Assembly (NCBI GenBank): GCA_965220175.1
Contig: OZ244814.1
Location: forward strand, 300,992-364,991
Reading direction: 5' to 3'
Source: Chloroflexota bacterium
Lineage (GTDB): Bacteria; Chloroflexota; UBA11872; VXOZ01
DNA: 64,000 nt
In this document: one piece after another, positions 1 through 64,000 of the stretch
Layout: every line of letters starts with the position of its first letter
How positions within the stretch are numbered: position 1 is the stretch's first letter
Position numbers and translations under genes: made by a program
Notes under the pieces: generated by a model
Told to the model about the DNA's origin: nothing
What the model saw: the letters and a program-made list of their open reading frames with translations, nothing else
Databases searched by the model: none

Positions 1-272
1 CCTAATTGGTCCTCGAGCATCGCCGCATCGTCCTGATGCAGCATGGCGGGGGCGCCGGTTTGCTCGCGGTAAAAGTCAACGCAATCGACGTGATCGAAGT
101 GGCGGTGCGTATTGAGTATGTAGCGCAGCGTGAGCTGATTGTCCTGGATTGTCTGCAGCACGTCTTCGCTCATCATGGCGGGATCGATGATCGCCGCGTC
201 TTTGCTCTGCTCGTCCCAGAGCAGATAGACGTTATTGAGGAGCGGCCCCCGCACGAAGGTCTCCACCCTCAT
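1..272 (-). CDS. MBL-fold metallo-hydrolase (partial, N-terminal ~90 aa; gene continues beyond window start)
   Basis: Minus-strand translation from ATG at 272..270 reads MRVETFVRGPLLNNVYLLWDEQSKDAAIIDP...LNTHRHFDHVDCVDFY. It carries the HxHxDH metallo-beta-lactamase signature. The start overlaps the stop of the upstream gene by 4 nt (ATGA). Confidence 0.6.
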   Translation of the reverse strand, partial: MRVETFVRGPLLNNVYLLWDEQSKDAAIIDPAMMSEDVLQTIQDNQLTLRYILNTHRHFDHVDCVDFYREQTGAPAMLHQDDAAMLEDQL

Positions 273-1513
273 GCGGTGGTCTCTTTCTGGCCGGAACCGG
301 CCTTCTCGGTCGCCTCGCTATCCGCCGACGCCTCGACGGTAGCCGGCTCAGCCGCAGACGCCTGCGCTTCCGCGTCTTCCGCGCCAGCTTCTGCCGCGCT
401 CTTCACCTCTGAGTTTGACTGCTCTGCAGCGGCGGTGTCCGGCTCACCCGCCGGGGCGCTGTAGGCTTCAGCGAGGGCAGCAAATTCGGAGACTTCCTTT
501 GCAGCCTCACCTGTGCTAGCTGCCGGCTCTTGCGGTTCTGAAGATTGCGCCGCCTCTGCGGAAGCACTGGTCCCATCCCCGTTTTTTTCAACTGCCGGTT
601 CGGCTGCAACGGGCTCCGGCTTTGGGGGCGGGGGCGGCTTGGCGAACACTAACTCGCACCACGGATCGCCCGCCGTGAGATGGGAGTCCCACTTCACCTC
701 GGCGGCGCGTTCTGCGAGGAATGCCAAGTCATACGCGCCGCACGACTTGCAAAGGGCAACGTCGTCGGTCTCGGCAAAGCTAAACGGGCATTGGCGCATC
801 CGGACGCGGTAGTCTTTCCCGGTTTCGATGATCTGCAAACTGCCGTCGGGCAGCGCATTGCGGTGCATATCCGCCCACGAGCGCACGAGAGTCGCAGTAT
901 CCTGGTTGTCTCCGGTGTTCCTTTCGGCGGCGCGCGCACCGAGATCGCGATAGATGTCCGCCTGCTCCTCGAGCCAGCCCTCGCCAAGCCGCGTCTGGAG
1001 GCTGCGCATGAGTCCTGCAAAGAGGTCTTGCTGGAGCGGTGAACCGCTACCGGTCTGTGACCCCTGGGGCGTCCAGGTGGCGCCGCGCTCGCTCTTCGCC
1101 GGCCGCGCGGGCGTCTGCGCGGCGGCAACCGCTGCCGGCGCGTTGGCTTCCGCACCTACTTGATCGGGGCGTGTGGCACCGGCTTCCTTCGCTGTTTCAT
1201 CAAGACCGCGCTGGATGTCCACGCCGGCGGTCTTTACTTCGCTCTCTACCTTCTCCACGTCCTTCTGTACGTCCTCCGCGGTAGAGCGGACTTCGCCCTG
1301 AATTGAGGAAATCTCGCCGCGGATGGCGTCGATGTCTTCCTGTACGTCGCCGAGCTGATCTTTGAAGACTGCCAGGGCGTCGCCATAGCTCGAACGCAGC
1401 ATGCGGATGAAGCCGGTAAACTGGCGGATCACCCCGGGCAAGCGGTCCGGTCCCAGCAGGACCAGGCCCAGCACCAGGATGATCATAAGTTCCGGCAGGC
1501 CGATGTCAAACAT
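269..1513 (-). CDS. TatA/TatB-like twin-arginine translocase component fused to a long C-terminal extension (Cys-containing domain plus Ala/Glu/Pro-rich tail)
   Basis: N-terminus MFDIGLPELMIILVLGLVLLGPDRLPGVIRQFTGFIR is a TatA/TatB-type TM segment plus amphipathic helix. The 414-aa ORF then continues through a region with CPFSF...CKSCG cysteines and ends in low-complexity A/E/P-rich sequence. Confidence 0.6.
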   Translation of the reverse strand: MFDIGLPELMIILVLGLVLLGPDRLPGVIRQFTGFIRMLRSSYGDALAVFKDQLGDVQEDIDAIRGEISSIQGEVRSTAEDVQKDVEKVESEVKTAGVDIQRGLDETAKEAGATRPDQVGAEANAPAAVAAAQTPARPAKSERGATWTPQGSQTGSGSPLQQDLFAGLMRSLQTRLGEGWLEEQADIYRDLGARAAERNTGDNQDTATLVRSWADMHRNALPDGSLQIIETGKDYRVRMRQCPFSFAETDDVALCKSCGAYDLAFLAERAAEVKWDSHLTAGDPWCELVFAKPPPPPKPEPVAAEPAVEKNGDGTSASAEAAQSSEPQEPAASTGEAAKEVSEFAALAEAYSAPAGEPDTAAAEQSNSEVKSAAEAGAEDAEAQASAAEPATVEASADSEATEKAGSGQKETTA

Positions 1514-1793
1514 ATTCGCTCTTTTTCTGCGGAAGTCGCGTGTGGGCTTGCGCGGGCAGCGGCCCGCTTAGCCTTATTCTATCCCGCACAGCGCACAGGG
1601 GCAAAAGCGGTACGCTCAAGCCGGTAGCATGGGTCTCTAACCCCGTATGGAGTGCGGGACAGGCTCCGCGCCCGACAAAGGGCTGCCATGCGCCGGTTAC
1701 GTAGGTTCTCAACCTGCGCCCTGCAAATGCTGTACGTGCAAAGAGACACACAGTATCATGTGATTTGAATACGCACATGAGGGAGCATAACCG

Positions 1794-2084
1794 ATGGCAG
1801 TGCGACAGAGAGTATGGCAACCGGAGGTTTCGTGGCGCGCCTTTCGCAAGGAACTACCCAATGACTGGTGCCTGCGCATCAATGAACGCTACACGGTGCC
1901 GTTCGCCAATGGCTACGTCTTGCAGATAACCCGTGCGGAGCACAATGACGACGGCTGGGAGTGCGCGCTCGAGCGCCGGGGCCGCATCGCGAAGCACCCT
2001 GACTTTCCCTATGGGCCGCAGTTGATCATGGAAGAGACTGAGGTCGATGCCCTGGTTGAGCGTGTCGCGGGCTATCCTAGCTAG
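1794..2084 (+). CDS. hypothetical small protein (96 aa)
   Basis: ORF with a GGGAG-like RBS upstream in a locally lower-GC segment. Composition looks protein-like (W, Y, F, C present). No recognisable domain. Confidence 0.35.
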   Translation: MAVRQRVWQPEVSWRAFRKELPNDWCLRINERYTVPFANGYVLQITRAEHNDDGWECALERRGRIAKHPDFPYGPQLIMEETEVDALVERVAGYPS

Positions 2085-2228
2085 TACGTAACAGCCGTAC
2101 CATAGCAAGGCGGCCAGAGGTTCGCTAGGGTGCATGGGCCGGTTGGATTGTACTCCTCTAAGACCGATGGGGGTCTGCAACTGGAAGCCGGTCTCCCTTT
2201 TGGAAATCGACATGCAAGCGGAAGCGAG

Positions 2229-2324
2229 TCCGTCACTCCGGCGAACGCCGGAGTCCAGGGAAAAGAGCCGGAGAAGATGGATTCCGCGCCCCCGTACGGG
2301 GTCGAGCTTTCGCGGGAATGACGG
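2229..2324. repeat. Family A composite hairpin repeat (TCCGGCGAACGCCGGA module plus GGATTCC...CGCGGGAATGACGG module)
   Basis: Direct sequence match to copies at 11301..11355, 13665..13736, 29988..30452, 35983..36012, 41587..41781 and 58656..58702. It has perfect short inverted repeats around 4-nt loops. Confidence 0.8.
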
Positions 2325-2410
2325 ATTGTGTCGCGCTTGACTTCTGCTGCCGGAGACCTAGGTGCTTCTAAGCCAATCTCAACTCCGCGTGATGCTGAAA
2401 GGAACCGTCC

Positions 2411-3472
2411 GTGCCGATTGTCACCGCTGATGCCTTGCGCCAAATCGGCCGGGAGTTCTTTATTGCCTTAGGCTGTCTTCCTGATGACGCTCAGATTGTT
2501 GCCGACCACCTGGTGCAGTCGAGCCTCTATGGGCACGATTCCCACGGCATTCTGCGCATGTACGAGTATGCGGACGCCGTGAGCGAAGGACGCGTCCACC
2601 CCCAGAATGCGCCCGAGATCGTAAGCGAAAGCCCGTGCACGGCGGTGATCGACGCCAACGACGGCTTTGGACAAGTGGGCGCGACTCTGGCCGCCACCAT
2701 GGCGATCGAAAAGGCGCGGCAACACGGGCTGGCGAGTATCACCTTGCGCAGAGCAAGCCACATCGGCCGGGCGGGAGAATACCCCGCCATGATCGCTCGC
2801 GCCGGACTGATTGGCACGGCCTACGTCAACTTCGGTCGCTTGGGCATTCAGGTGGCGCCCTTTGGCGGCATTGACGGCCGCCTGGCGACGAATCCGCTGG
2901 CTTTCGCCGCGCCCCGCCGCGACGCTCCGCCCATCATGGTGGACATGACGACGAGCACCGTCGCCGACGGCAAGATCCGTTTGGCTACCAATCTCGGGAA
3001 GCCGCTGCCGGAGGGTTGGATCCTTGATGCGGACGGCAAACCCAGCACGGACCCGCACGACTACTTTGCCGAGCCGCGCGGGGCAATCCTGCCGCTGGGC
3101 GGCCCGCTCGGCCATAAGGGCTACGCGCTGTCTATGATGGTGGAACTCTGCGCCGGGGGCCTGAGCGGTCAGGGCATGGCTTCCGGCGACCCGCGAGCGC
3201 CCGCCAATGCCTTCCTGCTTACCGCCTACAACATCGAGCACTTTACGGACATGGAATTCTTCTACGAAGAGGTGGAAGCCCTGGTCGGCCACGTCAAGTC
3301 GAGCCGCACCGCGCCGGGCGTGACGGAGATACTCTTACCCGGCGAGCCGGAGTTTCGCACCGAGCGTGAGCGCAAACAGTCGGGCATCTCCATCGACGAT
3401 ACCACCTGGGATAGGGTCTGCGCCGCGGCGCGTGACATCGGCCTCGATCCAACTTCCTGGGATTTCGCCTGA
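2411..3472 (+). CDS. Ldh_2 family (malate/L-lactate dehydrogenase family 2) NAD(P)H-dependent oxidoreductase, paralog 1
   Basis: GTG start with AAAGGA RBS. Conserved DSHG, HIGRAGEYP, FGGIDGRLATNPLAFAAP and GGPLGHKGYALS blocks typical of the ureidoglycolate / sulfolactate / pyrroline-2-carboxylate reductase family. Its antisense ORF 2468..3292 is judged spurious. Confidence 0.85.
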   Translation: MPIVTADALRQIGREFFIALGCLPDDAQIVADHLVQSSLYGHDSHGILRMYEYADAVSEGRVHPQNAPEIVSESPCTAVIDANDGFGQVGATLAATMAIEKARQHGLASITLRRASHIGRAGEYPAMIARAGLIGTAYVNFGRLGIQVAPFGGIDGRLATNPLAFAAPRRDAPPIMVDMTTSTVADGKIRLATNLGKPLPEGWILDADGKPSTDPHDYFAEPRGAILPLGGPLGHKGYALSMMVELCAGGLSGQGMASGDPRAPANAFLLTAYNIEHFTDMEFFYEEVEALVGHVKSSRTAPGVTEILLPGEPEFRTERERKQSGISIDDTTWDRVCAAARDIGLDPTSWDFA

Positions 3473-3490
3473 TGCCAAGAGGAGCCGCCT

Positions 3491-4555
3491 GTGCCTACCG
3501 TCGCCGCTGACACTTTGCGCCGCATTGGGTACGCCTGCTTCGAGGCCTTGGGCTGCCGTGCGGATGACGCGCGCATAGTCGCCGATCACCTGGTGCAATC
3601 CAACCTCTTCGGCCATGATTCCCACGGTGTAACCCACATTGAACGGTATGGCCGCGCCGTGTGGGAAGAGCGGCGGGTTGATCCGCAAGCCGTGCCGGAA
3701 GTCGTGCGTGAGCACCCTTGTACGGCAGTGGTGGACGCGCATCATGGGTTCGGCCAGGTGGGCGCGACCTTCGCAACCGAGCTCTTGATCAAGAAGGCGC
3801 AGCAGCACGGTGTCGCCAGTGTCGCATTGCGCAACACAAGCCACATTGGCAGGGCCGGCGCGTACCCACTGATGGTGGCGCGGGCCGGCATGATCGGGCT
3901 GGTCTTCGTCAACGCCGGTCGGATGGGTTTTCAGGTCGCGCCGTTCGGCGGCATCGACGGCCGCCTGGGCACAAATCCGCTGGCCTTTGCCGCGCCGCGC
4001 CGCGCACACGCGCCGCTCTTTGTGGACATGAGTTCCTCAACCGTCGCCGACGGCAAGATCTATCTCGCCGCTAATCAGGGCAAGCCGGTGCCTGAGGGCT
4101 GGTTCGTCGACGCGGACGGCAACCCCAGCACCGACCCGCATGCGTACTTTGAAGAACCGCGCGGGGCTGTGCTCCCGCTGGGCGGGCCTCTAGGGCACAA
4201 GGGGTTTGCGTTGAGCATGCTGATGGAGATCTGCGGTGGAGGGATGAGCGGCCAGGGCATGTCTCAAGGCGACATGCGCGTGAGCAGCAACGGCGTACTC
4301 ATGACCGCCTACGACATCGCCCAGATCGGCGATGTGGAGTTCTTCTATGACGAGGTAGAGGCCCTTGCGCGCCACGTCAAGTCAAGCCGCACGGCGCCCG
4401 GCGTAGACGAAATCCTGCTTCCCGGCGAACCGGAATACCGCGCCGAGCGCGAGCGGACACAAGCGGGCATCCCCATTGACGACACCACGTGGGAGAAGCT
4501 CTGCGCGGCTGCGCGGCACCTCGGCTTGGAACCGACTGCCTGGAAACTCTGCTAA
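3491..4555 (+). CDS. Ldh_2 family oxidoreductase, paralog 2
   Basis: GTG start with GAGGAG RBS, 18 nt after paralog 1. Same conserved blocks. About 75% identical to paralog 3 by eye. Confidence 0.85.
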   Translation: MPTVAADTLRRIGYACFEALGCRADDARIVADHLVQSNLFGHDSHGVTHIERYGRAVWEERRVDPQAVPEVVREHPCTAVVDAHHGFGQVGATFATELLIKKAQQHGVASVALRNTSHIGRAGAYPLMVARAGMIGLVFVNAGRMGFQVAPFGGIDGRLGTNPLAFAAPRRAHAPLFVDMSSSTVADGKIYLAANQGKPVPEGWFVDADGNPSTDPHAYFEEPRGAVLPLGGPLGHKGFALSMLMEICGGGMSGQGMSQGDMRVSSNGVLMTAYDIAQIGDVEFFYDEVEALARHVKSSRTAPGVDEILLPGEPEYRAERERTQAGIPIDDTTWEKLCAAARHLGLEPTAWKLC

Positions 4556-4656
4556 GGTGAAGTCGCGAACCTGAGTGGAATGCCGCCTCGTACGCGTCCG
4601 GCCAAGACTAATTTCCTGCTCAGACTTGACTGGTCCAACGCCGAAAGGAGCCGTTT

Positions 4657-5721
4657 GTGCCTACCGTAACCGCTGAAGCCCTGCGCCGCATTGGCTACGC
4701 CTTCTTTGAAGCGCTGGGCTGCCGACCGGATGATGCCCGCATCATTCAGGACCATCTTGTCCAGTCCAATCTCTACGGCCATGACTCCCACGGCGTGGTG
4801 CGCATGGAGCAGTACTGGCACGCCGTGCGGGAAGAGGGTGTGGTTGACCCGCAAGCGGCGCCGGAAGTCGTGCGTGAACACCCGTGCACCGCGGTCGTGG
4901 ACGCGCATCACGGCTTCGGTCAGGTGGGCGCGGTGTTTGCCACGAAGCTCTTGATAGAGAAGGCGCAACAGTACGGCATCGCCAGTGTCTCGCTGCGCAA
5001 TACGAGCCACATCGGCAGAGTGGGCGAGTATCCGCACATGGTCGCGCAGGCCGGCATGATCGGGCTGATTTTTGTCAATGCGGGGAGGCTGGGCTTTCAG
5101 GTCGCGCCCTTTGGCGGTATCGACGGCCGGCTGGGCACGAATCCACTCGCATTTGCCGCGCCGCGGCGCAACGATCCGCCCTTTTTCGTGGACTTGACGA
5201 CGTCCACCGTCGCCGACGGCAAGATCAAGATAGCCGCTAACGAAGGTAAGCCCTTGCCCGAGGGCTGGATTGTCGATGCGGATGGCAACCCCAGCACGGA
5301 TCCCAGCGACTACTGGGACGAGCCGCGCGGGGCTGTGCTGCCGGTGGGCGGCCCTTTGGGACACAAAGGCACTGCGCTGAGCATGCTGAATGAGATCTGC
5401 GGCGGCGGATTGAGCGGACAGGGCATGTCGGCCGGCGACATGCGAGTGGACAGCAACGGCGTGCACATGACCGCCTACGACATCGGGCAGTTTGTGGAGC
5501 CGGAGTTCTTCTATGACGAGATCGATACGCTCATCAGCCACGTGAAAACCAGCCGCCCGGCTGCCGGCGTGGACGAGGTCCTGGTCGCCAGCGAGCCGGA
5601 GTACCGCGCGCAGCGTGAGCGCGAAAAGACGGGCATCCCTATCGACGAAACGACGTGGAGCAAGCTCTGCGACGCTGCCCGCGACCTGGGATTGAAACCG
5701 GATACCTGGGTACTGGCCTAG
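4657..5721 (+). CDS. Ldh_2 family oxidoreductase, paralog 3
   Basis: GTG start with AAGGAG RBS. Same family blocks. The 409-aa antisense ORF 4552..5781 is judged spurious. Confidence 0.85.
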   Translation: MPTVTAEALRRIGYAFFEALGCRPDDARIIQDHLVQSNLYGHDSHGVVRMEQYWHAVREEGVVDPQAAPEVVREHPCTAVVDAHHGFGQVGAVFATKLLIEKAQQYGIASVSLRNTSHIGRVGEYPHMVAQAGMIGLIFVNAGRLGFQVAPFGGIDGRLGTNPLAFAAPRRNDPPFFVDLTTSTVADGKIKIAANEGKPLPEGWIVDADGNPSTDPSDYWDEPRGAVLPVGGPLGHKGTALSMLNEICGGGLSGQGMSAGDMRVDSNGVHMTAYDIGQFVEPEFFYDEIDTLISHVKTSRPAAGVDEVLVASEPEYRAQREREKTGIPIDETTWSKLCDAARDLGLKPDTWVLA

Positions 5722-5803
5722 AACGGAATTGGTAGACTTGGGTCTAGACCGTGGAGAAATGAAATTAGACGTATGAACCAACGTCTAAGGTGGGTCCTCG
5801 GAT

Positions 5804-5900
5804 CGTCATTCTGAGGAGCGGAGCGACGAAGAATCTCGAATCAGGAGCTCTTTAGATTCCACGAACCGTGTTCGACGAACCCCGTTCGACGCTGAGCTTG
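5804..5900. repeat. Intergenic hairpin repeats (family E GTCATTCTGAGGAGCGGAGCGACGAAGAATC plus partial family B CGTTCGACGCTGAGCTTGG)
   Basis: Reverse-complement copy of the family E core at 25491..25523. The family B motif recurs at 8931..8990, 18497..18575, 19849..19986, 27203..27264 and 58753..58810. Confidence 0.6.
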
Positions 5901-5981
5901 GAGTGACAGGAAACGACTCCCTCAACGCTACCAAGTCTATTGCTACTAAGTCCGGCCTAGAAGACTCTTGCGCTAGAAAGG

Positions 5982-7052
5982 ATGCCGGTTGTGCCGACTT
6001 TCACAGCAAATACCTTGCGCCGCATCGGCGAAGAATTCTTGATCGCCCTGGGATGCCGTCCAGCAGACGCGCAGCTTGTGGCCGATCACCTTCTTCAGTC
6101 AAACCTCTTCGGCCATGATTCCCATGGTGTTTTGCGTTTGTATGAATATGCCCGCGCCGTGCATGAAGGACGCCTCGATCCCTTGGGTTCGCCGGAAATC
6201 GTGAGCGAACACGCTTGCACGGCGGTCGTGGACGCGCACGACGGCTTCGGCCACGTGGGCGCGGCTCTGGCAACCAAGCTGGCGATCGAGAAGGCGCGGC
6301 AGCATGGCTTGGCAAGCGTTTCGCTGCGCCGCGCGAGCCACATCGGCCGGGCGGGAGCGTATCCCCTGGTGATGGCCCAGGCAGGCATGCTCGGTGTGGC
6401 CTACGTCAACTCCGGCCGCATGGGATTCCAAGTAGTGCCGTTCGGCGGCATCGACGGTCGCCTTGGCACCAATCCGCTGGCCTTCGCCGCGCCCCGCCGC
6501 GCCGACCCGCCCATCATGGTGGATATGACGACCTGCACCGTTGCCGACGGCAAGATCCGCGTGGCCACCAATCTCGGCAAACCGCTGCCGGAGGGCTGGA
6601 TCATCGATAAGGCAGGCAATCCCAGCACGGACCCGCAAGTGTATTGGGAGGAACCGCGCGGCGGAATCTTACCTCTCGGCGGTCCGCTCGGGCACAAGGG
6701 CTATGCGCTCAGCTTGATGATGGAACTCAGCGCCGGCGGGCTGAGCGGACACGGCATGTCTTCGGGCGACATGCGCTCACCCGGCAACGGTGCGCTGTTC
6801 ACCGCATACGACATCGCCCACTTCACTGACCTGGACTCCTACTACGACGAGGTTGAGGCCATGGCAAGGCACGTCAAGTCAAGCCGTCCCGCGCCGGGCG
6901 TGACTGAGATATTCCTGCCCGGCGAGCCGGAGTTCCGCACGGAGCGCGAGCGTAAGCAAACAGGCATCTCCATTGACGAGACTACATGGGCAAAGCTCTG
7001 CGAATCCGCTCGCGAACTGGGCCTGGATCCTGGCGCTTGGTGGAATCCGTAA
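5982..7052 (+). CDS. Ldh_2 family oxidoreductase, paralog 4
   Basis: Same family blocks. Most similar to paralog 1. The start may be the in-frame GTG at 5991 rather than ATG at 5982. Confidence 0.8.
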   Translation: MPVVPTFTANTLRRIGEEFLIALGCRPADAQLVADHLLQSNLFGHDSHGVLRLYEYARAVHEGRLDPLGSPEIVSEHACTAVVDAHDGFGHVGAALATKLAIEKARQHGLASVSLRRASHIGRAGAYPLVMAQAGMLGVAYVNSGRMGFQVVPFGGIDGRLGTNPLAFAAPRRADPPIMVDMTTCTVADGKIRVATNLGKPLPEGWIIDKAGNPSTDPQVYWEEPRGGILPLGGPLGHKGYALSLMMELSAGGLSGHGMSSGDMRSPGNGALFTAYDIAHFTDLDSYYDEVEAMARHVKSSRPAPGVTEIFLPGEPEFRTERERKQTGISIDETTWAKLCESARELGLDPGAWWNP

Positions 7053-7245
7053 GACGAAGATTCGTCGCCACTCAACTCAAGGGACACTGCGATTGGGGTG
7101 TTGGGTGAGGAGTGGCGGGGATGCGTCTTCCATGACGCAGCAGAGGGGGTAGACTGTGTTCTTTGGTAGTTACCGGTTCAACAATTCTACGATTGCTAAG
7201 CAAACGCTATAATTGGAATATAGGATGTGAACCCTGGAGGCCGCG

Positions 7246-7527
7246 ATGGACGCAAAGCAAGCAGTGCAAGAAGCAAAAAACTACATATTGGATCTCTTTG
7301 AAGGCGAAGACATCGAATATGTCGGCCTCGAGGAAGTAGAGTTCGACCACGAATCTGAAGAGTGGAAGGTTACCCTAGGCTTCTCGCGCCCTTGGGATCG
7401 TCCCAAGTCACTTTCGGTTGCGCTGCGCGACGAGCCGCTTAGGCGCTCCTACAAATTAGTTCGTATAGACGACACTACGGGTAAAGTCACATCTGTTAGG
7501 GACCGCGCCCTGGTGACCGCAAGATAG
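7246..7527 (+). CDS. hypothetical acidic small protein (93 aa), candidate partner of downstream PIN nuclease
   Basis: GGAGG RBS. Preceded by a low-GC leader with a TATAAT hexamer at about 7212..7217. Stop is 5 nt before the PIN gene start. No known antitoxin fold recognised. Confidence 0.5.
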   Translation: MDAKQAVQEAKNYILDLFEGEDIEYVGLEEVEFDHESEEWKVTLGFSRPWDRPKSLSVALRDEPLRRSYKLVRIDDTTGKVTSVRDRALVTAR

Positions 7528-7532
7528 GTTCG

Positions 7533-7997
7533 ATGCCGACACCAGGTGTCTTCATCGACACGAACCTCCTATTGCTCCTCGTCGTGGGCAGTGCCGACAA
7601 GGCCATAGTTGCGAAACACAAGCGGCTAAAGGGTTACACGGCAGAGGATTACGATACTCTTCTCGACCTACTCGATCTCTTTCCCCAAGTCCTAGTCACG
7701 CCCCACACGCTCGCGGAGACCTCCAATCTCCTTGCGCAACACAACGATCCCGAGCGAACCCGGCTGTTTGGGCAACTCCGTTTCCTCATCCATGAATGTA
7801 AGGAAGTGGCAATTGCAGGTACCGTCGCTGCAAACAACAGTGCGTTCCCGCAGCTTGGACTGACAGACTCGGCTCTATTGGAGGTGGTAGCGCCTGAATC
7901 TCCGCTGCTCACTGTCGACTGGGGGCTATTCCAGCAGGCATTGGCAAGAGGATCGGACACGGCGGTCAATTTCACGGATTTTCGGGGACTCGATTGA
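7533..7997 (+). CDS. PIN-domain ribonuclease (VapC-like)
   Basis: N-terminal VFIDTNLLLLLVVG plus downstream conserved acidic residues (LAETSN, LTDSAL, TVDWG) match the four-acidic-residue PIN active site. Confidence 0.7.
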   Translation: MPTPGVFIDTNLLLLLVVGSADKAIVAKHKRLKGYTAEDYDTLLDLLDLFPQVLVTPHTLAETSNLLAQHNDPERTRLFGQLRFLIHECKEVAIAGTVAANNSAFPQLGLTDSALLEVVAPESPLLTVDWGLFQQALARGSDTAVNFTDFRGLD

Positions 7998-8121
7998 CCG
8001 CAGGGAATTTCAAGAGGAAGCTGTTTCGCGGTGCCGCCAATCTCTTGGTTCAAGACGTTGGCGGCGTGGTCAATGCCCCAGTTCGGCAAATTCGAAGAGG
8101 CCTAGGACAGAATCAGCCCAC

Positions 8122-8790
8122 TCAAAACAAGCTGAGTTGATCGTCAGCAGGCTCATCGGCGGCAGCAGCGGATTCCGCGGGTGCCTCCTGCTTCTGCTCA
8201 AAGTACCCATCGGCCTGTAGTTCCTTCAGGCGTTTGGCTATGGCGGGGAGCCGTTGCACGTCTTCGAAGAGCATCTGCTTGATGGCGGGAGTGCGCAATC
8301 CGGCGGCGGGATGGTAGAAGGGCACGTAGGCGCGGCCGTCGGCGAACTTGGGTTCGCCGTGCACGGCGGAAATTTTGGCGCCGGGGAAGAAGCGCGCCAG
8401 TGAATAGCGGCCGAGCGTGACGACGATGCGCGGGTCGATGGCGGCAAGCTGGCGTTCGAGAAACGCGTTGCAGGCGGCGATTTCGTCCGGCTGGGGATCG
8501 CGGTTGCCGGGCGGGCGGCACTTGACGACGTTGGTGATAAACACCTGCTCGCGCCGCAAACCCACCGCCTCCAGCATCTCCTCCAGCAGCTTGCCCGCCT
8601 GGCCGACAAAGGGCCGCCCCTGCTGGTCTTCGTGAAACCCCGGCCCCTCGCCGATGAACATGATGCCGCTCTTGATGGCGCCCTCACCCGGGACGGCCTT
8701 GGTGCGCTGCTCACACAAACGGCACGCCGTGCACCGTCGCACTTCCGCGCCAATTGCGTCCAACACTTGCTCAGGGGATTCTGCCGCCAC
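8122..8790 (-). CDS. uracil-DNA glycosylase, family 4 (4Fe-4S type)
   Basis: GEGPG motif, CTAC...C cysteines, VVKCRPPGNRDP and HPAA motifs characteristic of family 4 UDG. Confidence 0.85.
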   Translation of the reverse strand: MAAESPEQVLDAIGAEVRRCTACRLCEQRTKAVPGEGAIKSGIMFIGEGPGFHEDQQGRPFVGQAGKLLEEMLEAVGLRREQVFITNVVKCRPPGNRDPQPDEIAACNAFLERQLAAIDPRIVVTLGRYSLARFFPGAKISAVHGEPKFADGRAYVPFYHPAAGLRTPAIKQMLFEDVQRLPAIAKRLKELQADGYFEQKQEAPAESAAAADEPADDQLSLF

Positions 8791-8930
8791 CGGGAAACTC
8801 CGTTGCTAAAGACAAGAGGCTCGCAGCCACCAGTGCTCATAGGCACAATCTGCACCTACAGTACAGAATCTGCCCAAAAAGGGGCAAGGGGGACCATTCC
8901 GCTCGCGCCAGACTTGCTAGGGCTAGGCTA

Positions 8931-8990
8931 GTGTTTCCGTTCGTGCTGAGGGCTGCGTGAAGCCTTTGTCGCAGTACGAACAGAAACACG
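8931..8990. repeat. Inverted pair of family B repeat (GTGTTTCCGTTCGTGCTGAG ... CAGTACGAACAGAAACAC) forming a long hairpin
   Basis: The two arms are near-perfect reverse complements separated by about 20 nt. The core CCGTTCGTGCTGAG recurs at other family B sites. Confidence 0.6.
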
Positions 8991-9074
8991 GACGTACCGA
9001 GCCAGCCAAACCCGTTCACCCTTCGACGGGCTCAAGGCGAACGAAATTGGCGCCTGCGGCGAGCAAGAACATCG

Positions 9075-9383
9075 ATGGACACAACGTATCGTGGTACTCT
9101 AGCTAAAGGATTACCGAGGAGGCACCCAACCGTGACACAAGAGCGCCGAGAGGACCAACTCGCCCGCTTTCAGCGGGACGCCGACTACTTTGAGTCGCAC
9201 TACGAGCAACTCCTGCGAGAGTACCCCGAGCAGTGGGTTGCAGTCTTCAATCAGACCGTCGTGGGAACCGCCTCGGATTTCGATGCACTGCTTGAAACTC
9301 TGGATCAAGCTGGAATACCTATCGAGAGAGCCTTGATCGAGCGCGTTACCGCCGAGGAAGATATCCTCATTCTGCATACATGA
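9075..9383 (+). CDS. DUF5678-like small protein, translationally coupled to downstream aspartic protease
   Basis: C-terminal EQWVAVFNQTVVGTASDFDALLETL resembles DUF5678-type small proteins (assignment from memory, uncertain). The more likely start is in-frame GTG at 9132, preceded by a GAGGAGG RBS at 9116..9122. The stop overlaps the next gene (ATGA at 9380). Confidence 0.5.
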   Translation: MDTTYRGTLAKGLPRRHPTVTQERREDQLARFQRDADYFESHYEQLLREYPEQWVAVFNQTVVGTASDFDALLETLDQAGIPIERALIERVTAEEDILILHT

Positions 9384-9844
9384 TACGCGGCTACTTCCTC
9401 TCCCGTGGCGGCATACGTCGCCCGTTCGTGTCGGCCCGCTTCCAGTTCCCCTCTTTGGACAACCAGATTCTAGAAACACGACTGCTGGTCGACTCTGGTG
9501 CTGACAGCACTGTTCTTGCCCCTCGGGACAGTAAACGGTTGATGCGGCAAGTTGGGCTTGAATTTAGCACTTTGACCGCGACAAAGCCGGGGGCAGGCGT
9601 GGGCGGAAAAGTCAAGATGCGCACGCTAGAGGCTATCATGACCATCCCGCCCTACTCGATACCGCTAACTCTGACCCTATTGGAGCCAGAACCAGGAGAC
9701 ATATCTCCGCTCCCTTCCTTGCTGGGGCGCGACATTCTTTCCCACTTTGCCCTTTTCATGCAAGAACGAACCGGGCAGCTTCTCCTACTCGAACCGGAGG
9801 AAACCCGCGCGGCCGGTGTATTCGAGCGCATTCCCTCAACGTAG
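9380..9844 (+). CDS. retropepsin-like (clan AA) aspartic peptidase
   Basis: LLVDSGADSTVL is the hydrophobic-hydrophobic-D-S/T-G-A active-site motif of retroviral-type aspartyl proteases. Size 154 aa, consistent with a dimerising single-domain protease. Confidence 0.6.
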   Translation: MIRGYFLSRGGIRRPFVSARFQFPSLDNQILETRLLVDSGADSTVLAPRDSKRLMRQVGLEFSTLTATKPGAGVGGKVKMRTLEAIMTIPPYSIPLTLTLLEPEPGDISPLPSLLGRDILSHFALFMQERTGQLLLLEPEETRAAGVFERIPST

Positions 9845-10135
9845 TTATCCTTACACGAGGCTGTATGGGAATGCTCCGCACAGGCTAGCTAGTGGCCGTA
9901 ACCGGCCTAGTTTGCCCACATCCCGCGCCGATTGCGTCGTGCGACGGCTTGTGCGGCTACGAAACGATACCGGTACTTGCACGGCTTGTTGAAATAGGTT
10001 TGCTCGCGCGCGTAGCCATTCTTAACCAGCCACTCATTGGCCAACCCACCGAATTAAGGGGGATTTAACACGTTGAAACCACGAGGCACTCGTGCATTGA
10101 GAGAATGCACGAGTGCCTCAGAGTATTGCGAAACT

Positions 10136-11062
10136 CTACGCCGTTGCCAGGACCGACAGATTCGGATCCAATTCATACTCGCCCAGCAGTTCGCGGAGGG
10201 TGTGGGCGAACGCGTCGGGGACGGGGATCAGGGGCAGGCGGTGGCCGCCGGCGTTGAAGCCGGAGAGGTTGAGGCAGGCCTTGATGGCCGCCGGGCTGGC
10301 GACCGGCGAGATTGGCGGGAAGATGGACGTAAAGAGCGGCATGAGTTGCTGGTGGAGCGCGCTGGCCGTAGGAATGTCGGAAGCCAGTGTAGCTTCGATC
10401 ATCTTCTTGATTTGCAGGCCGATGACGTGGCTGGCGACGCTGATGATGCCGTAGCCGCCCATGCACATGATGTGGTACGTATCGGAATCGTTGCCGCTCC
10501 ACACGCGGAAGTCGGGCGGCGACAGGCGGAGCACGTCGGAGATTTGCCCCAGGTCGCCGGAGGCCTCTTTCACGCCGATGATGTTGTCCACCTCGGCCAG
10601 GCGTGCCGTGGTGGCGGCTTCCATGTTGCGCACCGTGCGGGTGGGCACGTTGTAGACGATGCATGGCAGCGCCGTGCTTTCCGCGATCGTGCGAAAGTGC
10701 TGGTAGAGGCCCTCTTGCGGAGGGTTATTGTAATATGGCACCACGAGCAGCAGGCCGTCCACGCCGAGGGCTTCGGCCTCTTGCGAGAACGCCACGCTCT
10801 CGCCCGTACTGTAGTTGCCGGTGCCCGCAACCACGGGGACGCGGCCGTCCGCGGCCGCCATCACGGTGCGGTAGCATTCCAGCTTTTCCTCATGAGAAAG
10901 GGTGGGCGATTCGCCGGTAGTGCCCGTGACGAGCAGCGCGTCCGAGCCGCCTGCAATCAGTTGCCCGGCAAGCCGTCCGAGTTGGTCGAAATTCACCGCG
11001 CCATCGTCGGCAAAGGGCGTGACCATCGCCGTAATGAGTCTGCCAAGCTCTGTGCCTGCCAT
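10136..11062 (-). CDS. dapA: 4-hydroxy-tetrahydrodipicolinate synthase
   Basis: DapA-type sequence with LLVTGTTGES, GTGNYST and VKEASGD blocks. The likely start is the internal Met (MAGTELG). The antisense ORF 10073..11194 is rejected. Confidence 0.8.
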   Translation of the reverse strand: MAGTELGRLITAMVTPFADDGAVNFDQLGRLAGQLIAGGSDALLVTGTTGESPTLSHEEKLECYRTVMAAADGRVPVVAGTGNYSTGESVAFSQEAEALGVDGLLLVVPYYNNPPQEGLYQHFRTIAESTALPCIVYNVPTRTVRNMEAATTARLAEVDNIIGVKEASGDLGQISDVLRLSPPDFRVWSGNDSDTYHIMCMGGYGIISVASHVIGLQIKKMIEATLASDIPTASALHQQLMPLFTSIFPPISPVASPAAIKACLNLSGFNAGGHRLPLIPVPDAFAHTLRELLGEYELDPNLSVLATA

Positions 11063-11300
11063 GTGTGCGCTCCTTCTCCATTCGCGTGCGGTCGTTTGAG
11101 TCAGTGTACCGTACGCCCTAGGCATTGTCACTCGTTTCCGATGCCTATAGTTTGCAGCACCTCACCAATCCAAGTAGACGGCAGTCAGCTCTGACTAGGA
11201 CTTGCTCTGAACTGCTGCGCCGCAAGCGGACAGTCGCTCAAACGCCCTCTCGGCTTCTAGACTTAGGCCCTCGAAAGCAGTGGTCCAAGGCGATCTCAAT

Positions 11301-11355
11301 AAAGATGGATTCCCGCTTTCGCGGGAATGACAGACACTTTTGCGGGAATGATTGA
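11301..11355. repeat. Family A repeat, partial (GGATTCCCGCTTTCGCGGGAATGAC module duplicated)
   Basis: Matches module 2 of the composite repeat seen at 2276..2324 and 30090..30120. Confidence 0.7.
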
Positions 11356-11524
11356 CAAAGAGATTATTCGGACGGACGCAACGCGCAATCAAGAAGCTCG
11401 CTAGCCGCACAATGACAAGCTCAACTATGTGCGGTCTCTCTGAGATGATTCAAGGGGAGACCCCGTGCGAGCAGACGCGGCACGCTGGGTCTATAGGCGG
11501 TCTCGTCGTGCGGGAATTGCCCGC

Positions 11525-12589
11525 TCACTCGGTAGCGCCAGCTATGCTGCGTGCGACTGAAGTTGCAGTGTCCGCCGCGGCTTCTTCTAGGCGTGCGCCC
11601 GCAACGGGACGCGGGAAAAGGATGCGGGAGGCGCCCGCCTGTTGGAGTTGGTTACCGAGGCGCTCCGGCTCCGGATGCAGGGCGATGATCGTGCCGCCGT
11701 CACCGGCGCCCGCCAGTTTTGCTCCCAGTGCGCCGTTGCGCAGCGCCGCCGCTATCAAGCGCTCGTTCTCTTCCCCGGAACCGCCCAGGTCGCGCTGGAT
11801 GGCGTGGTTCTCGTTCATCAGCCTGCCCAGCAGATTCCAGTCCGCTTCCAGCAGGGCTTTCTTGCCCTCGCGGGCGAGGCGGCCGATCTCGGTATAGGCC
11901 TGCACCACGTGGCGCTCGCCTTCCAGCCAGCGTTCGCGGATGGGTCTATGGACAACGTCGGCGCGATGCTCGACGCCGGTGTGCGCCAATACAAAAGGCA
12001 GTTCCGGCACCAGCGGCGTCAGCGCTTCGACCGCGGCATACGGCTCGCTGTGTACTTCCCGGTAGAATTCCTTGTCGCGAAACTCCATGTAGTTGAGCCC
12101 GCCGAAGGTGGGCATGTAGAAATCCTGGTAGCCGCAGATCACGCCCATGTCGTTCAGCTCGATGCCGCGGGCGGTCTCCGCGAAGAGGTAGGCATTCATC
12201 GCGCGACCCTGATAGGACGTCAACGCGTAGAGGGCGGCGACAACCAGCGACGAAGAGCTTGAGAGGCCGGAACCGATGGGCACGTCACTCCAGCAGGTGA
12301 AGTGGGCCTTCATTCCGAGGCATTGCTGTTGCGAAATCACCGCGCGCAGCACGTCGAAGTGATCGCCGCGCTGCCGCAAGTCGTCACGCGCGCCTATGCT
12401 GACCACGCCTTGATCCGATTCCAGCGTGAGCCAGTCGGCGGCGCGTATTGAGACGTAGCTGCGCTCAGGGATTGTGCAGGAGAGTACGCTGCCGCCGTAC
12501 ATATCGGTTGGGTTGCCGATGATGCCGCAGCGTCCGGGAGCGGAAGCGACCACGGTAGCCCCCGTGGTGTGTTGGCTAGTGGAAGGCAT
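11525..12589 (-). CDS. GHMP-family sugar kinase
   Basis: PIGSGLSSSSSLVVA glycine-rich phosphate-binding motif of GHMP kinases. The start overlaps the stop of the upstream nucleotidyltransferase gene. Confidence 0.75.
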   Translation of the reverse strand: MPSTSQHTTGATVVASAPGRCGIIGNPTDMYGGSVLSCTIPERSYVSIRAADWLTLESDQGVVSIGARDDLRQRGDHFDVLRAVISQQQCLGMKAHFTCWSDVPIGSGLSSSSSLVVAALYALTSYQGRAMNAYLFAETARGIELNDMGVICGYQDFYMPTFGGLNYMEFRDKEFYREVHSEPYAAVEALTPLVPELPFVLAHTGVEHRADVVHRPIRERWLEGERHVVQAYTEIGRLAREGKKALLEADWNLLGRLMNENHAIQRDLGGSGEENERLIAAALRNGALGAKLAGAGDGGTIIALHPEPERLGNQLQQAGASRILFPRPVAGARLEEAAADTATSVARSIAGATE

Positions 12590-13476
12590 CAGAGTGCAGA
12601 GGTCTTGCGCAGCAAGTGTTGCCGCACGAGATAGCCGTATTTCTCATCGGATAGCGCGAAGTCGATGAAGGCCTTGAAGTACGTCTCGAAATTGCCGATG
12701 TCGTAGCGCACCTCTTCAGACGCAAGCTCAACGCAGCGCACCAGTTGCTGCTGTTTGATGAGCACCTCAATAGAGTCAGCCAGCCAGAGTTCGTTGCCTT
12801 TGCCGGGCAGGGTCAGGCGCGTGGCTTCAAAGATCTCCTTATTCATGATGTACCGGGGCACCACGGCGTAGTTGCTCGGTTCCGCGCCGCGCGGCGGTTT
12901 CTCAACAATGCCTTCGATTGCGAAGTCGGGTCCCACCGTGTCTGCAGGTTTCACGACCCCATAGCGATGGGCATCCTGCGGCGCGACGCGCTCGACGGCC
13001 ATGGTGCACACCGCACCGCTCTGCGCGTGGCTCTCCACCATGCGGCGCACGAGATTGCCGCCCTTGATGATGGTGTCGCCAAAAGCCACGACGAACGGCT
13101 CATCGCCGACAAATTCCTGGGCAAGACGCACGGCGTCCGCCTGGCCGGTCTGTACGCTCTGGCGGGTGTAGTAAACGTGGAGCAGCGTATCAAAGTTCGG
13201 CAGCCGCTCTGCCAACTCCAAATCATCGTTGCCGAGCCGCTCTTCCAGTTCGGGATCGCGATCGAAGTGGTCTTCGATTGACCCCTTCTTGCGGCCGGTG
13301 ACGAAGAGAATCTGGTTGATGCCCGCCTGCTCCATCTCCTCAACCACGTACTGCACCACCGGCTTGCGGCCGACGGGCAGCATTTCCTTGGGCTGGGACT
13401 TGGTGGCAGGGAGCAGCCGGGTGCCGAGACCGGCAACGAGGATAACGGCCTTGGAGACATGGGATTGCTGTGCCAT
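12589..13476 (-). CDS. UTP--glucose-1-phosphate uridylyltransferase-like sugar nucleotidyltransferase
   Basis: N-terminal KAVILVAGLGTRLLPATKSQPKEMLPV signature of GalU / sugar-1-P nucleotidyltransferases. Confidence 0.8.
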   Translation of the reverse strand: MAQQSHVSKAVILVAGLGTRLLPATKSQPKEMLPVGRKPVVQYVVEEMEQAGINQILFVTGRKKGSIEDHFDRDPELEERLGNDDLELAERLPNFDTLLHVYYTRQSVQTGQADAVRLAQEFVGDEPFVVAFGDTIIKGGNLVRRMVESHAQSGAVCTMAVERVAPQDAHRYGVVKPADTVGPDFAIEGIVEKPPRGAEPSNYAVVPRYIMNKEIFEATRLTLPGKGNELWLADSIEVLIKQQQLVRCVELASEEVRYDIGNFETYFKAFIDFALSDEKYGYLVRQHLLRKTSAL

Positions 13477-13658
13477 GGGAGGGCATGCTCCAGTGGGACG
13501 GCCAGACGTACCTGATTCACGGTAGCGCGGGAATTACTGGGTTGTCAACGTTTTTGAGGATAGGAGTCAGTAGACTTGGCATTAGACCGTAGAGAGAGAA
13601 ACTGAAAGTGTTGTCTAATTCGCTGACAGAACCTGCCGCCAGTTCAATCTTACAAGGC

Positions 13659-14519
13659 CTAGAGTACGCCTCTTCCCGTCATTCCGGCGGCAGCCGGAAT
13701 CCATCTTCTCCGCGTGCCCTGGACTCCGGCTTTCGCCGGAGTGACGGACCTTTGTGTTTCATGTGTTTCTGAATTCAGTTCGTTTCCGCAGCAAACGGGC
13801 TTGTTGTGCCTGGTGCCGGTATTTATTTCCCATTGGCGTGCCAGTATAAGCAAGGCAAAGTTCACCGACCCAAAGTTCTGGCGCATGAATTCAGTCTCGA
13901 ACTCCCCCGGGACCTCGCTGCCGGGCACGTCCCGCACGGCGGATAACGTGAGTCCGGCATCAGATACAGCTTGGAGATAGTCGTCACGGGTATGCGTTTC
14001 GTTGGGCAGGTGATAGGTCACGCCGTCCTCGACGAACTGTGTCGGCATGCCACAGGAGACAAAGTCGGGATGTACGTCAGTAATGAGCAGATGCGCTCCA
14101 GGCTTCATCAAACGGTAGAACTCACCGACCGCCCCTGTGAGATTCGCGACATGGCAGAGAGTCAGTGCGCAGACCACCAGATCGAAGGCGGCAGACTCGA
14201 CCGGAACTTCGTCCTCTAGCGACGAACTCTTGAATTCAATGGGGAGGTTCTCACTGGCTGCGGCGCGTTTTGCAAAGGCTCGCATTTGAGGATTGGGCTC
14301 AACGGCCGTAACCTGCCAGCCTCGCCGTGCAAGTTTCAGGGCAAACCGTCCGGTCCCGGCGCCTGCATCGAGCGCGGTGCTACCCTCCAAGCCATCCAGT
14401 ATGTCCAGCGAGTATACCTCTTCGGTGGCGATGAGTGTATTCCACGTCGTGTCGTAGCTCTGCGCCCAGCGTGAGTAGCCTTCCATCAGGCTTACCTTGA
14501 CTGGTGTCGGCTGTCCCAT
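13659..14519 (-). CDS. class I SAM-dependent methyltransferase (C-terminal ~30 codons supplied by a family A repeat)
   Basis: LDAGAGTGRFA motif I. The reading frame runs through repeat copy 13665..13736 (translated ...VTPAKAGVQG...WIPAAAGMTG) before stopping. Confidence 0.7.
   Translation of the reverse strand: MGQPTPVKVSLMEGYSRWAQSYDTTWNTLIATEEVYSLDILDGLEGSTALDAGAGTGRFALKLARRGWQVTAVEPNPQMRAFAKRAAASENLPIEFKSSSLEDEVPVESAAFDLVVCALTLCHVANLTGAVGEFYRLMKPGAHLLITDVHPDFVSCGMPTQFVEDGVTYHLPNETHTRDDYLQAVSDAGLTLSAVRDVPGSEVPGEFETEFMRQNFGSVNFALLILARQWEINTGTRHNKPVCCGNELNSETHETQRSVTPAKAGVQGTRRRWIPAAAGMTGRGVL
13665..13736. repeat. Family A composite repeat (inverted orientation) overlapping the 3' end of the methyltransferase gene
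   Basis: CGTCATTCCGGCGGCAGCCGGAATCCATCTTC ... CCCTGGACTCCGGCTTTCGCCGGAGTGACGG. Confidence 0.8.
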
Positions 14520-14626
14520 CCTGCTTACTGTCCAGCCTTGCTTCAGTTCGTGCTTCTCGCTCTAGAGCGAGTACTCTCGTTTGACACATTATCGCCACGG
14601 TACAGGTGCGCGTGAGCGGCGGTAGG

Positions 14627-15403
14627 TTACCCTTGCTCGTGCTCGCGGCGCATGTCATCGAGCTTCGCGATAGTCTCGATGATGTACTCGGCCTGGCGCG
14701 CCACACCTTGCTTGGTGCGTTCTTCGCCGGCGTCGCGGTCGGCCTTGGTGGGAAAGCCCCACACCCCGCTCGGCGTGTAGTACTCTGTCGGGATCATGTC
14801 CACGTACTCGGAGCCCAGGTCCGGCGACGAGTCGACCACCTTCTCGGTACGCATCAGTTCGGGATAGGCGTACATGAGCCGGGAGGTCTCGCTCTCGCCC
14901 GAGTGCCGGTCTTTGCCGGGTCCCGAGCCCCCCGCGCCGACCGGCGCGCCCCACATCACCAGGAAGTCCGGGTCCCACATGTTGAGCTCGCGAATCGTGG
15001 GCTTCAGGATCCAGTTGCCGCCGTGGGAACTGGTGACGATCATGCGCTTGAAGCCCTGGCGCTTCAGGCAGGCGGCGGTGTCCTCGAGGATAGCGGCGAC
15101 GGTATTGGGCTTGAGGCTCAGGGTGCCCTTGTAGTTGAGGAACTCGCTCGATGTGCCGATGGGAATTGGCGGCAGAAGATAGACGATGAGCCCGCGCCGG
15201 GCCAGCTCCCGCGCCAGTAACCGGCTGCCGGCGAGACCGAGCAGCCAGTCGGTGCCGAGCGGCATGTGGTACGAGTGCTGCTCGATGGCGCCGATGCAGA
15301 AGAGCGCCGTATCGCAGCCGCTCTCCTCCACCTCCTCGAAGGTGGAAGCCCAACTCAAGAAATCCTCTTCCTGCATGTCGTCAAACCAGTGATGTTCGCT
15401 CAT
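14627..15403 (-). CDS. creatininase-family amidohydrolase
   Basis: ALFCIGAIEQHSYHMPLGTD and SSHGGN motifs typical of the creatinine amidohydrolase family. Likely start MSEHHW. Confidence 0.8.
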   Translation of the reverse strand: MSEHHWFDDMQEEDFLSWASTFEEVEESGCDTALFCIGAIEQHSYHMPLGTDWLLGLAGSRLLARELARRGLIVYLLPPIPIGTSSEFLNYKGTLSLKPNTVAAILEDTAACLKRQGFKRMIVTSSHGGNWILKPTIRELNMWDPDFLVMWGAPVGAGGSGPGKDRHSGESETSRLMYAYPELMRTEKVVDSSPDLGSEYVDMIPTEYYTPSGVWGFPTKADRDAGEERTKQGVARQAEYIIETIAKLDDMRREHEQG

Positions 15404-15767
15404 AGTTCCTTCTTTCAAATGCTATGTGCCCTCGCGATATACGGTGGACTTGATCTATACTTTGCTGCGCATACCCTCTGTGACAACAGTAATCTAACGG
15501 GGCGGAAGCCAGACTCAGCCTATCCCATGGTGAATCTGAAAACTCACTCCTTGAGAACGCTGCACGGCCATCTCGCACAATGTCACCGATTTGTGGTAGT
15601 CACGCAATGGCGCGACAAAGAACGTCAAACCTGCTAGGCAGAAATCCTCTCGCCCCGCCTTGTCCCGAATGGAAAGTAAGCAATCCTCTCGCTTATTGCC
15701 GAGATTTCTCTAACGCATGTCGAGGCAATGATCAGTAATCTGTCGTCCCAATTGGCGGGGATCGTGC

Positions 15768-15812
15768 GCAGAGCCTGTCCCGTACTCGATACGGGGGTGC
15801 AAACCTGCGCTA
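15768..15812. repeat. Family C repeat (GCAGAGCCTGYCCYGTAYTCGAYACGGGGKTGCAAACCTGCG)
   Basis: Copies at 18182..18240, 58929..58955 (partial), 59050..59085 and 60484..60510. Contains the hairpin CCCCGTA...TACGGGG. Confidence 0.7.
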
Positions 15813-15890
15813 TCGAAAAGACAGACGATGGACAAATCCTTTTGCAGGTTCGCAATGTAGCGGCGGAGTCAGGTTGTCTAAAAATCTTGG

Positions 15891-16769
15891 TTACTGTCCG
15901 CCAAACTGCACCGGAATCGTCACGCCATCGAATTTCCCGTCCTGCGCGTCGAAATCGCCGACCTGCAGCGTCCCGGTACCTGTGCCGGCGGGGATTGCAA
16001 TTTCCTTGGAGAAGAATCCCCACGTCTCGACATAGTCCGTGGAATTCACTAAGGCGCGGTCGATCTCCTTGCCGGCGCTATCTTTGAGAATGATGACGTT
16101 GTTTGCCTCGAAGTTCCGGGAGTACCCGCTCACCGTCACGGTACCTTGCAGGGTGGCACCGGGCCGCGGCGTGATGAGCACCATGTTTTTGGCCGTAGCG
16201 GGAAGAATGTGCGTTTCTTTGCCGCCGGGCGCCACGTCAACCACCAGCCGCAGCGGGTCCCACAGCTCCTGCAAGCGGACCTGGTACTCAGCCGGAATGA
16301 AGACGTCTACGAACAGGCTGCCGTCCGGCGCGCGCACGACGTAAACGTGGGTAAACCAATCGAACTTGTCTACCAGTTGCGCATCGGTGAACGCCGTCTC
16401 AGTCACCGTCGGCAGGTGAATGCGCACCACTCCTTCTCCTGGCGCCTTCTCAATTCGCCAATGCGGCACTCCGTTCGCGTCCCCTTGCTCAGTAGCAAAG
16501 TCGATGACCAAGCGCTCGAAATGGGGATGTTTTCCCAGGCGGATGTCCGTAATGCGGGCCGCCGGGGCATCTTCTATGTCCGTAAAGGCCGACGAAGCCG
16601 CAGACGCCGGCGCGTCGGGCTCGGTTGCATCCGACGCAGCCTGCGCTGCAGGCGATTCCGTTGCCTCCGCGGTTGCGCCCGTTTCGCCGGACGGCAATGC
16701 TTCCGTCCCCTCCTGCGTGGCGCAGGCGCTAAGCAGAAGCGCCAACGCCAGCATCAGAGCGCCGGCCAT
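15891..16769 (-). CDS. lipoprotein with GerMN / Gmad2 immunoglobulin-like domains
   Basis: Signal peptide with lipobox (ALLLSAC). C-terminal region resembles the Gmad2 Ig-like domain. Start taken at internal MAGALM; the N-terminal extension of the ORF is probably untranslated. Confidence 0.55.
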   Translation of the reverse strand: MAGALMLALALLLSACATQEGTEALPSGETGATAEATESPAAQAASDATEPDAPASAASSAFTDIEDAPAARITDIRLGKHPHFERLVIDFATEQGDANGVPHWRIEKAPGEGVVRIHLPTVTETAFTDAQLVDKFDWFTHVYVVRAPDGSLFVDVFIPAEYQVRLQELWDPLRLVVDVAPGGKETHILPATAKNMVLITPRPGATLQGTVTVSGYSRNFEANNVIILKDSAGKEIDRALVNSTDYVETWGFFSKEIAIPAGTGTGTLQVGDFDAQDGKFDGVTIPVQFGGQ

Positions 16770-16972
16770 CCAGCGAATACCAAGACCCTTCTTGGCAGGC
16801 GCGATTTTCCCCTTGGCTAGGGGCCGTGCGGCATGGCTTCTGAGGCACACGCCCTGCCCTGCAGATGAGATTAAACGAAGAATCACTTTCTCTATACCTC
16901 CTGGAATCCGGCCTTTTTTTCCTACGGCCAAAGAATGTATGACGTTCTCGATTGGGTAGTCCATTTCCGGCG

Positions 16973-18154
16973 CTATGCCTCTTGAGGACGCGGCCCGTAC
17001 CAACGACGCGCGGACCGTCCCGCATGGTTATACACCTCGCCGGCGCGTATCGTGTAGGCTGCCTCCAGGTGCTGCTCGCCGGTGCGCGTATTGCCCTCGG
17101 CATCCAGCATGGGGTACGGTCCGTCCACGAGGCGCAGCGCCGCGATATCGGCGACGCCTCCGATGCGCAGGTGCCCCAGAGAGTCTGCCATATCGATCGC
17201 GGCCGCCGCGTTGCGCGTAGTGCGCGCCACCACGTCGGGGACGTCCCGCCCCAGGTAGAGGAATTTCGACATTACGTCGGGCAGGCTCTGCGCGGTGGCG
17301 TGGGACGAATAATTGTGGAGATCGGTGCTGATGGTATCGGGCAGGAAACCATCTGCCAGGGCATCCCGCGCCACTTCAAATGAGAAACTGCCTTGTCCGT
17401 GACCCACGTCAAAGGCGATGCCGTTCTGTTGCGCGGCGCGGACTTCCGGCAGCACCGTGCGCTTCTGCTGATCCAGAATTAGTCTCCCTCTGCCCGTAAA
17501 GCAGTGCGTAACGATGTCACCGGGTTTCAGGATGGGCAGAATCTCCGACATGAATTGCTCGCTATCGGAAATGTGCACCATCATGCGCGTGCCGGTGGCA
17601 TCGCGCACCGCCGCCGCGCGGCGCAGCGGTTCTAAGCCGTTGGGACCGCAAATCGGTTTTGCGACACGCACTTTCACGCCTATCGCCACGTCGCGGTTGG
17701 CCTCTATGGTCTTGATCGCGTCCTCCACGCCGCAATAGGCGAGATTGAGATTCTCGCCCACGCGCATGTCAGTGATGCCGATGCTCGATATGTTGACGAA
17801 GGCATACGTCCGCGTGCGCGCTTGCCCAGCGATGAAGTGACGGAAGCCGGTAAAATTCGCCCACCCCGCGCTGCCCGCGTCCGCCGCCGTGGTGACGCCG
17901 GTGGTCAGACACGTTGGGTCGGGCAGCACGCCAAGATCGGTGCCGCCCCAGTAAAGGTGCGTGTGCAGGTCTATCAGTCCCGGCGTGACAAAATGGTCGG
18001 CTACGTCGAGAACAAGCCATGCGTCATCGGGAGCAAGGTCTTCCTCCAGCGCGGTGATGCGGCCGTGCTTGGTGCCGATGTCTAACTCGGCATCAATGCC
18101 CTGCGCGGGGTCGAGGACGCGCCCTCCCTTGAGCAATACGTCAAAGGTTGCCAT
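16973..18154 (-). CDS. amidohydrolase-family metal-dependent hydrolase / deacetylase
   Basis: DLHTHL metal-binding HxH motif near the N-terminus. Overall resembles dihydroorotase-like amidohydrolases. Confidence 0.75.
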   Translation of the reverse strand: MATFDVLLKGGRVLDPAQGIDAELDIGTKHGRITALEEDLAPDDAWLVLDVADHFVTPGLIDLHTHLYWGGTDLGVLPDPTCLTTGVTTAADAGSAGWANFTGFRHFIAGQARTRTYAFVNISSIGITDMRVGENLNLAYCGVEDAIKTIEANRDVAIGVKVRVAKPICGPNGLEPLRRAAAVRDATGTRMMVHISDSEQFMSEILPILKPGDIVTHCFTGRGRLILDQQKRTVLPEVRAAQQNGIAFDVGHGQGSFSFEVARDALADGFLPDTISTDLHNYSSHATAQSLPDVMSKFLYLGRDVPDVVARTTRNAAAAIDMADSLGHLRIGGVADIAALRLVDGPYPMLDAEGNTRTGEQHLEAAYTIRAGEVYNHAGRSARRWYGPRPQEA

Positions 18155-18181
18155 GAGGATTGCTTCCTTCTACTAGTGGGC

Positions 18182-18575
18182 GCAGAGCCTGCCCTGTATT
18201 CGACACGGGGTTGCAAACCTGCGTTACCGGGAATACGTCGAGAGTTGCCATAGCGGTTGCTTCTTTCTGCGTAGGGCTGCGCTGTGCAGACTACAAGCTG
18301 AGGGGGGAATCGTGATAGGCTGTGCGGGGGGTATACACCATTATATGACGGATGCACTGAGAAGCAAAACTTAACGGGCAAACTGGTGCTGCTGCGGGCA
18401 ATTGGCGTAGGGCCCTCAGCACGAACGGGCAAAGCTGTCCATTGCGTGCACGAGAAGAGTTAGAGCTTGCAATAGCCCTGATCAACCACGGTGGCGAGCG
18501 TTCGCACTGAGCCGTTCGCCCTCCTCCGTTCGCACTGAGCACTTCGACAAGCTCACCACAGGCCTGTCGAAGGGC
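18182..18575. repeat. Intergenic cluster of family C (18182..18240) and family B (18497..18575) hairpin repeats
   Basis: Sequence matches to other copies (see 15768, 19849, 27203, 58753). Confidence 0.65.
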
Positions 18576-18648
18576 AATTCTTAGCAATTTGATCGATTGA
18601 GGCTTCACCTGGTCGTCCGGTTGAGCAATTCAAGAGCAGATCGCGCCT

Positions 18649-19809
18649 ATGAAGATTACTAACGTTCGATCCACCGCCGTCCGAGTGCCGCTCAGCGAGC
18701 CGGTGAAGTGGTCGGGCGGCACGCGCGGCACGGCGCCGGCGCTCATCGTCGAGATCGAGACCGATGCGGGCATTGTCGGACTGGGCGAGTGCTCCGGGCC
18801 GCATATTCCCGTCATACAGACCGCGGTCGATGCAGAGCTCAGGCCGCTGCTCATCGGACAGGACCCGTTGCGCACGGAGTTTCTGCTCCACCGCATGGAC
18901 GAGCACGTCATTCACTGGTTCCGCACCGGCAATCATGCCATTGCCGGCCTGGAAATGGCGCTCTTGGACATCAAGGCCAAGCATTGGGGTACCAGCGTCT
19001 GCGATTTGCTCGGCGGCCGGTATCGCGACGCGGTCGACTACATGGGCTACCTCTTCATTGACACGCCGGAACGCAATGCGGCCAAAGCCAAGGCGTACGT
19101 AGACCGGGGCTTTCGCAGCCTAAAAGTGAAGGTCGGACGCAGCATCGCCCAGGACGCCGCCGGCATTGCTGCCATACGCGACGCCGTGGGCCCCGACGTG
19201 CGGATCCGCATCGACGCCAACCAGGGCTGGAGCGTGCCCACGGCCATCAAGGCCATCCGCGCCATGGAGGCCTACGGCCTGGAGTACGTGGAACAGCCGG
19301 TAACAGACCGGGACTTCGACGGCATGGCCCAGGTCGCGCAGGCCGTGGAAACGCCGGTGGCGGCAGACGAGAGCTGCAAGACCGTGTTGGACGCACTGCA
19401 ACTCGCGCAAAAGCAGGCATGCGGCGTGTTCGTCATCTATGTGTCAGAAGCCGGCGGTCTCTTGAAGTCGCGGCAGATCGCGGACATTGCCTATCAATAC
19501 GGCATTACGTGCGTGCTGGGCACGTGGGCGGAACTCGGCATCGGCACGCTGGCGGGCGCGCACCTCATCGCCAGCCACCGCAGCTTTGCCCTGGCGAACG
19601 ACACCCACTATCCCATTCAGCAGGACGACGTGATTACGCCGCTCCTGCGCATTGAAGAGGGCAGCCTGCGCCTTCCCGATGAGCCTGGTCTGGGGGCGAC
19701 ACTCGATAGAGGAAAGCTCGCCCACTTTGCAGACTTCCCGGCGCGGGAAACCGTCCACGGCGACCCGGAGAGCCCGGATACGATTCTACGCCGCGGGCAA
19801 ATCCTCTGA
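18649..19809 (+). CDS. mandelate racemase / muconate lactonizing enzyme family protein (enolase superfamily)
   Basis: Capping domain plus barrel with typical metal-ligand spacing (KVKVGR, RIDANQGW, EQP). Overall resembles enolase-superfamily racemases/dehydratases. Confidence 0.8.
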   Translation: MKITNVRSTAVRVPLSEPVKWSGGTRGTAPALIVEIETDAGIVGLGECSGPHIPVIQTAVDAELRPLLIGQDPLRTEFLLHRMDEHVIHWFRTGNHAIAGLEMALLDIKAKHWGTSVCDLLGGRYRDAVDYMGYLFIDTPERNAAKAKAYVDRGFRSLKVKVGRSIAQDAAGIAAIRDAVGPDVRIRIDANQGWSVPTAIKAIRAMEAYGLEYVEQPVTDRDFDGMAQVAQAVETPVAADESCKTVLDALQLAQKQACGVFVIYVSEAGGLLKSRQIADIAYQYGITCVLGTWAELGIGTLAGAHLIASHRSFALANDTHYPIQQDDVITPLLRIEEGSLRLPDEPGLGATLDRGKLAHFADFPARETVHGDPESPDTILRRGQIL

Positions 19810-19848
19810 TTAAGGGCCATTTCACAATTCGGATCGACGTGCCAACTC

Positions 19849-19986
19849 GTGCTGAGCTTGTCGAAGCCCGAACGGATTGTTCGCCTTTCCGTTCGCCCCC
19901 CGTATCATCCGATACAGCGCTTCGGCGCACGGGGCAGGCTCTGAGCACATCGACAAGCTCGGTGCAGGCCTGTCGAAGGGCGGGTC
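19849..19986. repeat. Family B repeats (GTGCTGAGCTTGTCGAAG ... CTGAGCACATCGACAAGCTC ... GCCTGTCGAAGGGC)
   Basis: Direct and inverted copies of the GAGCTTGTCGAAG / CTTCGACAAGCTC core. Confidence 0.65.
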
Positions 19987-20080
19987 CGCACAGAGCAATA
20001 TACCTATGAGTTGAGTGCTCGCACTCTTGCCGTGAAGGCGTAGTTGCCGGGCACGTTAGAGAAAAGGCTTTTGCAGAAGC

Positions 20081-21028
20081 TCAGCCCTCCGCAAATTCCT
20101 CTCGCTTGAGCTGGTCCGGGCCCGCGCCGTACCAGGTGAGCTGCTTGGCGATGCTCCACCAGGGATTCCAGGCCTCCACGCGGACGCGCCGCAACGAAAA
20201 GAGCGTCTCGGCTGATTGATGCACGCCGGGGCCGATTGCCACTGCCGCTTCGTAGCCCGCCTCCCGCACTACCTGCCGGATCTGCTCATTCTGGTAGCCA
20301 CGCGGATAGTCGAAGTAGCGCGTCGTCTTGCCAAGCCGCTCCTCCAGGAGTTGTTTGGAAATGACAACCTCCGCCAGCACCGCGCCCCAGTCCGTCTTTG
20401 CAAGCAGGGGCAGATCAGCATGATTCAGGGTGTGCGACTCCACCTCCATGCCAAAGTCCGCGATGGCGCCAAGTTGGTCCCAGTCCATGTAGCCCTCTTG
20501 GCGCTCATGGAATCCCGGCATTACAAAGAACGTCGCCGGTATCTTGTACTGCTTGAGCACGGGAAAGACCGCGTCGTACTGTATCCGCCAACCGTCGTCG
20601 AACGAAAGCACAATCGGCATGGCGGGCAGTTCTTCTTCTCCCAGTAGTCCCTTTACCGCATTGTGCAAGGAGAGCGGCCGGTAACCGGCAGTAAGCATGG
20701 CGACGAGTTGCGCTTCGAAGACTTTTGCCGCCGTGGCGCGATGGTACATGAGGATCGGTAAGACGACCGGATTCTCCGGCAGGGCCGGTTCAGGCTGGTA
20801 GGGCGGCTGCCAGTACACCGGCTGGGCCGGGGCAGGGCTTCCAATCTGTGGAACCGGCTTTTGAACAGGCGCAGCGGGCTGATCACGGACAAGACTAATG
20901 TCATCGTCGCCGGTGTCAGCCAGAGCCGTCACAGGCAGCAAGCCCGCCATCGGGACCGCCACCGCAGCCTGCAGCAGCCGCCGGAGCACATCCCGACGCG
21001 AACTGCCAGCGCCTACGCCATTGCCCAT
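20081..21028 (-). CDS. secreted polysaccharide deacetylase (NodB domain) with Tat signal
   Basis: SRRDVLRRLL twin-arginine signal. SFDDGW and HTLNHADL NodB motifs. Confidence 0.8.
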   Translation of the reverse strand: MGNGVGAGSSRRDVLRRLLQAAVAVPMAGLLPVTALADTGDDDISLVRDQPAAPVQKPVPQIGSPAPAQPVYWQPPYQPEPALPENPVVLPILMYHRATAAKVFEAQLVAMLTAGYRPLSLHNAVKGLLGEEELPAMPIVLSFDDGWRIQYDAVFPVLKQYKIPATFFVMPGFHERQEGYMDWDQLGAIADFGMEVESHTLNHADLPLLAKTDWGAVLAEVVISKQLLEERLGKTTRYFDYPRGYQNEQIRQVVREAGYEAAVAIGPGVHQSAETLFSLRRVRVEAWNPWWSIAKQLTWYGAGPDQLKREEFAEG

Positions 21029-21277
21029 GTTGCACCGTCCCGCCGCGGCAAACAGCTACGCCTGCTGTGAATTGCCGCCATCCTTCCTGATACCCCCACC
21101 ATACTACTCTCCGGAGCTCTGCGCACCCCCTCTTCGTCGTTTCTTGCCCTCACAGACGGATGCGCCGCGGGAGAACACTCCGTCTCGAGCGGACATTGCT
21201 GCCGGCACGTTGCCGCAATCTCAACGAAGGCGTTTTCTCCTCGCTATGTGACTCATTCAGCCAGGTCTCAGGTATGA

Positions 21278-23935
21278 TTGACACAATTAACAATAGTGTG
21301 GTGGTGTGTAGAAATGGGGAACCGACCCGTCGCGTCCTGGCTTATGGGCATTAGCGCTCACGTGATGCAAGCAATCGGCCACAGCGTCGTAGGGTGGCGC
21401 CCGCGAAATCGCTTGGGGCGTCAGGCGGTACGCGGCTGTGTCTTGCTCGTCGGCATGTTTGTCGTCGCCTGCGGTCCGCAGATAGCGCCGGGCAGCAACG
21501 TCGTCACGGACGCCGACTACGCCGCGTGCCTGGAGCAAATTCAAAACCAAGCGCTGCCGGCGACCAGCTACATTTACGACCGCCACGGCACCCTGCTCGC
21601 CACAGTCACCGATCCGGATGAGGGCCTGCGCATAGTTCTCGCATCCGAAGACATTCCTCTCGTCATCAAGCAGGCCACCATCGCTGCCGAGGACCGCTTC
21701 TTCTACCAGCACCCGGGCTACGACATGCGCGCCATTACCCGCGCCTGGGTCCAGAATCAACAGGCCGGCGAGGTCGTTTCCGGCGGCAGCACGATCACCC
21801 AGCAACTCGTCAAGAATATCTGTCTGACGCCGGAGCAGACGTATGACCGGAAGCTGCGCGAGATCAACCTCGCGGCGCGGCTGACGGCGCAGTTCAGCCG
21901 GGAATCCATCCTCACGTTCTACCTCAACAAGGTCTACTACGGCAGCCAGGCCTATGGCATCGAGGCCGCGGCCAACGTGTTCTTCGGCAAACAGGCAATA
22001 GACTTGACGCTGTCGGAAGCCGCCCTGCTTGCCGGCTTGACCCAGTCGCCCTCGCGCGACAATCCCTATACGAATGCCGACAGGGCGAAGGCCCGGCAGC
22101 GGTACGTGCTCGAGCAGATGGTGGTGGCCGGCTACATCACACCAGCCGAGCTGGAGGAGGCGTTCGAGGAGCCGTTGGAGTACAAGCGCAAGCAGCAAGA
22201 GGCAGCCGCAGGCGAGGATGGAGCAATCACAGAGGACGAGGAAGCTACGGATAGCACGGTGCTGGCGCCGCACTTCGTGCAATTCGTGCGGAACCAGCTA
22301 GCGGAGCATTATGGAGCCGAGCGCGTTCGTCAGGGCGGTTTGCATGTGTACACCACGCTCGATCTGAATATGCAAAACATCGCGGAAGAAGCCGCACGAG
22401 AGCACATTGCTACTCTTGAAGGCTTCAACGTTTCAAACGCCGCCGTTGTAGCGATCAGACCCAAAAGCGGCGAAATCCTCACCATGGTCGGTAGCCTGGA
22501 CTTTCACGATGAAGACATCGACGGACAGGTGAACGTGGCATTAGCGCCGCGTCAGCCGGGTTCGGCCCTTAAACCGCTCTTCTACGCGGCGGCCTTCGAG
22601 AGAGGCTGGACGCCGGCCACCACGATCTGGGACGTCCCGACGGCAATTGCAATCCCCAACGAGCCCACCTATGCGCCGCGCAACTTCAGTGGAGAGTTTA
22701 AGGGCCCTGTCACCGTGCGCCATGCCCTGGCCAACTCCTTCAATGTCGCCGCGGTGCGCATGGGCCTCTTTCTCGGTCTCGAAACGGCTATCGACACCAT
22801 GCAGAGCCTGGGCATGACGACCTTTGAGGACCGCAGCCGCTTCGGCCCCAGCATTGTGCTCGGCGGCGGCGAGGTGAAGCTGCTGGAGTTGACGAATGCC
22901 TATTCCGTGCTGGCGCGCGGCGGCAGCTACATTCCCGTGTCCGCCATTCGGCGCGTGGTCGATGGCCGCGGCAATGTGCTGGAGCGCTATGAATATCCGG
23001 AAGTCCAAGACGTGTTCGATCCGCGCATTGCGTACCAGATCACCCATATCCTCTCCGACAGCAAGACGCGGGCAGCGGAGTTTGGACCGTGGACGCCGCT
23101 CGATCTCAGCCGCCCTGCCGCGGCCAAGACCGGAACCACCGACGATAACCGTGACGGCTGGACGATTGGCTACACGCCGCAACTCGTCACCGGCGTTTGG
23201 GTGGGAAATTCCGACGGGACGCCTACGTGGAACCTGACCGGCATGCGCGGAGCGACGCCCATCTGGAATGCTTTCATGGAAGCGGCGCTTGCCGACACGC
23301 GGGTGCTTAGCTTTGAAGAGCCGAGGGGACTGGTGGAGGTGGAGGTCTGCACGCAAACCGGCTTGCTGCCAACGCCGTATTGCGGGCCGACCCACAGCGA
23401 GATCTTCCTTAAGGAAAACGTCCCGCGGCTGGTAGACAACATTTTCGTGCCGTTCCGCGTGCACAAGGAATCCGGTCTGCGCGCCGGCCCCAACGTGCCG
23501 GCCTCGCAGACAGAGGTGCGCGTCTTCATGGTCGTGCCGGAAGAAGCACAAGAGTGGGCCGCCGCGGAAGCAGTGGCGGTGGCGCCCACCGAGGAACACA
23601 GCCTGCCGCCGGATGATCCCGTGATCATTCTGCATCCCCGCGACGGCGATACCGTGCGCAGTATCCTGGAAATTCGCGGCAATGCGTTCTTCCCGGGATT
23701 CCAGTCGTACGAAGTATCCTATGCCGGGCAAGCCAACCCGGACATGTGGGTGCGCATCAGGTACTCTACGGAGCCAACCGCCAATGACGTGTTGGCGGCA
23801 TGGGACACGGCGCAGAATCCCGATGGCGTGTACACCGTGCGCCTGATCGGACAGGATGCCGATGGGGGACAGAGAGTGCGCATGGTGACGTTTGCGATTC
23901 AGAATTCCGAAGTGGCGGCGGACGGCGAAGAATAG
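21278..23935 (+). CDS. class A penicillin-binding protein (PBP1A-type transglycosylase/transpeptidase)
   Basis: GT51 motifs EDRFFYQHPG and GGSTITQQLVKN. Transpeptidase SxxK (SALKP). N-terminal TM segment. 885 aa with C-terminal extension. Confidence 0.85.
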   Translation: MTQLTIVWWCVEMGNRPVASWLMGISAHVMQAIGHSVVGWRPRNRLGRQAVRGCVLLVGMFVVACGPQIAPGSNVVTDADYAACLEQIQNQALPATSYIYDRHGTLLATVTDPDEGLRIVLASEDIPLVIKQATIAAEDRFFYQHPGYDMRAITRAWVQNQQAGEVVSGGSTITQQLVKNICLTPEQTYDRKLREINLAARLTAQFSRESILTFYLNKVYYGSQAYGIEAAANVFFGKQAIDLTLSEAALLAGLTQSPSRDNPYTNADRAKARQRYVLEQMVVAGYITPAELEEAFEEPLEYKRKQQEAAAGEDGAITEDEEATDSTVLAPHFVQFVRNQLAEHYGAERVRQGGLHVYTTLDLNMQNIAEEAAREHIATLEGFNVSNAAVVAIRPKSGEILTMVGSLDFHDEDIDGQVNVALAPRQPGSALKPLFYAAAFERGWTPATTIWDVPTAIAIPNEPTYAPRNFSGEFKGPVTVRHALANSFNVAAVRMGLFLGLETAIDTMQSLGMTTFEDRSRFGPSIVLGGGEVKLLELTNAYSVLARGGSYIPVSAIRRVVDGRGNVLERYEYPEVQDVFDPRIAYQITHILSDSKTRAAEFGPWTPLDLSRPAAAKTGTTDDNRDGWTIGYTPQLVTGVWVGNSDGTPTWNLTGMRGATPIWNAFMEAALADTRVLSFEEPRGLVEVEVCTQTGLLPTPYCGPTHSEIFLKENVPRLVDNIFVPFRVHKESGLRAGPNVPASQTEVRVFMVVPEEAQEWAAAEAVAVAPTEEHSLPPDDPVIILHPRDGDTVRSILEIRGNAFFPGFQSYEVSYAGQANPDMWVRIRYSTEPTANDVLAAWDTAQNPDGVYTVRLIGQDADGGQRVRMVTFAIQNSEVAADGEE

Positions 23936-24165
23936 GCGGAAGTTTCGCCGCCATCTTGCTATACTAGGGGAGGATATCCGGCCGGCCGGATATCCGTATG
24001 CTGTCTAGAATTTGGTCTCAGGAAGCAGAGTGGGGGACTCTCTTCCAACCGGCGCACGTGCGGGCTTGGTTCCACCGCCGAGCGTGTGTTGGGCTGCCGG
24101 AATTGGTGTGCGTTCGCGGGCGGCGGTAACGTCACCCGTCTCAGTAAAGGGAGAGCGGCCTTGTC

Positions 24166-25314
24166 ATGGCTACCAAAGTAATTCCCGGCCTTGAAGGTGT
24201 TGCTGCGGCAGAGACGCGGCTGAGCTATGTTGACGGTCTCGCCGGTGAGCTCTTTATCGGCGGGCATCCGCTCATGGAGCTTGCTCCCCATGCGACGTTT
24301 GAAGAGGCCGCGTTTCTCTTGTGGCACGACCGGCTCCCCAACGAAGCAGAGCTTGCGGCCCTCAAGTCCCGCTTCCGGGGTGGCCAAGAACTCCCGCGCA
24401 CCACCAAGCACGTGCTTGAAGCTGCAGCCGCGCGGAAAGCGCCCGTGATCGACGCGCTCCGCATGGCGTGTGCGACACTCTCCCTTGGAGATGCTAACCC
24501 GGATGATATCACTCCTGAAGGGCAGTTGCGCCGCGCAGAAAGGATTTGTGCGGCGTTTCCCGTTATTGTGGCAAACTACGTGCGCGTCCGAGAAGGGAAG
24601 GACGTGGTTGCGCCGTGTGATGACTTCGGCCAAGCCGCCAACTACCTTTACATGCTGAACGGCGAAGAGCCGCATGCCGACTTCGTGCGCGCCATGGATA
24701 CCTATCTCGTTACCGCCATGGACCACGGCATGAATGCCTCCACTTTCACGGGAAGAGTGATCGTTTCCACTGAGTCCGACCTATATTCGGCCATTACAGG
24801 CGCCATCGGCGCGTTGAAAGGGCCTGCCCACGGCGGCGCGCCCGGACCCGCGCTGGACATGGTGTTCGAAATTGGTACGGCGGATCGCGCCGATGCGAAC
24901 ATCCGCGAGCGACTTGAAAGGGGCGAGCGCTTGATGGGCTTCGGCCACCGCGTCTACAAGGTCCGCGATCCCCGCGCCGACGTGCTCTCGCAGGCGGCGG
25001 AACGGCTCTACGAACAGGCCGGCGACCGCACCCTCTACGATCTCGCGCGTGCAGTCGAGGAGACTGCGCTGCGCCTCCTGGAGGAATACAAGCCGGGCCG
25101 CAATCTGCAGACGAACCTCGAATACTACACGGCGCTGGTGCTGCACGGTGTCGGACTTTCCGCCGAACTCTTCACGCCCACGTTCGCCGTGGGCCGCGTC
25201 GGCGGCTGGTCGGCCCACTGCCTGGAGCAACTCTCGCACAACCGGCTCATCCGTCCTTCCTCGGTGTACACCGGACCGAAAGACCGCCGCTGGCTGCCGC
25301 TGGAGCAGCGCTAG
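24166..25314 (+). CDS. citrate synthase
   Basis: GFGHRVYK motif and overall citrate-synthase architecture. 382 aa (short form). Confidence 0.85.
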   Translation: MATKVIPGLEGVAAAETRLSYVDGLAGELFIGGHPLMELAPHATFEEAAFLLWHDRLPNEAELAALKSRFRGGQELPRTTKHVLEAAAARKAPVIDALRMACATLSLGDANPDDITPEGQLRRAERICAAFPVIVANYVRVREGKDVVAPCDDFGQAANYLYMLNGEEPHADFVRAMDTYLVTAMDHGMNASTFTGRVIVSTESDLYSAITGAIGALKGPAHGGAPGPALDMVFEIGTADRADANIRERLERGERLMGFGHRVYKVRDPRADVLSQAAERLYEQAGDRTLYDLARAVEETALRLLEEYKPGRNLQTNLEYYTALVLHGVGLSAELFTPTFAVGRVGGWSAHCLEQLSHNRLIRPSSVYTGPKDRRWLPLEQR

Positions 25315-25748
25315 GATTTTTGCATTCAGACCCGGCTGTGCAGGCAGCCGCCTCGTTTGCTTCAAATAGCCGTTGTCAGTTTGGCAGGTATTCTCTGTAG
25401 CGGGATCAGTCGATTCACGTTTGATTTCCTCATCGGATTAGGCTTCATGTCATTCCGAGCGTAGCGAGGAATCTAAAATGCCCCCAATTCTAGATTCTTC
25501 GTCGCTGCGCTCCTCAGAATGACATTTGCGAGTTGGCTCAGATCTAGGACGATCACTTGTCTTACCTTTGGCTACGCCAAGCCCAAGTCTGCAAATTCCG
25601 ATCTGAAGTTCCCTTGACACCTGCCGTATTTCGCTGCAACCTATAAGGCAATATCGGCGTGAGGTGCGCAAGCAGCGCGTGGGGGACTTTGAGAATCCAG
25701 TCAAGCAGTGCGTATCTCAATTGGAGAGCATGTAGAGGAGCAATTCTC

Positions 25749-27119
25749 ATGTTGAAAAAGCGATTTTCGCGGCGCGCATTTCTTGGTTCTACCACGGCGG
25801 TAGGAGGCGCAGCGATCCTGGCGGCTTGCGGCGCCCAGACCGGCGCCATGCCGGCAGAAGAGATGCCTGCCAAGCAGGAAGAGGAGGCCAAAGCTGAGAT
25901 GGCTCCCAAAGAGGAGCCGGTACAGCTCATCTATCTCTCACGAGACTCCGCCTCAACCACTGAGAAGGTGCGCGCCTACTTCGACACCTACGAGGCCGAG
26001 ACACCCAACGTCAAGATCGAGCTGCAGAACCTCGCCAGTGTAGGCGAGGCGGAGACGAAGCTCAAGGTCGCGGCGGCGGCGGGCGTGCCCATCGACTTCC
26101 TCCGCTGCAGTTGGGGTTCCTATCTCGACTTGGCGGAAGCAGAAGTGCTCTCGCCATTGGATGATTTCTTTAAGCGCGACGGCTTGGTTCCCACCGAGAT
26201 TTTCACACCCGCTACGCTGACACAGTGGCTGGACAAAGGCATCTTGTGGGGCATGCCCGGATCCGGCAACTGCGACGCCCTGCTCATGAACAAGCAATTG
26301 CTTGACAATGCCGGTCTGGATGCGCCCTCCGCCGACCCGGCGGACGCATCCTGGACAATGGACAAGTTCCTGGAATACGGCAAAGCCATGACCCAGGGCG
26401 ATCAACAGTTCGGTCACACCGGCGGGGTCTCGGCGTTCAACGTTTCCGGCATCGCTACCGGCACCTACTTCGGCGAATTCTGCTGGAACGTGGAAGAAGA
26501 GCGCGGCAACATGGACCACCCGGTGTTCATCGAAGCGCTGCAGTATTGGCGTGACCTGCGCGACAAGCACCAGGTTGTGCCCAATGCGGACCAGTCCGCC
26601 GCCCTCAGAGGCGAACAGCACATTTGGCAAACCGGCAAAGTCGGTTTCCACATTACTAACGGCTACAAGCCGGCGGTGGAATTCGAGGTGATCGGCGCGG
26701 CCCTGCCGTATACGGGCGAAGCGCCGAACAAGTCCGGCCGCGCCTGGTACCCGGCCATCCTGATGGGCGTCGGTGAAAAGGTGGACCACGCCTGGAACGT
26801 GCTGAAGTGGATGATGTCCGGCGAAAATAGCGTTGGCTACACGTTGGCGGTAAACCACACCATCAGCCCCGTCGCCGCAGTTTCCACGCTGCCCGCGGAG
26901 CGGCTGAAGGCAGAGACGGGCTACGATTCGGTTGCCCACGCCAATCAGTCAGCGTATAGCGGTCCGGCCGGCTGGGGCTTGCTGCGCTACACCACGTGGG
27001 GTGAATGGCGCACCGAAATCAAGCCGGTTTACGATGAGTTCAACGCGGGCAACATGACCGCCGAGGAATACGGCCGCGCCGCCACCGATCTGCTGAACGC
27101 GATCATTATTCAAGAGTAG
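25749..27119 (+). CDS. ABC transporter substrate-binding lipoprotein (carbohydrate-type SBP family 1)
   Basis: GAGGAG RBS. MLKKRFSRRAFLGSTTAVGGAAILAACG Tat-type signal with lipobox. Body typical of extracellular solute-binding proteins. Confidence 0.75.
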   Translation: MLKKRFSRRAFLGSTTAVGGAAILAACGAQTGAMPAEEMPAKQEEEAKAEMAPKEEPVQLIYLSRDSASTTEKVRAYFDTYEAETPNVKIELQNLASVGEAETKLKVAAAAGVPIDFLRCSWGSYLDLAEAEVLSPLDDFFKRDGLVPTEIFTPATLTQWLDKGILWGMPGSGNCDALLMNKQLLDNAGLDAPSADPADASWTMDKFLEYGKAMTQGDQQFGHTGGVSAFNVSGIATGTYFGEFCWNVEEERGNMDHPVFIEALQYWRDLRDKHQVVPNADQSAALRGEQHIWQTGKVGFHITNGYKPAVEFEVIGAALPYTGEAPNKSGRAWYPAILMGVGEKVDHAWNVLKWMMSGENSVGYTLAVNHTISPVAAVSTLPAERLKAETGYDSVAHANQSAYSGPAGWGLLRYTTWGEWRTEIKPVYDEFNAGNMTAEEYGRAATDLLNAIIIQE

Positions 27120-27386
27120 CGGCGAGTACTGCGATTTCCCGGCAAAAGAGGGTGAGCAGTCGCTAGGAGAGAGTGCTAACTGAGAAACTGTGTGCACTCG
27201 TAACGTTCGCCGTGAGCTTGTCGAAGGGCCGTTCATGCTTCGACACGCTCAGCACGAACGGTTTTCCTATGCTCTGCAGAATTCCTCTGAGGTAGAAATG
27301 TAAAGAGGCGGGAGGCCAAGCCTCCCGCCTCTTGCTGATGTCACCGCGCAACTGCTGAGCCAGCAGCACGCGCCGATTGTCTGACG

Positions 27387-28745
27387 TCAGGCAGTAGATT
27401 CCGTTTCTTCTCCCTCCTCCGATTGAGCCTTTTCGCTCCGGTATTCCTCCAAGCATTCAATGACAATCCTGTTGATCTCAGGGAACTGGCCTTGGGCGAA
27501 ATCATCGAGTCTGCCTGAAATGGTCCGGCGAATCCTCTCCTCGTCCCACCAGTGCTCGTAGTCCGAACTCTCCAGAATGCCCCGCTTAAAGGGCAGTTCG
27601 ATGTAGTCTTCGGAATACCCTGGCAGCGGGCCTTTGAACATCCCGGGGTCTGCCTTGACACGATCGAGTAGCCTTTTCTTCAGATCCTCAGGGCCTCTCT
27701 TGGCAAAGACAAGGAACAGGCCCGCCGCGTTGTTCGTGACACGAACCTGAAAAAGCAGTAGGCTGTGAGGCCAACAGTCAATCTTGAGCTCCTCGTATCT
27801 GTCCCAATCGGTGGAGACAAACCGGGCGTACGGACGATTGCTCGTGCCTTTCTTCCATTCCTTGTGCTTGCTGACCTCCTCGCCCACCATGTGGTATCCC
27901 TCGCTCACGTAGTTGGGCTCGTACCGGTCCCGGTGCTCGATTATGAGATCGATGGCCTTCTTATGTTTCCGGTAGATTTTACGGGCCAGCTCGTGTACAT
28001 CGTCGCTGACTTCGGGCACGATATTTCTCCTTAATGTGATCGCGTATTGACGCAGCGCGGCGGCAACGTCCTGGTGAACAGCGGCGCCCTTTGCCTCGAT
28101 TGTCCGGTCAAGTATTCGCCGAATGCGCGAGTAGTCAAGCGTAGTCCAATGGTCCCATTCCGTTGCGTTTTCGGGCATGTCCCCTCTCGGCGTGAGAAAC
28201 ACCAGGCGCATCGTGTAGTCTGGGTAATGCTCCTTGAGCGCCTGCCGGTAGAAGGCCAGTTGATTGCCGCTTTCCGGCGACCACACTTTGTTTTCCACCG
28301 CGCACAGGAATCCGGCTTGCTCGTTGTGGATGCAGATGTCCAACCGGCCGCTTTCCCCGTCAAGTTCGAGGTTTTGCTCCCGGCACACCGTGGTGCTAAT
28401 CCGGGCGCCGGCGCGGGCGGCGCCGATTTCGACAAGGAACTCCCTGAGGAAATAATCGTCAAGGCCGTGATTGTCTCCAGGGCGCAGCAGCCAGGCGAGG
28501 AAATCGGAATGAAATTTTTCGATATCAACCAATCCCAAGGTCCTGAAGACGTCCACCTCCTCTTGCCACTTTGGAATCATAGCCGCTAACCGCGCCAGAT
28601 CCTCTCCGTCCTCCGCCAAGCGCCGCAAGGACCGGTGGGCCGCTTCATTCTCAAGAATGAAGAGTTGCTCAAGGTCTCCTAGGTCGTTCTGAAGCTCTTC
28701 TAAAGCGCCAGTCAGCTCGGAGCTTAGACTGCCGTCAGTCGCCAT
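27387..28745 (-). CDS. PD-(D/E)XK nuclease superfamily protein (about 450 aa) in a locally low-GC patch
   Basis: LDICIHNEQAGFLCAVENKVW contains a D...E-x-K restriction-endonuclease-like motif in the N-terminal half. Long C-terminal region of unknown function. Start taken at MATDGS (the ORF could start 29 codons earlier). Confidence 0.55.
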   Translation of the reverse strand: MATDGSLSSELTGALEELQNDLGDLEQLFILENEAAHRSLRRLAEDGEDLARLAAMIPKWQEEVDVFRTLGLVDIEKFHSDFLAWLLRPGDNHGLDDYFLREFLVEIGAARAGARISTTVCREQNLELDGESGRLDICIHNEQAGFLCAVENKVWSPESGNQLAFYRQALKEHYPDYTMRLVFLTPRGDMPENATEWDHWTTLDYSRIRRILDRTIEAKGAAVHQDVAAALRQYAITLRRNIVPEVSDDVHELARKIYRKHKKAIDLIIEHRDRYEPNYVSEGYHMVGEEVSKHKEWKKGTSNRPYARFVSTDWDRYEELKIDCWPHSLLLFQVRVTNNAAGLFLVFAKRGPEDLKKRLLDRVKADPGMFKGPLPGYSEDYIELPFKRGILESSDYEHWWDEERIRRTISGRLDDFAQGQFPEINRIVIECLEEYRSEKAQSEEGEETESTA

Positions 28746-28995
28746 AGCATTCTCATTTGTAAAGAGATAAATACGTGCGAGGAAGGATGTGACGAGTCTG
28801 CCAAATCCCCGTTTCAGGCAGGAGTATATCACTCACGCACAGTGAGCGGAGGAATTCCCGTGATCTGAACTTACCAGTTTTAGGCAATAGTGCGCCGGTC
28901 GTTGGTCACGACCCGGAGACCCGCTGGCATTTGACCTGCGAGCGGTGCTCAACCTGAAACGGCTGGCTCCCATTGCGTGGTTTGCAAAGAGGCTC

Positions 28996-29835
28996 TTAGG
29001 TATCGATCTGTTTGAGCCAAGCAACGAACGCTTCGGAACACCAGCGCGGCGGATCGGCCTCGGCAAGCTCAAGCCAGCGGTCTACCATGGGCCGGGCGCG
29101 GGTACCGCGGATAGTAGCCGCTCCGATCGTGCCGTAATGCAGGCCTCCCTCCTCTGCCAAAACGGCTTCGAATGCCTCACGCGGCTTTAGACCGATGCTC
29201 GGCCACACGCCCGGCTGCTGCCAACCGCTTATCTGTGCCGCCAGGCATTCGCGCTGCTCGGGCGCGGCTCTCTGCAGTGCGCGCTCTACCAGCCTGCTTT
29301 CTACGAAGTGCACCATCGTATTGAAGTGGAAGTTGATACCCAGGAAGCAGTAGGCCACGTTCCAATCGTAGAACTTCTGCCAGGGACTCTCTCGCGCGAA
29401 GGCGCGCGGACCCCAGGGTCCAAGGCGCTGGCCCGCTGCGCCATGATTGGCAGTGAGTTCCCGAGCGCGTGGGCCAATAGCCGACACCGAGTGCGTGCCA
29501 TGGTCGCTGCGTATGGCTTCCGACCGGTGGCGCAGGACTTCGGTGATACGCCCGACGCACGAGACCGAGGTCTCGATGTTCCAGCGGTCGAACGTCAGGT
29601 GCCGCTCGCCGTCCGGCATGCGGCAGAGGGTGGGCACGACGACTGTGCCCTCGGGGCCAACCGCATCCAGGAACCCGTCTATCACCGTATCCGCGCCGCC
29701 GACCACCCAGCCCATGCTGCTCAGGGAACTGTGGAACATCACCGTGTCACCGGGCCGCACACCGACTTGCTGCAGGGCGTTGGTGATCTCCTGGCGTTCA
29801 ACGTTGCTTGCTGTACGGCGGGCGTCAGTCACCAC
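28996..29835 (-). CDS. aminoglycoside N(3)-acetyltransferase family protein (AAC(3))
   Basis: VMFHSSLSSMGWVVGGADTVIDGFLDAVGPEGTVVVPT and the downstream RSDHGTHSVSAIG blocks match the Antibiotic_NAT (AAC(3)) family. Confidence 0.8.
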   Translation of the reverse strand: MVTDARRTASNVERQEITNALQQVGVRPGDTVMFHSSLSSMGWVVGGADTVIDGFLDAVGPEGTVVVPTLCRMPDGERHLTFDRWNIETSVSCVGRITEVLRHRSEAIRSDHGTHSVSAIGPRARELTANHGAAGQRLGPWGPRAFARESPWQKFYDWNVAYCFLGINFHFNTMVHFVESRLVERALQRAAPEQRECLAAQISGWQQPGVWPSIGLKPREAFEAVLAEEGGLHYGTIGAATIRGTRARPMVDRWLELAEADPPRWCSEAFVAWLKQIDT

Positions 29836-29987
29836 GTGTGGACTCCTCTTCTATTACGCGTCCCTTACCCGCCTATTCTACAATGCACGGGATTGAGTGA
29901 AGCGGAATCGCCGCTTACGGCACTCCCAGCGCGGCTTGAAGCAATCGACTTCACTGTTTGCGACTAAGGCGCGGAATTAGACGCGTA

Positions 29988-30452
29988 GCGCGGGGGCTTG
30001 TCCTCCGCTCCGCCATTTAGAATAAGGAACGACACCTATCCGTCACTCCGGCGGAAGCCGGAGTCCAGGGCACGCGGGCCCGGAATAAAGATGGATTCCC
30101 GCGTGCGCGGGAATGACGGTCTGACGGCGCAGATTGCAGTACCGCCTTCTATTCACCGTATCGCGGGGGCTTGTCCTCCGCTCCGCCATTTAGAATAAAG
30201 AACGGCACCCATCCGTCACTCCGGCGAAAGCCGGAGTCCAGGGCGCCCGCGGCAGGAATGAAGATGGATTCCCGTTTTCGCGGGAATGACGGTCTGACGG
30301 CGCAGGTTGCAGTGCCGCCCAATCTTCACCGTAGTGCGGGGGCTGATCCACCGTATCGCCATCAAACCAAACCACGGAACCTTTCCGTCACTCCGGCGGA
30401 AGCCGGAGTCCAGGGCACTCGCAGCAGGAATGAAGATGGATTCCAGCATGCA
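29988..30452. repeat. Tandem array (about 2.7 copies of a ~175-bp unit) of family A composite hairpin repeat
   Basis: Units start at about 29988, 30163 and 30335. Each contains CGCGGGGGCTTGTCC, CCGTCACTCCGGCG(G/A)AAGCCGGAGTCCAGGG, GATGGATTCCCG(C/T)(G/T)T(G/T)CGCGGGAATGACGG and GACGGCGCAG(A/G)TTGCAGT. ORFs called inside it (29998..30198, 30171..30476, 30190..30375) are artefacts. Confidence 0.85.
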
Positions 30453-30615
30453 GACCTCTCTATTGTGGTGGGTTGAGCTACTCGCTGTCTTAATCATATG
30501 ACTGGCTGTCTTTTGAAAAGTCAACGCAACCTAGTATAGTGATACCCACAAGCGACAGGGCGCCACCACAAAAGGGGCCTGAGTTTCAGCTTTGGAGTGT
30601 GGGTGGGGCGTCAAT

Positions 30616-31884
30616 ATGATTGGGGCGTTGACGGACGCCTTGCAAGAGTGCGACTTCTTGTCTGAAAAGGCCGGTGAGACTATGTACGGCGTAATCTGGA
30701 CGTATCCCTGGGACGTGCTCGACGCGGGCGTTGACACTGCGATGGCGCAGATCGCCAATGAAGGCGGCATGCAGGCGGTTTCCCTCAGCCACAGCTACCA
30801 CAACGTCAAGCACTTGCGGCCCCACAACCCCGGTCGCAAGCTCTTTGTCGCTAACTCGTCGGCCATTTACTTTCAACCCGACCTCAAGCGTTACGGCGCC
30901 ATCAAGCCCATCGTGGCCCCGCTGGTGCAGGAAGACGACGGCATGCGCCGCATCCGCGACGCTGTAGAAAGACACGGCCTCGCGTATCATGCCTGGACGG
31001 TCACCCTGCACAACAGCGCGCTTGGCACGATTTATCCCCACATCAACACGCTCAATGCCCTGGGCGACCGCATTCCCCATTACCTCTGCCCCAGTAATCC
31101 CGATGTGCGCATCTACTTTACGGCGCTGCTGAGCGATATGGCCGACAATCTCGCCCCCGACCAGGTCGAACTGGAGTTCCTGCATTTCGGCACCTTCGAA
31201 CACGACGTCCACCACGGCATACAGAGTGTGGAATTGGACCCTTTCACCGAATACCTGCTGGGTCTCTGCTTCTGCGAGCATTGCTTGGGCCGCGCTCAAG
31301 CGGCAGGGGTGGATGGTGAGGCCGTGCGCCGGTGGGCCCAGGGCCACATCCTCGACTACCTGGAAGGCGATCAGTTGCCCGCGCTCGGGGGCTTGGGCGA
31401 CAACATCGCCGGCCATGCGCTCACGTTTGCCGCGCTTGACGGCTACCTGCGCATGCGCATCGATAGTGTCATGTCGCTCTGGGCCGAGTGCAAACAGGCC
31501 TTGGGCGGCAAGTCGGACTTTGTGCCCATCGTCAACATGGGCGTCGGCATGCCTGACCAGGCATCGGTCAAACAGGCGCTGGACGGTGTCGACATCGGCC
31601 GCGCTCTCGATGAAGGCATCCCAAACGAACTGCTCGACTGCGCCGCGTATTCGCTGGACGGTCTCATTCTCAGACGCGCCGTCCACGACTTGCGACGGTT
31701 GGTAGATGATCGGGTGCCCATCCGCGAGGGATTGCGGCTCATTCCGCCGCAGGTGATTACGTCGGCGGACGTGGCTGGACAGATCGAAAAGGTGCGCGCG
31801 CTCGGCATCGACCGCGTGAACGTCTACAACTACGGCCTGATGCGCCTAGCCAATCTGCGGGCAGCCAAACAAGCGCTGGCGTAG
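30616..31884 (+). CDS. hypothetical protein (possibly a TIM-barrel glycoside-hydrolase-like fold; unassigned)
   Basis: Long ORF with protein-like composition (W/Y/F/H rich). The antisense ORF 30586..31686 has antisense-type R/A/V/G bias and is rejected. No firm family recognised. Confidence 0.5.
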   Translation: MIGALTDALQECDFLSEKAGETMYGVIWTYPWDVLDAGVDTAMAQIANEGGMQAVSLSHSYHNVKHLRPHNPGRKLFVANSSAIYFQPDLKRYGAIKPIVAPLVQEDDGMRRIRDAVERHGLAYHAWTVTLHNSALGTIYPHINTLNALGDRIPHYLCPSNPDVRIYFTALLSDMADNLAPDQVELEFLHFGTFEHDVHHGIQSVELDPFTEYLLGLCFCEHCLGRAQAAGVDGEAVRRWAQGHILDYLEGDQLPALGGLGDNIAGHALTFAALDGYLRMRIDSVMSLWAECKQALGGKSDFVPIVNMGVGMPDQASVKQALDGVDIGRALDEGIPNELLDCAAYSLDGLILRRAVHDLRRLVDDRVPIREGLRLIPPQVITSADVAGQIEKVRALGIDRVNVYNYGLMRLANLRAAKQALA

Positions 31885-32079
31885 GTCACATGTATGCCGC
31901 CCTCCTACCCAACAAACAATGAAAGATGGCGGGGCGGCGTAGGGGCACGATATATCGTGCCCCTACAAGATAATGGATGGCGGTAGTAAAACCAAAGACG
32001 ATACATACCTGAACCGATTGAAGATGGAATAGGCAGTTTATGAGGCTCAGGTTTTGTTCCCTCTCCTGGGGGAGTGTAT

Positions 32080-33335
32080 AGACCGGGTTGATGGGTAACA
32101 CTTGTTCGGGCTGATAGGTTACACCTAAAGGCATGGAGAATCTTGCAGCAGGAGGATGGCCATGCCGTGGAAGGTGGAAACACTTATGTCTGCTCGGGAA
32201 GAATTTATCGCTCTGGCACTGGCTGACGGGGCGAACATGAGTGAGCTGTGTCGGCGCATGGGGATCAGTCGGAAGACCGGGTACAAGACGCTGCGGCGGT
32301 ACGCGCAGAGTGGTGCAGACGGTCTGCAGGACCGGTCGCACCGCACGCACACGTGTCCGCACCGCACGAGCCGGGAGATGGAGGAACGCATCATCGCGTT
32401 GCGGCTGGCGCATCCCAAGAAGGGCGCGCACGTGCTGCGCAGGATGCTGCAAGACCAGGGGGTGACCGACGTGCCGGCCAAGAGCACGATCCAGGCCATG
32501 CTCAAGCGCAATGGCCTCATCGACCCTGCAGAGAGCGCCAAGCATACTCCCCAGGTGCGCTTTGAGTACCCTGCGCCCAACGACCTGTGGCAGTTGGACT
32601 TCAAAGGGCATTTCAGCATGCAGCACGACCGCTGCCATCCGCTCACGCTCCTGGACGATCATTCTCGCTTCAACCTCACGCTCCAAGCCTGTGCCAACCA
32701 GCGTGGCGAGACGGTGCAAGACCGCCTCACCACGGCCTTTCGCCGCTACGGCCTGCCCCAGGCCATGCTCATGGATAACGGCTCACCCTGGGGCAACGAC
32801 GCCGGTCAGCCCTACACGCCCTTCACCGTCTGGCTCATGCACCTGGGCATCACCGTGCGCCACAGCCGACCCTACCATCCCCAAACCCTCGGCAAGCTCG
32901 AACGCTTCCACCGCTCCCTCAAAAGCGAATTGCTGCAGGGCCGTACCTTCACCGACCTGGAGCACTGCCAACGCGCCTTCGACACGTGGCGTCATTTCTA
33001 CAACTTGGAACGCCCGCACTATGCCCTCGGCCTGGACACTCCCATCAGCCGGTACACGCCCAGTGCACGCTCCTTCCCCGAGACCCTGCCTGCCCTTGAA
33101 TACGACCCCGACGATCAGGTGCGCAGCGTCGACGTCTCCGGCCGCATCTCTTTCCAGGGCAGCAGGCTCCGTGTCGGCAAAGCTTTCACCCACAAACAGG
33201 TCGCACTGCGACCCACCCCAACAGACGGCGTCTGGAACGTGTACTTCTCAAGACAACGCCTAAAGTCCATAGACCTCAGAGAACAAAATGTGTAACCTAT
33301 CAACCCGAACATCTGTTACCTATCAGCCCAGTCTG
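32080..33335 (+). mobile_element. IS481-family insertion sequence (~1.25 kb) with ~40-bp imperfect terminal inverted repeats, inserted into a family D palindromic repeat
   Basis: Left end CCGGGTTGATGGGTAACACTTGTTCGGGCTGATAGGTTACAC pairs with the reverse complement of the right end CTGGGCTGATAGGTAACAGATGTTCGGGTTGATAGGTTACAC (36 of 42 positions). The flanks (CCCTCTCCTGGGGGAG on the left, CAGGGAGAGGGTTAGGGTGAGGGG on the right) are the two halves of a family D repeat. Confidence 0.75.
32156..33295 (+). CDS. IS481-family transposase (DDE integrase core)
   Basis: N-terminal HTH region followed by an rve-type integrase core (LWQLDFKG, MLMDNGSPW, RPYHPQTLGKLERFHRSL). Confidence 0.85.
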   Translation: MAMPWKVETLMSAREEFIALALADGANMSELCRRMGISRKTGYKTLRRYAQSGADGLQDRSHRTHTCPHRTSREMEERIIALRLAHPKKGAHVLRRMLQDQGVTDVPAKSTIQAMLKRNGLIDPAESAKHTPQVRFEYPAPNDLWQLDFKGHFSMQHDRCHPLTLLDDHSRFNLTLQACANQRGETVQDRLTTAFRRYGLPQAMLMDNGSPWGNDAGQPYTPFTVWLMHLGITVRHSRPYHPQTLGKLERFHRSLKSELLQGRTFTDLEHCQRAFDTWRHFYNLERPHYALGLDTPISRYTPSARSFPETLPALEYDPDDQVRSVDVSGRISFQGSRLRVGKAFTHKQVALRPTPTDGVWNVYFSRQRLKSIDLREQNV

Positions 33336-33396
33336 TACAGGGAGAGGGTTAGGGTGAGGGGTCAAGAGGGACTATACGTACACTGAGAAGGTACTT

Positions 33397-34413
33397 ATGG
33401 TAGCAATCACGCAATGGAAATTCGGTAAACGCTGGGTCTATTCCACCACTTATGACGAAGTGGTGACCTCGACCGTAGAGAACGGATTGCCCATCCACGA
33501 GCAATTCGGCGCGCCGGGGCACATAACCGTCGTTGTAGGACAGATGGGCGAACCCCGCGACGTGCAGGGCAGCGGCTACGACGCTACCTATCGACATATC
33601 TCTGTAGAGGAGTGCAAGTTGGCGCAGCGGTACGGCTGGACGGTTTCCAACCATTCCATGACGCACAACAGGCTACCGGGCGACATGTCCGTGCCGGAGA
33701 ACGCCCGTATCGAGGTGGTGGACGCCACGCGCTTGCTGGAAGAGCGGCTGGGCACTCCGGTGACGACGTTCATTGCGCCGGGGAGCGATCACTGCCTGCC
33801 GTATGCCTGGCCGCTGGCAGAGGAAGCCGGGTGTCTGAGCATGTTCGGTGTGCGCGACCGGCTCAACTACCCCGATTCGGACCTCATGCAACTCAGCCGG
33901 CCGGTGGTCTACCACAAGCTCGATGAATACAACCGGCGCTACGATCCCTACCGGCTCGTCTACCGCGCCCGTGAAACCGGCGGCTGGATCGTGGATTACA
34001 CCCACGCGGTGCAGGACGAGCTTGTCATTCCCAACCGTGAATTGACGCCCACTGAACTCGGCAACCGCTTGGAAGCCATAACACGCGTCGGCGGAGACGA
34101 AGTCTGGCTGGCAGTGCCGGAGGAGGTGGTGGACTACCTCATCGTGGCGCGGGAAACGACAGTCGTTGACGAGCGGCGCACGCCGACTGCCATCACGTAC
34201 CGCCTGGCGGCGCCGGCTATACCGGACCGCATCCAATGGCACACGCTGACGTTCACGTGCACGGTGCCGCGCGAATGGTCGGATGTTGGCGTCGTGGTTA
34301 CCCACGCAGGCGAGATTGAACCGGTCACCCTGGAACGGCTCGACGACACGACCATACGTTACAGCCACCTTGTTGCCGACGGTCAGAAAGTGACGATCGA
34401 ACCGAAGAGCTAG
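33397..34413 (+). CDS. polysaccharide deacetylase-like (NodB-fold) protein
   Basis: VSNHSMTHNRL histidine motif and overall deacetylase-like layout. Weaker match than 20081..21028. Confidence 0.6.
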   Translation: MVAITQWKFGKRWVYSTTYDEVVTSTVENGLPIHEQFGAPGHITVVVGQMGEPRDVQGSGYDATYRHISVEECKLAQRYGWTVSNHSMTHNRLPGDMSVPENARIEVVDATRLLEERLGTPVTTFIAPGSDHCLPYAWPLAEEAGCLSMFGVRDRLNYPDSDLMQLSRPVVYHKLDEYNRRYDPYRLVYRARETGGWIVDYTHAVQDELVIPNRELTPTELGNRLEAITRVGGDEVWLAVPEEVVDYLIVARETTVVDERRTPTAITYRLAAPAIPDRIQWHTLTFTCTVPREWSDVGVVVTHAGEIEPVTLERLDDTTIRYSHLVADGQKVTIEPKS

Positions 34414-34488
34414 CGGCTGGCGCCGGATGGTATACACGTATTGAGCCACCTACAGGCGCGAGCGTCGAGATCATCAGGAGTTCTCGCC

Positions 34489-35811
34489 ATGTCACCACAG
34501 GGACTACCCGGCGCAGTCAAAGCGGAGATTACGCGTCACGGGGCAGCCTTGCAGGACGAGGCCACGGACTTTCTGCGGCAACTCGTCGCGTGCGAGACCG
34601 CCGTACGGAGCCCCGTTACGCCGGAATTCGTCGCCGAGACCCGCAAGTGCCGCCGCCTCGTCGCGGGTTTTCTCGAAGAACTTGGTTGCGAGGTGCATGA
34701 GTGGGACACGCGAAACGGCTATCCCACCCTGGCGGCGCGGCTGCCCGGCAGCGGCGGCGGTAGATCACTGACCTTCAACGGGCACATTGACGTGGTTCCC
34801 GTAGGTGATACATCGGCATGGACCCGCGATCCCTGGGCCGGGGAGATCGAATACGGCAAGATGTACGGGCGCGGCACCGCCGACATGAAGGCCGGTCTTG
34901 TAAGCATGCTCTATGCCGCCAAGTCTGTGCTGAGTGCGGGCTATCGTCCGGCGGGCGACGTGTGGTTCCACGTGGTAAGCGATGAGGAGCTGGTGGGTCT
35001 GGGCACGCGGGAGTGCATAGAGCGGTTTCCGCCCTCCGACGCCGTGCTCGACGCCGAACCCACCGATCTGATCGTCATCCCCACCGAAGGCGGACTGGAG
35101 CACCTGCGCATTGAGATCGAAGGCCGCGAAGCCCATGCCGGCAGCCGCTGGCGCAATCTCGCGCCCGGCGAAAACGGCCCCGGCGTGAACGCGGTGGAGA
35201 AAGGCGTCAAACTCGTTACCGCTATTCAAGACCTGGAACGCCAGTGGGTGAACCGCAAGTCGCACCCGCTCTTTCCGCCCGGGTATAACTCCATCCTGCC
35301 GGCCATCTTCATCGGCGGTCCCGGCGGCGGGAAGGACGGCCAACTCAACGTGGTCAACAATCCCGGCACCATGGCGAATTACTGCGCCATCGAGTACAAC
35401 ATCTGGTACTACCCCGACGAGCCGTGCAAACAGGTAAAGTCAGAGTTCGAGGCGTTTGTGCACGCGGTCTGCCAAACGGACGAGTGGCTGCGCGAACACC
35501 CGCCAAAGCTCACGTGGGGGCTGCGCCAGGTGACGTTTCCGGCGTTCGAGACCGCCCCTGAGCATCCCTTTATTGAACTGCTGACACACAATGTCGCGCA
35601 GGCCGGTCTGCAGCCTGACATCAAGGGCTTTTCAGCCGCCAGCGACCTGGCCTGGTATGCCCAAGCCGACATGCCCGGCTGTCTGTTCGGTCCCGGCGGC
35701 ATCGCCCAGGCGCACAGCCCCGATGAATTCGTGTCGCTGGCCGACTTCTATCGTGGGATTGAAGTCTGCGCCGCGCAACTCGCCGGCTGGTGCGGTGTGA
35801 AAAAAGCGTAG
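34489..35811 (+). CDS. M20-family metallopeptidase / deacylase (ArgE/DapE-like)
   Basis: AGGAG RBS. GHIDVVPVGD and GRGTADMKAGL metal-binding motifs of peptidase family M20. Confidence 0.8.
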   Translation: MSPQGLPGAVKAEITRHGAALQDEATDFLRQLVACETAVRSPVTPEFVAETRKCRRLVAGFLEELGCEVHEWDTRNGYPTLAARLPGSGGGRSLTFNGHIDVVPVGDTSAWTRDPWAGEIEYGKMYGRGTADMKAGLVSMLYAAKSVLSAGYRPAGDVWFHVVSDEELVGLGTRECIERFPPSDAVLDAEPTDLIVIPTEGGLEHLRIEIEGREAHAGSRWRNLAPGENGPGVNAVEKGVKLVTAIQDLERQWVNRKSHPLFPPGYNSILPAIFIGGPGGGKDGQLNVVNNPGTMANYCAIEYNIWYYPDEPCKQVKSEFEAFVHAVCQTDEWLREHPPKLTWGLRQVTFPAFETAPEHPFIELLTHNVAQAGLQPDIKGFSAASDLAWYAQADMPGCLFGPGGIAQAHSPDEFVSLADFYRGIEVCAAQLAGWCGVKKA

Positions 35812-35982
35812 AGGCATGCTTGCAAAACACTTCGGCAACTCGATAACAGAGCCTTGACGACTCTGTGTCACTGTCTTGCGCATTGAACTCCACCGCTGGA
35901 GCCGAAATTGAATTCATCCGCCAGAGGTGAATTTGAGGGTGCGTTCACCAATTCGGTAGCTTCATGGGACTGGGGGAATTGG

Positions 35983-36012
35983 TCCGTCATTCCGGCGAAA
36001 GCCGGAATCCAG
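35983..36012. repeat. Family A repeat module (GTCATTCCGGCGAAAGCCGGAATCC)
   Basis: GAAA-looped perfect hairpin identical in design to module 1 elsewhere. Confidence 0.7.
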
Positions 36013-36125
36013 AAGCCGTAGCGAAATTGCGGTAACTGTGAAGCGAATTCTCTTCCATTCTGTCCCAGACTGCACAGTATGCAGAAGATTGTGTCTCGCA
36101 ATAGCATTCGATTGGCAAATCGCCC

Positions 36126-37112
36126 ATGGCACAAGTGAATCCTCCAACAAATGAACCTGAAGGGTTCAAGGAAGCGAGCGTACAGCGCACGGCTGTCGAC
36201 CTTGCGCTTCCGGACGATTCAAGAGTCTCAATTCCAGTTACCCACATCTTTGGCCAATGTCCGCGGCCAAGAGTGGTGATTGTGGCCGGTGTGCACGGCG
36301 ACGAGTTGGTTGGACCGCAGGCATTGGTCGAGTTGGCGCGGGAGCTAACCCCAGGCGACTTGCGCGGTACGGTAGTTCTAGTGCCGAGTGCCAATCCACT
36401 GGCCATTGCCGCCGGTCTGCGCACAGCGCCACATGACGACGTGGACCTGAACCGCATCTTACCTGGCAAGCGCGGCGGCTCGGCGACCGAGCGCATTGCC
36501 AACTGTCTCGTCACATCGGTTATTGCTGACGCAGATTGGGTAATTGACCTCCATAGCGCGGGACGGGAGGGCGATCTGCTGCCGCTGAGCGGCTTCCGTG
36601 AGGCGACCGGCGAATGCGCGCGCCGTTCTGCCCTGGCAGCCGCGGCCTTTGGTCTGGAGCACTACTGGATGATGCGCTGGTCCCCCGGCACGCTCTCCAC
36701 GTGGGCCAATCAGCAAGGCATTCCGGCCGTAGGCTGCGAGGTGGGCGGCCGCGGCATGGCTACACGCGAGCAGATCGACCTCTACAAGAAGGGTATGCGC
36801 CGCTGCCTGCGGCACCTCGGCATGCTCGATCCGCCGCTGGAGGTCGCCATGCCGCCCAAGGTCTGGACACAAGAACACCTTTTCGCCCCGTGCGGCGGAC
36901 TGTTGGAATCTCTTGTAACGCTGAGGCAAGATGTTCAGGCCGGGGAAGCACTCGCCCGCGTGCATGATCTTTGGGGGAACGTCTGCGGCGAAATCACCGC
37001 GCCAGAGGACGGCAAGATCCTGCATACTCGCGTTCAGCAGTCAGTAGCAGCGGGTGACAACGTCTTCTGGCTGGGACGCGAGGAAGACAATCCGTTGCAT
37101 TCGTCCACGTAG
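36126..37112 (+). CDS. succinylglutamate desuccinylase / aspartoacylase family (AstE/AspA) zinc deacylase
   Basis: VVIVAGVHGDELVGPQAL zinc-ligand motif and DLHS...E arrangement typical of the AstE_AspA family. Confidence 0.75.
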   Translation: MAQVNPPTNEPEGFKEASVQRTAVDLALPDDSRVSIPVTHIFGQCPRPRVVIVAGVHGDELVGPQALVELARELTPGDLRGTVVLVPSANPLAIAAGLRTAPHDDVDLNRILPGKRGGSATERIANCLVTSVIADADWVIDLHSAGREGDLLPLSGFREATGECARRSALAAAAFGLEHYWMMRWSPGTLSTWANQQGIPAVGCEVGGRGMATREQIDLYKKGMRRCLRHLGMLDPPLEVAMPPKVWTQEHLFAPCGGLLESLVTLRQDVQAGEALARVHDLWGNVCGEITAPEDGKILHTRVQQSVAAGDNVFWLGREEDNPLHSST

Positions 37113-37195
37113 TGCGTCTGTCGGTTACATGCTTCGCTCGAATGAGGACTGCAAGAGAGTGGATGCGGTCATTACTGACGGGGAAACCAACAGGC

Positions 37196-38938
37196 CTAGC
37201 AATCGCTCATGATCGGCTGAGCGCTCTGCGCAACGCGCGCGATGGCGTCCAACTTCTCGCCTATTTCGGGATCGATTTCGTCCTGCGGCACAAATTCGGC
37301 CAACTCGTAGAAGGCTTTCTTGCGCATGAGGTTGGGCAAACTGAGGTGCCGAAAGTAGGCTTCGAACACCGGCCTAAGGAAGTCGTCGCTCGCCTTAATG
37401 TCAGAGTCCCACGGCGAGCCCAAGCCTAGAGTGCGCAACGCTTCTGCGATATTGGCAACGGCTGCGCGCATTGCCTCAAGCCGTCGCGGGACTTCAGCGC
37501 GCGCAAACAAGGGGCCAGGCGCGTCAGACTCCGCCGTACTTTGTGCGTAGGCCTCCAGTGTCGCTTGGGAACAAAGGTAGTTTTCAATCTCGCGCCGCTG
37601 CCAGGTTAGCCGCTCAACCTGACCGGTCTCGGGCGTACCGGAGTCTGGGCGGTCGAAGAGCGCGACGCCTTTTAGATGCGGCAGCGCCTCCCTGAGTCCG
37701 TGAAAGTGATGCGGTACTGCTGAAGCGTTGTTGCCAACGTAGTGCACGTAGGGACGTTCCAGGGCACGACCCGCCTCTGCGTGTCCAAGGCGTCGCGCGA
37801 ATGCCTGTAAGATCGAGAGGTCTGTGGATCCCTCCAAGTAGAGCACCCAGCCCGTCTGCTTCGCCTGATAGTAGTGTTCGAAGCCAATGTCCTTTGGGGA
37901 CTTCAAGAGTTGACTACCCTGGTCGTCGATGCGGTGGGGCTCTCCAATGAACGCGATCACCATATCCTTGCCGGCAGCCTCGTCGAGCAGCACTTCAGAG
38001 TGGCTGGCTGCGATGATCTGGCTACCGCTGGCGGTAGCGGCGTCAGTGATGAGGCGATAGATTTGGCGCTGCCTCAAGATTTCAAGGTGTGCGTCCGGCT
38101 CATCCAGCATGAGCACTGCACCTGGATTGGCATACATATAGGCCAAAATGAGCAGAGTCTGCTGGAGACCCCGTCCGCTGGATGATAGGTCTAGCGTGAC
38201 ATCATGTTCACGATAGCTCATGGCAATCTCACCACGCTCCGTGATGTACCGGGGCGGCTCAATGTGCACACCAAACAAGCTGCGAATCTGAGCAGTTAGC
38301 TCCTGCCAAGCCTCAGAGTGTTCCTCGTAGATACCGTAGCAGAGATTTCGCAATACCTCCGCCGTACGTCCCTCGCCTACACGTACAGTCACCGCCCCAG
38401 GGTCTAGCCGTGTTTCTGTAGCAGCAAGACCGGACATTGGTGGCAAGAACGCAACCTGCACACTGCCAGCCGCTTCTGGTACCGGCATTCTTTCGGCCGT
38501 GCTGGTATTGGTTTCTCGCAATGGGCGGCAATAGAATGATTCCTCGTTGGCGTAGTCAAACTCCAGCCCACAGGTCCACGGTTGATCGTCAGTGACGCCC
38601 TCCACGATGACATCGATCCGCACGTTCTGGGTTTGCTGCTTGCCGTTCTCTATGCGCACGTCTCGCGAATGTAGTCCGTGCCACAAGAGACGTGCACTCG
38701 GCACCGGAATGGCAACAAGGTCTCGTCGATTGACAGTTACACCAGGTCGCTTTTCTGGCGCGCCCTTGCCCCGACGCTTCTCATTCCATCGTTTCAGCCC
38801 AACGTCCCAAAGCGCCAGCGCCTGCATGGCTGAGGTCTTGCCCGAGTTGTTGGGGCCGATGAACGCCACCGGGCTGCCAAGCTCGATCTCCACCTCGTCA
38901 AAGCGCTTGAAGTTGCGGATGGTGAGTTTAGTCAGCAT
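37196..38938 (-). CDS. OLD-family / PARIS-like ABC-ATPase fused to a C-terminal TOPRIM-like (DUF4435-like) nuclease domain
   Basis: Walker A FIGPNNSGKTS at the N-terminus. Walker B VLMLDEPDAHLE about 300 aa downstream (split ABC ATPase as in OLD/AriA/GajA). C-terminal WVLYLEGSTD ... ALFDRPDSG resembles the TOPRIM glutamate and DxD motifs. Start taken at MLTKLTIRNF; the ORF extends to 39016. Confidence 0.6.
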   Translation of the reverse strand: MLTKLTIRNFKRFDEVEIELGSPVAFIGPNNSGKTSAMQALALWDVGLKRWNEKRRGKGAPEKRPGVTVNRRDLVAIPVPSARLLWHGLHSRDVRIENGKQQTQNVRIDVIVEGVTDDQPWTCGLEFDYANEESFYCRPLRETNTSTAERMPVPEAAGSVQVAFLPPMSGLAATETRLDPGAVTVRVGEGRTAEVLRNLCYGIYEEHSEAWQELTAQIRSLFGVHIEPPRYITERGEIAMSYREHDVTLDLSSSGRGLQQTLLILAYMYANPGAVLMLDEPDAHLEILRQRQIYRLITDAATASGSQIIAASHSEVLLDEAAGKDMVIAFIGEPHRIDDQGSQLLKSPKDIGFEHYYQAKQTGWVLYLEGSTDLSILQAFARRLGHAEAGRALERPYVHYVGNNASAVPHHFHGLREALPHLKGVALFDRPDSGTPETGQVERLTWQRREIENYLCSQATLEAYAQSTAESDAPGPLFARAEVPRRLEAMRAAVANIAEALRTLGLGSPWDSDIKASDDFLRPVFEAYFRHLSLPNLMRKKAFYELAEFVPQDEIDPEIGEKLDAIARVAQSAQPIMSDC

Positions 38939-39067
38939 TGGTAACCATCGTGTTCTTTCATTCAGCCTCGCAATTCTGCACTTCGCGGAAGATCGGCTTT
39001 CGCAGCAGTGTACCACTCGGCGCAGGGCGACCGAATGGCGTAGCGACCGCCAAATGCCAAGTCATCG

Positions 39068-39379
39068 TCAAGTCTCATAGATGGGCGTTCTCGTGGCCTC
39101 GACTGCTTCCATGAAGTATGGGTTCCTGATGGCCGACTCGACTACCAAGTCCACCGGCTTGTTGAAAAGCCGTTGCAGAGCTTCCAGCAAACCAAAGTAC
39201 GTGTTGGCGTAGACGCCGGGTGGCAGCGGTTCGAACTCCACCACAAAGTCGAGGTCGCCTGCCGCCGCCAAGTCCCGGCCGATCGCGGCTGAACCAAACA
39301 GGGCAAGCCGCCGGACACGGTAGCGGCGGCAGAGCCGTTCCACATCGGCAGCCTGTTTGCTAATGACCGGGTGAGGCAC
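39068..39379 (-). CDS. minimal nucleotidyltransferase (MNT, Pol-beta superfamily) domain protein
   Basis: RLALFGSAAIGRDLAAAGDLDFVVEF is the GSxxxG...DxD nucleotidyltransferase signature. Probable GTG start at 39379 preceded by GGGAGGG. The longer ORF to 39595 overlaps the purH fragment and is judged an artefact. Confidence 0.6.
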   Translation of the reverse strand: MPHPVISKQAADVERLCRRYRVRRLALFGSAAIGRDLAAAGDLDFVVEFEPLPPGVYANTYFGLLEALQRLFNKPVDLVVESAIRNPYFMEAVEATRTPIYET

Positions 39380-39461
39380 GTCGCCCTCCCGCCTGTCTAG
39401 GCAAGAAAATAACTTTAGTTGCTCCTGCTCACCGTCATCTTGGTCAGGTGCACGGCAGGTG

Positions 39462-40034
39462 TCACGTGACCTTCTTGAAATACCCCGCAATATGCGTGTC
39501 GTAGTCGGCGGTGTGTTGAAAGGCCTTGGCGGCGAGGCGGGTGCGCAGGGCGGAGTCAACCTGCCCGCCGGTGAGCGCGCTGAGCACCGGAGCATAGTCG
39601 GCCGGGTCTACCACCACGAGCACGGAATCCGCGTTCTTGGCGGCGGCGCGAATGAGCGTCGGGCCGCCGATGTCGATGTTTTCCACGATCTCGTCGTGCC
39701 CGGCTCCGCTGCGCAGAGTTTCGACGAAGGGATAGAGATTCGAGGCAACTATCTGCACCGGCGCGATGGCGTGGTCCCGCAACGTTTGCATGTGTACCGG
39801 GTCGTCCTGCCGCGCCAGGATGCCGGCATGCACCACCGGGTGAAGCGTCTTTACGCGGCCGTCCAGGATTTCGGGAAAGCCGGTCACGTCGCTGATGCCG
39901 GTGACGGAAACTCCCGCCGCTACCAGCGCTCCCTGCGTGCCGCCGGTGGAGACGATCTCCCAGCCGAGCTTGGCCAGGCCCTGACCGAATTCTACGATGC
40001 CGGATTTATCGAATACGCTAAATATGGCGCGCAT
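39462..40034 (-). pseudogene. purH: purH 5' fragment (IMP cyclohydrolase / MGS-like N-terminal domain only, 190 aa); the AICAR transformylase part is absent
   Basis: Translation aligns residue-for-residue with the first ~200 aa of PurH (VSDKSGIVEF, GRVKTLHP, NLYPF, DIGGPTLIRAAAKN, HTADYDTHIAGYF) and then stops. The position where the C-terminal ~320 aa should be encoded is occupied by the MNT and ATPase-TOPRIM genes. Confidence 0.5.
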
Positions 40035-40527
40035 GCGTTTCAGTTCCTCTTTGCGTACCTGAGTAAGTTGATTGCCGCCCCGTACTTGCTTCGGGGCAAA
40101 CCCTTTACGGGAAGGAGAATAGCAAAACCGGCGGTTGGTCCCGTCAGACTACCCCTGTAGCTGTGATTATACACGTGTGCGTGCGGTTACTCTGATGCAC
40201 GCATCCCACGCGCTAGGCCGACCGAAACGGGATTGGTTCGCACAGTAAAAGCATGTCCTTTTGCTACCAGTCCCCAAGCAACGCCCGGACTCGACGACGT
40301 ATGTCGCACACAGTAAGATAGGCGAGGACTGCCGCGCCTCCCGGTGTGCAGCGGAGATTGTCCAAGTTTGGTCATGTCCCAGCGCTCAGTCTCCAGCTCG
40401 CAATGCTTGAGACAGTGCTCTACGGCACCCGCAAACGCGACTGACGAATGGTTGCCTCTCGCTTGGCGCTCTTCGCGCTTGCACGAGAATTCCCATTGCA
40501 AAGACAACCCCCATCGAGGAATTAACC

Positions 40528-41493
40528 ATGGCACAAGAACGTCTCAAATTCGTCGTTCCCGGCGATTTTCCGCCGCAGATTCAGGGCTCCCCACATCTGA
40601 AGCGCCTTGAGCCCTACGGCGAGGTTGACCTCTATCTTGACCGGCCGCAGAGCATGGCAGAGCAAATGAAGCGCGTGGAGGGCGCCCACGTGATTCTCAA
40701 CACGCGCGGGGCGATCAAGTGGTTTGCGCCAGAGCTCCGGGCATTGCCGGACCTACGTCTCATTGCCACCTGTTCCATTGGCGTCGACTCGATTGACGTC
40801 GAGGCGGCCCGTGCGTGCGGCGTCGCCGTGGCCAACCAGCCGGGGCGCACGGCGCCCGTCGTTGCCGAGCACATCATCAGCCTCATGTTCGCCGCCGCCA
40901 AGCGGGTGGCATTTCAAACAAGCGAACTCAAGGCCGGACGCTGGACGCTCAAACAGAACGTCATGCTCAGCGGCAAGACACTTGGCGTCGTCGGCACGGG
41001 CAACGTGGGCCGCGAGGTGGCGCGGGTTGCCAACCTGCTCGGCATGCGCTGCCTGGCGTGGACGTTCAACCCCTCGCCGGAACGAGCGCGTGAACTCGGG
41101 GTGGAATTCGTCGAGTTAGACGATCTGCTAAAGGAATCGGACGTGGTGAGCTTACACGTGCGGCTCAGTGACGAGAGTCACCACCTCATCGGCGCGCGCG
41201 AAATCGGCTTGATGAAGCCGGGCGCGCTCCTTATCAACGCCGGTAGAGGTGACCTGGTGGATACCGCCGCTCTCGTTGCCGCACTACAGTCCGAGCACCT
41301 GGCTGGCGCCGGTCTCGACGTGTTTGATCAGGAGCCGCTGCCGCCGGATCATCCCATCCTTGCGTGCGAGCAGGTCGTGTTGACGCCGCACCTGGCAGAC
41401 CAGACCCCGGAAGGCATCGAGCTGCTGAACGAGGGCGCGGTCTCGAATACTATCGGCTTCATCGAGGGTCGCCCACAGAACATCGTTACATAG
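40528..41493 (+). CDS. D-isomer-specific 2-hydroxyacid dehydrogenase (phosphoglycerate dehydrogenase-like)
   Basis: GKTLGVVGTGNVGREVAR NAD-binding motif and catalytic R/E/H layout of the D-2-hydroxyacid dehydrogenase family. Confidence 0.8.
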   Translation: MAQERLKFVVPGDFPPQIQGSPHLKRLEPYGEVDLYLDRPQSMAEQMKRVEGAHVILNTRGAIKWFAPELRALPDLRLIATCSIGVDSIDVEAARACGVAVANQPGRTAPVVAEHIISLMFAAAKRVAFQTSELKAGRWTLKQNVMLSGKTLGVVGTGNVGREVARVANLLGMRCLAWTFNPSPERARELGVEFVELDDLLKESDVVSLHVRLSDESHHLIGAREIGLMKPGALLINAGRGDLVDTAALVAALQSEHLAGAGLDVFDQEPLPPDHPILACEQVVLTPHLADQTPEGIELLNEGAVSNTIGFIEGRPQNIVT

Positions 41494-41586
41494 CGTCCTA
41501 CGGCCCTCTCCAACCAATGTTCCCGTACGAGAGTTCGTCACTCTCGCACGCCGTATTGTCATTACTGTAGGTGGCAGGCCACTTGA

Positions 41587-41781
41587 CCGTCGCTCCGGCG
41601 AAAGCCGGAGTCCAGGGGTGGGGCGGGTGGAGTGTCCGGTAGACGCGAGATGAGGTGGGCACTCCTTGCAAAGCGGTGGATGGATTCCGCGCCCCCGCGC
41701 GGGGGCGAGCTCTCGCGGGAATAACGGGCGAAATCAGCCCCCTCACCTGGGCCTCTGGATTCCGGCTTCCGCCGGAGTATC
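41587..41781. repeat. Family A composite repeat (module 1, module 2, inverted module 1) immediately adjacent to the IS110 element
   Basis: CCGTCGCTCCGGCGAAAGCCGGAGTCCAGGGG ... GATGGATTCCGCGCCCCCGCGCGGGGGCGAGCTCTCGCGGGAATAACGG ... GGATTCCGGCTTCCGCCGGAGTATC. Confidence 0.8.
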
Positions 41782-41794
41782 TGTGTTAGAAGTC

Positions 41795-43105
41795 AAGTTA
41801 ATTTAGGGACCTGCAGCAAGGTAGTCCTGCCACGGTGTGCCGCGCCGGACGATGGCGTTGAGTTGCAGGAGCATTTTGCGCATTACCGCCACCAGGGCGA
41901 CTTTGCCCGGCTTACCCCGCTGGCGCAGACCTTGGTAGAAGCGCTGCAGGCTGTTGTCCTGGCGGATAGCAGACAAGGCGGCGAGGTAGAGAGCGCGGCG
42001 CACGACGCCCCGGCCGCCGCGGATGGCGCGATAGCCGCGCTGCTGTCCGCTGTCCCGTGACCACGGTGCGAGACCTGCCAGCGCGGTCAAGGCCTTACCG
42101 GAGAGCTGACCGAGTTCGGGGAGGAAGGCGGTGAGGATGGCGGCGGTCAAGTCGCCGACGCCGCGCATGCTGCCGAGCAGTTGGGCGCGCTGGCGCAGGT
42201 GCTGGCTGCGCTGCAGGGTCGCTTGATACTGCTGGTCCAGCCGTTCTATCTCCTTATCCAGCCAGCGGATGTGGCGTGTGACGGAGCATTGGCTAACGGA
42301 GGAGAGGCCTTTGTCCAGACGGTTCTGTTCCTGCACACGTTGCTTGACGAGTTGCTGGCGGCGCTGCAGCACATCTTGGAGCTGTTCACGTTCCGGGGAG
42401 GGCGCCGGAAGGTCCTCCAGCGCCATCACAGCGCCGTACCGGGCGAGCACCTGCGCATCCAGGCGATCGGTCTTCGCTTCCTTGCCACAGGCGCGGGCAA
42501 AGGCCCGCACCTTGTTGGGATGCGCCACCTCCACTGAGGGCAGCGCCGTGTGCAGACGCTTTACCACTTGGCGCTCATACCCGCCGGTCGGCTCACACAC
42601 TGCCACCGTGACGCCTGCAGCTTGCAGCCAACGCACCAGGGCGGTGATACCCACCGTGGTGTTCGCGAAACGCCGCACGGGGCCGCCCGCTACCGACACA
42701 TCGAGTTGCGCTTTCCCAACATCGATCCCTGCCACAACTTTCATCCCGCTCTCCTTCCTGGCATACTGGTGGTGTCCTCCACACTTGCAGATGCGGGCCA
42801 TTGGTCTGCCCAGGTATCTGTTCGGAGCGACATTCTGGCGCGAGGGGTGTCGTACTCCGGCGCGATGCAGCCAGGCCACTGCCTCGGCTCACCTAATGAC
42901 GGACGACGCGCCCCTCGCGTTGCCACTCAACTTCGCTCATTTGCCCGCCTTTTTCAACATACAAATGACGGAAAGAGGAGCGCGCGAGGCCTTGCAAGTG
43001 CGAATCGACAGCAGATTCTGCCAACGAATTACTCAACACTTGCACCAATGACCAAAACGTCAACTCTCCCTGTTGGAAGGCGATTCCATCAACGCATTGC
43101 ACAAC
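41795..43105 (-). mobile_element. IS110-family insertion sequence (~1.3 kb, approximate boundaries) flanked by family A repeat modules
   Basis: DEDD-type transposase gene inside. No clear terminal IRs, as expected for IS110. A family A half-module (TTCCCGCTTTCACGGGAATC) lies at 43113..43132 on the far side. Confidence 0.5.
41803..42744 (-). CDS. IS110-family transposase
   Basis: MKVVAGIDVGKAQLDVSV start with GGAAGGAGAG RBS. C-terminal region typical of IS110/IS1111 transposases. Confidence 0.85.
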   Translation of the reverse strand: MKVVAGIDVGKAQLDVSVAGGPVRRFANTTVGITALVRWLQAAGVTVAVCEPTGGYERQVVKRLHTALPSVEVAHPNKVRAFARACGKEAKTDRLDAQVLARYGAVMALEDLPAPSPEREQLQDVLQRRQQLVKQRVQEQNRLDKGLSSVSQCSVTRHIRWLDKEIERLDQQYQATLQRSQHLRQRAQLLGSMRGVGDLTAAILTAFLPELGQLSGKALTALAGLAPWSRDSGQQRGYRAIRGGRGVVRRALYLAALSAIRQDNSLQRFYQGLRQRGKPGKVALVAVMRKMLLQLNAIVRRGTPWQDYLAAGP

Positions 43106-43154
43106 ACTTCCCATTCCCGCTTTCACGGGAATCAACCCTTAAGGAAGCCGTCCG

Positions 43155-43958
43155 ATGGATAGACGACTCGAAACGAACCGTATCAACTGGAACGAAAGAA
43201 CCGCCGGTCACGCCGCTTCCGATTTTTATGACGTGGCCGGCTTCAAAGCCGGCAATATTGCGCTCAAAGACATCGAGCGCGAAGAGGTCGGCGACGTTGC
43301 CGGCAAGCGCTTGCTTCACCTGCAATGCCATTTCGGCTTGGACACCATGTCGTGGGCACGGCTGGGCGCGCAGGCGACCGGCGTGGACTTCTCTGAGGAC
43401 GCGATTGAACTCGCACACGCGTTGAATGCTGAAGTCGGCACCGGCGCTCGCTTCATTTGTTCTGACGTGTACAATCTACCGGACGTGCTCACAGAGGAGT
43501 TCGACATTGTATTCACGTCGTATGGCGTCCTGTGCTGGTTGCCGGACCTCGACCGCTGGGCAGAAGTGATTTGGCGCTTTCTCAAACCGGGGGGCACATT
43601 TTACATTGCGGAGTTCCACCCGGTCCTGCAAACGCTCGAATCTACCGCAAGTGGTGAGGCTCGGCCCTTTTACAGCTACTTCCGCGAAGAGCTATTCTTC
43701 GCGGGCGATGAGCCATCCTACGCCGGGGAAGGGACGATCAAGAGTCCTCAATATGAGTGGCAGCACAGTCTGGGAGAGATCGTCACGGCCTTAGTTGAGG
43801 CCGGACTTGAAATCGAGTTTCTCCATGAATTCGCCTACTGCTGCTATCAGGCGCTGCCCACCATGGTGCAAGGTGAAGATGGCTGGTGGCGGTTCCCGGA
43901 GAAGAACGACTCAGTCCCGCAGATGTTCTCCATCCGGGCAACCAAACCTGGCACCTAG
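43155..43958 (+). CDS. class I SAM-dependent methyltransferase
   Basis: Methyltransferase fold with motif I region (LLHLQCHFGLD) and motif II/III spacing. 267 aa. Confidence 0.65.
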   Translation: MDRRLETNRINWNERTAGHAASDFYDVAGFKAGNIALKDIEREEVGDVAGKRLLHLQCHFGLDTMSWARLGAQATGVDFSEDAIELAHALNAEVGTGARFICSDVYNLPDVLTEEFDIVFTSYGVLCWLPDLDRWAEVIWRFLKPGGTFYIAEFHPVLQTLESTASGEARPFYSYFREELFFAGDEPSYAGEGTIKSPQYEWQHSLGEIVTALVEAGLEIEFLHEFAYCCYQALPTMVQGEDGWWRFPEKNDSVPQMFSIRATKPGT

Positions 43959-44200
43959 CAAGTGGCTGACAGTGGACTCGACCGCCCACGGCGAAGACAA
44001 TGCGAAACCTGTCAATCGTGGCGGCGTAGTTCGGATGCACCCGAAGCCTGCTCACCCCAGTCGATATACTTGGGGAAAAGGAAGGCTCTGTAGTGTAAGC
44101 GCGGGTTTCGCTGGGTCACACCATGGGCCAAGGAGGCTGGCAGGCAAGAGTGGCGGAAGGGTCACGCAGGAAGAGAAGAGAACCCGGCGCAGGACAGCGG

Positions 44201-45382
44201 CTAGCGGTTGCGCCGCCGGCGGCGCAGAAACGCCGGCAGGTCCAGGTCATCCACTTCCGCTTCCGCGTCTTCCCGTTGCGGCTCGCTCGCCGCTCCCTCG
44301 TCCGGTGACGAACGCTGCCTGCTGCCGCGCTGCTGTTGCTCGCCGGGGAGGCCGGTGGCAATCAGCGTGACTTGCACCTCTTCCTGAATCGCCGGATCGA
44401 TCGATGCGCCAAAAATGATGTTTGCTTCGCGGTCTACCGTCGTGCTGACGATCTCAGCGGCGGCGCTGATTTCTTGAATGCTCATGTCGGGGCCGCCGCG
44501 GAAGTTCAGCAGGACGCCGCGGGCGCCTTTCACCGGCTTGTCCGAGAGCGGGTCTTTCATCGCTTCTTCCACCGCACTTACCATGCGGTTTTCGCCGGAG
44601 CCGATACCAACTCCCATCATGGCGGTGCCCGCATTCTGCATCACCGAGCGCACGTCGGCGAAATCAACGTTGATGATACCCGTCGTGGTCACGAGTTCAG
44701 TAATGGACCTCACCCCATTCACGAGCATCTCGTCCGCCAGGGCGAAGGCCTCGGTCATCGGCGCCGATGCCGGCACCGCGGCGAGCAGGCGGTCGTTGTG
44801 AATGACGATGAGCGTATCCACGTGTTGTTGTAGTGCCTGCAGTCCGGCGACGGCGTTGCGCTGCCTGGGACGACCCTCGAACATGAAGGGGAGCGTAACC
44901 ACGCCCACCGTAAGGGCGCCGTGGCGCTTAGCGAGTTCAGCCACGAGGGGCGCCGCGCCCGTGCCGGTGCCGCCTCCCATGCCAGCCGTGACGAATACCA
45001 TGTCGCCGTCATTGACGAGTTGCTCGATGTCCTGAATGCTCTCCTCTGCCGCCCGCTGACCGAGTTCCGGCTGTCCGCCGGTGCCGCGGAGCCGGGTAAC
45101 GCGGTCTCCAATCGCAAGTTTCTCCTCTGCGCGTGAGACCTGAAGCGCCTGCGCATCGGTGTTGATGACCGCATAGGAAGCGCCGACCACACCGGCGTCG
45201 ATCATGCGGTTTACCGCATTGCTACCGCAGCCGCCGACCCCGACGATGCGAATCTGAATGCTCCCGCGGGCCTCACGGGCCTGCGAGCCGGGCGTGACGA
45301 TATCGGGAACCACCGGGCGGGGACGTGTGGAATCCTTGACGTTTTCTAACCGTTCGGGATCAAAGCCGGGCCGCTTCGACAC
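44201..45382 (-). CDS. ftsZ: cell division protein FtsZ
   Basis: Tubulin signature [14 protein letters not shown], plus NTDAQAL and [18 protein letters not shown]-binding blocks. Confidence 0.9.
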
Positions 45383-46136
45383 GGTCTAACACCTCTCTGG
45401 CTAGCAACTGATACGCATCTCTTGCTTTCTTTGCGCCAACATACGCGTTCACTGGGACACCCGCCGACGCGGCTTCCAGGATCTTGCTGTTCGTCCCGAT
45501 TTCCGTGGCAAAGACCCGGTCGCCCCAGCGCTCGTGCAGATATTGCCAAACCGCCTTCTCTTCCCGCAAGCGCCGGTCGTACTTGCTAAGCAGAACGCCG
45601 AGAATCTCGATTTTCGGGTTGAGCGACGCCGCCTCCGCAATGGTCTCCTGCAGCATGTACAAGCCCTGCAGGGAGAAGAACCGCGCTTCCGTGGGAATGA
45701 TGACACAGTCGGCCGCTACCAAGGCATTCACCGTGAGCAGACCGAGTGACGGAGGCGTGTCAATTAGGATGAAATCATAGTTGTCCCGAAACCGTTCCAG
45801 GCGTTCCCGCAACCGCAACTCACGACCTATGACGGCAGCCAGTTGAAACTCGACACTGGCAAGCTCCAACGACGCGGGAACGATGTCAATTGCCGTGCCG
45901 GTGTCATCTTCGATACGATAGATGGGCAACTCGCCGTTGCGGTCGCGCAACGCGTTAGCTACCGAGGTCTCTAGCTCTCGCTCCAAGCCAAAGTGTGCGG
46001 TCAGGTTGGCCTGTGCATCCATGTCTACCACCAGAATGCGCTTACCCATTCGCGAAAGCGTTGCACCCAAATTGGCAGTTGTCGTTGTCTTGCCAACACC
46101 ACCCTTCTGGTTGGCACAGGCAATTATGAGAGCCAT
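45360..46136 (-). CDS. ParA/Soj-family P-loop ATPase
   Basis: Deviant Walker A KGGVGKTTTTANLGA. Overlaps the ftsZ start by about 23 nt. Start taken at MALIIACANQKGG. Confidence 0.8.
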   Translation of the reverse strand: MALIIACANQKGGVGKTTTTANLGATLSRMGKRILVVDMDAQANLTAHFGLERELETSVANALRDRNGELPIYRIEDDTGTAIDIVPASLELASVEFQLAAVIGRELRLRERLERFRDNYDFILIDTPPSLGLLTVNALVAADCVIIPTEARFFSLQGLYMLQETIAEAASLNPKIEILGVLLSKYDRRLREEKAVWQYLHERWGDRVFATEIGTNSKILEAASAGVPVNAYVGAKKARDAYQLLAREVLDRVEAARL

Positions 46137-46559
46137 ACCTCTTGCTCTGCAGCCTCCCGCGACCAAGCATCCCGCTGTATCCACGTAGTGTATCATAAGG
46201 CCAATACGCTCACAAATAACCGCTTGATGGTTCTTTTTAGTTGTATGCAAACTGCCCTACTACCGGGCACCGCGCGGCTCCTGTCGGGACCAGAATCTTG
46301 CCCAATCACGCTGTGGGGAGATCCAAGCAGGGCCGCCGCCTTGAGGGGCAATGCATGCGTCTTGCCGACCCGGCGGTCCGTTTCCCGGTGGTTTCCGGAT
46401 ACGGGTAGGGTGACACTGGTCTTTCGCCCGCCGGTACGGGCGGTGCGCCAGTTTTCCGTGCCGCTATTCAAGGATTTCGAACTTCACTCTTCGGCTCGCT
46501 GAGCGCGTGAGAAAGACGCTATGCCCCGGAGTTCAAGTTTATGACCAGATTTCAAATCT

Positions 46560-47219
46560 ATGAATAGTACACCGGCACTCGATCTCCGTCTCTACGTCGT
46601 GCTCGATCCGGCAGTGGCCGGTGGGCGCTCCGTGGTGGAAATCGCCGAACAAGCCATTGCCGGCGGCGCGACGATGCTTCAACTGCGCGACAAGCGCTCT
46701 CCCGACCGTGAGGTCTTTGACGCAGCCACCGCCATTGCCAGGCTCTGCCGGACGGCGAGCGTACCCTTCATAGTGAACGATCGCGTGGATATTGCCTGGG
46801 CGTCCGGCGCGAACGGTGTGCACCTGGGGCATGATGACCTGCCGCCTGAAGTCGCGCGCAGGCTGCTGGGCAATGACGCCACCATCGGCATGTCGGCAGG
46901 CAATCCCGCTGAGCTTGCTGCGGCGTTGCCCGCGCAACCCGATTATCTCGGCGTCGGCCCGATGTACGCGACAAGCACCAAGAGCGATGCCGGCGCGCCG
47001 GTCGGCCCCGCCATGGTCCGCACGCTGCGGAATGCCGCTCCCGCCACCCCTCTCGTCGGCATTGGCGGCATTACGGCCGCAAACGCGGCAGCGGTGCTGG
47101 CAGCGGGGGCTGACGGCATTGCCGTGGTCTCCGCCGTGGTGGCCGCGCCGGACGTGGCAGCCGCCACCCGCGCACTGCGCCGCCTGCAGGACAAATCTCC
47201 CCGCGCGGGCACCGATTGA
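46560..47219 (+). CDS. thiE: thiamine-phosphate synthase
   Basis: LYVVLDP, MLQLRDK, VPFIVNDRVDIA and GVHLGHDDL blocks characteristic of ThiE. Confidence 0.8.
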   Translation: MNSTPALDLRLYVVLDPAVAGGRSVVEIAEQAIAGGATMLQLRDKRSPDREVFDAATAIARLCRTASVPFIVNDRVDIAWASGANGVHLGHDDLPPEVARRLLGNDATIGMSAGNPAELAAALPAQPDYLGVGPMYATSTKSDAGAPVGPAMVRTLRNAAPATPLVGIGGITAANAAAVLAAGADGIAVVSAVVAAPDVAAATRALRRLQDKSPRAGTD

Positions 47220-47397
47220 ACCTAGGTGCTGCCTCCAATAGCTCGGCTCACGATGCGACCCTGCGCTTCGTTCTCGCAGCCTGCTTGTTTCCCTCTCGGC
47301 CCGTCGTATATGCTCGTAACTGAAGGAGCGTTCGCACGTTCCCCGGCATTGAGACTCTTTTCCCAGGCTATATCAGCGACGGCGCTAAGCGGCTTAC

Positions 47398-49362
47398 ATG
47401 GCAGAATTTCAGCAGAAACACTATGACGCAATTGTGGTCGGCGCGGGTCACGCGGGCTGCGAGGCTGCCTTGGCGGCGGCGCGCATGGGTTGCGCGACGC
47501 TGGTCGTAACGGGTGACCGCGACCGCATCGCCTTTATGCCCTGCAATCCCTCGATCGGCGGCCCAGCCAAGGGACATCTCGTACGCGAGATCGATGCCCT
47601 AGGCGGCGAAATGGGCAAGAACACCGACCGCACTTTGATACAGATTCGCTTGCTCAACAGCAGCAAGGGCCCCGCGGTACAGGCGCTGCGCGCCCAGTCC
47701 GATAAACACCTCTACGCCCAGGCCATGCGGCAGGTCTTGGAGAGTGAAGCGAACATCGCCATTCATGACGGCCTGGTAGAAGACCTGCTCACGAGCGAAG
47801 GCGCCGGCAAGCGCCGGCGTGTTACCGGTGTACAGACCAAGGCAGGGCGCACGTTTCACGCGCAGACCGTGGTCTTGACTACCGGCACCTTTTTGCAGGG
47901 CATGCTGATAACGGGAGAGAAGCGCATCGGCGGCGGGCGCGCGGGTGAAGCGCCCGCGCAGGGCCTATCCCATGCCCTGCGACGCCTCGGCTTTCGGCTG
48001 CGCCGCCTCAAGACCGGCACCCCGCCGCGCGTGCTGGCGGAGAGCATTGACTTCGCGCTGACCACACCGCAGCCCGGTTCCCCACAGCCCCTGCAGTTCT
48101 CCTTTACTCCTTTGCGAGCGGAAGAAATCCGGCGCGACGAACCGGACCCGGTCTATCCCTTTCAAGTTGAAACGCCCTGGCGCCGGCAGATGGTCTGCTA
48201 TCTGGTGCACACCAATCCGGCGACTCACGACGTGATTCGCGAGAACCTCCACCGCGCGCCCATGTTCAACGGCGCTATCAGTGGTGTGGGGCCCCGCTAC
48301 TGTCCCTCCATCGAAGACAAGATCGTGCGCTTTGCGCACAAGGACTCCCACCAGCTCTTTCTGGAACCGGAAGGGTTCACCACGCATGAGGTGTATGTGC
48401 AGGGCGCGAACACGAGCTTGCCTGAAGATGTGCAAGCGGACATGCTGCGCACCGTTCCCGCCCTCCTGCATGCAGAAATCGCCCGCCATGGCTACGCGGT
48501 GGAGTATGATCACGTCGTTACGGACCAAACCAACGTCACGTTGGAAGCCAAAGCGGTCAAAGGCCTCTTCTTTGCGGGACAAATCAACGGCACGTCCGGC
48601 TATGAAGAGGCGGCGGCACAGGGCCTGATCGCCGGCATCAATGCCGCTCGCCGCGTGCAAGGCAAACCGGCTATCGTGCTGGGACGCGATCAGGCGTACA
48701 TCGGCGTGATGCTGGATGACCTCGTGAGCCAAGAACACCGGGAACCGTACCGCCTCTTCACGTCCCGCGCCGAGTATCGACTACTGCTGCGCCACGACAA
48801 CGCCGACCTTCGCCTGACACCTCTCGGCTATGAAATCGGCCTCATTGGCGCGGCACACTACGCACGGGTCGCAGCGAAGCGTGAGCACATTACGCGTGCG
48901 ATGGAGCGTCTCCGCAGCTACTCGATATCGCCCTCGCCTCAGGTGAACGCTACGTTGACGGCGGCAGGCGTACAACCGCTTCGCAGCCAGACCAAGGCCC
49001 TGAGTCTCCTGCAACGCCCGCACGCGCGGTACCAGGATGTAGCCGCACTCATGGGCGAACGAGTAGATGAACTTGACGGTGATACTGTCGCTCAGATCGA
49101 ACTGGAGGCGCGCTATGCGGGGTACGTGGAACGGCAACAGTCGCAGGTGCGCAAGATGGCCCGCATGGAGGCCATGGAACTTCCGCAGGCATTCGACTAC
49201 GAGCAACTTCCCTCCCTGCGGGTGGAAGCGCGCCAGAAGCTCATGCAGTTCCAGCCGCGCACCATCGGGCAGGCCGCCCGGATCGCCGGCGTCACGCCGG
49301 CAGACATTGCCGTACTCATGGTGCACGTCCACCGCAGAACGGAAGAAGCAACGGCACGGTGA
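47398..49362 (+). CDS. mnmG: tRNA uridine-5-carboxymethylaminomethyl modification enzyme MnmG (GidA)
   Basis: YDAIVVGAGHAGCEAALAAARMG FAD motif and full-length GidA layout (654 aa). Confidence 0.9.
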   Translation: MAEFQQKHYDAIVVGAGHAGCEAALAAARMGCATLVVTGDRDRIAFMPCNPSIGGPAKGHLVREIDALGGEMGKNTDRTLIQIRLLNSSKGPAVQALRAQSDKHLYAQAMRQVLESEANIAIHDGLVEDLLTSEGAGKRRRVTGVQTKAGRTFHAQTVVLTTGTFLQGMLITGEKRIGGGRAGEAPAQGLSHALRRLGFRLRRLKTGTPPRVLAESIDFALTTPQPGSPQPLQFSFTPLRAEEIRRDEPDPVYPFQVETPWRRQMVCYLVHTNPATHDVIRENLHRAPMFNGAISGVGPRYCPSIEDKIVRFAHKDSHQLFLEPEGFTTHEVYVQGANTSLPEDVQADMLRTVPALLHAEIARHGYAVEYDHVVTDQTNVTLEAKAVKGLFFAGQINGTSGYEEAAAQGLIAGINAARRVQGKPAIVLGRDQAYIGVMLDDLVSQEHREPYRLFTSRAEYRLLLRHDNADLRLTPLGYEIGLIGAAHYARVAAKREHITRAMERLRSYSISPSPQVNATLTAAGVQPLRSQTKALSLLQRPHARYQDVAALMGERVDELDGDTVAQIELEARYAGYVERQQSQVRKMARMEAMELPQAFDYEQLPSLRVEARQKLMQFQPRTIGQAARIAGVTPADIAVLMVHVHRRTEEATAR

Positions 49363-51095
49363 GTGGTTAGCCAACCAAACGCGAACGCCGCCCGGCTCTT
49401 CTCAGCGGTATGTGCCGTCGCAGGATGCAGCAGTGCCCCCGCGCTTAAGAAGAGAATAGCGCGAGCACGCGCTCGCGCTTCACATCTTGCGTCGTGTCTG
49501 GGTCAAGATCTGCGAACGCCTCAGGAAGAAGAGTTTTCCCGATATTGGCAAACTCAGCCGGGACGTACAGCCCGGCTGAAACCGCAATGCAACGGGGATT
49601 CACCGCAGGTATGCAGTCTCGCTGCATTTCGCGCAGCAGGTGCCTTGAGCATCACCTGCACAGTCAGCAACGGTGCTCAATTGTATGCCGCTACCATGGA
49701 ATGGCAATGGCTGTGACTGTAGTATTGCAGGCGTGCGGCTGAGGAATCTTAGTGGAAACAGGGCTATTCCACTAGTGCCGGCGACGCAAGCGAGAGCCGC
49801 CTACAGTACCCGCATCAGCCTGGAACTCGGCACAGAAAACAGAGTATTCACTGCTGTACAATTCTCCTTATGCCACGATGCCACTTTACGGCAATGACCG
49901 TACCGCAAAGGTTTAGTTTCTGGTTGCGGTTTCCTAGTTAACCACACTGCCTTTCCACGTGTCAACCGCCCATTCCTGCCGGTCAGGAGCCCACTTCTTG
50001 CGTTACCATCCAACCGGAATCCGATCGTTCCTGGGCCCTTTTTCAGGCTATTTGACCGGTGTAATTCCGCCTCCCACTCATGCTATGACTCTGCCAAGTC
50101 GCTGCCGGGAAGACAGATTCCGTCTGGAAATCCGTGTGGGAGCGCGGGCGGCTACCTGCGTGATCTCCCCATCAAGTCGAGAGGTAATGGGCCCTAGACT
50201 CCGTGCTATCCCTCCTCAGTTCTGTGCTGCCATTGACCGCTGGCGGTCACACCACGCCGCAGCACTTATCCAATTCCGGTGGGCTTTTCCCAAATTTGAC
50301 TACCAAGTAAACCACAGTGCCTTTGAACGTGTCAAACGCGACCGGAACTACCTCACTCCGCTCCCGGCAACGGATTCTGCATACGGCGATATACCGCAAC
50401 CTGCCCACGGCTATCCTTGGGTAACGCCCGCCAATGGCGCTGAACAGAGCGGGTGCGGAACTCCGGCGCACGCTTCAAACCACCGCCCGGCACCCGCAGC
50501 AAGAGTTCCTGGCTTGGCATCCACTGACCGTTACTTCGCTACAGAGGGACCCTCCCGTGCCTGCCCTTAGCCGCCGGCAGCTGCCCTTTGACCGCGTATT
50601 CGCGGCCATCATCTGCGTACCCGCAGCAGTCTTCTGCGTACCTGAAACACTCTACGACTGCGTGTCGCTTCCACCCTTGCAGCGACTGTTTTCTTGCAGC
50701 CAAGGCCACACCGAAACGCTTTGGCACTCAGCTACGGCCCCCAGTAAACCACACCTTTATACCAAGTGTCAAACACTCAAAGGGAGCTTGCCACGTACGT
50801 CTCCACAGAGACGGGTGACTGTGTACTTGTGGTATGGCGGCGTTACTCCTTGGGTTGCCGCGGAAGCATGCGCGCAGGCGCAGCAACGCGTAGCATAGGA
50901 ATGGCTGCTGCCTCCATCGGGTTCTGACACATCCTTGTCAATCCTAAGCCTAAGACTGCACCCAAGCCATTGAAAGCCTGCTGTTACGGACGTAACCAAG
51001 CAGCCCTATCGCCGGCATGGCCAGGCGCTTCGTGGAAAAAGGACGGTTGCCCCGGCATAGTTTGTGGCGCCGGGAGTCAATCTGCGTGGTGCCCT
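49363..51095. other. 1.7-kb noncoding region between convergent mnmG and ABC-2 permease genes, with three spaced copies of a ~30-bp motif
   Basis: No ORF with protein-like composition. Motif copies: TAACCACACTGCCTTTCCACGTGTCAACCGCC (49941..49972), TAAACCACAGTGCCTTTGAACGTGTCAAACGCG (50308..50340), TAAACCACACCTTTATACCAAGTGTCAAACACT (50746..50778). Copy 2 contains the palindrome TTTGA-N5-TCAAA. Confidence 0.45.
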
Positions 51096-52361
51096 CTAGG
51101 CGGCGTGGCGAATGGCCAGCCAGAGACCGCGGAGGCTCATGCGTTGGCCGTAGATGAGGATGCCGGCGCGGAAGACGCGGGCGGCAAGCCAGAGCATGGC
51201 GAGACCGCTGCCAAACGTCACGATCAGGCTCAGGGCAACTTCCCAGAACGCCACGTCCGTCACCCCTAGTCGTATCATCATGGTGGCGGGAGCAGTGAAG
51301 GGGATAAAAGTGAGTATCCGCGCAAACACACCGTTCGGTGCGAGCGAAATCAGCGCGGAGAGAACCAGCGGCGCCAGAGCGGGAAGCAATACGATGCTGG
51401 ACAGTGAAGACGCCTCCCGCGCGGACACCGTAGCCGCGCTAAGGCCCGCCATGACAACGGCAAAGACGAAGTAGCCTGCCAGGAAGAAGACAACAATCGC
51501 CGCCGCCAACCCCGGCGCCAGCGAGAGATCACCAATCTCCGGAAAGGCGCTCACGATGCGCGGCACCCCAATTGCCGCCGAAACCAGCCAGATGCCGACC
51601 TGCAGCAGTCCGGTAGCGCCCAATCCCAGCACCTTGCCGGTCATCAATCCCAGCGGCGATACCGACGTCAAGAGCACCTCAACGACGCGGTTTTCCTTCT
51701 CCTCCGAAACACTCTGCAGCAGGGCGCCGCTCACCATGTAGATAACCATGATCATGATCCACGCCGACAGGAACGGCACGGTGAAGAACGTGAGGACTTG
51801 CCCCTCTTCTTCGGCTGCTACCTCACCTTCGCGCGAGACTTCGAAACGCGTGAGATTCAGCGGGAAAAGGATGCGCTCAATGCGTTCGGCGGAAAGATCA
51901 GAGGCCGTCAGCGCCTGCAACACCAGAGCGCGCATGCGGTCTTCGCTCTCATCCCCCGCTATGAGGCTGCTCAAGCCGCTATCGGTATGCAGCCACTCGA
52001 TGCGGCCGGTCTGCAGGAAGTCTGCGGGAATAATGAAGAGATCGTCCGCAGCCCCATCCTGCAAGGCCGCCAGACCGGCCGCGCGATCTGCGAGAACCTG
52101 GAACGAGTCTGAGTCCGCAACGGCAAAGTTCAGCTCGGCAGACTCATTGACTACCGCTATCACTCTCCCGGTATCGGTCGCCCCGGCGCTCTCACCATCA
52201 TCTGCCAGAAATCCGCGCACCAGGGGTACCGCGAGCGCCAGCACAAGCAGAATGACGACCGGCGTAACGGTGATGATAAGGTATTGCTTGCGGCGGATCT
52301 GTCGCCGCACTTCCTCAGTTAAGACAATCCTGGTTTCTGACAAGAGTTTCTGCATGCGCAC
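51096..52361 (-). CDS. ABC-2 family transporter permease (paralog 2)
   Basis: N-terminal TM helix, large extracytoplasmic loop, then five C-terminal TM helices, typical of ABC-2 exporters. Paralogous to 52861..54135. Confidence 0.7.
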   Translation of the reverse strand: MRMQKLLSETRIVLTEEVRRQIRRKQYLIITVTPVVILLVLALAVPLVRGFLADDGESAGATDTGRVIAVVNESAELNFAVADSDSFQVLADRAAGLAALQDGAADDLFIIPADFLQTGRIEWLHTDSGLSSLIAGDESEDRMRALVLQALTASDLSAERIERILFPLNLTRFEVSREGEVAAEEEGQVLTFFTVPFLSAWIMIMVIYMVSGALLQSVSEEKENRVVEVLLTSVSPLGLMTGKVLGLGATGLLQVGIWLVSAAIGVPRIVSAFPEIGDLSLAPGLAAAIVVFFLAGYFVFAVVMAGLSAATVSAREASSLSSIVLLPALAPLVLSALISLAPNGVFARILTFIPFTAPATMMIRLGVTDVAFWEVALSLIVTFGSGLAMLWLAARVFRAGILIYGQRMSLRGLWLAIRHAA

Positions 52362-52539
52362 ATCAGTGAGTCGCTAGATTGGGAACTCCGTTCACTCTGC
52401 CTGCAAGCGACACTGCTCTTAATCTGAAAAGGAGGGACTGATCAATCGCAGTAATCGGCACACGTATTTGCTTGGAGTGCTCGCCATTCTTGGCGGGGAA
52501 CTTCGATGCACTCTCAACTACATGACAGATCGAGGCTAT

Positions 52540-52773
52540 CTATCGCGATAGCAACTCCAGAGCGGCGAGAATCGCCACGCCCGCCGCGACCATACCTCCC
52601 AGACGCAGCGTCAATCGCAACTCTAGCTCACGCAGTCGGGCATCTAAGTGATCTTTGGTCACCAACGCGCCAAAGCCTTCCTTTCCCACATCCAGCAGGG
52701 CTTGGGCTTGGCGCTCGGTAAACCCAGCTTCCACGAGCGTCGTAAATGCCTTGTGCGTGTCGAATACCGCCAT
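52540..52773 (-). CDS. DUF1640-like small coiled-coil / TM protein
   Basis: MAVFDTHKAFTTLVEAGFTERQAQAL... then a coiled-coil and a C-terminal hydrophobic helix. Sits between the two permease paralogs. Confidence 0.45.
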   Translation of the reverse strand: MAVFDTHKAFTTLVEAGFTERQAQALLDVGKEGFGALVTKDHLDARLRELELRLTLRLGGMVAAGVAILAALELLSR

Positions 52774-52860
52774 CGGTTTTGCCCCCTCGCTTCACGCGGG
52801 TTCATCCCGTCACTACGTATTGTACGGGATACCGGCCTTGCTATGTACTTCACCAGATGC

Positions 52861-54135
52861 TCACCCGCCATAACGCAGCGCCGCCCACGCTGCTCGCAGG
52901 CTCATCCGCTGGCCGTACAACAGCAGGCCGGCGCGAAATACGCGGCTTGCCAGCCAGAGCAAGAGTCCCGCCGTCGCTACCATCAAAAGGAGACTGAGCG
53001 CAATTTCGATTGGCGCAACGTGGCTGGACGCCAACCGCAGCATCATCGACGTGGCCGCTGTGATGGGGATAAACGAGAGTAGGCGTGTGAGCCAGTGGCC
53101 TGCGTCGGTAAGAAACAGCGGCATGGCATAGAAGGGCACCGCCAACGGAATGATGACCAGGGCGCTCAACGGCCCCGCCTCCGTGGTCGAGGTAGTTGCC
53201 GCGCCGATACCCGCCATGAGCGCCGCCGCTATGGCGTATCCGGCGAGATAGAATGCCAACACAAGACCTAAATAGCCAAAGTCCAGGGGAATGGCGCCGA
53301 TATCCGGGATTACGCCCGCAAAGCGGGGCACAATTATGATTACTGCAGTAATCCAGATTGACATCTGTATCAAGCCCGCCAGACCCAACGCCAGCACCTT
53401 GCCCGTCATGATGGCCAACGGTGAGGCAGAGGTGAGCAGCACCTCTACCATGCGGTTCTCTTTTTCCTCAGACACCGTCTGCAGCAGAATCGTGCCATAG
53501 GCAATCAACGTGAAGATAAGGGCAATGGCGAATGCTTGCCCCACTACGAATGAGACGGCTACGGCGGCACCGCTCTCCTCGGCTATCTCTCCATCCTCGG
53601 CTACCGTGAAGCCTTCGAACCGCGGCCGGGCCAGCGCCCGCACCCTGTGTTCAGGCGATTGTGTCTCCCCCAAGAGTTCATTCCTTAGAATGAGGCGCAG
53701 TTGCTGCCGGCCCTCGCCGTCGTCGTTGGAGAAGTAGTACTCAACTTGGCCGGTGGAAAGATAGTCCGGCAAAATTACGAAAAGTTCGTCGATTTCTCCC
53801 GACTTCAGGTCACTCACGCCCGCCGCCGAATCGGGGTACACCTGAAACTCGGGAAACTGGCTGAAGTCTACAGACACGTCCGTCGTCTGCATGACGACGC
53901 CAATAGGTTTTACGGCAGCAGACTGTTCAGACCTTGTGCCGGTCGTGCCGGCGGCGCTACCGGCGGCGGCATCCCCGCTATCATCCGTTAGCCCTCTAAT
54001 CAGCGGAATGGCGATCCAGATGAGGACAAGCAGGACCGGTATCGTCAGCGTGGCGATAAGGAAGCCCTTGCCGCCCACCTGTTTGCGAAACTCGTGCCCA
54101 AATACGATGCGGGTGCCTTCAAGCGCTGCGGGCAC
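52861..54135 (-). CDS. ABC-2 family transporter permease (paralog 1)
   Basis: Same architecture as 51096..52361. Its start overlaps the stop of the upstream ATPase gene. Confidence 0.7.
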   Translation of the reverse strand: MPAALEGTRIVFGHEFRKQVGGKGFLIATLTIPVLLVLIWIAIPLIRGLTDDSGDAAAGSAAGTTGTRSEQSAAVKPIGVVMQTTDVSVDFSQFPEFQVYPDSAAGVSDLKSGEIDELFVILPDYLSTGQVEYYFSNDDGEGRQQLRLILRNELLGETQSPEHRVRALARPRFEGFTVAEDGEIAEESGAAVAVSFVVGQAFAIALIFTLIAYGTILLQTVSEEKENRMVEVLLTSASPLAIMTGKVLALGLAGLIQMSIWITAVIIIVPRFAGVIPDIGAIPLDFGYLGLVLAFYLAGYAIAAALMAGIGAATTSTTEAGPLSALVIIPLAVPFYAMPLFLTDAGHWLTRLLSFIPITAATSMMLRLASSHVAPIEIALSLLLMVATAGLLLWLASRVFRAGLLLYGQRMSLRAAWAALRYGG

Positions 54136-55027
54136 GGCTCACCTCTTCGATGAACATGTCGCGCAGGGAGGGCAGGGCGACTTCAAACCGTTCTACCGGG
54201 ATGCCGCTATCGAGGAATGACCGCAGCACGACATTCGCGTCGGCCCCCTCGCTGAGAAGGAACTCGAATTGCCCGTTCTCGGCCTTGGTAGTGCTCACGC
54301 CGGGCACGTCCGCCGGCTGCCGGGGCGCGGACACCCGGATGTTCTGGATACCCCGCGCGCGCTTCAGTTCGTCCAGAGCGCCGTAGAGCAACACGTTGCC
54401 GCCGCTGACGAGCACGACGCGTTCGCACATCTCCTCCACGTCTTCCATGTTGTGCGAACTGAAGATGATGGCGGCGCCGCGCTGTTGTTGCTCGACGATG
54501 ATGTCTTTCATCACCTGCACATTGAGAGGGTCGAGCCCGGAGAACGGTTCGTCGAGAATGACAAGATCGGGCTGGTGCAGGAGCGCGCTGGCAAATTGCG
54601 CAAGCTGGTTCATGCCGCGCGAGAGCGCTTGCACTTTCTTGGCACGGTGCTCGTACAAGCCGACTCGTTCCAGCATGGCGTCGGTGCGTGCTTGCGCGTC
54701 TTTGCTGCTCAAACCCTTGAGCCGCCCCAGGTAGCGCAGCACGTCGCTCACGACCGCTTTTTGGTAGAGCCCGCGTTCCTCGGGCAGGTAGCCGACACGC
54801 TGCAGGGCTTGACGCGTCGGCGGGCCGCCAAACAGCGCCACCGAACCGGCATCCGGATGGATGATGTCCAGCGCCATGCGGATGGTGGTGGTCTTGCCGG
54901 CCCCGTTGGGACCCACCAGCCCCAGAATCTCCTGGGGCTCCAACGTGAACGAGACGCCGTCAACGACCGTGTTGCGGCCAAAGATCTTCTTGACACCGTC
55001 AACGGTCAATGCACCGGCCACGAGCAT
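54119..55027 (-). CDS. ABC transporter ATP-binding protein
   Basis: Walker A GPNGAGKTTT, Q-loop, signature LSRGMNQ, Walker B LVILDEPFSGLD. Confidence 0.85.
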   Translation of the reverse strand: MLVAGALTVDGVKKIFGRNTVVDGVSFTLEPQEILGLVGPNGAGKTTTIRMALDIIHPDAGSVALFGGPPTRQALQRVGYLPEERGLYQKAVVSDVLRYLGRLKGLSSKDAQARTDAMLERVGLYEHRAKKVQALSRGMNQLAQFASALLHQPDLVILDEPFSGLDPLNVQVMKDIIVEQQQRGAAIIFSSHNMEDVEEMCERVVLVSGGNVLLYGALDELKRARGIQNIRVSAPRQPADVPGVSTTKAENGQFEFLLSEGADANVVLRSFLDSGIPVERFEVALPSLRDMFIEEVSRARSA

Positions 55028-55334
55028 GGCTCCTATTGCAACAGTTCAGGCGGCACACCTGGAGTGCTCCATCGCGCCGCGCGACAATAGCGCCCATTAA
55101 CAGTTTAACACTTGAGAAGGTTCTGGTGACAAGAGTCACCAGAAATCAAGCAAGGGCTGTTACAGTGCTCTGTGGGATGGCCCGCCGGTGGTACCCTGAG
55201 TAACCACTTTCGCAGTCTTGCATTGCGCCGCTGCGGGCGCAAAGGAAGTGCTGGGGCCAGGACTCGCGGAGCAGCGGCGACTTGCGCAACGCCGGCCGGC
55301 TGGGACAGGGAGGGATGCGACCGGCAGTTCCGGC

Positions 55335-55997
55335 CTACTCTTCGCTCTCTTCCTCCGAGGCGGCCTCTTCGCCTTCTTCGCCTTCGCCTTCCTCGCCCTC
55401 CAGTTCCTCGTCCTCTTCCGGCGTCTCTTCCTCGATCACGCGCGGCCGCTCTGCCCGGACCAGGAGTTCGTCGGCTTCGGCCTGGATGGTAACCTCTGCC
55501 GGTGCAGCCAAATCACCGACGTGCAAGGCATCGTCTATGTCCAGGAGCGGGGTGACGTCTACTTCGAAACTCTCCGGTATGTCATCCGGCAAGGCCGAGA
55601 CCTCAATCTCATTGATATGCTGGATTATGATGGCGCCTTGCTCCACTGCCGGCGAATCGCCAACGACGTAGACCGGCACCATGGCATTCACAGGCTTTGT
55701 CAAGTCTACTTGCAAAAAGCTGACGTGCAGCACCCGGCTCGTCGGGGGATCGTGCTGGACTTCCTGCACGAGCACCGGCAACGAATCCGCGCCGTTGACC
55801 GCCAGGTCAATCACACCGGTGCTACCGGCACGCTGATGCACCGCAATGAACTCAAGCCCGTTCAGCGTAAGCGGGATCGGCTTCATGTCGAGCCCGTAGA
55901 CGTTCCCCGGCACCATGCCGTCGCGCCGGAGCCGCTTCACTTTCTTGCCAAGGGCCTCGCGCCTGTCTGCGTGTAACTGTTCGTGTTTTCTGGCCAT
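55335..55997 (-). CDS. rplY: 50S ribosomal protein L25 / general stress protein Ctc, with acidic C-terminal tail
   Basis: RLRRDGMVPGNVYG and VHQRAGSTGVIDL L25 blocks. C-terminal EEEGEGEEGEE tail. Confidence 0.8.
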   Translation of the reverse strand: MARKHEQLHADRREALGKKVKRLRRDGMVPGNVYGLDMKPIPLTLNGLEFIAVHQRAGSTGVIDLAVNGADSLPVLVQEVQHDPPTSRVLHVSFLQVDLTKPVNAMVPVYVVGDSPAVEQGAIIIQHINEIEVSALPDDIPESFEVDVTPLLDIDDALHVGDLAAPAEVTIQAEADELLVRAERPRVIEEETPEEDEELEGEEGEGEEGEEAASEEESEE

Positions 55998-56461
55998 GCG
56001 CCCGTCAATCTCCTGCGTCGCCCACCGGCCTCTCGCCAGTTGTCGTCTGCTGCGATACGTAAATAAAGGCACGCTCTTTGTCGCGCCCGACCTGCGGCCG
56101 GATAGCGTGCCACCTACCTACTTTACACGCTTGTCAGACGCACGCCAAGTGCAAATAGCCGATCTCCCATGCATGCAGCAGTAAGTAGAGAGCGAAGCCC
56201 GTGCACTGCTACCGCGCACTGGCGCCGCCTCGCGCCGCTCCGGACTGCATACCAGGCAAGACGAATTCGCTACAATAGGGAGGTGCAGCCCGGCCGGCGA
56301 GCCCGCAATCCCCAGATAGAGGGATGCCTGAAGCGAGCACGGCGTCAAGCTGGCGCGGGCACGATGGGAGCGAGTGCGACTCGCGAGCAAGCGCCGGTCG
56401 AGACGGCTTGAGAGTCTCATTGGCTGTGGCGCCTCCCAGAGTCATCAATAGAAGGTGAGCC

Positions 56462-56977
56462 GTGGACGACTCAGAACGGACTATACGACCTCTCGTTGGC
56501 GTCATCATGGGCTCCAAGTCCGACTGGGAGACCATGCGCCATGCGGCGGAAACGCTGGAACAACTGGGCGTACCGCATGAGGTGCGGGTTGTCTCCGCGC
56601 ACCGGACTCCCGATCAAATGTTTGCCTACGCCGAGACGGCGGCAGAGCGGGGCATCGAGGTCATCATTGCCGGCGCGGGAGGCGCGGCGCATCTGCCCGG
56701 CATGACGGCGGCGAAAACCAGCCTGCCCGTGCTCGGCGTGCCGGTACAGTCGCGCGCCCTCAACGGCATGGATTCCCTCCTCTCCATCGCGCAGATGCCC
56801 GCAGGGGTGCCGGTAGGCACGTTGGCCATCGGTCGGGCCGGAGCGGTCAACGCGGCGCTGCTGGCTGCTGCGATGCTGGGCAACAAGCACCCGCAATTCC
56901 GTGCGGCCTATGAAAGATATCGCGAGCAACAGACCGGCGACGTGCTCGCTCACCCCAATCCGAGAGATGCCGAATGA
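56462..56977 (+). CDS. purE: N5-carboxyaminoimidazole ribonucleotide mutase
   Basis: [14 protein letters not shown] and [13 protein letters not shown] blocks. Confidence 0.9.
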
Positions 56978-58062
56978 ATGTTGGCATCCTCGGCGGCGGG
57001 CAGCTTGGCCGCATGTTAGTTTTGGCGGGGTATCCCCTGGGTCTGCGGTTTCGTGTGTTCGACACTTATGCTGATGCCCCGGCCGGCGAGATGGCAGACC
57101 TCACGGTCGGCAAGAGCTTTGCCGATCCCAATGCGCTCGAACCCTTCATTGCCGATCTCGACCTTGTCACCTATGAATTCGAAAACGTCCCGGTGGACGC
57201 GGCGTGCTTCATCGACGCCCGCGTGCCAGTCTTTCCTCCGCCTGAGGCGCTGGAAGTCTCGCAGGACCGCCTGGCTGAGAAAGTCTTCTTTCGCAACCTG
57301 GATATCCCTACACCCAACTTCAGCGTGGTTGATTCTCACGAAGCCCTGGAGGCTGCCCTAGAGAGGCTTGGCACACTGGCCGTGCTCAAGACCCGGCGGC
57401 TGGGCTACGACGGCAAAGGCCAGCGCATCATCCAGCAAGCAACGGACGTTCAAGCCGCCTGGAACACGCTAAAAGGACAACCGCTGATTCTGGAGTCTTT
57501 CGTCCCCTTTGACCGTGAAGTGTCGCTGCTCTCCGTGCGCGGCCGGGACGGCGCCACTGCGTTCTACCCGTTGGTGGAGAACTTTCACCACAGGGGCATC
57601 CTCCGTCGTTCTAACGCACCGGCTCCGGGAACTTCACCGGAGTTGCAGCCACAAGCGGAGGACTACGGCAAGCGGGTGCTGGAGGCCCTGGACTACGTGG
57701 GCGTGCTGGCTATCGAGTTCTTTCAACAAGACGGCCGGCTGCTCGCCAACGAAATGGCGCCCCGCGTGCACAACTCCGGTCACTGGACGATTGAAGGGGC
57801 GGAGACCAGCCAGTTCGAGAACCACCTGCGGGCGGTGCTCGGTCTTCCGCTGGGTTCTACCGCGCCGCGCGGCCATGCCGTGATGCTCAACCTCATTGGC
57901 ACCATACCCGACAGCGCCACCATCTTAGGGGCGGGCGACGCTCATCTCCATCTCTATGCCAAGGAGCCGCGACCCGGCCGCAAGCTCGGTCACATTTCGT
58001 TGCGCGGCGAGGACGCAGACACCGTCCGGTCACAGGCCGACGCGCTTGAGAAACTTCTGTAG
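56974..58062 (+). CDS. purK: N5-carboxyaminoimidazole ribonucleotide synthase
   Basis: ATP-grasp fold. Start overlaps the purE stop. [14 protein letters not shown] block. Confidence 0.85.
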
Positions 58063-58206
58063 TTGTCGCTCGCACAGCGAAACCCGACCCCAAAACTGCA
58101 AGCCCGTATACTTCTGGCTTAGCTCACCGGGGCTGCCGGCAGGCAGGCTGGTATATAGTGGAATTAAGCACAACCCACATATTTCGCTCTCCAGGAGTAA
58201 CGGTCC

Positions 58207-58644
58207 ATGGATGTACAGGTTTACGGGGTCAATCACGTCGGCATCGAGGTCGACGATGTCGAGAAAGCGGTCGCCTTCTACGAGGACGTGTTCAATCTCG
58301 AAATGCTGCGCGGGGGAGAAGGCGCGGCGTGGTGCCAGCTTGGAAACCACCAGTTTCTCGCAATCTTCGAGGTGGAGGAGTTGCAGCCGGAGCGCTCCCG
58401 CCACTTTGGCATTATGGTGCGGGACGAGGAGCAACTCGCGCACGTGCGCGACAAACTGCGCACGAAATACAACCTGGATGTCATGTCCAACGACTACATT
58501 CGCTGTGACTTTCGCGATCCGTGGGGCAACCGCATCCAGGTGGTTGACCTCCATGACGAGTCCCTGGTGTGGCTGCTGCCCTACCAGGAAGTGCAGGAAG
58601 CGGGCATCGTCTTCCCGGCGCCGGTCGACGCAGCGACCGATTAG
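58207..58644 (+). CDS. VOC-family (glyoxalase/bleomycin-resistance/dioxygenase) protein
   Basis: VNHVGIEVDDVEKAVAFYEDVFNLE beta-alpha-beta-beta-beta module start typical of the VOC family. Confidence 0.65.
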   Translation: MDVQVYGVNHVGIEVDDVEKAVAFYEDVFNLEMLRGGEGAAWCQLGNHQFLAIFEVEELQPERSRHFGIMVRDEEQLAHVRDKLRTKYNLDVMSNDYIRCDFRDPWGNRIQVVDLHDESLVWLLPYQEVQEAGIVFPAPVDAATD

Positions 58645-58655
58645 AGCACAGGCGG

Positions 58656-59085
58656 GGATGGATTCCGCGTCCCGGTTCGGGGCGAGCTAGCGCGGGAATA
58701 TCCATGGCCTTGTTCAGGCCGCGCAAGGGAATGAAAGTGAACGCACATCTCTCCGTTCGTGCTGAGCACTTCGGCAGGCTCAGTACGAGCTTGTCGAAGT
58801 ATGAACGGAGATAATAGGGTGCGGAGTTGCTACCAATGCTGTCGCACTAAGATTAGGGCGGTACGCCCGTTGGGTGCGCTCTGCCCCCTCTCCCTGGGGA
58901 GAGGGCCGGGCTGAGGGGAAATGGCGGGCGCAGGTTGCAAACCTACGCTACCGGGGACGTGTGGCGCGGTGTTCATTGCCACATCATTTAATGTGACAGC
59001 ATTGGGAGTTGCTACTCGCTACCTCCGCCGTTCACCCTGCGACGCTGCTCAGAGCCTGCCCCGTACCGGATACGGGGGCGAACGG
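58656..59085. repeat. Intergenic repeat cluster: family A module (58656..58702), family B (58753..58810), family D (58882..58917), family C (58929..58955 and 59050..59085)
   Basis: Each matches copies elsewhere in the window (see the other repeat entries). Confidence 0.7.
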
Positions 59086-59225
59086 TGTGATAGCCTATTC
59101 TCACGGTAGTGACGGATTGTATAGCGTAGGATGACAGACTGGGTAGCGCGGGGGCTTGTCCCCCGCCTGTGCGCTCAGGAGAGAACGGCAGAGTTTCGCC
59201 AGCGACGAACGAGGAGCGGCAGCGC

Positions 59226-60347
59226 ATGACACCGTCCGAGGTACGGGACCTCTTTCCCATACTGCAAGAGCGGGCCTATCTCTTCAGCGGCGGCATGGCC
59301 CCGGCCTCCTCGCCTATGCTGACGGCCCTCGACCACCATCTCGCCGCGCTCGCGCATCGTACCGGCGACCTCTATCCCAGCTTCATGGACGAGACCCGCG
59401 CGCTGCGTGAGCGGTTTGCGGAACTCATTGGCGCCGATGATGACGAGATCGTCGTAAACGACAGTACTTCGGCGGGATCGAGCCTCGCGGTCAGTTTGGT
59501 CGAGCCAAGGCCCGGCGGCAATGTGGTTTTCGACGGTTTCCCTTATCCCTCCAGTGTCTACCCCTGGATGTTGCCGCCGCGTGACGCGCTGGAACGCCGC
59601 TTTGTGGAACCGCGTGATGGTGTGATCCATCTGGAAGACTTGGAACAGGCTATTGATGACAACACCGTCGCCGTCAGTGTCTCCCACGTCACGCCCGCGC
59701 AGGGCTTTCGGCATGACCTCACCGCGCTGGCCGAAATCGCCCATGCGCGCGATGCCTTGCTGCTGGTGGACGGCGCGCAGTCGGCGGGCGCGCTCAACAT
59801 CGATCTTCACGCCACCGGCGTAGACTTCTTTGCCACCACTGCCATGAAGTGGCTGCTGGGCACGGCGGGGGTGGGCTTCCTCTACGTTGCCAAGCGGCAT
59901 CTGGAACGGCAGCCGACGACGGCCGGTTGGGTGAGCACGACCCAAACGGACATGGAGCGGTTGCGCCTGCTGCCCAGCGCGGAACGCTTCCAGCTTGGCA
60001 TGCCAAACCTGATGGGCGTGGCGGCATGCTTACCGGGAATTGAAATACTGTTGGAAACCGGCATGGAGACGGTGGAATCTCACGTGCTCGACCTGACGGC
60101 ATACTGCATCGACGGTCTGCAAGAACGGGGAATAACGGTGCGCACGTCCAGTGATCCCGCACTGCGTGGGGGCGTGATAGCCGCTGAAATCGACGATGCG
60201 GGCGATCTCCAAGCCTACCTAACTGCGCAAGGCGTGGATACCTACTTCCTGCGTAATCTCTTTCGCGTCGACCCGCACATCTTCAACGACCGCTCGGACA
60301 TAGACCGCTTGCTCGCAGGGATTGACGCCTTCCGCGCAAGCCAATAG
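59226..60347 (+). CDS. class V aminotransferase (cysteine desulfurase / isopenicillin-N epimerase-like)
   Basis: PLP-fold-type-I layout with a TTAMKWLLGTAGVGFLYV lysine block. Start taken at MTPSEVRD. Confidence 0.75.
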   Translation: MTPSEVRDLFPILQERAYLFSGGMAPASSPMLTALDHHLAALAHRTGDLYPSFMDETRALRERFAELIGADDDEIVVNDSTSAGSSLAVSLVEPRPGGNVVFDGFPYPSSVYPWMLPPRDALERRFVEPRDGVIHLEDLEQAIDDNTVAVSVSHVTPAQGFRHDLTALAEIAHARDALLLVDGAQSAGALNIDLHATGVDFFATTAMKWLLGTAGVGFLYVAKRHLERQPTTAGWVSTTQTDMERLRLLPSAERFQLGMPNLMGVAACLPGIEILLETGMETVESHVLDLTAYCIDGLQERGITVRTSSDPALRGGVIAAEIDDAGDLQAYLTAQGVDTYFLRNLFRVDPHIFNDRSDIDRLLAGIDAFRASQ

Positions 60348-60483
60348 TGCACCGATGCGTCTGTCTGGTTGAGCGAGAGTAGAAATAGCACGAGACGAAG
60401 AGGCGGGGGACAAGCCCCCGCGCTACGTTGCGGCAGCGGTGCGCTGGCTCGCGATGACGGCACGAGCCTCGAAACCTTGAATC

Positions 60484-60510
60484 CGGTAGCGCAGGTTTGC
60501 AACCTGCGGC
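60484..60510. repeat. Family C repeat (CCGGTAGCGCAGGTTTGCAACCTGCGG)
   Basis: Reverse complement of GGTTGCAAACCTGCGCTACCGG seen at 18213..18236 and 58929..58955. Confidence 0.6.
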
Positions 60511-60738
60511 AATCCAAAGTGCCGTCGAAGTTTCCCGCCGTTCTGGTTACTCCTCGAAACGTCAATGCTACGCCACTGAATTGCTTGTTTTGCTCACACA
60601 TCCAGTGGCTTGGCGACAAAACTCTTGTCCGATTCTCTGATGAATCTCCACGGCCCTCAGAGCACCTTGGCGTCGCAGTCCACTAAAATAGTAAACGTCC
60701 TTACGAAGGAATTGTATCGGTACATTAAGGAAGACCAA

Positions 60739-61773
60739 ATGCGAGTCGGACTAGTCGGTGCTGGGGGCATGATGCAGATCACGCATCTGCCGTCGCTGTT
60801 ACAGATTGCAGACGTAGAACTGGTCGCGATAGCGGAGTTGGACCGCGCCCGCGCGGAAGCGTTGGCGGCTGCGTACGGAATACCACGGATTCTCGGTAGC
60901 GCGGAAGAGCTCGCCGCCCATGCGGAACTGCTCGACTGCGCCGTAGTCGTGACGCTAAAGGAACACCACTCAGCAGCCATCATCCCCTTCCTCGAAGCCG
61001 GTGTTCCCGTATTCACCGAAAAGCCGTTGGCAGGCTCACGCGCGGACGCCGAGAAGATCCACGCTGCCAGCGAGCGCACCGGCACGCCGGTCATGGTGGG
61101 CTACATGCGCCAATTCGACCCTGCCGTGCAGCGAGCGAAGGAACTGCTTGCGAAAGGCTGCATCGGGGACATCCGCTTCGCCCAGTTCCGCGACTTCGGC
61201 GGCAACTGGCAGATGGGAGCGGCGGCGCTCCATTCCTTGCCCATTGCGCCGCCACCGGCTAAACTCCCTGCAGCCTTCACCGCGTCTTCTCCCTCCCAAC
61301 CGGAGCCAATCAAACGCGCGCTCACCGAGTTGATCGAAGTCTGGGTGCACGATGTCAACATGATGCGACACCTGCTCGGCGATCCGCAGGGCATTCGCTT
61401 CGCCTCCCTAGGCCCGCCCCGCCTCGCCGTCCTCGATTACGGCGCGCATGAGGCCGTGCTGGAAGTCGGACAGTCAACGTACGCCAATGCACCCTGGGAC
61501 CAGGCGGCCACGATCTACGGAACTGAGGGGCGCATAGATCTGGTGCACACGCCGCCGCTGCTCTTTCGCCAACCCTCCGCCCTCACCCTGCATACGCCGA
61601 CCGGTTCCACGCGCCTGGACGTGCCGGCGCGGGAGGCATTCACGGAGGAGATTCGCTACTTCCTCCGCTGCGTGCAGCAGGACATTACTCCAACTCCAGA
61701 CGCTGCGGAAGGCGTCGCCGACATGGCACTTTGCGAGCAGATCGTCGCCGCAGCAACGCAACCGCAAAATTAA
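60739..61773 (+). CDS. Gfo/Idh/MocA-family NAD(P)-dependent oxidoreductase
   Basis: AAGGAAG RBS. MRVGLVGAGGMMQITHLPSL Rossmann start. EKPLA motif. Confidence 0.75.
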   Translation: MRVGLVGAGGMMQITHLPSLLQIADVELVAIAELDRARAEALAAAYGIPRILGSAEELAAHAELLDCAVVVTLKEHHSAAIIPFLEAGVPVFTEKPLAGSRADAEKIHAASERTGTPVMVGYMRQFDPAVQRAKELLAKGCIGDIRFAQFRDFGGNWQMGAAALHSLPIAPPPAKLPAAFTASSPSQPEPIKRALTELIEVWVHDVNMMRHLLGDPQGIRFASLGPPRLAVLDYGAHEAVLEVGQSTYANAPWDQAATIYGTEGRIDLVHTPPLLFRQPSALTLHTPTGSTRLDVPAREAFTEEIRYFLRCVQQDITPTPDAAEGVADMALCEQIVAAATQPQN

Positions 61774-62044
61774 CTCAGGCCGTTACGGGCAGGTTTCCGT
61801 TCTGCTCTGTCTGTCCGCGTGGGAATCTGTCACTTGCGGCCTTAGGGTCGACAGCGATGGCGGGCCCCGGTGAATTGTCGTTGATAACCGCCATCCGGCA
61901 CTCTCGCGTCACGCCATTGCTATCCCGGCTCCGGGACTTTCCGCTCACTACAAACGATTGCCACCCATTTGGTGAGAGACCCGTGTGCAATTGAAACGCA
62001 CTTGGTATACTAGACCAAGCATTTGGCGTCTTAAACTATGTCGG

Positions 62045-62080
62045 CGTCTTCTACGGAGTCGACGTCTACTACGAAGTCGA
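62045..62080. promoter_or_regulatory. Two tandem 18-bp direct repeats (CGTCTTCTACGGAGTCGA / CGTCTACTACGAAGTCGA) about 55 bp upstream of coxS, preceded by palindrome CTTGGTATACTAGACCAAG (62004..62022)
   Basis: Direct reading of the sequence. A partial third unit (GTCGGCGTCTT) precedes them. Position is consistent with an operator/promoter for the cox-like operon. Confidence 0.3.
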
Positions 62081-62134
62081 TGTCTTTCGCGAAGGCGGCG
62101 CATGCACATACGCTCTGCGTAGGGGGATAGACGT

Positions 62135-62605
62135 ATGCCCAGTGAAATTTCCGTAACCATAAACGGCACGCGCCATACGAGCAGTGTCGAACCGCGCATG
62201 TTGCTCGTGCACTATCTGCGTGACGAGCTCGGGCTCACCGGCACGCACGTGGGGTGCGACACCAGTCAATGCGGCGCGTGCACGGTCATCGTGGATGGCG
62301 CCGCGGTCAAGAGTTGTACCGTGCTGGCGGTGCAGGCCGACGGCAGCGAGGTGACCACTATTGAGGGCTTGGCGCAGGACGGCGAACTGCATCCGGTGCA
62401 GGAAGGCTTCTGGGAGGAGCACGGGTTGCAGTGCGGCTTCTGCACGCCGGGCATCATCATGACTTTGCATCAGGTACTGGACGAGCAGCCCGATCCCAGC
62501 GAAGACGAAATCCGCCACTCGCTGGCCGGCAACATTTGCCGCTGCACGGGCTACCAGAACATCGTGAAGGCGGCCCAGTTTGCCGCCCAACGCATGCAGG
62601 AGTAA
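62135..62605 (+). CDS. coxS: (2Fe-2S)-binding small subunit of a molybdopterin dehydrogenase (CoxS / xanthine-dehydrogenase-family)
   Basis: [18 protein letters not shown] and CRCTGY cysteine clusters of the two [2Fe-2S] centres. Confidence 0.85.
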
Positions 62606-62870
62606 GCAATAGAAAGCTTGCCGCGCAGTGTGCGCACGTGCGGTCCCAATTGCGATCCTCAAGAGCGGACAACACCTGTGCTTGAAGCACGGCGCAGCAC
62701 CCAAATGCGGTTCGACTCTCATGCGTGGGGCTTTTTGCTTTACCGGGACTGCAACGATCAGTAGGAAACTCTCATGCACATGGGTTTCATGTTGGGACAG
62801 TCCTCGTAGGAGCGACAGAGGCTATTACCGTATCCAGATAGATTTGGCAGGTAGTTGGACTTCGGGCTTA

Positions 62871-62907
62871 TCCCCTCTCCCTGAGGGAGAGGGCTAGGGT
62901 GAGGGTG
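62871..62907. repeat. Family D palindromic repeat (CCCCTCTCCCTGAGGGAGAGGGCTAGGGTGAGGGTG)
   Basis: Copies at 58882..58917 and split around the IS481 element (32052..32068 and 33340..33365). Confidence 0.7.
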
Positions 62908-62967
62908 AAGCACCTGAACAGAACTAAGCCGAAGGGGTTTGAGGTGCGTAAGTAAAGGAGCGAGGCG

Positions 62968-64000
62968 ATGATCGCGGGCCAGGTATCGAAATTGATCGGT
63001 TCGCGCGTGAAGCGCAAGGAGGACCCTCGTCTCATTACCGGCGAGGGCAAGTACACCGATGACGTCATCCTGCCGGGCATGGCGTTCTTTGCGGTGCTGC
63101 GCAGTCCGTATGCCCACGCGCGCATAAACAGCATTGATACATCGGCGGCAGCGGCACACGATGACGTGTTGGGAGTGATGACCGGCGCGGAAATCAATGA
63201 GCGCTGCAGTGAGCCGTTCCCACTCTTTGCAATCTTGCCGGGTATGCAGTATCCGGAGCGCTGGCCGATGGCGGCGACGAAAGCCAACTACGTCGGCGAA
63301 CCGGTGGCCGCCGTGGTCGCCTCCTCGCGGGCAGCCGCGCGGGACGCGCTCGATCTCATCGAGGTTGATTACGATCCGCTGCCCGTCGTGACGGACATGG
63401 AGACGGCGGCGGATGCCGACACGCCCGTGATCTTCGAGGAAATGGGCACCAACCTCTGCTACGAGGCCACCGACCAAGCCGGTGACCCCGACCGCGCCTT
63501 TGCCGAGGCCGACGGCGTGGTGGAGGCCCGCATGGAGCAGCCCCGCCTCATTCCCAATCCCATGGAACCGCGGGCGACGGTGGCGGACTACGAACGCAGC
63601 ACCGGCAACGCCACGCTGTGGGTCACGACGCAGAACCCGCACATCGAGCGCATGGTCGCGGCCAAGATGCTCGGCATGCCGGAAAACAAGCTGCGGGTGA
63701 TTGCCATCGACGTGGGCGGCGGTTTCGGCTGCAAGATCAATACGTATTCCGAATCGCTTATTGCCGTAATCCTGTCCCAGGAAGTCGGCCGGCCGGTGAA
63801 ATGGGCGGAAGACCGCACCGAGCACTTCGTTGCCACCAGCCACGGCCGGGGCCAAGCGCAGTACGTGCAAGCCGCCTACAAGAAGGACGGCACGCTGCTG
63901 GGCATGAAGCTGAAGATTTACGCCGATTTAGGGGCGTACGCCCAGGTGATTTCTCACGTTATTCCCACGCTCACGCCGTCGCTGGCGCCGGGCGTCTACA
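62968..64000 (+). CDS. coxL: molybdopterin-binding large subunit of CO-dehydrogenase / xanthine-dehydrogenase family (CoxL-like), 5' partial in window
   Basis: AAGGAG RBS at 62955..62960. Translation MIAGQVSKLIGSRVKRKEDPRLITGEGKYTDD ... GGGFG is the canonical start of CoxL/XdhA-type proteins. Runs off the window end. Confidence 0.8.
   Translation, partial: MIAGQVSKLIGSRVKRKEDPRLITGEGKYTDDVILPGMAFFAVLRSPYAHARINSIDTSAAAAHDDVLGVMTGAEINERCSEPFPLFAILPGMQYPERWPMAATKANYVGEPVAAVVASSRAAARDALDLIEVDYDPLPVVTDMETAADADTPVIFEEMGTNLCYEATDQAGDPDRAFAEADGVVEARMEQPRLIPNPMEPRATVADYERSTGNATLWVTTQNPHIERMVAAKMLGMPENKLRVIAIDVGGGFGCKINTYSESLIAVILSQEVGRPVKWAEDRTEHFVATSHGRGQAQYVQAAYKKDGTLLGMKLKIYADLGAYAQVISHVIPTLTPSLAPGVY

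What the first reader, a model, noticed from the sequence alone, without database searches (positions are those of the whole stretch)
27387..29835. Lone ~450-aa PD-(D/E)XK nuclease next to an AAC(3) aminoglycoside acetyltransferase in a low-GC patch
The gene at 27387..28745 has a restriction-endonuclease-like D...E-N-K motif (DICIHNEQAGFLCAVENKVW) in its N-terminal half and a ~250-aa C-terminal extension of unknown function.

The segment from about 27400 to 28800 is visibly AT-richer than its surroundings. It is followed on the same strand by an AAC(3)-family acetyltransferase.

Single-gene PD-(D/E)XK proteins of this size are frequent components of phage-defence loci, for example the Shedu-like single-gene systems. 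Together with the resistance-type gene, this looks horizontally acquired.
Basis: partly seen in the sequence, partly recalled or inferred. Interest (0 to 1): 0.55.

Follow-up and report, generated by a model that had tools for sequence, protein, structure and literature searches.

The report
Lone candidate phage-defence nuclease, PDC-S26 family
This is an intact single-gene nuclease of a catalogued but untested candidate phage-defence family, sitting in a swappable slot of a Chloroflexota chromosome, so it is a fairly ordinary accessory gene and not a recent import or a resistance island.

Summary
A 452-aa gene on the minus strand (27387..28745) carries an intact PD-(D/E)XK motif (D136, E151, K153). 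It is the most AT-rich long ORF in the window. An AAC(3)-family gene lies 250 nt upstream on the same strand.

The protein matches Pfam PDDEXK_4 (E 5e-25). It also matches PADLOC's untested candidate PDC-S26 over its full length (E 1e-73). It is not Shedu.

The architecture is fixed across more than 170 homologs: N-terminal helices, nuclease core, an unusually conserved linker, and a C-terminal domain with no close solved structure.

The source is a Chloroflexota genome. Eight related genomes keep an intact ortholog in the same place. One has an in-frame stop, one has a clean empty site, and one carries an unrelated PDDEXK_4 cassette in exactly this slot, in the opposite orientation.

The low GC comes from amino-acid composition. 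GC3 and codon usage are native, and orthologs share the low GC.

The gene is therefore an exchangeable accessory gene, but not a recent acquisition. It is not linked to a real resistance gene, because the acetyltransferase is far below NCBI's AAC(3) cut-off.

Distant homologs lie beside type IV restriction, Pbe and Shedu genes. The most likely role is a self-contained defence nuclease (confidence about 0.55). Interest is low to moderate.

The parts
27387..28745 (-). CDS of the 452-aa PDDEXK_4 / PDC-S26-family nuclease (ATG 28745, TGA 27387-27389)
   Evidence: ORF. Pfam PF14281 E 4.7e-25. PADLOC PDC-S26 PDLC04977 E 9.6e-74 over aa 37-432. More than 170 full-length homologs.
28554..28745 (-). 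N-terminal helical region (aa 1-64): two long helices with conserved leucines, a possible oligomerisation element
   Evidence: AF2 model has helices 8-45 and 47-61, with low pLDDT of 44-64. Conserved L15, L18, L22, L40, L43, L50, L53. Oligomerisation is an inference.
28044..28553 (-). PD-(D/E)XK nuclease core (aa 65-234)
28281..28340 (-). E76 lies upstream and Q162xxxY166 just downstream.
   Evidence: In 48 homologs D136, N152, K153, E76, Q162 and Y166 are invariant, and E151 is present in at least 90%.
27891..28073 (-). Helical linker (aa 225-285), the most conserved segment of the protein and rich in R/K/H
   Evidence: Mean pairwise identity 0.81-0.84, against 0.60 for the nuclease core and 0.49 for the C-domain. 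Alignment.
27444..27890 (-). C-terminal alpha/beta domain (aa 286-434) with a conserved DYExWWDE patch; no Pfam family and no close solved structure
27303..27333 (-). 14-bp G+C-rich hairpin 54 nt after the stop codon, between the convergent nuclease and solute-binding-protein genes; terminator-like
   Evidence: Folding energy -32.6 kcal/mol, z -4.4 against shuffles. Conserved in relatives, including L106, which has a different cassette.
27355..28795 (.). Variable slot: the segment that is replaced (L106) or missing (L107) in related genomes while both flanks stay homologous
   Evidence: blastn homology breakpoints. Gene tables.
28746..28995 (-). 250-nt intergenic region upstream of the nuclease, presumed to hold its own promoter
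   Evidence: Sequence. No consensus sigma-70 site was found there on the minus strand, so the promoter is inferred only.
28996..29835 (-). Neighbouring 279-aa Antibiotic_NAT (AAC(3)-like) acetyltransferase; not part of the nuclease system
   Evidence: Pfam 4.5e-39. NCBIfam AAC_3 97 bits against a cut-off of 270. Nearest solved structures are BA2930, FrbF and YokD. Lost in L008 and split in L009. Not a neighbour of more distant homologs.

Best explanation
The gene encodes a catalytically intact, self-contained PD-(D/E)XK nuclease of the PDDEXK_4 / PADLOC PDC-S26 family.

I think it most likely works as a single-protein anti-phage (or anti-mobile-DNA) nuclease. The N-terminal helices would assemble an oligomer. 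The core (E76, D136, E151, K153, Q162/Y166) would cut DNA with a metal ion. The variable C-terminal domain, coupled through the highly conserved basic linker, would hold the nuclease in check until it senses an infection cue.

Shown here: family membership, conserved catalytic residues, a fixed four-part architecture, location in an exchangeable chromosomal slot, and defence-gene neighbours of distant homologs.

Inferred: nuclease activity, DNA as substrate, oligomerisation, the sensing role of the C-domain, and the defence phenotype itself.

In this genome the gene is an old resident of a Chloroflexota lineage. It is not a recent import, and it is unrelated to the adjacent acetyltransferase.
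For: Family and architecture:
- Pfam PDDEXK_4 at 89 bits.
- Full-length PDC-S26 hit at E 9.6e-74, with no other PADLOC system matched.
- Catalytic residues are invariant or nearly so in 48 homologs.
- The fold matches restriction-type and defence nucleases.
- The C-domain was found only together with PDDEXK_4 in the hits checked.
- The C-domain and N-helices are the most variable parts and the linker the most conserved.

The slot is exchangeable:
- L106 holds a non-orthologous PDDEXK_4 gene (25% identity) plus a 183-aa ORF in the opposite orientation, within the same breakpoints.
- L107 is a clean empty site.
- L109 has an in-frame stop.
- The nuclease is the fastest-evolving gene of the block: 68-91% pairwise identity, against 87-97% for citrate synthase.

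Defence context:
- In relative L001/L005 a type II restriction-modification pair sits one gene away.
- Distant full-length homologs (26-31% identity) lie next to a type IV restriction enzyme (E 1e-267), PbeA/PbeC (E 1e-247 and 1e-276) and a Mokosh-like helicase.
- On a Rhizobium plasmid the homolog lies among Shedu, AbiGi and Eco57I genes.
- The family is patchy across phyla and occurs on 28 plasmid records.
- PDC families were defined by being embedded in BREX, DISARM or type I R-M loci (10.1101/2024.01.29.577857).
Against: - PDC-S26 has never been tested. The source paper calls the 145 PDCs untested, and only 4 of 8 candidate systems tested elsewhere protected E. coli (PMC12881386).
- In this window the immediate neighbours are housekeeping genes: a solute-binding protein, citrate synthase and a penicillin-binding protein.
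- In 23 other Chloroflexota loci the neighbours are mostly metabolic, with few and weak defence hits.
- I made no background control for the neighbour counts.
- The gene is retained intact in eight of eleven relatives examined. This also fits a useful cellular function.
- The L109 stop could be a long-read sequencing error.
- No structure or sequence evidence says what the C-domain binds.
Confidence: 0.55

Rival explanations
1. The gene is a lineage-specific cellular nuclease, for example in DNA repair or recombination, that has been domesticated in Chloroflexota. It would be kept because it serves the cell, not because it fights phages.
For: - Intact orthologs sit in the same position in eight related genomes, with divergence roughly tracking the flanks.
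- Codon usage is native.
- Chloroflexota homologs mostly lie among metabolic genes.
- There is a RecB-like QxxxY motif after the ExK motif.
Against: - The slot is empty in L107 and holds a different cassette in L106.
- The pattern scan confirmed only 175 stretches in representative genomes of 185,579 species (a lower bound), scattered over several phyla and plasmids.
- It evolves faster than all the housekeeping neighbours.
- It gave no NCBIfam match, and PDDEXK_4 was its only Pfam match.
- Distant homologs sit in defence islands.
Confidence: 0.2
2. This is the first reader's reading: a recently acquired low-GC island that brought in a defence nuclease together with an aminoglycoside-resistance gene.
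For: - The gene's GC is in the lowest 1.3% of same-size windows.
- An IS481-family transposase and repeat elements lie 1-4 kb away.
- The two genes are adjacent on one strand.
Against: - Both genes are syntenic in most relatives at 71-83% identity.
- The low GC is at codon positions 1 and 2 only and is shared by all orthologs.
- The acetyltransferase has normal GC (0.643) and scores 97 bits against the AAC_3 cut-off of 270.
- The variable segment covers the nuclease alone, not the acetyltransferase.
- The IS is a separate, window-specific insertion between two other genes.
- Antibiotic_NAT is not among the 25 most frequent Pfam families in the neighbours of more distant homologs.
Confidence: 0.05
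3. It is a solitary restriction endonuclease: either modification-dependent (type IV-like), or the nuclease half of a decayed restriction-modification pair. The C-terminal domain would read the DNA target rather than an infection signal.
For: - The best fold matches include type II and type IIS restriction enzymes (R.BspD6I, FokI, NgoMIV, SdaI) and modification-dependent ones (MspJI, AspBHI, McrC).
- Some relatives have a SAM methyltransferase next to the gene.
- Bacillota homologs sit beside type IV enzymes.
Against: - The neighbouring methyltransferase is a class I Methyltransf_11 enzyme, not a recognised DNA methylase family. It is absent from the window and present in L107, which lacks the nuclease.
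- The C-domain shows no similarity to SRA, winged-helix or other DNA-reading domains.
- No methylase travels with the family.
Confidence: 0.15

Closest known systems
PADLOC PDC-S26 (phage defence candidate, single gene)
   Same: There is a full-length match to two PDC-S26 profiles (E 9.6e-74 and 2.6e-67, aa 37-432 of profiles of about 400 positions) and eight weaker ones. Both are single-gene PDDEXK_4 proteins.
   Different: PDC families were defined from copies embedded in BREX, DISARM or type I R-M loci. This copy is embedded in housekeeping genes. The family has no experimental test on record.
Pfam PDDEXK_4 (PF14281)
   Same: It scores 89 bits over 180 of 183 profile positions and has the D...ExK motif.
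   Different: The Pfam family covers only aa 65-234. It is listed as 'function unknown' (PMC3424549). The N-helices, linker and C-domain are outside it.
Shedu (SduA, DUF4263/PF14082)
   Same: The logic is the same: one protein with a PD-(D/E)XK nuclease plus an extra, variable domain, found in defence islands. From my own knowledge, SduA is an oligomer whose non-nuclease domain controls activity.
AF1548, NucS, Upx, R.BspD6I and FokI nuclease domains (solved PD-(D/E)XK folds)
   Different: Sequence identity is 6-17%. None has the linker or the C-domain. The similarity is at superfamily level only.
BA2930 / YokD / FrbF branch of the Antibiotic_NAT (AAC(3)) family, for the neighbouring gene
   Same: These are the best solved relatives of the 279-aa neighbour, at E 1e-16 to 1e-20. 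It also hits Pfam Antibiotic_NAT.
   Different: It is far below NCBIfam's AAC(3) resistance cut-offs: 97 bits against 270, and 73 against 480-560 for the subtypes. From my own knowledge, FrbF is a biosynthetic acetyltransferase, so a resistance role cannot be assumed.

Membership tests
Pfam PDDEXK_4 (PF14281) | Score above the curated gathering threshold (22.3 bits) | tested here: met
   89 bits, E 4.7e-25, aa 65-234 on profile positions 2-181 of 183.
PD-(D/E)XK superfamily | Catalytic D...(D/E)xK residues on the core sheet, plus a conserved Glu in the first helix | tested here: met
   E76, D136 and K153 are invariant and E151 is present in at least 90% of 48 homologs. In the model, D136 lies between strands 131-135 and 137-141, E151 on strand 146-152 and K153 just after it. 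The fold matches PD-(D/E)XK nucleases.
PADLOC PDC-S26 | Full-length match to the family's profile HMMs, as a single-gene system | tested here: met
   PDLC04977 E 9.6e-74 (aa 37-432 on positions 7-396 of 400) and PDLC04972 E 2.6e-67. No conserved partner gene appears among neighbours.
PADLOC PDC-S26 | Anti-phage activity | not testable with these tools
   It is also untested in the literature searched. The PDCs are described as 145 untested candidates. PDC-S26 was not among the PDCs tested in PMC12881386.
PADLOC PDC-S26 | Association with, or embedding in, known defence systems | tested here: inconclusive
   Not met in the window, where the neighbours are housekeeping genes. Met for distant homologs and for one close relative with an adjacent R-M pair. 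Weak in 23 other Chloroflexota loci. No background control was run.
Shedu (SduA) | DUF4263 (PF14082) nuclease domain or SduA profile match | tested here: not met
RecB / Cas4-type nucleases | A hit to a family profile of these nucleases (from my own knowledge PDDEXK_1 / Cas_Cas4), a QxxxY motif, and for Cas4 a four-cysteine Fe-S cluster | tested here: not met
Housekeeping resolvase or repair nuclease conserved in all relatives | Universal presence at a fixed locus in related genomes | tested here: not met
   Present and intact in eight relatives, but absent in L107, replaced in L106 and interrupted in L109.
AAC(3) aminoglycoside-resistance acetyltransferases (neighbouring gene) | Score above NCBIfam's AAC_3 equivalog cut-off (270 bits) or a subtype cut-off | tested here: not met
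   97.4 bits for AAC_3 and 48-74 bits for the subtypes, whose cut-offs are 420-675. Only the broad Pfam Antibiotic_NAT family is met.

The most novel reading that the evidence does not exclude
Probability: 0.4. Interest if true: 0.5.

Novelty: new member of a known kind. Interest (0 to 1): 0.3.

Why it matters
The gene adds a well-documented Chloroflexota example to a candidate defence family that nobody has tested.

It supplies three things that were not on record in the sources I could search:
- a fixed four-part architecture, with a linker more conserved than the active site;
- a C-terminal domain without a solved relative;
- a natural experiment in which the same chromosomal slot is filled by the full-length gene, filled by an unrelated PDDEXK_4 two-gene cassette, or left empty in sister genomes.

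This makes the family a reasonable target for a phage-challenge test. It does not overturn anything. The 'resistance gene plus defence gene island' idea does not hold.

Tried and rejected
- A sequence-profile hit of the C-terminal region to a cGAS-like receptor (8gjw, E 9e-5) was not borne out by fold comparison. I dropped it.
- Proteins of about 183-199 aa that looked like stand-alone C-domains are probably artefacts. The one looked up (P0134) is a contig-end fragment. The two plasmid copies annotated as split genes (H1, H3) are frameshifted.
- The 183-aa ORF of the L106 cassette is not a diverged C-domain (hhalign probability 0.1%).
- The metagenome scan with the solute-binding protein found no close relative.
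- The exact-sequence look-up of the window's own protein found no record.
- The cluster look-up gave no names.
- The AlphaFold-database fold library was unavailable.
- PHROGs gave no phage family, and Rfam gave nothing in 25000-33500.
- The promoter scan found no consensus site upstream of the gene.
- dN/dS was not attempted, because synonymous sites are saturated at about 75% protein identity.
- The neighbour counts lack a background control, so I use them qualitatively only.
Full report
**1. What is in the sequence**

The gene lies on the minus strand. The longest ORF is 27387..28832 (GTG start). The ATG at 28745 gives 452 aa, and the N-termini of homologs align to this start.

The protein hits Pfam PDDEXK_4 (PF14281) at 89 bits over aa 65-234. 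It has no NCBIfam family. The last 218 residues or so have no Pfam family even at E<=1.

A 14-bp G+C hairpin lies 54 nt after the stop, between this gene and the convergent solute-binding-protein gene (27303-27333, z -4.4).

Upstream on the same strand, after a 250-nt gap, is a 279-aa Antibiotic_NAT protein (28996..29835).

**2. Composition**

The gene's GC is 0.562. The window's GC is 0.608. Only 1.3% of same-size windows are as low, and it has the lowest GC of 48 long ORFs.

The deficit is at codon positions 1 and 2 (GC2 0.386). GC3 is 0.676 against 0.72 +/- 0.06, and synonymous codon choice ranks 13th of 44. Orthologs in seven relatives have the same GC, 0.548-0.570.

The AT-richness is therefore a property of the protein, which is rich in E, D, K, I, Y and F. 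It is not a mark of recent arrival.

**3. Family**

PADLOC's library gives a full-length match to PDC-S26. The best profile scores E 9.6e-74 over aa 37-432, and nine further PDC-S26 profiles hit. Nothing else hits, and in particular no Shedu model.

PDCs are 145 'phage defence candidates' proposed because members are embedded in BREX, DISARM or type I R-M loci. The authors call them untested (10.1101/2024.01.29.577857). In the library I searched, PDC-S26 is otherwise mentioned only as a frequent system in enterobacterial pipolins (PMC11551731). When eight other candidates were tested elsewhere, four protected E. coli (PMC12881386).

Pfam's source paper lists PDDEXK_4 as function unknown (PMC3424549).

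**4. Architecture**

A search of 5.8 billion proteins gave 179 hits. The best 120 were listed; nearly all are 385-485 aa long and all carry PF14281.

In an alignment of 48 homologs, these residues are invariant: E76, H79, S80, D136, N152, K153, Q162, Y166 and R167. E151 is present in at least 90%. This is a complete PD-(D/E)XK site with a RecB-like QxxxY helix.

The AlphaFold model (pLDDT 81) shows four parts:
- two long N-terminal helices (8-61, low confidence);
- the nuclease core;
- a helical linker;
- a confident alpha/beta C-terminal domain.

The C-terminal domain modelled alone has pLDDT 90.

| Region | Mean pairwise identity, all 48 homologs |
|---|---|
| Linker (aa 225-285) | 0.81 |
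| Nuclease core | 0.60 |
| C-terminal domain | 0.49 |
| N-terminal helices | 0.46 |

A profile of the C-domain searched against 1.84 billion representative proteins found 210 hits. All nine hits of 317 aa or longer that I scanned carry PDDEXK_4 in front of it. The domain therefore seems to exist only with this nuclease.

**5. Organism and relatives**

The closest genomes are Chloroflexota MAGs, several of them complete circular chromosomes of about 3.5 Mb.

In seven of them (L002, L005-L009, L022) and in L108, an intact ortholog at 71-76% identity sits in the same block. The block order is penicillin-binding protein, citrate synthase, solute-binding protein, nuclease, acetyltransferase.

Pairwise identity matrices show the nuclease as the fastest-evolving gene of the block: 68-91%, against 87-97% for citrate synthase. 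The groupings are roughly concordant with the flanks.

This is vertical descent within a lineage, so 'recently acquired' is wrong.

**6. The slot is not fixed**

I searched with the neighbouring solute-binding protein and looked up further relatives. Three depart from the pattern.

- **L106** is a 3.56-Mb circular genome. Between the same flanks it has a different PDDEXK_4 gene: 251 aa, 25% identity over aa 65-229, in the opposite orientation. An overlapping 183-aa ORF follows it, with no family and no similarity to the C-domain. Homology to the window breaks at about 27355 and resumes at about 28796. This is exactly the gene, and the terminator hairpin is kept.
- **L107** is a clean empty site. 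Its DNA passes from the end of the solute-binding-protein gene straight to the upstream region of a methyltransferase that lies beyond the nuclease in L001/L005. About 2 kb is skipped.
- **L109** has an in-frame stop in its ortholog. This could be a long-read sequencing error.

The gene is thus an exchangeable accessory cassette in a conserved backbone. This pattern is typical of defence genes, but it does not prove defence.

**7. Wider context**

The family is patchy. It is abundant in Chloroflexota, Dehalococcoidia and SAR202. At 26-31% identity it also occurs in Bacillota (Salinicoccus, Halobacillus, Staphylococcus simulans, Clostridium), in Gastranaerophilales, and in a few Proteobacteria and Bacteroidota. 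It occurs on 28 plasmid records but in only 2 phage records, and it has no PHROG family.

Among the three ORFs on either side of the gene in 17 non-Chloroflexota loci, I found strong hits to type IV and type I restriction enzymes, PbeA/PbeC, DRT and others. Examples:
- a 968-aa type IV enzyme (E 7.6e-267) in Salinicoccus;
- PbeC and PbeA (E 1e-276 and 1e-247) in Pseudalkalibacillus.

On Rhizobium phaseoli pRphaN671a a frameshifted copy lies among Shedu, AbiGi, TcmP/DUF5131 and Eco57I genes.

In 23 other Chloroflexota loci the neighbours are mostly metabolic, and defence hits are few and weak. I ran no background control, so these counts are qualitative.

No partner gene recurs with the family. 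Antibiotic_NAT is not among the 25 most frequent neighbour families.

**8. The acetyltransferase**

It belongs to Pfam Antibiotic_NAT. It scores 97 bits against NCBIfam's AAC_3 cut-off of 270, and far below every subtype cut-off.

Its nearest solved relatives are BA2930, FrbF and YokD. Its GC is normal (0.643). It is lost in L008 and split in L009.

Calling it a resistance gene is not justified, and nothing links it to the nuclease.

**9. Mechanism**

The best-supported reading is a self-contained defence nuclease:
- the N-terminal helices form an oligomer;
- the core performs metal-dependent DNA cleavage;
- the variable C-domain, coupled through the conserved basic linker, gates that activity in response to an infection cue.

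Only family membership, the catalytic residues, the architecture, the exchangeable slot and the defence neighbours of distant homologs are shown. The remaining steps are inference. I put this reading at about 0.55.

Rivals:
- a domesticated cellular nuclease (0.2);
- a solitary or modification-dependent restriction enzyme (0.15);

**10. Verdict**

This is a new member of a catalogued but untested candidate family. Interest is low to moderate (0.3).

Noticed in passing
window 29984-30451; core copies at 2230, 13716(-), 30040, 30213, 30385 and 41587: About 2.7 tandem copies of a 173-nt unit lie in the gap between the acetyltransferase and the next gene. The unit's 32-nt palindromic core (CCGTCACTCCGGCGRAAGCCGGAGTCCAGGGC) occurs 6 times in the window, against 0 expected. 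This looks like a dispersed REP- or MITE-like repeat. There is no Rfam match.
   Followed up: partly
window 32156-33295 (+): An IS481-family transposase (rve plus LZ_Tnp_IS481 domains) is inserted between two genes that are adjacent in all relatives examined. An 83%-identical copy sits elsewhere in relative L009.
   Followed up: partly
window 37196-39016 (-): A 606-aa AAA_15/AAA_21 ABC-type ATPase has an OLD-family nuclease (6p74, E 1e-10) as its best solved relative. It occupies a second variable slot. It is present in L009 and L007, an MNT/HepT toxin-antitoxin pair takes its place in L002, and there is nothing there in L005. It is probably another defence gene, 8.4 kb from the nuclease.
   Followed up: partly
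L001/L005 13408-14975 and 8229-9533; also L007, L109 and L107: One relative has a type II restriction-modification pair (N6_N4_Mtase plus RE_EcoO109I) inserted between the solute-binding-protein and citrate synthase genes. Several relatives have a 434-aa class I SAM methyltransferase between the acetyltransferase and the nuclease. The window has neither.
   Followed up: partly
L106 7797-9100: The alternative cassette in the same slot is a 251-aa PDDEXK_4 protein with a translationally overlapping (ATGA) 183-aa ORF that has no detectable family. It may be a two-gene relative of the system.
   Followed up: partly
window 25746-27119 compared with L006: The solute-binding protein is 98.7% identical between the window and L006. 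Neighbouring genes are 75-95% identical. This hints at a recent recombination patch next to the nuclease slot.
   Followed up: no
window about 6600-8500 (ORF 7533-7997) and 9380-9844: This is the only region with lower GC than the nuclease (0.550). Its 154-aa ORF has no Pfam family. A nearby 154-aa ORF has weak retropepsin-like aspartyl protease hits, all below the Pfam cut-offs.
   Followed up: no
L010 and L019 (two contigs of one Dehalococcoidia MAG); L030 and L033 (one chromosome): Some genomes carry two copies of the family. The L010 and L019 copies have the same identity to the query and the same flanking ORF coordinates, so they may be a duplicated segment or an assembly artefact.
   Followed up: no

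Follow-up and report, generated by a model that had tools for sequence, protein, structure and literature searches.

A CGTC-1 REP-like palindrome in a Chloroflexota window: inverted dimers, a tandem mosaic array and a copy split by an IS110 element

What is the short palindrome that recurs between the genes of this genome, how did it come to form a tandem array in the gap between a divergent AAC(3)-like gene and ORF 30682, and does it supply protein sequence to a neighbouring gene? The window (the whole stretch of DNA that was analysed, 64 kb) carries the repeat, here termed family A, at several places. The first-pass annotation described it as a composite of two GNRA-looped hairpins that also provides the C-terminus of a methyltransferase. 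The repeat type itself has already been described: it is a CGTC-tagged REP, and the CGTC-1 REP family is treated by Di Nocera, De Gregorio & Rocco (2013, BMC Genomics 14:522; PMC3733652). We consider it likely that family A is a CGTC-1 REP, a non-coding palindrome of selfish or near-neutral character, and that the array arose via duplication of a mosaic cluster.

The 27-nt module and its inverted dimers

Family A is built from a module of 27 nt, which comprises a CGTC tag, an 8-bp stem (AYTCCSGC/GCSGGART), a 4-nt loop and a CCA tail. A census of the window with the pattern CGTCAYTCCSGC-N4-GCSGGARTCCA, allowing at most 3 substitutions, recovers 12 modules, distributed over 7 loci, and random Markov sequence gives ~0.5 matches even at up to 5 substitutions. 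TCCGGC-N4-GCCGGA has 9 exact matches in the window (0.02 expected by chance) and TCCCGC-N4-GCGGGA has 2 (0.04 expected). The copies are homologous and interspersed, as originally proposed, at a frequency far above chance. The tag is CGTC in 10 of the 12 modules and TGTC in one, the remaining module being parted from its tag by an insertion sequence. The 4-nt loop is present in all 12 canonical modules, and each of them ends in the CCA tail, which is followed by G-rich sequence.

All six dimers of the window have their tags outside, with spacers of 16-64 nt, and they fold far better than shuffled sequence (z -3.5 to -7.4). What had been taken for two hairpins of a composite element is one 27-nt module in two orientations, forming inverted dimers; the G/C difference between TCCGGC and TCCCGC is a compensatory stem variant that is independent of orientation. 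The four loops named at the outset (GAAA, GAAC, GGAA and GGCA) are all present. The designation GNRA-looped does not hold, as GAAC, GGCA and GCAC in the window, and GAAG (24), GCAG (8) and GAAC (7) in 120 other loci, are non-GNRA.

Outside the array, an inverted dimer with tags outside and no strand assignment lies at 2231..2323 (fold z = -3.9). It joins a canonical module at 2231-2257(+) to a large-loop variant at 2278-2323(-), the loop of which contains a nested CCCCG..CGGGG hairpin. The module with the TGTC tag is situated at 11306..11332 (minus strand), near a decayed partner at ~11266-11292. An inverted homodimer with a 16-nt spacer occupies 13677..13746 (strandless; arms 13677-13703(+) and 13720-13746(-); fold z = -6.5 and -7.4), and a single module is found at 35985..36011 (plus strand) in the gap between an M20 peptidase gene and an AstE/AspA gene. 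A further strandless inverted dimer, 41588..41726, combines a module at 41588-41614(+) with a large-loop variant at 41681-41726(-). Repeat finding located the third large-loop variant at 58659..58699 (minus strand), which has lost its tag and lies 15 nt past the stop of a glyoxalase gene. Position 43113-43132 on the earlier list of nine or more sites is part of a degenerate look-alike (43109..43135, plus strand) with 5/27 mismatches, no CGTC tag and no CCA tail, and it is not counted as a member.

The comparison was extended to 250 modules in 120 loci from other genomes. Their tags are mainly CGTC (164) and TGTC (73), and the CCA tail is kept in 238 of the 250. Dimers in these loci have tags outside (62), tags inside (10) or tandem modules (8), with spacers of 3 to 129 nt. 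Stem cells are paired in 96.4% of cases, and no fewer than 12 stem types with perfect pairing can be distinguished. Double-change stem cells number 72 against 17.6 in shuffles, none of the 500 shuffles being equally high, and stem changes are almost exclusively paired ones. Thus hairpin potential is kept, as the claim of selection on structure had it; the best evidence is the compensatory stem changes and not, as that claim supposed, the variation of the loops. Among 88 sequence types, the first stem pair is A-T in 81, and the second is T-A in 62 and C-G in 21. We also note that most copies of the window have C-G at this second pair, which counts against the fit to CGTC-1.

Several established element types were considered and rejected. 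An intrinsic terminator does not agree with a CCA tail followed by G-rich sequence, and only one array module passes a loose terminator scan. An attC site, a CRISPR and a riboswitch were set aside, since R'/R'' core sites, variable inter-unit spacers and any match in Rfam are all lacking.

The tandem array and the turnover of copies

The array, to which no strand is assigned, extends over 29984..30451, a total of 468 bp, as defined by TRF, repeat finding and unit alignment. TRF calls a period of 173 bp, 2.7 copies and 84% matches, in good agreement with the ~175-bp unit in 2.7 tandem copies first reported; units 1 and 2 are 88% identical. The 173-bp unit is best described as a mosaic, in which a GTAG-tagged REP stands beside a CGTC-1 dimer: it combines a GTAG REP and a spacer with a tags-outside CGTC-1 inverted dimer and the relic of a second GTAG REP (GGCGCAGGTTGCA). 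The GTAG-tagged REP (family B, GTAGCGCGGGGGCTTGTCCYCCGC) was located by motif search at 29985..30008 (plus strand) in unit 1, with further array copies at 30158-30181 and 30331-30354 (degenerate) and copies outside the array at 59143-59166(+) and 60403-60426(-); there are 4 matches at up to 3 mismatches versus 0 expected. In unit 1 the left dimer arm lies at 30041..30067 (plus strand, loop GGAA) and the right arm, of the TCCCGC stem type, at 30092..30118 (minus strand, loop GCAC), and the dimer folds with z = -4.4. The arms of unit 2 are situated at 30214..30240 (plus strand, loop GAAA) and 30265..30291 (minus strand, 1 mismatch). Unit 3 retains one module at 30386..30412 (plus strand), and its partner is cut to TGGATTCCA at 30437-30445, the end of the array.

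The array is bracketed by conserved divergent promoter-like elements. On one side, TTGAAA-16-TATAGT at 30513..30540 (plus strand) would serve ORF 30682-31884, and its -10 is kept in orthologous loci; on the AAC(3) side, a conserved GCCTATTCTACA is found at ~29871-29882 (reverse complement TAGAAT). In a metagenome search with ORF 30592 no relative exceeded 36% identity, too distant for synteny, and the orthologous array loci were found otherwise. These loci have 0 units at the array site in L217, L219 and L221 and 1 unit in L220, compared with 2.7 in the window, so that the unit number varies between close relatives. The relatives without any unit still have both promoter elements.

Turnover is also seen at three further orthologous sites. 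The dimer at 13677..13746 and the 11306 module are absent from their orthologous sites in L001, and the 35985 module is absent in L221. No target-site duplication or clean empty site is definable at the orthologous sites compared, because the intergenic DNA is too diverged. Neighbouring genes show no enrichment of any family: the 150 flanking ORFs match 174 Pfam families, none of which has more than 4 members. Among the families shown for these ORFs there is no transposase, and no Y1 transposase (Y1_Tnp) among the 36 window ORFs scanned.

A role at mRNA 3' ends, as stabiliser, attenuator or processing site, has been proposed for E. coli REPs. The dimers of family A may likewise be cis-acting RNA elements that act as stabilisers, attenuators or RNase-processing sites at mRNA 3' ends, a reading that we hold to be possible though unlikely. 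Six of the 7 window sites follow a gene 3' end, in codirectional or convergent arrangement, the window dimers fold well below shuffled sequence, and an RNA role of this kind is also argued for CGTC REPs in general (PMC3733652). The array, however, is located between two divergent promoters and probably outside both mRNAs, and the hairpins are not followed by a T-run, one weak case excepted. Wobble pairs in the stems are without strand asymmetry (G.T 9 versus A.C 16), copies are gained and lost between relatives at 84-93% protein identity, and Rfam has no family at gathering score across the window and nothing on the array at E<=1. The gene context of the 120 loci (convergent, unidirectional or divergent, from crude ORF calls) shows no clear departure from background and no bias against divergent gaps.

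The symmetry between strands in which the palindrome is maintained, and the placement of the array exactly between two divergent promoter elements, could instead point to a DNA-level architectural site. Binding of gyrase or nucleoid proteins and cruciform extrusion have been proposed in this sense for E. coli BIMEs, and the array would then insulate the two promoters. We judge this improbable, in view of the close relatives that keep both promoter elements with no copies here and of the variable copy number of the array.

About as improbable is a classical MITE, in which the inverted dimer would have arisen from an IS by deletion and would be moved by the parent transposase acting on the terminal inverted repeats. 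The dimers are indeed perfect or near-perfect ~27-nt inverted repeats around a short spacer and are polymorphic for presence between relatives. Single modules and large-loop variants are nevertheless common, and spacer length ranges between 3 and 129 nt. Target-site duplications are not seen, the empty sites compared being strongly diverged, and neither the window nor the 120 loci showed an IS with module ends, the flanking genes being ordinary. The literature on CGTC REPs likewise has no associated transposase (PMC3733652).

The reading of family A as a CGTC-1 REP is consistent with its intergenic dispersal (7 loci in 64 kb) and with its gain and loss between close relatives. The repeat would be copied in trans by some enzyme or spread by recombination, and would be tolerated mainly in gene-free gaps. 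For the array, a mosaic cluster of GTAG REP and CGTC-1 dimer may have been duplicated by unequal recombination or slippage between repeated modules, a duplication that would have been placed in the promoter-free gap that separates ORF 30682 from the divergent AAC(3)-like gene. A dedicated function of the array is improbable. The occurrence of 0, 1 or 2.7 units at one orthologous site provides comparative evidence of REP turnover.

A methyltransferase extension and an IS110-split module

The methyltransferase ORF at 13659..14519 (minus strand) reads through the homodimer without a stop, as the first-pass annotation had noted in likening it to Rickettsia RPE insertion. The comparison with more than 100 orthologues shows proteins of 219-237 aa ending in ..LARKGK/R, 52 codons earlier. 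The ancestral TAA is retained at 13823-13825, but one extra C at about 13835/13836, 10 nt upstream, has put it out of frame; two syntenic orthologues keep it in frame. The 52-codon extension is best explained as frameshift read-through into downstream DNA after a 1-nt insertion, and the extra C is possibly an assembly error. An RPE-like element, adding segments to proteins by in-frame insertion into their genes, is thus very improbable: R. conorii RPE-6 and RPE-4 of the same superfamily do occur inside genes (PMC3733652) and the frame here is stop-free, but the dimer starts ~70 nt past the ancestral stop, the conserved protein body is uninterrupted by any in-frame insertion, and all module copies elsewhere in the window are intergenic. 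A literature search for module-encoded peptides (e.g. VIPAKAGIQ, DSRFRGND) gave no match. The repeats do create spurious ORFs, and the five calls named as such all exist as open frames; a repeat combined with a single-base indel has here produced a false 52-residue extension that is already public as a 286-aa protein.

One CGTC-1 module is interrupted by an IS110-family insertion sequence. Module census and flank comparison place the 3' part of the split module (TCCGGCGGAAGCCGGAATCCA) at 41756..41776 (minus strand) and the 5' part, CGTCAT, at 42965-42970(-). Between them lies the element of 1188 bp (41777..42964, minus strand), recognised by Pfam PF01548 and PF02371 and with its ends derived from 14 related insertions. 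Its transposase gene (41803-42744) encodes 313 aa, a length also found in homologues, with the DEDD and Transposase_20 recombinase domains. The left end is 220 nt long (42745-42964) and the right end 26 nt, and there are no inverted terminal repeats. The left end contains two guide-like segments, CCGTCATTA at 42894-42902 and CGCCGGAGTA at 42853-42862, on opposite sides of a predicted internal loop; one matches the left half of the target exactly, and the other is complementary to the right half. With its domains, long left end and loop segments for both target halves, the element appears to belong to the bridge-RNA group of IS110.

All 14 related insertions, like the window copy, are sited at (C/T)GTCAT^...TCC of a REP, and the guide-like segments covary with the targeted REP family, of which there are two. 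The sequence CGTCATTCCGGCGAAAGCCGGAATCCA is the predicted target of the window element, with insertion expected at CGTCAT^TCC, and GTCTCAGAGTA the predicted counterpart of CGCCGGAGTA for the ATTCTGAGGAGC REP family. The junction dinucleotides are AT on the left and AC on the right, and since they differ a core is not assignable. Rfam has no fitting model for the region, giving a chance IRES match only. These matches identify one CGTC-1 copy as the predicted bridge-RNA-matched target of an IS110 element. What is new here is an IS110 element that splits a CGTC-1 module and bears a left end with matching, bridge-RNA-like guide segments. It constitutes a sequence-level case in which the predicted guides of an IS110 element match a CGTC REP and sister elements seem re-programmed to a second REP family.

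The element sits inside a module and is not flanked by a module pair that it would mobilise. A tblastn search of the 120 cross-phylum loci with its transposase gave no match, so IS110 is not generally adjacent to the modules. CGTC REPs have been described without a dedicated enzyme, and the recurrent link to IS110, also seen for Neisseria dRS3, is therefore a concrete lead, one that leaves the multiplication of the repeats themselves unexplained.

Distribution and comparison with known systems

Exact 26-mers of the module are found in at least 12 phyla, many of these matches being MAG contigs in which mis-binning is possible. An exact 26-mer dimer is also present in a Rickettsia endosymbiont (L079), and the window module is identical to N. 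gonorrhoeae dRS3 sites at 31 of 33 positions, the Neisseria sequence being CGTC-ATTCCCGC-GCAG-GCGGGAAT-CCA. A phage collection contained no module match, and matches in a plasmid collection fell only in Neisseria and Photobacterium chromosomes filed as plasmids. A near-identical 26-mer in at least 12 phyla is hard to square with neutral junk and hints at a conserved trans-acting partner or function. On a bolder reading, which we regard as rather unlikely, a conserved machine acting in trans would keep the near-invariant 27-nt module uniform in at least 12 phyla, and the module would form a pan-bacterial "safe-harbour" site co-evolving with bridge-RNA elements. The phyla concerned include Chloroflexota and candidate-phyla-radiation lineages. 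RNA-guided IS110 recombinases, or an HUH-type enzyme that reads the CGTC tag, are the candidate machines; IS110 recombinases appear programmed against the CGTC-1 module both here and in Neisseria.

CGTC-1 REPs as published have an unpaired CGTC tag (TGTC and CCTC tolerated), a stem of 8 bp that opens with A-T, a loop of 4 nt and an unpaired 3-nt tail with the consensus CCA; they mostly form tags-outside (HH) dimers with spacers of 20-100 nt and are mainly intergenic, and large-loop variants are reported for Bradyrhizobium (PMC3733652). The window modules match in tag, stem length, loop, tail and dimer arrangement, and share the occasional large-loop variants and the lack of a linked transposase gene. 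They differ in three respects. CGTC repeats are listed in 5 phyla, Chloroflexi not being one of them (PMC3733652), whereas the window host is a Chloroflexota-like genome, which adds Chloroflexota to the hosts. Stem positions 1-2 are published as almost invariably A/T (PMC3733652), in contrast to the frequent C-G at the second pair here. Tandem clustering is rare for CGTC repeats (PMC3733652), and the window modules are clustered in a tandem mosaic.

The CGTC superfamily includes Neisseria dRS3 (CGTC-1) as well as Rickettsia RPE-6 and RPE-4 (PMC3733652). Neisseria NIMEs resemble the array as intergenic mosaics that alternate dRS3 with repeat units of other kinds; the interleaved partner in the window is a GTAG REP instead of Neisseria RS units, and the window array is a regular 173-bp tandem of only 2.7 units. 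The initial comparison with Rickettsia RPE proved apt for an unexpected reason, namely that RPE-6 and RPE-4 are classed in the same CGTC superfamily (PMC3733652). RPEs, however, are known for in-frame insertions into genes, and the sole coding overlap in the window is a frameshift read-through.

E. coli and Pseudomonas REPs, BIMEs and REPIN-RAYT systems share with the window short tagged palindromes, inverted dimers, BIME-2-like mosaic clusters and presence or absence between strains, and the GTAG REPs of the window are of this kind. Family A differs in its tag, which is CGTC and not GTAG/GTGG, and in that its surroundings yielded no RAYT gene; of the features that define REPIN/RAYT systems, the window GTAG REPs have the tag only and family A has neither.

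The closest parallels to the split module are the REP-targeting IS110 elements (IS621, ISPpu10 and IS1111 in Coxiella QMITE2), which, like the window element, occupy one fixed position in a REP. In the IS621 bridge RNA, left and right target guides (LTG, RTG) are placed in an internal loop (PMC11208160). The left-end segments of the window element appear to follow this layout. dRS3 itself is the integration target of Nf prophages, which encode an IS110-type transposase (PMC7058167). The window element differs from the REP-targeting IS110 elements in that its target REP is of the CGTC-1 and not of the GTAG type.

One CGTC-tagged hairpin module

The repeat was described in the first-pass annotation as a composite of two hairpins, the TCCGGC and TCCCGC types, but is one module. 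The "second hairpin" with its flanks, once reverse-complemented, is the first, and the common form is CGTC-A[Y]TCC[S]GC-NNNN-GC[S]GGA[R]T-CCA. At stem position 6 the types differ by a compensatory change, G against C, and each of them is found in either orientation. The repetition itself is well supported: TCCGGC-N4-GCCGGA occurs 9 times in the window versus 0.02 expected from shuffles, and TCCCGC-N4-GCGGGA twice versus 0.04. The complete 27-nt consensus, allowed ≤3 substitutions, matches 12 modules at seven loci, and the yield from composition-matched random sequence is ~0.5 matches even at ≤5 substitutions. Of the sites listed earlier, 43113-43132 is only a degenerate look-alike; the five ORFs named earlier as spurious calls are all present as open frames.

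CGTC-1 is one family of the CGTC-tagged REP superfamily set out by Di Nocera et al. 2013 (PMC3733652). Its modules have an 8-bp stem and a 4-nt loop, with CGTC or TGTC as unpaired tag and CCA as tail, and are found mainly as "HH" dimers (tags outside) with spacers of 20-100 nt and occasional large loops (PMC3733652). The sequence features of the window module match this definition, with the sole partial departure that the second stem pair is often C-G rather than T-A. In the window, modules are usually paired in inverted orientation, their CGTC ends facing outward and 16-64 nt between them, at 2231/2278-2323, 13677/13720 and 41588/41681-41726, and in the array at 30041/30092, 30214/30265 and 30386, the last with a truncated partner. 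The right arms at 2278-2323 and 41681-41726 are large-loop variants; in these and a third variant (58659-58699) ~25 nt with a nested CCCCG..CGGGG hairpin take the place of the tetraloop. Single-stranded dimers fold far better than shuffled sequence (z -3.5 to -7.4), and the predicted fold is either one long hairpin or a pair of local hairpins with a CCGTCA/TGACGG helix closing them.

Other repetition is also present in the window. A dispersed family, CCGTTCG.GCTGAGC..GTCGAAG, is located at 18524, 19847, 19930, 27229 and 58751 and translates to common spurious peptides of the PFVLSLSKHE / FDKLRANG type, and at 2411-7052 a Malate/L-lactate dehydrogenase (Ldh_2) family gene is present as four paralogues in tandem, with 69-82% DNA identity.

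Stem upkeep across genomes

Scanning of species-representative genomes with GTCAYTCCSGCGAAAGCSGGARTCCA matched at least 120 stretches, whose record titles indicate at least 12 phyla, a list possibly inflated by MAG mis-binning: Pseudomonadota (several isolates and a Rickettsia endosymbiont), Desulfobacterota, Bacteroidota, Chloroflexota (many closed Dehalococcoidia chromosomes), candidate-phyla-radiation lineages, Vampirovibrionales, Acidobacteriota, Planctomycetota, Omnitrophota, Nitrospirota, Zixibacteria and Armatimonadota. The 120 listed loci contain 250 modules, which agree with the CGTC-1 description in tags, tails and dimer types. Stems vary almost solely by paired changes (96.4% of cells paired), and double-change cells number 72 versus 17.6 in shuffles, with none of 500 shuffles as high. 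Compensation is observed at stem positions 2, 3 and 6, of which 2 and 6 have no complementarity imposed by the search pattern, and at least 12 perfectly paired stem types occur. These paired changes bear out the earlier suggestion of selection on structure. The loops, previously termed GNRA, extend beyond that class, being mainly GAAA and also GAAG, GCAG, GAAC, GGCA and GCAC.

The stems show no sign of selection on one transcribed strand, because G.T (9) and A.C (16) mismatches occur in comparable numbers; upkeep of the palindrome could act on DNA as easily as on RNA. A role as RNA stabiliser is less likely and has evidence against it. No Pfam family is enriched among 150 ORFs flanking modules and transposases are absent from the families listed; CGTC-1 is likewise described as lacking an associated transposase (PMC3733652). 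A MITE is likewise less likely, again with evidence against it. The modules would instead be selfish or close to neutral and would have multiplied through recombination or in trans, a reading that does not account for the uniformity of the 27-mer across phyla.

The array, module turnover and a frameshifted gene

Tandem Repeats Finder detects a single strong array in the window, at 29984-30451, with period 173, 2.7 copies and 84% matches, in agreement with the ~175-bp unit noted earlier; units 1 and 2 are 88% identical. The unit is a mosaic of a GTAG-tagged repeat, GTAGCGCGGGGGCTTGTCCYCCGC (further copies at 59143 and 60403), a CGTC dimer and what is left of another GTAG repeat (cf. 58929 and 60486). 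These GTAG repeats belong to the classical REP kind. Two GTAG-tagged REP families, GTAGCGCGGGGGCTTGTCCCCCGC and GTAGCGCAGGTTTGCAACCTGCG, form inverted pairs flanking the aminotransferase gene 59169-60347, at 58929-58951, 59143-59166, 60403-60426 and 60486-60508.

The window belongs to a Chloroflexota-like genome. Orthologues of the unknown protein that starts at 30682 (84-93% identity) were compared at four syntenic loci. The window has 846 bp, with 2.7 units, between the AAC(3)-like gene and this ORF; the corresponding gap measures 214 bp in L217 (93% identity), with no REPs; 277 bp in L221, with no CGTC module; and 479 bp in L220, which contains one GTAG REP and one CGTC-1 module in the order of the window unit. 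In L219, where a neighbouring gene stands in place of AAC(3), the gap is 157 bp. The unit number, for which a comparison between strains had been proposed, therefore varies among the window and its relatives (0, 1 and 2.7). Two short elements flanking the array are kept in all three loci retaining the AAC(3) gene: GCCTATTCTACA, the reverse complement of which, TAGAAT, is -10-like for that gene, and the TATAGT -10 of a promoter-like TTGAAA-16-TATAGT at 30513-30540. Because these conserved elements bracket the array, it lies between two divergent promoters, and probably outside both flanking mRNAs.

Three further window copies are missing at the orthologous sites of relatives that have copies elsewhere, which indicates module turnover on the timescale of species divergence. 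An architectural DNA site is a less likely reading, and it too has evidence against it. We infer that unequal recombination or slippage duplicated a pre-existing mosaic cluster, an L220-like state, and that the array probably has no dedicated function. An IS481-like insertion sequence at 32075-33339 (rve integrase 32156-33295, 50-bp terminal inverted repeats) is absent in L217, L220 and L221. In relatives, a further hairpin repeat, of CCTTCTCCC-ATCAA-GGGAGAAGG type (L221 7075-7105; L123 and L125 about 2540-2575), lies between genes at places where CGTC modules are either present or missing in the window.

The element was also thought to supply the C-terminus of a methyltransferase in the RPE manner. 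The ORF (13659-14519, minus strand, 286 aa) does run through a dimer, but via a frameshift past the ancestral stop. More than 100 orthologues have 219-237 aa and end ..LARKGK/R, and DNA alignment with two syntenic orthologues places one extra C of the window at about 13835/13836. At 13823-13825 the ancestral TAA persists out of frame, the dimer starts ~70 nt downstream of it, and the ORF reads on for 52 codons more, across intergenic DNA and the dimer. The 1-nt insertion, the retained TAA and the shorter orthologues rule out an RPE-style in-frame insertion; judged from the alignment, the extension is frameshift read-through, real or due to assembly error, and the extra C in the 13823-13836 region may be a homopolymer error of assembly. 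The frameshifted 286-aa product is already deposited in public databases. Elsewhere, a purH-like ORF (39462-40034) includes the MGS domain but ends once it has covered the first 59 positions of the AICARFT domain. Its neighbours are a nucleotidyltransferase (39068-39595) and an AAA_21/AAA_15 ATPase (37196-39016), and the stretch 37196-40034 could reflect either a further frameshift or an insertion of defence type.

An IS110 element in a module

A complete IS110-family element of 1188 bp (41777-42964), with a 220-nt left end and a minus-strand recombinase gene (41803-42744; 313 aa, DEDD/Transposase_20), is inserted inside a CGTC-1 module, which it splits into CGTCAT (42965-42970) and the remainder (41756-41776). 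Comparison of fourteen closely related insertions, each in other surroundings, defines its ends, which start with TTGTATGTTGAAAAAGGCGGG on the left and close with ...TTGACTTCTAACACAGATAC on the right. The left flank is (C/T)GTCAT at every copy. The right flank is TCCGGCGAAAGCCGGAATCCA in the window and L123-L130, retains only TCCGGCG in L131, and is TCTGAGGAGC...GACGAAGAATC in L132-L136, a TGTC-tagged repeat also found at window 5805 and 25465. This large-loop palindromic repeat, GTCATTCTGAGGAGCG..GACGAAGAATC (5805-5863 and 25465-25523), is the natural target of the sister group L132-L136. A TTGAC-rich element, AAGTGTTGWCTAATTCGYTGACAG... (13606-13650 and about 43000-43060; L126, L128, L130, L131 and L134), repeatedly adjoins CGTC modules and IS110 insertion sites.

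Two segments of the left end (42894-42902 and 42853-42862) covary with the target REP family across the 14 related insertions. One reads CCGTCATTA versus CTGTCATTA, in the same sense as the left flank; the other reads CGCCGGAGTA versus GTCTCAGAGTA, the reverse complement of TAC+TCCGGCG versus TAC+TCTGAGAC. In the predicted left-end fold they are situated on opposite sides of an internal loop. The junction dinucleotides, AT on the left and AC on the right, differ and define no single core dinucleotide.

This layout is that of the target-binding loop of the IS621 bridge RNA, with its left guide matching the left target and its right guide complementary to the right one (PMC11208160); the element thus appears to be programmed against the CGTC-1 module through predicted, bridge-RNA-like guide segments. 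REP targeting by IS110 elements is already known from IS621, ISPpu10 and IS1111 in Coxiella QMITE2. CGTC-1 has been equated with Neisseria dRS3 and Rickettsia conorii RPE-6 (PMC3733652), the window module is 31/33 identical to the N. gonorrhoeae sites CGTC-ATTCCCGC-GCAG-GCGGGAAT-CCA, and Neisseria prophages with an IS110-type transposase integrate into dRS3 (PMC7058167). The window repeat belongs to a known family, here in a new host; its tandem amplification is informative, and the IS110 insertion is a clear case of predicted guide segments that match their target.

What the first reader, a model, noticed from the sequence alone, without database searches (positions are those of the whole stretch)
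32040..33370. IS481-family element inserted into a palindromic repeat; IS110 element likewise sits in a repeat cluster
The IS481 element (32080..33335, ~40-bp imperfect IRs) interrupts a family D palindrome. The left flank is ...CCCTCTCCTGGGGGAGTGTATAGAC. The right flank is GTCTGTACAGGGAGAGGGTTAGGGTGAGGGG.

Intact family D copies (CCCCTCTCCCTGAGGGAGAGGGCTAGGGTGAGGG) occur at 58882..58917 and 62871..62907.

Separately, the IS110-family element (about 41795..43105) is bounded on one side by a full family A repeat (41587..41781) and on the other by a family A half-module (43113..43132).

IS110/IS1111 elements are known to target REP-like palindromes. This suggests the small repeats act as insertion hotspots here.
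Basis: partly seen in the sequence, partly recalled or inferred. Interest (0 to 1): 0.5.

Follow-up and report, generated by a model that had tools for sequence, protein, structure and literature searches.

The report
Two insertion sequences that target small repeats
Two mobile elements in this window each sit inside the short repeat they prefer: an IS481-family element that, like about 50 relatives, splits a BoxC-type "triplex" repeat at one fixed spot, and an IS110 element whose own guide RNA spells out its REP-like target.

Summary

**IS481-family element**
- It spans 32075-33339 (1,265 bp) with 50-bp inverted repeats and a 379-aa transposase.
- A 5-bp duplication (GGGAG) flanks it. Removing the element rebuilds CCCTCTCC-TGG-GGGAGAGGG-TTA-GGGTGAGGGG.
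- This "family D" repeat matches the published BoxC/PIT/TM_ECO "intrastrand triplex" consensus.
- Of 63 full-length copies (the window plus 62 from at least 9 Chloroflexota genomes), 53 split such a motif. Orientations are 24 versus 29.
- The duplication nearly always falls at the junction between loop 1 and the central purine block.
- The motif covers only 0.5% of the flanking DNA.
- Relatives at 61-64% amino-acid identity and 287-bp MITE-like derivatives show the same target.

**IS110 element**
The element spans 41776-42965.
- It is inserted inside a family A module (TCCGTCA / CT / CCGGCG...), not beside one.
- Its 5' leader has bridge-RNA target and donor loops matching those flanks. The loops co-vary with different targets in three other lineages.

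**Novelty**
- REP-targeting insertion sequences and bridge RNAs are known.
- I found no report of an IS481-family clade targeting BoxC/TM motifs. The main TM paper reports no link to mobile elements.

The parts
32059..32069 (+). Left half of the interrupted BoxC/TM-type repeat: pyrimidine block 1 (CCCTCTCC) plus loop 1 (TGG)
   Evidence: Sequence read. Joined to 33340-33361 after removing one duplication copy, it matches the TM consensus.
32070..32074 (+). Target-site duplication, copy 1 (GGGAG)
   Evidence: Identical to 33340-33344. A 5-bp direct repeat is the most common length among 63 copies (33 of 63).
32075..33339 (+). IS481-family insertion sequence, 1,265 bp, ends TGTA...TACA
   Evidence: Aligns end to end (positions 1-1265) with 62 copies in other genomes at 77-92% nucleotide identity.
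32075..32124 (+). Left terminal inverted repeat (50 nt)
   Evidence: 86% complementary to 33290-33339.
32156..33295 (+). Transposase gene (379 aa; 377 aa if started at 32162)
   Evidence: NF033577 IS481 family transposase at 290 bits (cut-off 224), with rve, rve_3, HTH_32 and LZ_Tnp_IS481 domains.
33290..33339 (+). Right terminal inverted repeat (50 nt)
33340..33361 (+). Right half of the interrupted repeat: duplication copy 2 (33340-33344) lies within purine block 2 (GGGAGAGGG), followed by loop 2 (TTA) and purine block 3 (GGGTGAGGGG)
   Evidence: 0 mismatches to GGGAGAGGGYTAGGGTGAGGG.
58886..58917 (+). Intact BoxC/TM-type repeat (CCCTCTCCC-TG-GGGAGAGGG-CCG-GGCTGAGGG)
62873..62905 (+). Intact BoxC/TM-type repeat (CCCTCTCCC-TGA-GGGAGAGGG-CTA-GGGTGAGGG), an exact fit to the TM_ECO consensus
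   Evidence: Consensus taken from PMC4666352.
41776..42965 (-). IS110-family element including both core dinucleotides (CT at 41777-41776, TT at 42965-42964). The body 41778-42963 reads TGTATGTTG...ACACAGATA on the minus strand.
   Evidence: Limits come from comparison between copies in three related lineages.
41803..42744 (-). IS110-family recombinase gene (313 aa)
   Evidence: NF033542 IS110 family RNA-guided transposase, 209 bits, cut-off 140.
42745..42963 (-). 5' non-coding leader encoding a bridge-RNA-like structure
   Evidence: conserved stems, with variable internal-loop segments that match the flanks.
42895..42903 (-). Left target guide, TCCGTCATT (5' side of the target-binding loop). 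It equals the top strand of the left target plus core.
42854..42862 (-). Right target guide, CGCCGGAGT (3' side of the loop). It is the reverse complement of A-CT-CCGGCG, the core plus right target.
   Evidence: It co-varies with the right flank in the L090, L094 and L123 lineages.
42814..42822 (-). Left donor guide, AACAGATAC, matching the element's right end ACACAGATA-C
   Evidence: In L123 the guide is GACGGATAC and the right end is CACGGATAC.
42783..42787 (-). Putative right donor guide, CAAGT (reverse complement ACTTG, matching the junction A-CT-TG)
   Evidence: Read. This is the weakest of the four guide assignments.
42966..42972 (-). Left part of the split family A module (TCCGTCA)
   Evidence: Intact modules read (T)CCGTCAYTCCGGCG.
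41752..41775 (-). Right part of the split family A module (CCGGCGGAAGCCGGAATCCAGAGG)
41587..41775 (+). Composite family A repeat whose last (inverted) module is the one split by the IS110 element
   Evidence: families D7, D9, D16.

Best explanation
The window holds two target-specific insertion sequences, each caught in its preferred multi-copy repeat. They use two unrelated mechanisms.

**(1) IS481-family element**
- The 1,265-bp element encodes a single DDE (rve) transposase.
- It is integrated with a 5-bp staggered cut at the boundary between loop 1 and the central purine block of a BoxC/PIT/TM-type repeat (CCCTCNCCC-loop-GGGNGAGGG-N3-GGGNGAGGG). Shown.
- This position is the normal target of the whole clade. 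The same holds for its MITE-like derivatives, which the same transposase presumably mobilises (presumption inferred).
- Both orientations of the element occur. Shown.
- I infer that the transposase protein itself recognises the GC-rich hairpin-forming arms of the repeat. I found no guide-like complementarity in the element.
- Whether the transposase reads duplex sequence or an extruded hairpin/triplex is not resolved.

**(2) IS110-family element**
- The 1,190-bp element is integrated at a CT core inside the REP-like module TCCGTCA-CT-CCGGCG. Shown.
- Its 5' leader carries a bridge-RNA-type target loop that spells this site and a donor loop that spells its own ends. Shown.
- I therefore infer RNA-guided recombination as described for IS621.

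**Consequence**
Inserting into abundant intergenic repeats gives both elements many harmless landing sites. This is an inference.
For: **IS481-family element**
- Ends, inverted repeats and duplication are established. Family assignment rests.
- 62 related full-length copies have ends that can be called precisely. Their flanks are printed.
- After removing one duplication copy, 49 of 63 sites reconstruct a strict TM motif. The duplication starts 10-11 nt into the motif.
- 53 of 63 sites carry both TM halves across the element, 24 in '+' and 29 in '-' orientation. 47 of 63 have exact 4-6 bp direct repeats.
- The sites fall in at least 51 distinct neighbourhoods.
- The motif covers 0.5% of 164 kb of flanks.
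- The duplication stays 1-3 nt upstream of block 2 while loop length varies from 3 to 9 nt.
- Relatives at 64% and 61% amino-acid identity have TM halves on every readable flank.
- MITE-like derivatives of 287-288 bp sit in TM motifs with duplications of CCCGTC and CTCCC.
- The element shares no segment of 9 nt or more with the TM motif on either strand.
- Family D fits the TM_ECO consensus quoted in PMC4666352.

**IS110-family element**
- Limits and flanks are established.
- The leader alignment shows TCCGTCATT and CGCCGGAGT placed between conserved stems.
- The right target guide changes together with the right flank. The pairs are CGCCGG/CCGGCG, TCTCAG/CTGAG, TACAGG/CCTGTA and GCGAAC/GTTCG.
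- This layout equals the published IS621 rule: the 5' side pairs with the bottom strand, the 3' side pairs with the top strand, and the core is included (PMC11208160).
- The window has 11 sites within one mismatch of the 14-nt target, against 0.11 expected by chance.
Against: - No empty allele of either window site was found. The duplications and reconstructions are therefore inferred from intact paralogous repeats, not from an orthologous empty site.
- Other copies in the window's own genome could not be examined. The exact proteins are not on record. The best relatives are 90% amino-acid identical (IS481) and 84-90% (IS110).
- 10 of 63 IS481 copies lack a complete TM motif. Two (L039, L040) show no repeat at all.
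- 16 of 63 copies lack a matching duplication. This may reflect later rearrangement or mutation.
- The short-read contigs of the 61-64% groups are probably chimeric at the element, so their duplications are unreliable.
- How the IS481 transposase recognises the target is untested.
- No RNA data exist for the IS110 leader, and Rfam gave no hit.
Confidence: 0.85

Rival explanations
1. There is no targeting. The IS481 elements insert more or less at random. Copies survive preferentially in harmless intergenic repeat clusters, so the association is a product of selection.
For: Repeats are intergenic, and the flanks are repeat-rich. There are 25 further intact TM motifs in the 164 kb of flanks. Many sites have a second TM about 120-150 nt away.
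Against: Selection cannot place the duplication on the same 5 bp of a 33-bp motif in about 45 independent sites and in both orientations. The motif covers only 0.5% of the flanks, so even within intergenic DNA the expected hit rate is a few percent, not 84%. The MITE-like derivatives show the same exact position.
Confidence: 0.03
2. The repeat halves belong to the mobile element, or are produced by it as footprints or carried ends. On this view the repeat is not a pre-existing target.
For: Almost every copy carries the halves, and some flanks beyond the motif are themselves repeated (for example L013, L019 and L031).
Against: Element-to-element similarity stops exactly at TGTA...TACA. The loop and spacer sequences of the halves differ from site to site just as they do in intact motifs (TTA, CCG, CTG, TTG, TCG). 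Intact motifs exist without any insertion sequence, both in the window and in bacteria such as E. coli, where no transposase is nearby (PMC4666352). The halves appear in either orientation relative to the element.
Confidence: 0.02
3. The IS481-clade transposase recognises a DNA structure (extruded hairpin, cruciform or intrastrand triplex) and not the duplex base sequence.
For: Outlier copies sit at the same loop/3'-arm junction of hairpins with different arms: L035 and L051 (CCCCGTA-loop-TACGGGG), L041 (CCTTCCC...GGGAAGG) and L045 (hairpin without block 3). Relatives at about 50% identity sit at the equivalent point of unrelated GC hairpins: L066 (duplication CAGGG), L069 (GGGCAGAC...GTCTGCCC, duplication ATCGG) and L065. 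The motif folds as a stable DNA hairpin at -8.4 to -9.6 kcal/mol. TM_ECO oligonucleotides form triplexes in vitro (PMC4666352).
Against: In the main clade 51 of 53 insertions are on the tail-proximal arm, and only L015 and L018 are on the mirror arm. A purely symmetric hairpin reader would not give this. Stable triplex formation in vivo was not supported by footprinting in PMC4666352. The distant relatives are single examples. Sequence recognition that drifts with the host's repeat would look the same.
Confidence: 0.35
4. The IS110 element's match between leader and flanks is a coincidence of a repeat-rich region. Target choice is made by the protein alone.
For: The target is itself part of a palindromic repeat, so short complementary strings are common nearby. 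RNAalifold partly pairs the two guide segments with each other.
Against: Four lineages with four different right targets each have the matching 5-6 nt in the same loop position between invariant stems. The donor-loop segment tracks the element's right end (ACAGATAC versus ACGGATAC). The protein meets NCBI's model for IS110 family RNA-guided transposases.
Confidence: 0.03

Closest known systems
IS1397 and ISKpn1 (IS3 family), which insert into palindromic units (REP/BIME) of enterobacteria
   Same: They are DDE (rve) transposases that insert site-specifically into a short GC-rich hairpin-forming intergenic repeat and make a short duplication. Target choice is attributed to the transposase (as summarised in PMC1525189). 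The IS3 and IS481 families are related; the window protein also hits the IS3 model at 117 bits, below its cut-off.
   Different: The family differs (IS481: a single ORF with no frameshift). The target repeat differs (BoxC/TM triplex-type motif, not REP/PU). The duplication sits at the loop/purine-arm junction. The hosts are Chloroflexota.
REP-targeting insertion sequences surveyed by Tobes and Pareja 2006 (IS3, IS110, IS4, IS256 and IS5 families)
   Same: This is a 'type 1' association: the element interrupts the repeat in most or all of its copies.
   Different: IS481 is not among the five families listed. The repeat targeted here was not among those analysed.
BoxC / PIT element / TM_ECO intrastrand triplex motif (Holder et al. 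2015, PMC4666352)
   Same: Family D fits the consensus CCCTCNCCC-N3-6-GGGNGAGGG-N3-GGGNGAGGG, including the TTA and CCG types of second loop.
   Different: That study found the motif not associated with transposons and saw no transposases near it. Here a transposon clade uses it as its landing site. Chloroflexota are not mentioned in that paper.
IS621 and other IS110-family bridge recombinases (Durrant et al. 2024, PMC11208160); ISPpu9 and ISPpu10
   Same: The recombinase has DEDD and Transposase_20 domains. The element has no terminal inverted repeats and a CT core. Its 5' leader has target and donor loops whose 5' sides equal the top strand and whose 3' sides complement it. The natural target is a REP-like repeat.
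   Different: The target sequence differs (TCCGTCA-CT-CCGGCG), as do the repeat family and the host phylum. Nothing here departs from the published mechanism.
IS481 of Bordetella pertussis
   Same: Same transposase family by NCBIfam, with TGT-type ends and a short duplication.
   Different: From my own knowledge, not tested here: IS481 prefers the short sequence NCTAGN with a 6-bp duplication, not a 30-bp structured repeat.

Membership tests
IS481 family | Transposase matches the family model above its curated cut-off (rve DDE core plus N-terminal HTH/leucine zipper) | tested here: met
   NF033577 at 290 bits against a 224-bit cut-off. Pfam rve, rve_3, HTH_32 and LZ_Tnp_IS481 domains.
IS481 family | Single transposase ORF without the programmed frameshift of IS3 | tested here: met
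   One uninterrupted 379-aa ORF at 32156-33295.
IS481 family | Terminal inverted repeats beginning TGT, element about 1-1.3 kb, short target duplication (family description from my own knowledge) | tested here: met
   50-nt inverted repeats reading TGTATAG...; element 1,265 bp; 5-bp duplication.
REP-targeting insertion sequences (type 1 association of Tobes and Pareja) | The element interrupts the repeat itself, in most of its copies | tested here: met
   53 of 63 IS481-clade copies. 9 of 9 copies of the closest IS110 relative carry the same target flanks.
BoxC / PIT / TM_ECO motif | Sequence fits CCCTCNCCC-N3-6-GGGNGAGGG-N3-GGGNGAGGG | tested here: met
   62873-62905 fits exactly. 58886-58917 and the reconstructed 32059.../33340... 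site fit with 1-2 deviations.
BoxC / PIT / TM_ECO motif | Forms an intrastrand triplex | not testable with these tools
   Only the hairpin between blocks 1 and 2 can be predicted (-8.4 to -9.6 kcal/mol).
IS110 family bridge recombinases | Recombinase with DEDD (RuvC-like) and Transposase_20 domains | tested here: met
   (NF033542 at 209 bits against a 140-bit cut-off).
IS110 family bridge recombinases | No terminal inverted repeats; insertion at a short core sequence present on both sides | tested here: met
   Ends read TGTATG... and ...CAGATA, flanked by TT/CT and CT. L095 and L098 have CT on both sides.
IS110 family bridge recombinases | Non-coding end encodes an RNA with two internal loops matching the target and the donor, co-varying with them | tested here: met
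   four lineages, with the right target guide, left target guide and left donor guide all tracking their DNA partners.
IS110 family bridge recombinases | The RNA is expressed and bound by the recombinase | not testable with these tools
   No RNA data are available, and there was no Rfam hit in the region.
IS1111 subgroup of IS110 | Long non-coding end downstream of the recombinase gene (subgroup description from my own knowledge) | tested here: not met
   Only 25 nt lie between the stop codon (41803) and the element end (41778). The 219-nt non-coding part is upstream.

The most novel reading that the evidence does not exclude
A widespread subclade of IS481-family DDE transposases has evolved to recognise the BoxC/TM 'intrastrand triplex' repeat, possibly by reading its non-B DNA structure rather than its sequence. 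This repeat is conserved across many bacterial phyla. These elements would then be a so-far unrecognised cause of the genomic instability reported around such motifs, and a natural protein-only system for integration at a fixed 30-bp site.
Probability: 0.25. Interest if true: 0.7.

Novelty: new variant of a known kind. Interest (0 to 1): 0.5.

Why it matters
Insertion sequences that land in REP-like repeats are known, and the IS110 case here is a textbook bridge-RNA example.

**What appears unreported**
- An IS481-family clade is specific for the BoxC/PIT/TM motif. The function of this repeat has been debated since the 1990s.
- The most detailed study of the motif found no link to mobile elements (PMC4666352).

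**If confirmed**
- It gives one concrete reason why loci with this motif are rearranged. Several copies here have mismatched flanks, as expected after recombination between elements.
- It adds a sixth family to the REP-targeting insertion sequences.
- It offers a compact protein-only transposase with a long, precisely positioned target. E. coli carries natural copies of that target, so the prediction is directly testable.

Tried and rejected
- **Exact-sequence look-ups of window proteins.** I tried both transposases, two start codons for the IS481 gene, and two neighbouring genes. None is on record, so other copies in the source genome and empty alleles could not be retrieved.
- **Metagenome scans for an empty site.** The left flank gave 0 hits. 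The downstream gene gave only a 41% relative and a fragment.
- **Rfam search over the IS110 region.** It returned only a chance IRES hit below threshold. The bridge RNA therefore had to be shown by alignment and covariation.
- **A fuzzy-regex search for extra inverted-repeat copies.** It timed out and I replaced it with blastn. There are no further copies or MITEs of this element in the window.
- **An RNA guide inside the IS481 element.** I considered and rejected this because the element shares no segment of 9 nt or more with the target on either strand.
- **The palindrome at 43113-43132 as the far side of the IS110 target.** Rejected. The element ends at 42965, and the true left half of the target is TCCGTCA at 42966-42972.
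- **A fifth, more divergent IS110 lineage.** The look-up of P0035 returned one site seen in many samples, so it adds one lineage but no site statistics.
Full report
**The IS481-family element in the window**

A 50-nt imperfect inverted repeat (43/50) bounds the segment 32075-33339. It holds one 379-aa ORF at 32156-33295. The ORF carries rve, rve_3, HTH and LZ_Tnp_IS481 domains. It scores 290 bits on NCBI's IS481 family transposase model, against a 224-bit cut-off.

The element starts TGTATAG and ends CTGTACA. GGGAG lies immediately outside it on both sides, at 32070-32074 and 33340-33344. Removing the element and one GGGAG gives CCCTCTCC-TGG-GGGAGAGGG-TTA-GGGTGAGGGG.

The window holds two intact copies of the same motif, at 58886-58917 and 62873-62905. 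The 21-nt 3' half has three hits in the window and none in 100 shuffles.

**What "family D" is**

A text search for the two purine blocks led to Holder et al. 2015 (PMC4666352). That paper gives the consensus CCCTCNCCC-N3-6-GGGNGAGGG-N3-GGGNGAGGG for the motif called BoxC, PIT element or TM_ECO. The second loop comes in TTA and CCG types.

The copy at 62873-62905 fits this exactly, and the other two fit nearly. [quoted passage not shown] It states that the motif was not found associated with transposons and that no transposase remnants were seen near it.

**Test of the hotspot idea for IS481**

A scan of one genome per species returned 80 loci encoding relatives of the transposase. Of these, 62 align with the window element over all 1,265 bases at 77-92% identity, so their ends can be called to the base. 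They come from at least nine Chloroflexota metagenome-assembled genomes, mostly complete long-read chromosomes.

The flanks show the same picture again and again. They read either ...CCCTCTCC(C)-loop|IS|GGGAGAGGG-N3-GGGTGAGGG or the reverse complement of that.

| Measure (window included, 63 sites) | Result |
|---|---|
| Both halves of the motif across the element | 53 of 63 |
| Orientation of those 53 | 24 one way, 29 the other |
| Exact 4-6 bp direct repeat | 47 of 63 (33 are 5 bp) |
| Strict intact motif after removing one repeat copy | 49 of 63 |
| Distinct neighbourhoods, judged 60-900 bp from the element | at least 51 |
| Share of 164 kb of flanking DNA covered by the motif | 0.5% (25 copies) |

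Random insertion would give about 0.3 hits instead of 53.

**Position within the motif**

The duplicated pentamer is GGGAG or GGGGA, or their complements. It covers the last loop bases and the first bases of the central purine block. It starts 1-3 nt before that block whether loop 1 is 3 nt or 9 nt long. The site is therefore set relative to the purine arm, not relative to block 1.

Only L015 and L018 have the mirror position on the pyrimidine arm. L027 is 6 nt further in.

The outliers are informative:
- L045 is in a hairpin without block 3.
- L035, L051 and L041 are in hairpins with other arm sequences, but at the same loop/3'-arm junction.
- L039 and L040 show no repeat.

About a dozen copies have unmatched flanks. 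In some of them the two flanks come from motifs of opposite polarity (for example L021, L038). This is what recombination between two element copies would leave.

**How far the trait extends**

A protein search and contig look-ups gave two further groups. One is at 64% amino-acid identity from marine metagenomes (L104-L113). The other is at 61%, with a 1,529-bp element (L114-L122). Every readable flank in both groups is a half of a TM-type motif. These short-read contigs often join unmatched flanks, so I do not use their duplications.

At about 50% identity, single copies sit at the equivalent point of a TM-like hairpin (L066, duplication CAGGG; L067) or of unrelated GC hairpins (L069, L065).

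Two 287-288-bp derivatives that keep only the ends of the element also lie in TM motifs with 5-6 bp duplications (L036, L017). The specificity therefore acts in trans.

**Mechanism for IS481**

- Shown: a DDE transposase, a 5-bp staggered target cut, a fixed position in a 30-bp repeat, both orientations, and the same behaviour for non-autonomous derivatives.
- Inferred: the transposase itself reads the target. The element shares no string of 9 nt or more with the motif on either strand, so a guide is unlikely.
- Open: whether duplex sequence or an extruded hairpin/triplex is read.
  - The strong bias to the tail-proximal arm argues for sequence.
  - The outliers and distant relatives in other hairpins argue for structure.
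- I put the structure reading at about one in three.
- Two rivals do not fit: selection after random insertion, and repeat halves being part of the element. The position is exact. Similarity stops at TGTA/TACA. Loops and spacers vary like those of intact motifs. Intact motifs exist without any insertion sequence.

**The IS110 element**

The 313-aa product of 41803-42744 (minus strand) has DEDD_Tnp_IS110 and Transposase_20 domains. It meets the model "IS110 family RNA-guided transposase".

Its exact sequence is not on record. Relatives at 80-84% identity gave 9, 4 and 5 sites with usable flanks in three lineages. Comparison between copies places the limits 228 nt upstream of the start codon and about 25-45 nt past the stop.

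The junctions read flank-(T)CCGTCA-TT-TGTATGTTG...ACACAGATA-CT-CCGGCGGAAGCCGGAATCCAG-flank.

Joined, the flanks give TCCGTCA-YT-CCGGCGGAAGCCGGAATCCA. This is the family A module seen intact at 2230, 13676, 30040, 30213, 30385 and 35984. The element therefore splits the last, inverted module of the composite repeat 41587-41777. It does not lie next to an intact one. The palindrome at 43113-43132 is unrelated to the insertion.

**Bridge RNA**

The aligned leaders have invariant stems. These enclose two variable segments:
- TCCGTCATT (42903-42895) equals the top strand of the left target plus core.
- CGCCGGAGT (42862-42854) is the reverse complement of A-CT-CCGGCG, the core plus right target.

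This is the layout described for IS621. The 5' side of the loop pairs with the bottom strand over 8-9 nt. The 3' side pairs with the top strand over 4-7 nt. The core is included in both (PMC11208160).

The segments change with the target in the other lineages:

| Lineage | Guide segments | Flanks |
|---|---|---|
| L090 group | ACTGTCATT / TCTCAGAGT | CTGTCA-TT / CT-CTGAGG |
| L094 group | TACAGGAGT | CT-CCTGTAAG |
| L123 (66% amino-acid identity) | CAGGCAACT / GCGAACAGT | GGCAA-CT / CT-GTTCGA |

A second loop carries AACAGATAC (GACGGATAC in L123). This tracks the element's right end, ACAGATAC (ACGGATAC in L123).

Rfam has no matching family, and no RNA data exist. The mechanism is therefore inferred from sequence, but the inference is strong. 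The window offers 11 sites within one mismatch of the 14-nt target, against 0.11 expected.

**Comparison with what is known**

- Targeting of REP-like repeats by insertion sequences is established for the IS3 (IS1397, ISKpn1), IS110, IS4, IS256 and IS5 families (PMC1525189). IS481 is not on that list.
- Searches combining IS481 with REP terms, "intrastrand triplex" with transposase, and BoxC with insertion sequence found nothing describing this association. The library lacks most subscription papers and ISfinder, so this is absence of evidence only.
- The IS110 part is a new member of a well-understood kind.
- The IS481 part is a new family-target combination within a known kind of behaviour.

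**Limits**

- The source genome could not be searched.
- No empty allele was recovered.
- The taxonomic assignment of the window to Chloroflexota rests only on where the closest element copies occur.

**Verdict**

| Item | Verdict |
|---|---|
| Observation | Partly confirmed (IS481 exact; IS110 limits wrong) |
| Interpretation | Supported |
| Novelty | New variant of a known kind |
| Interest | 0.5 |

Noticed in passing
L044 (OZ244145) and L047 (OZ253463): The same orthologous TM motif is occupied in two genomes, with both flanks 95% identical over 840 bp. The IS481-type element is in opposite orientation and the duplication is almost the same (ATGGG versus GATAGG). This is either two independent hits on one site or an inversion in place between the 50-bp inverted repeats. 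L003/L046, L035/L055 and L048/L051 show the same kind of reversed pairing of neighbourhoods.
   Followed up: partly
L021, L038, L046, L049, L055 and others: About a dozen IS481-clade copies lack matching duplications. In some the two flanks come from motifs of opposite polarity, as expected after inversion or other recombination between element copies. This would tie the elements to rearrangements at TM loci.
   Followed up: no
L036:3436-3722, L017:2811-3098, also L030: MITE-like derivatives of 287-288 bp consist of little more than the two IS481-type ends (94-98% identical to the window's ends in L036). They are inserted in TM motifs with 5-6 bp duplications.
   Followed up: partly
L104, L106, L107 (left flank, about 20 nt from the element): A second, different IS481-family element (394-aa product, opposite strand) ends only about 20 nt away, inside the same TM-type motif. 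Two related elements therefore share one repeat copy.
   Followed up: no
L010, L013, L014, L019, L033, L043, L062 (about 115-150 nt upstream of the element): Many occupied TM motifs have a second, intact TM motif at a fixed distance, and the surrounding about 100 nt is itself repeated between loci. In these genomes the motif seems to be part of a larger doublet-type repeat unit.
   Followed up: no
window 42990-43050 (minus strand GTGCAAGTGTTGAGTAATTCGTTGGCAGAAT): Next to the IS110 element lies a copy of another repeat family (consensus about CCGTCATTCCTGTAAGTGTTGACTAATTCGTTGACAG). It also appears in the left flanks of L084, L086 and L088. In the L094-L097 lineage this family is itself the IS110 target, with a matching right target guide.
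   Followed up: partly
window 29984-30500: There are three tandem copies (period 172-173 bp, 85-88% identity) of a composite unit. Each unit is built from a GTAGCGCGGGGGCTTGTCC palindrome, a family A module and a GGATTCCCGC...GCGGGAATGAC palindrome. Each unit contains an unoccupied IS110 target site.
   Followed up: no
window 2400-7000: Four tandem copies of a 1.1-1.3 kb segment (spacings 1083, 1166 and 1331 bp; 68-82% identity) look like an array of paralogous genes.
   Followed up: no
window 43113-43132: ATTCCC-GCTTTCAC-GGGAAT fits the pattern ATTCCC-N8-GGGAAT. From memory this resembles the Neisseria dRS3 repeat, which is itself a known landing site for mobile elements. Similar GGATTCCCGC...GCGGGAATGAC palindromes recur at 11298, 30084 and 30257.
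   Followed up: no
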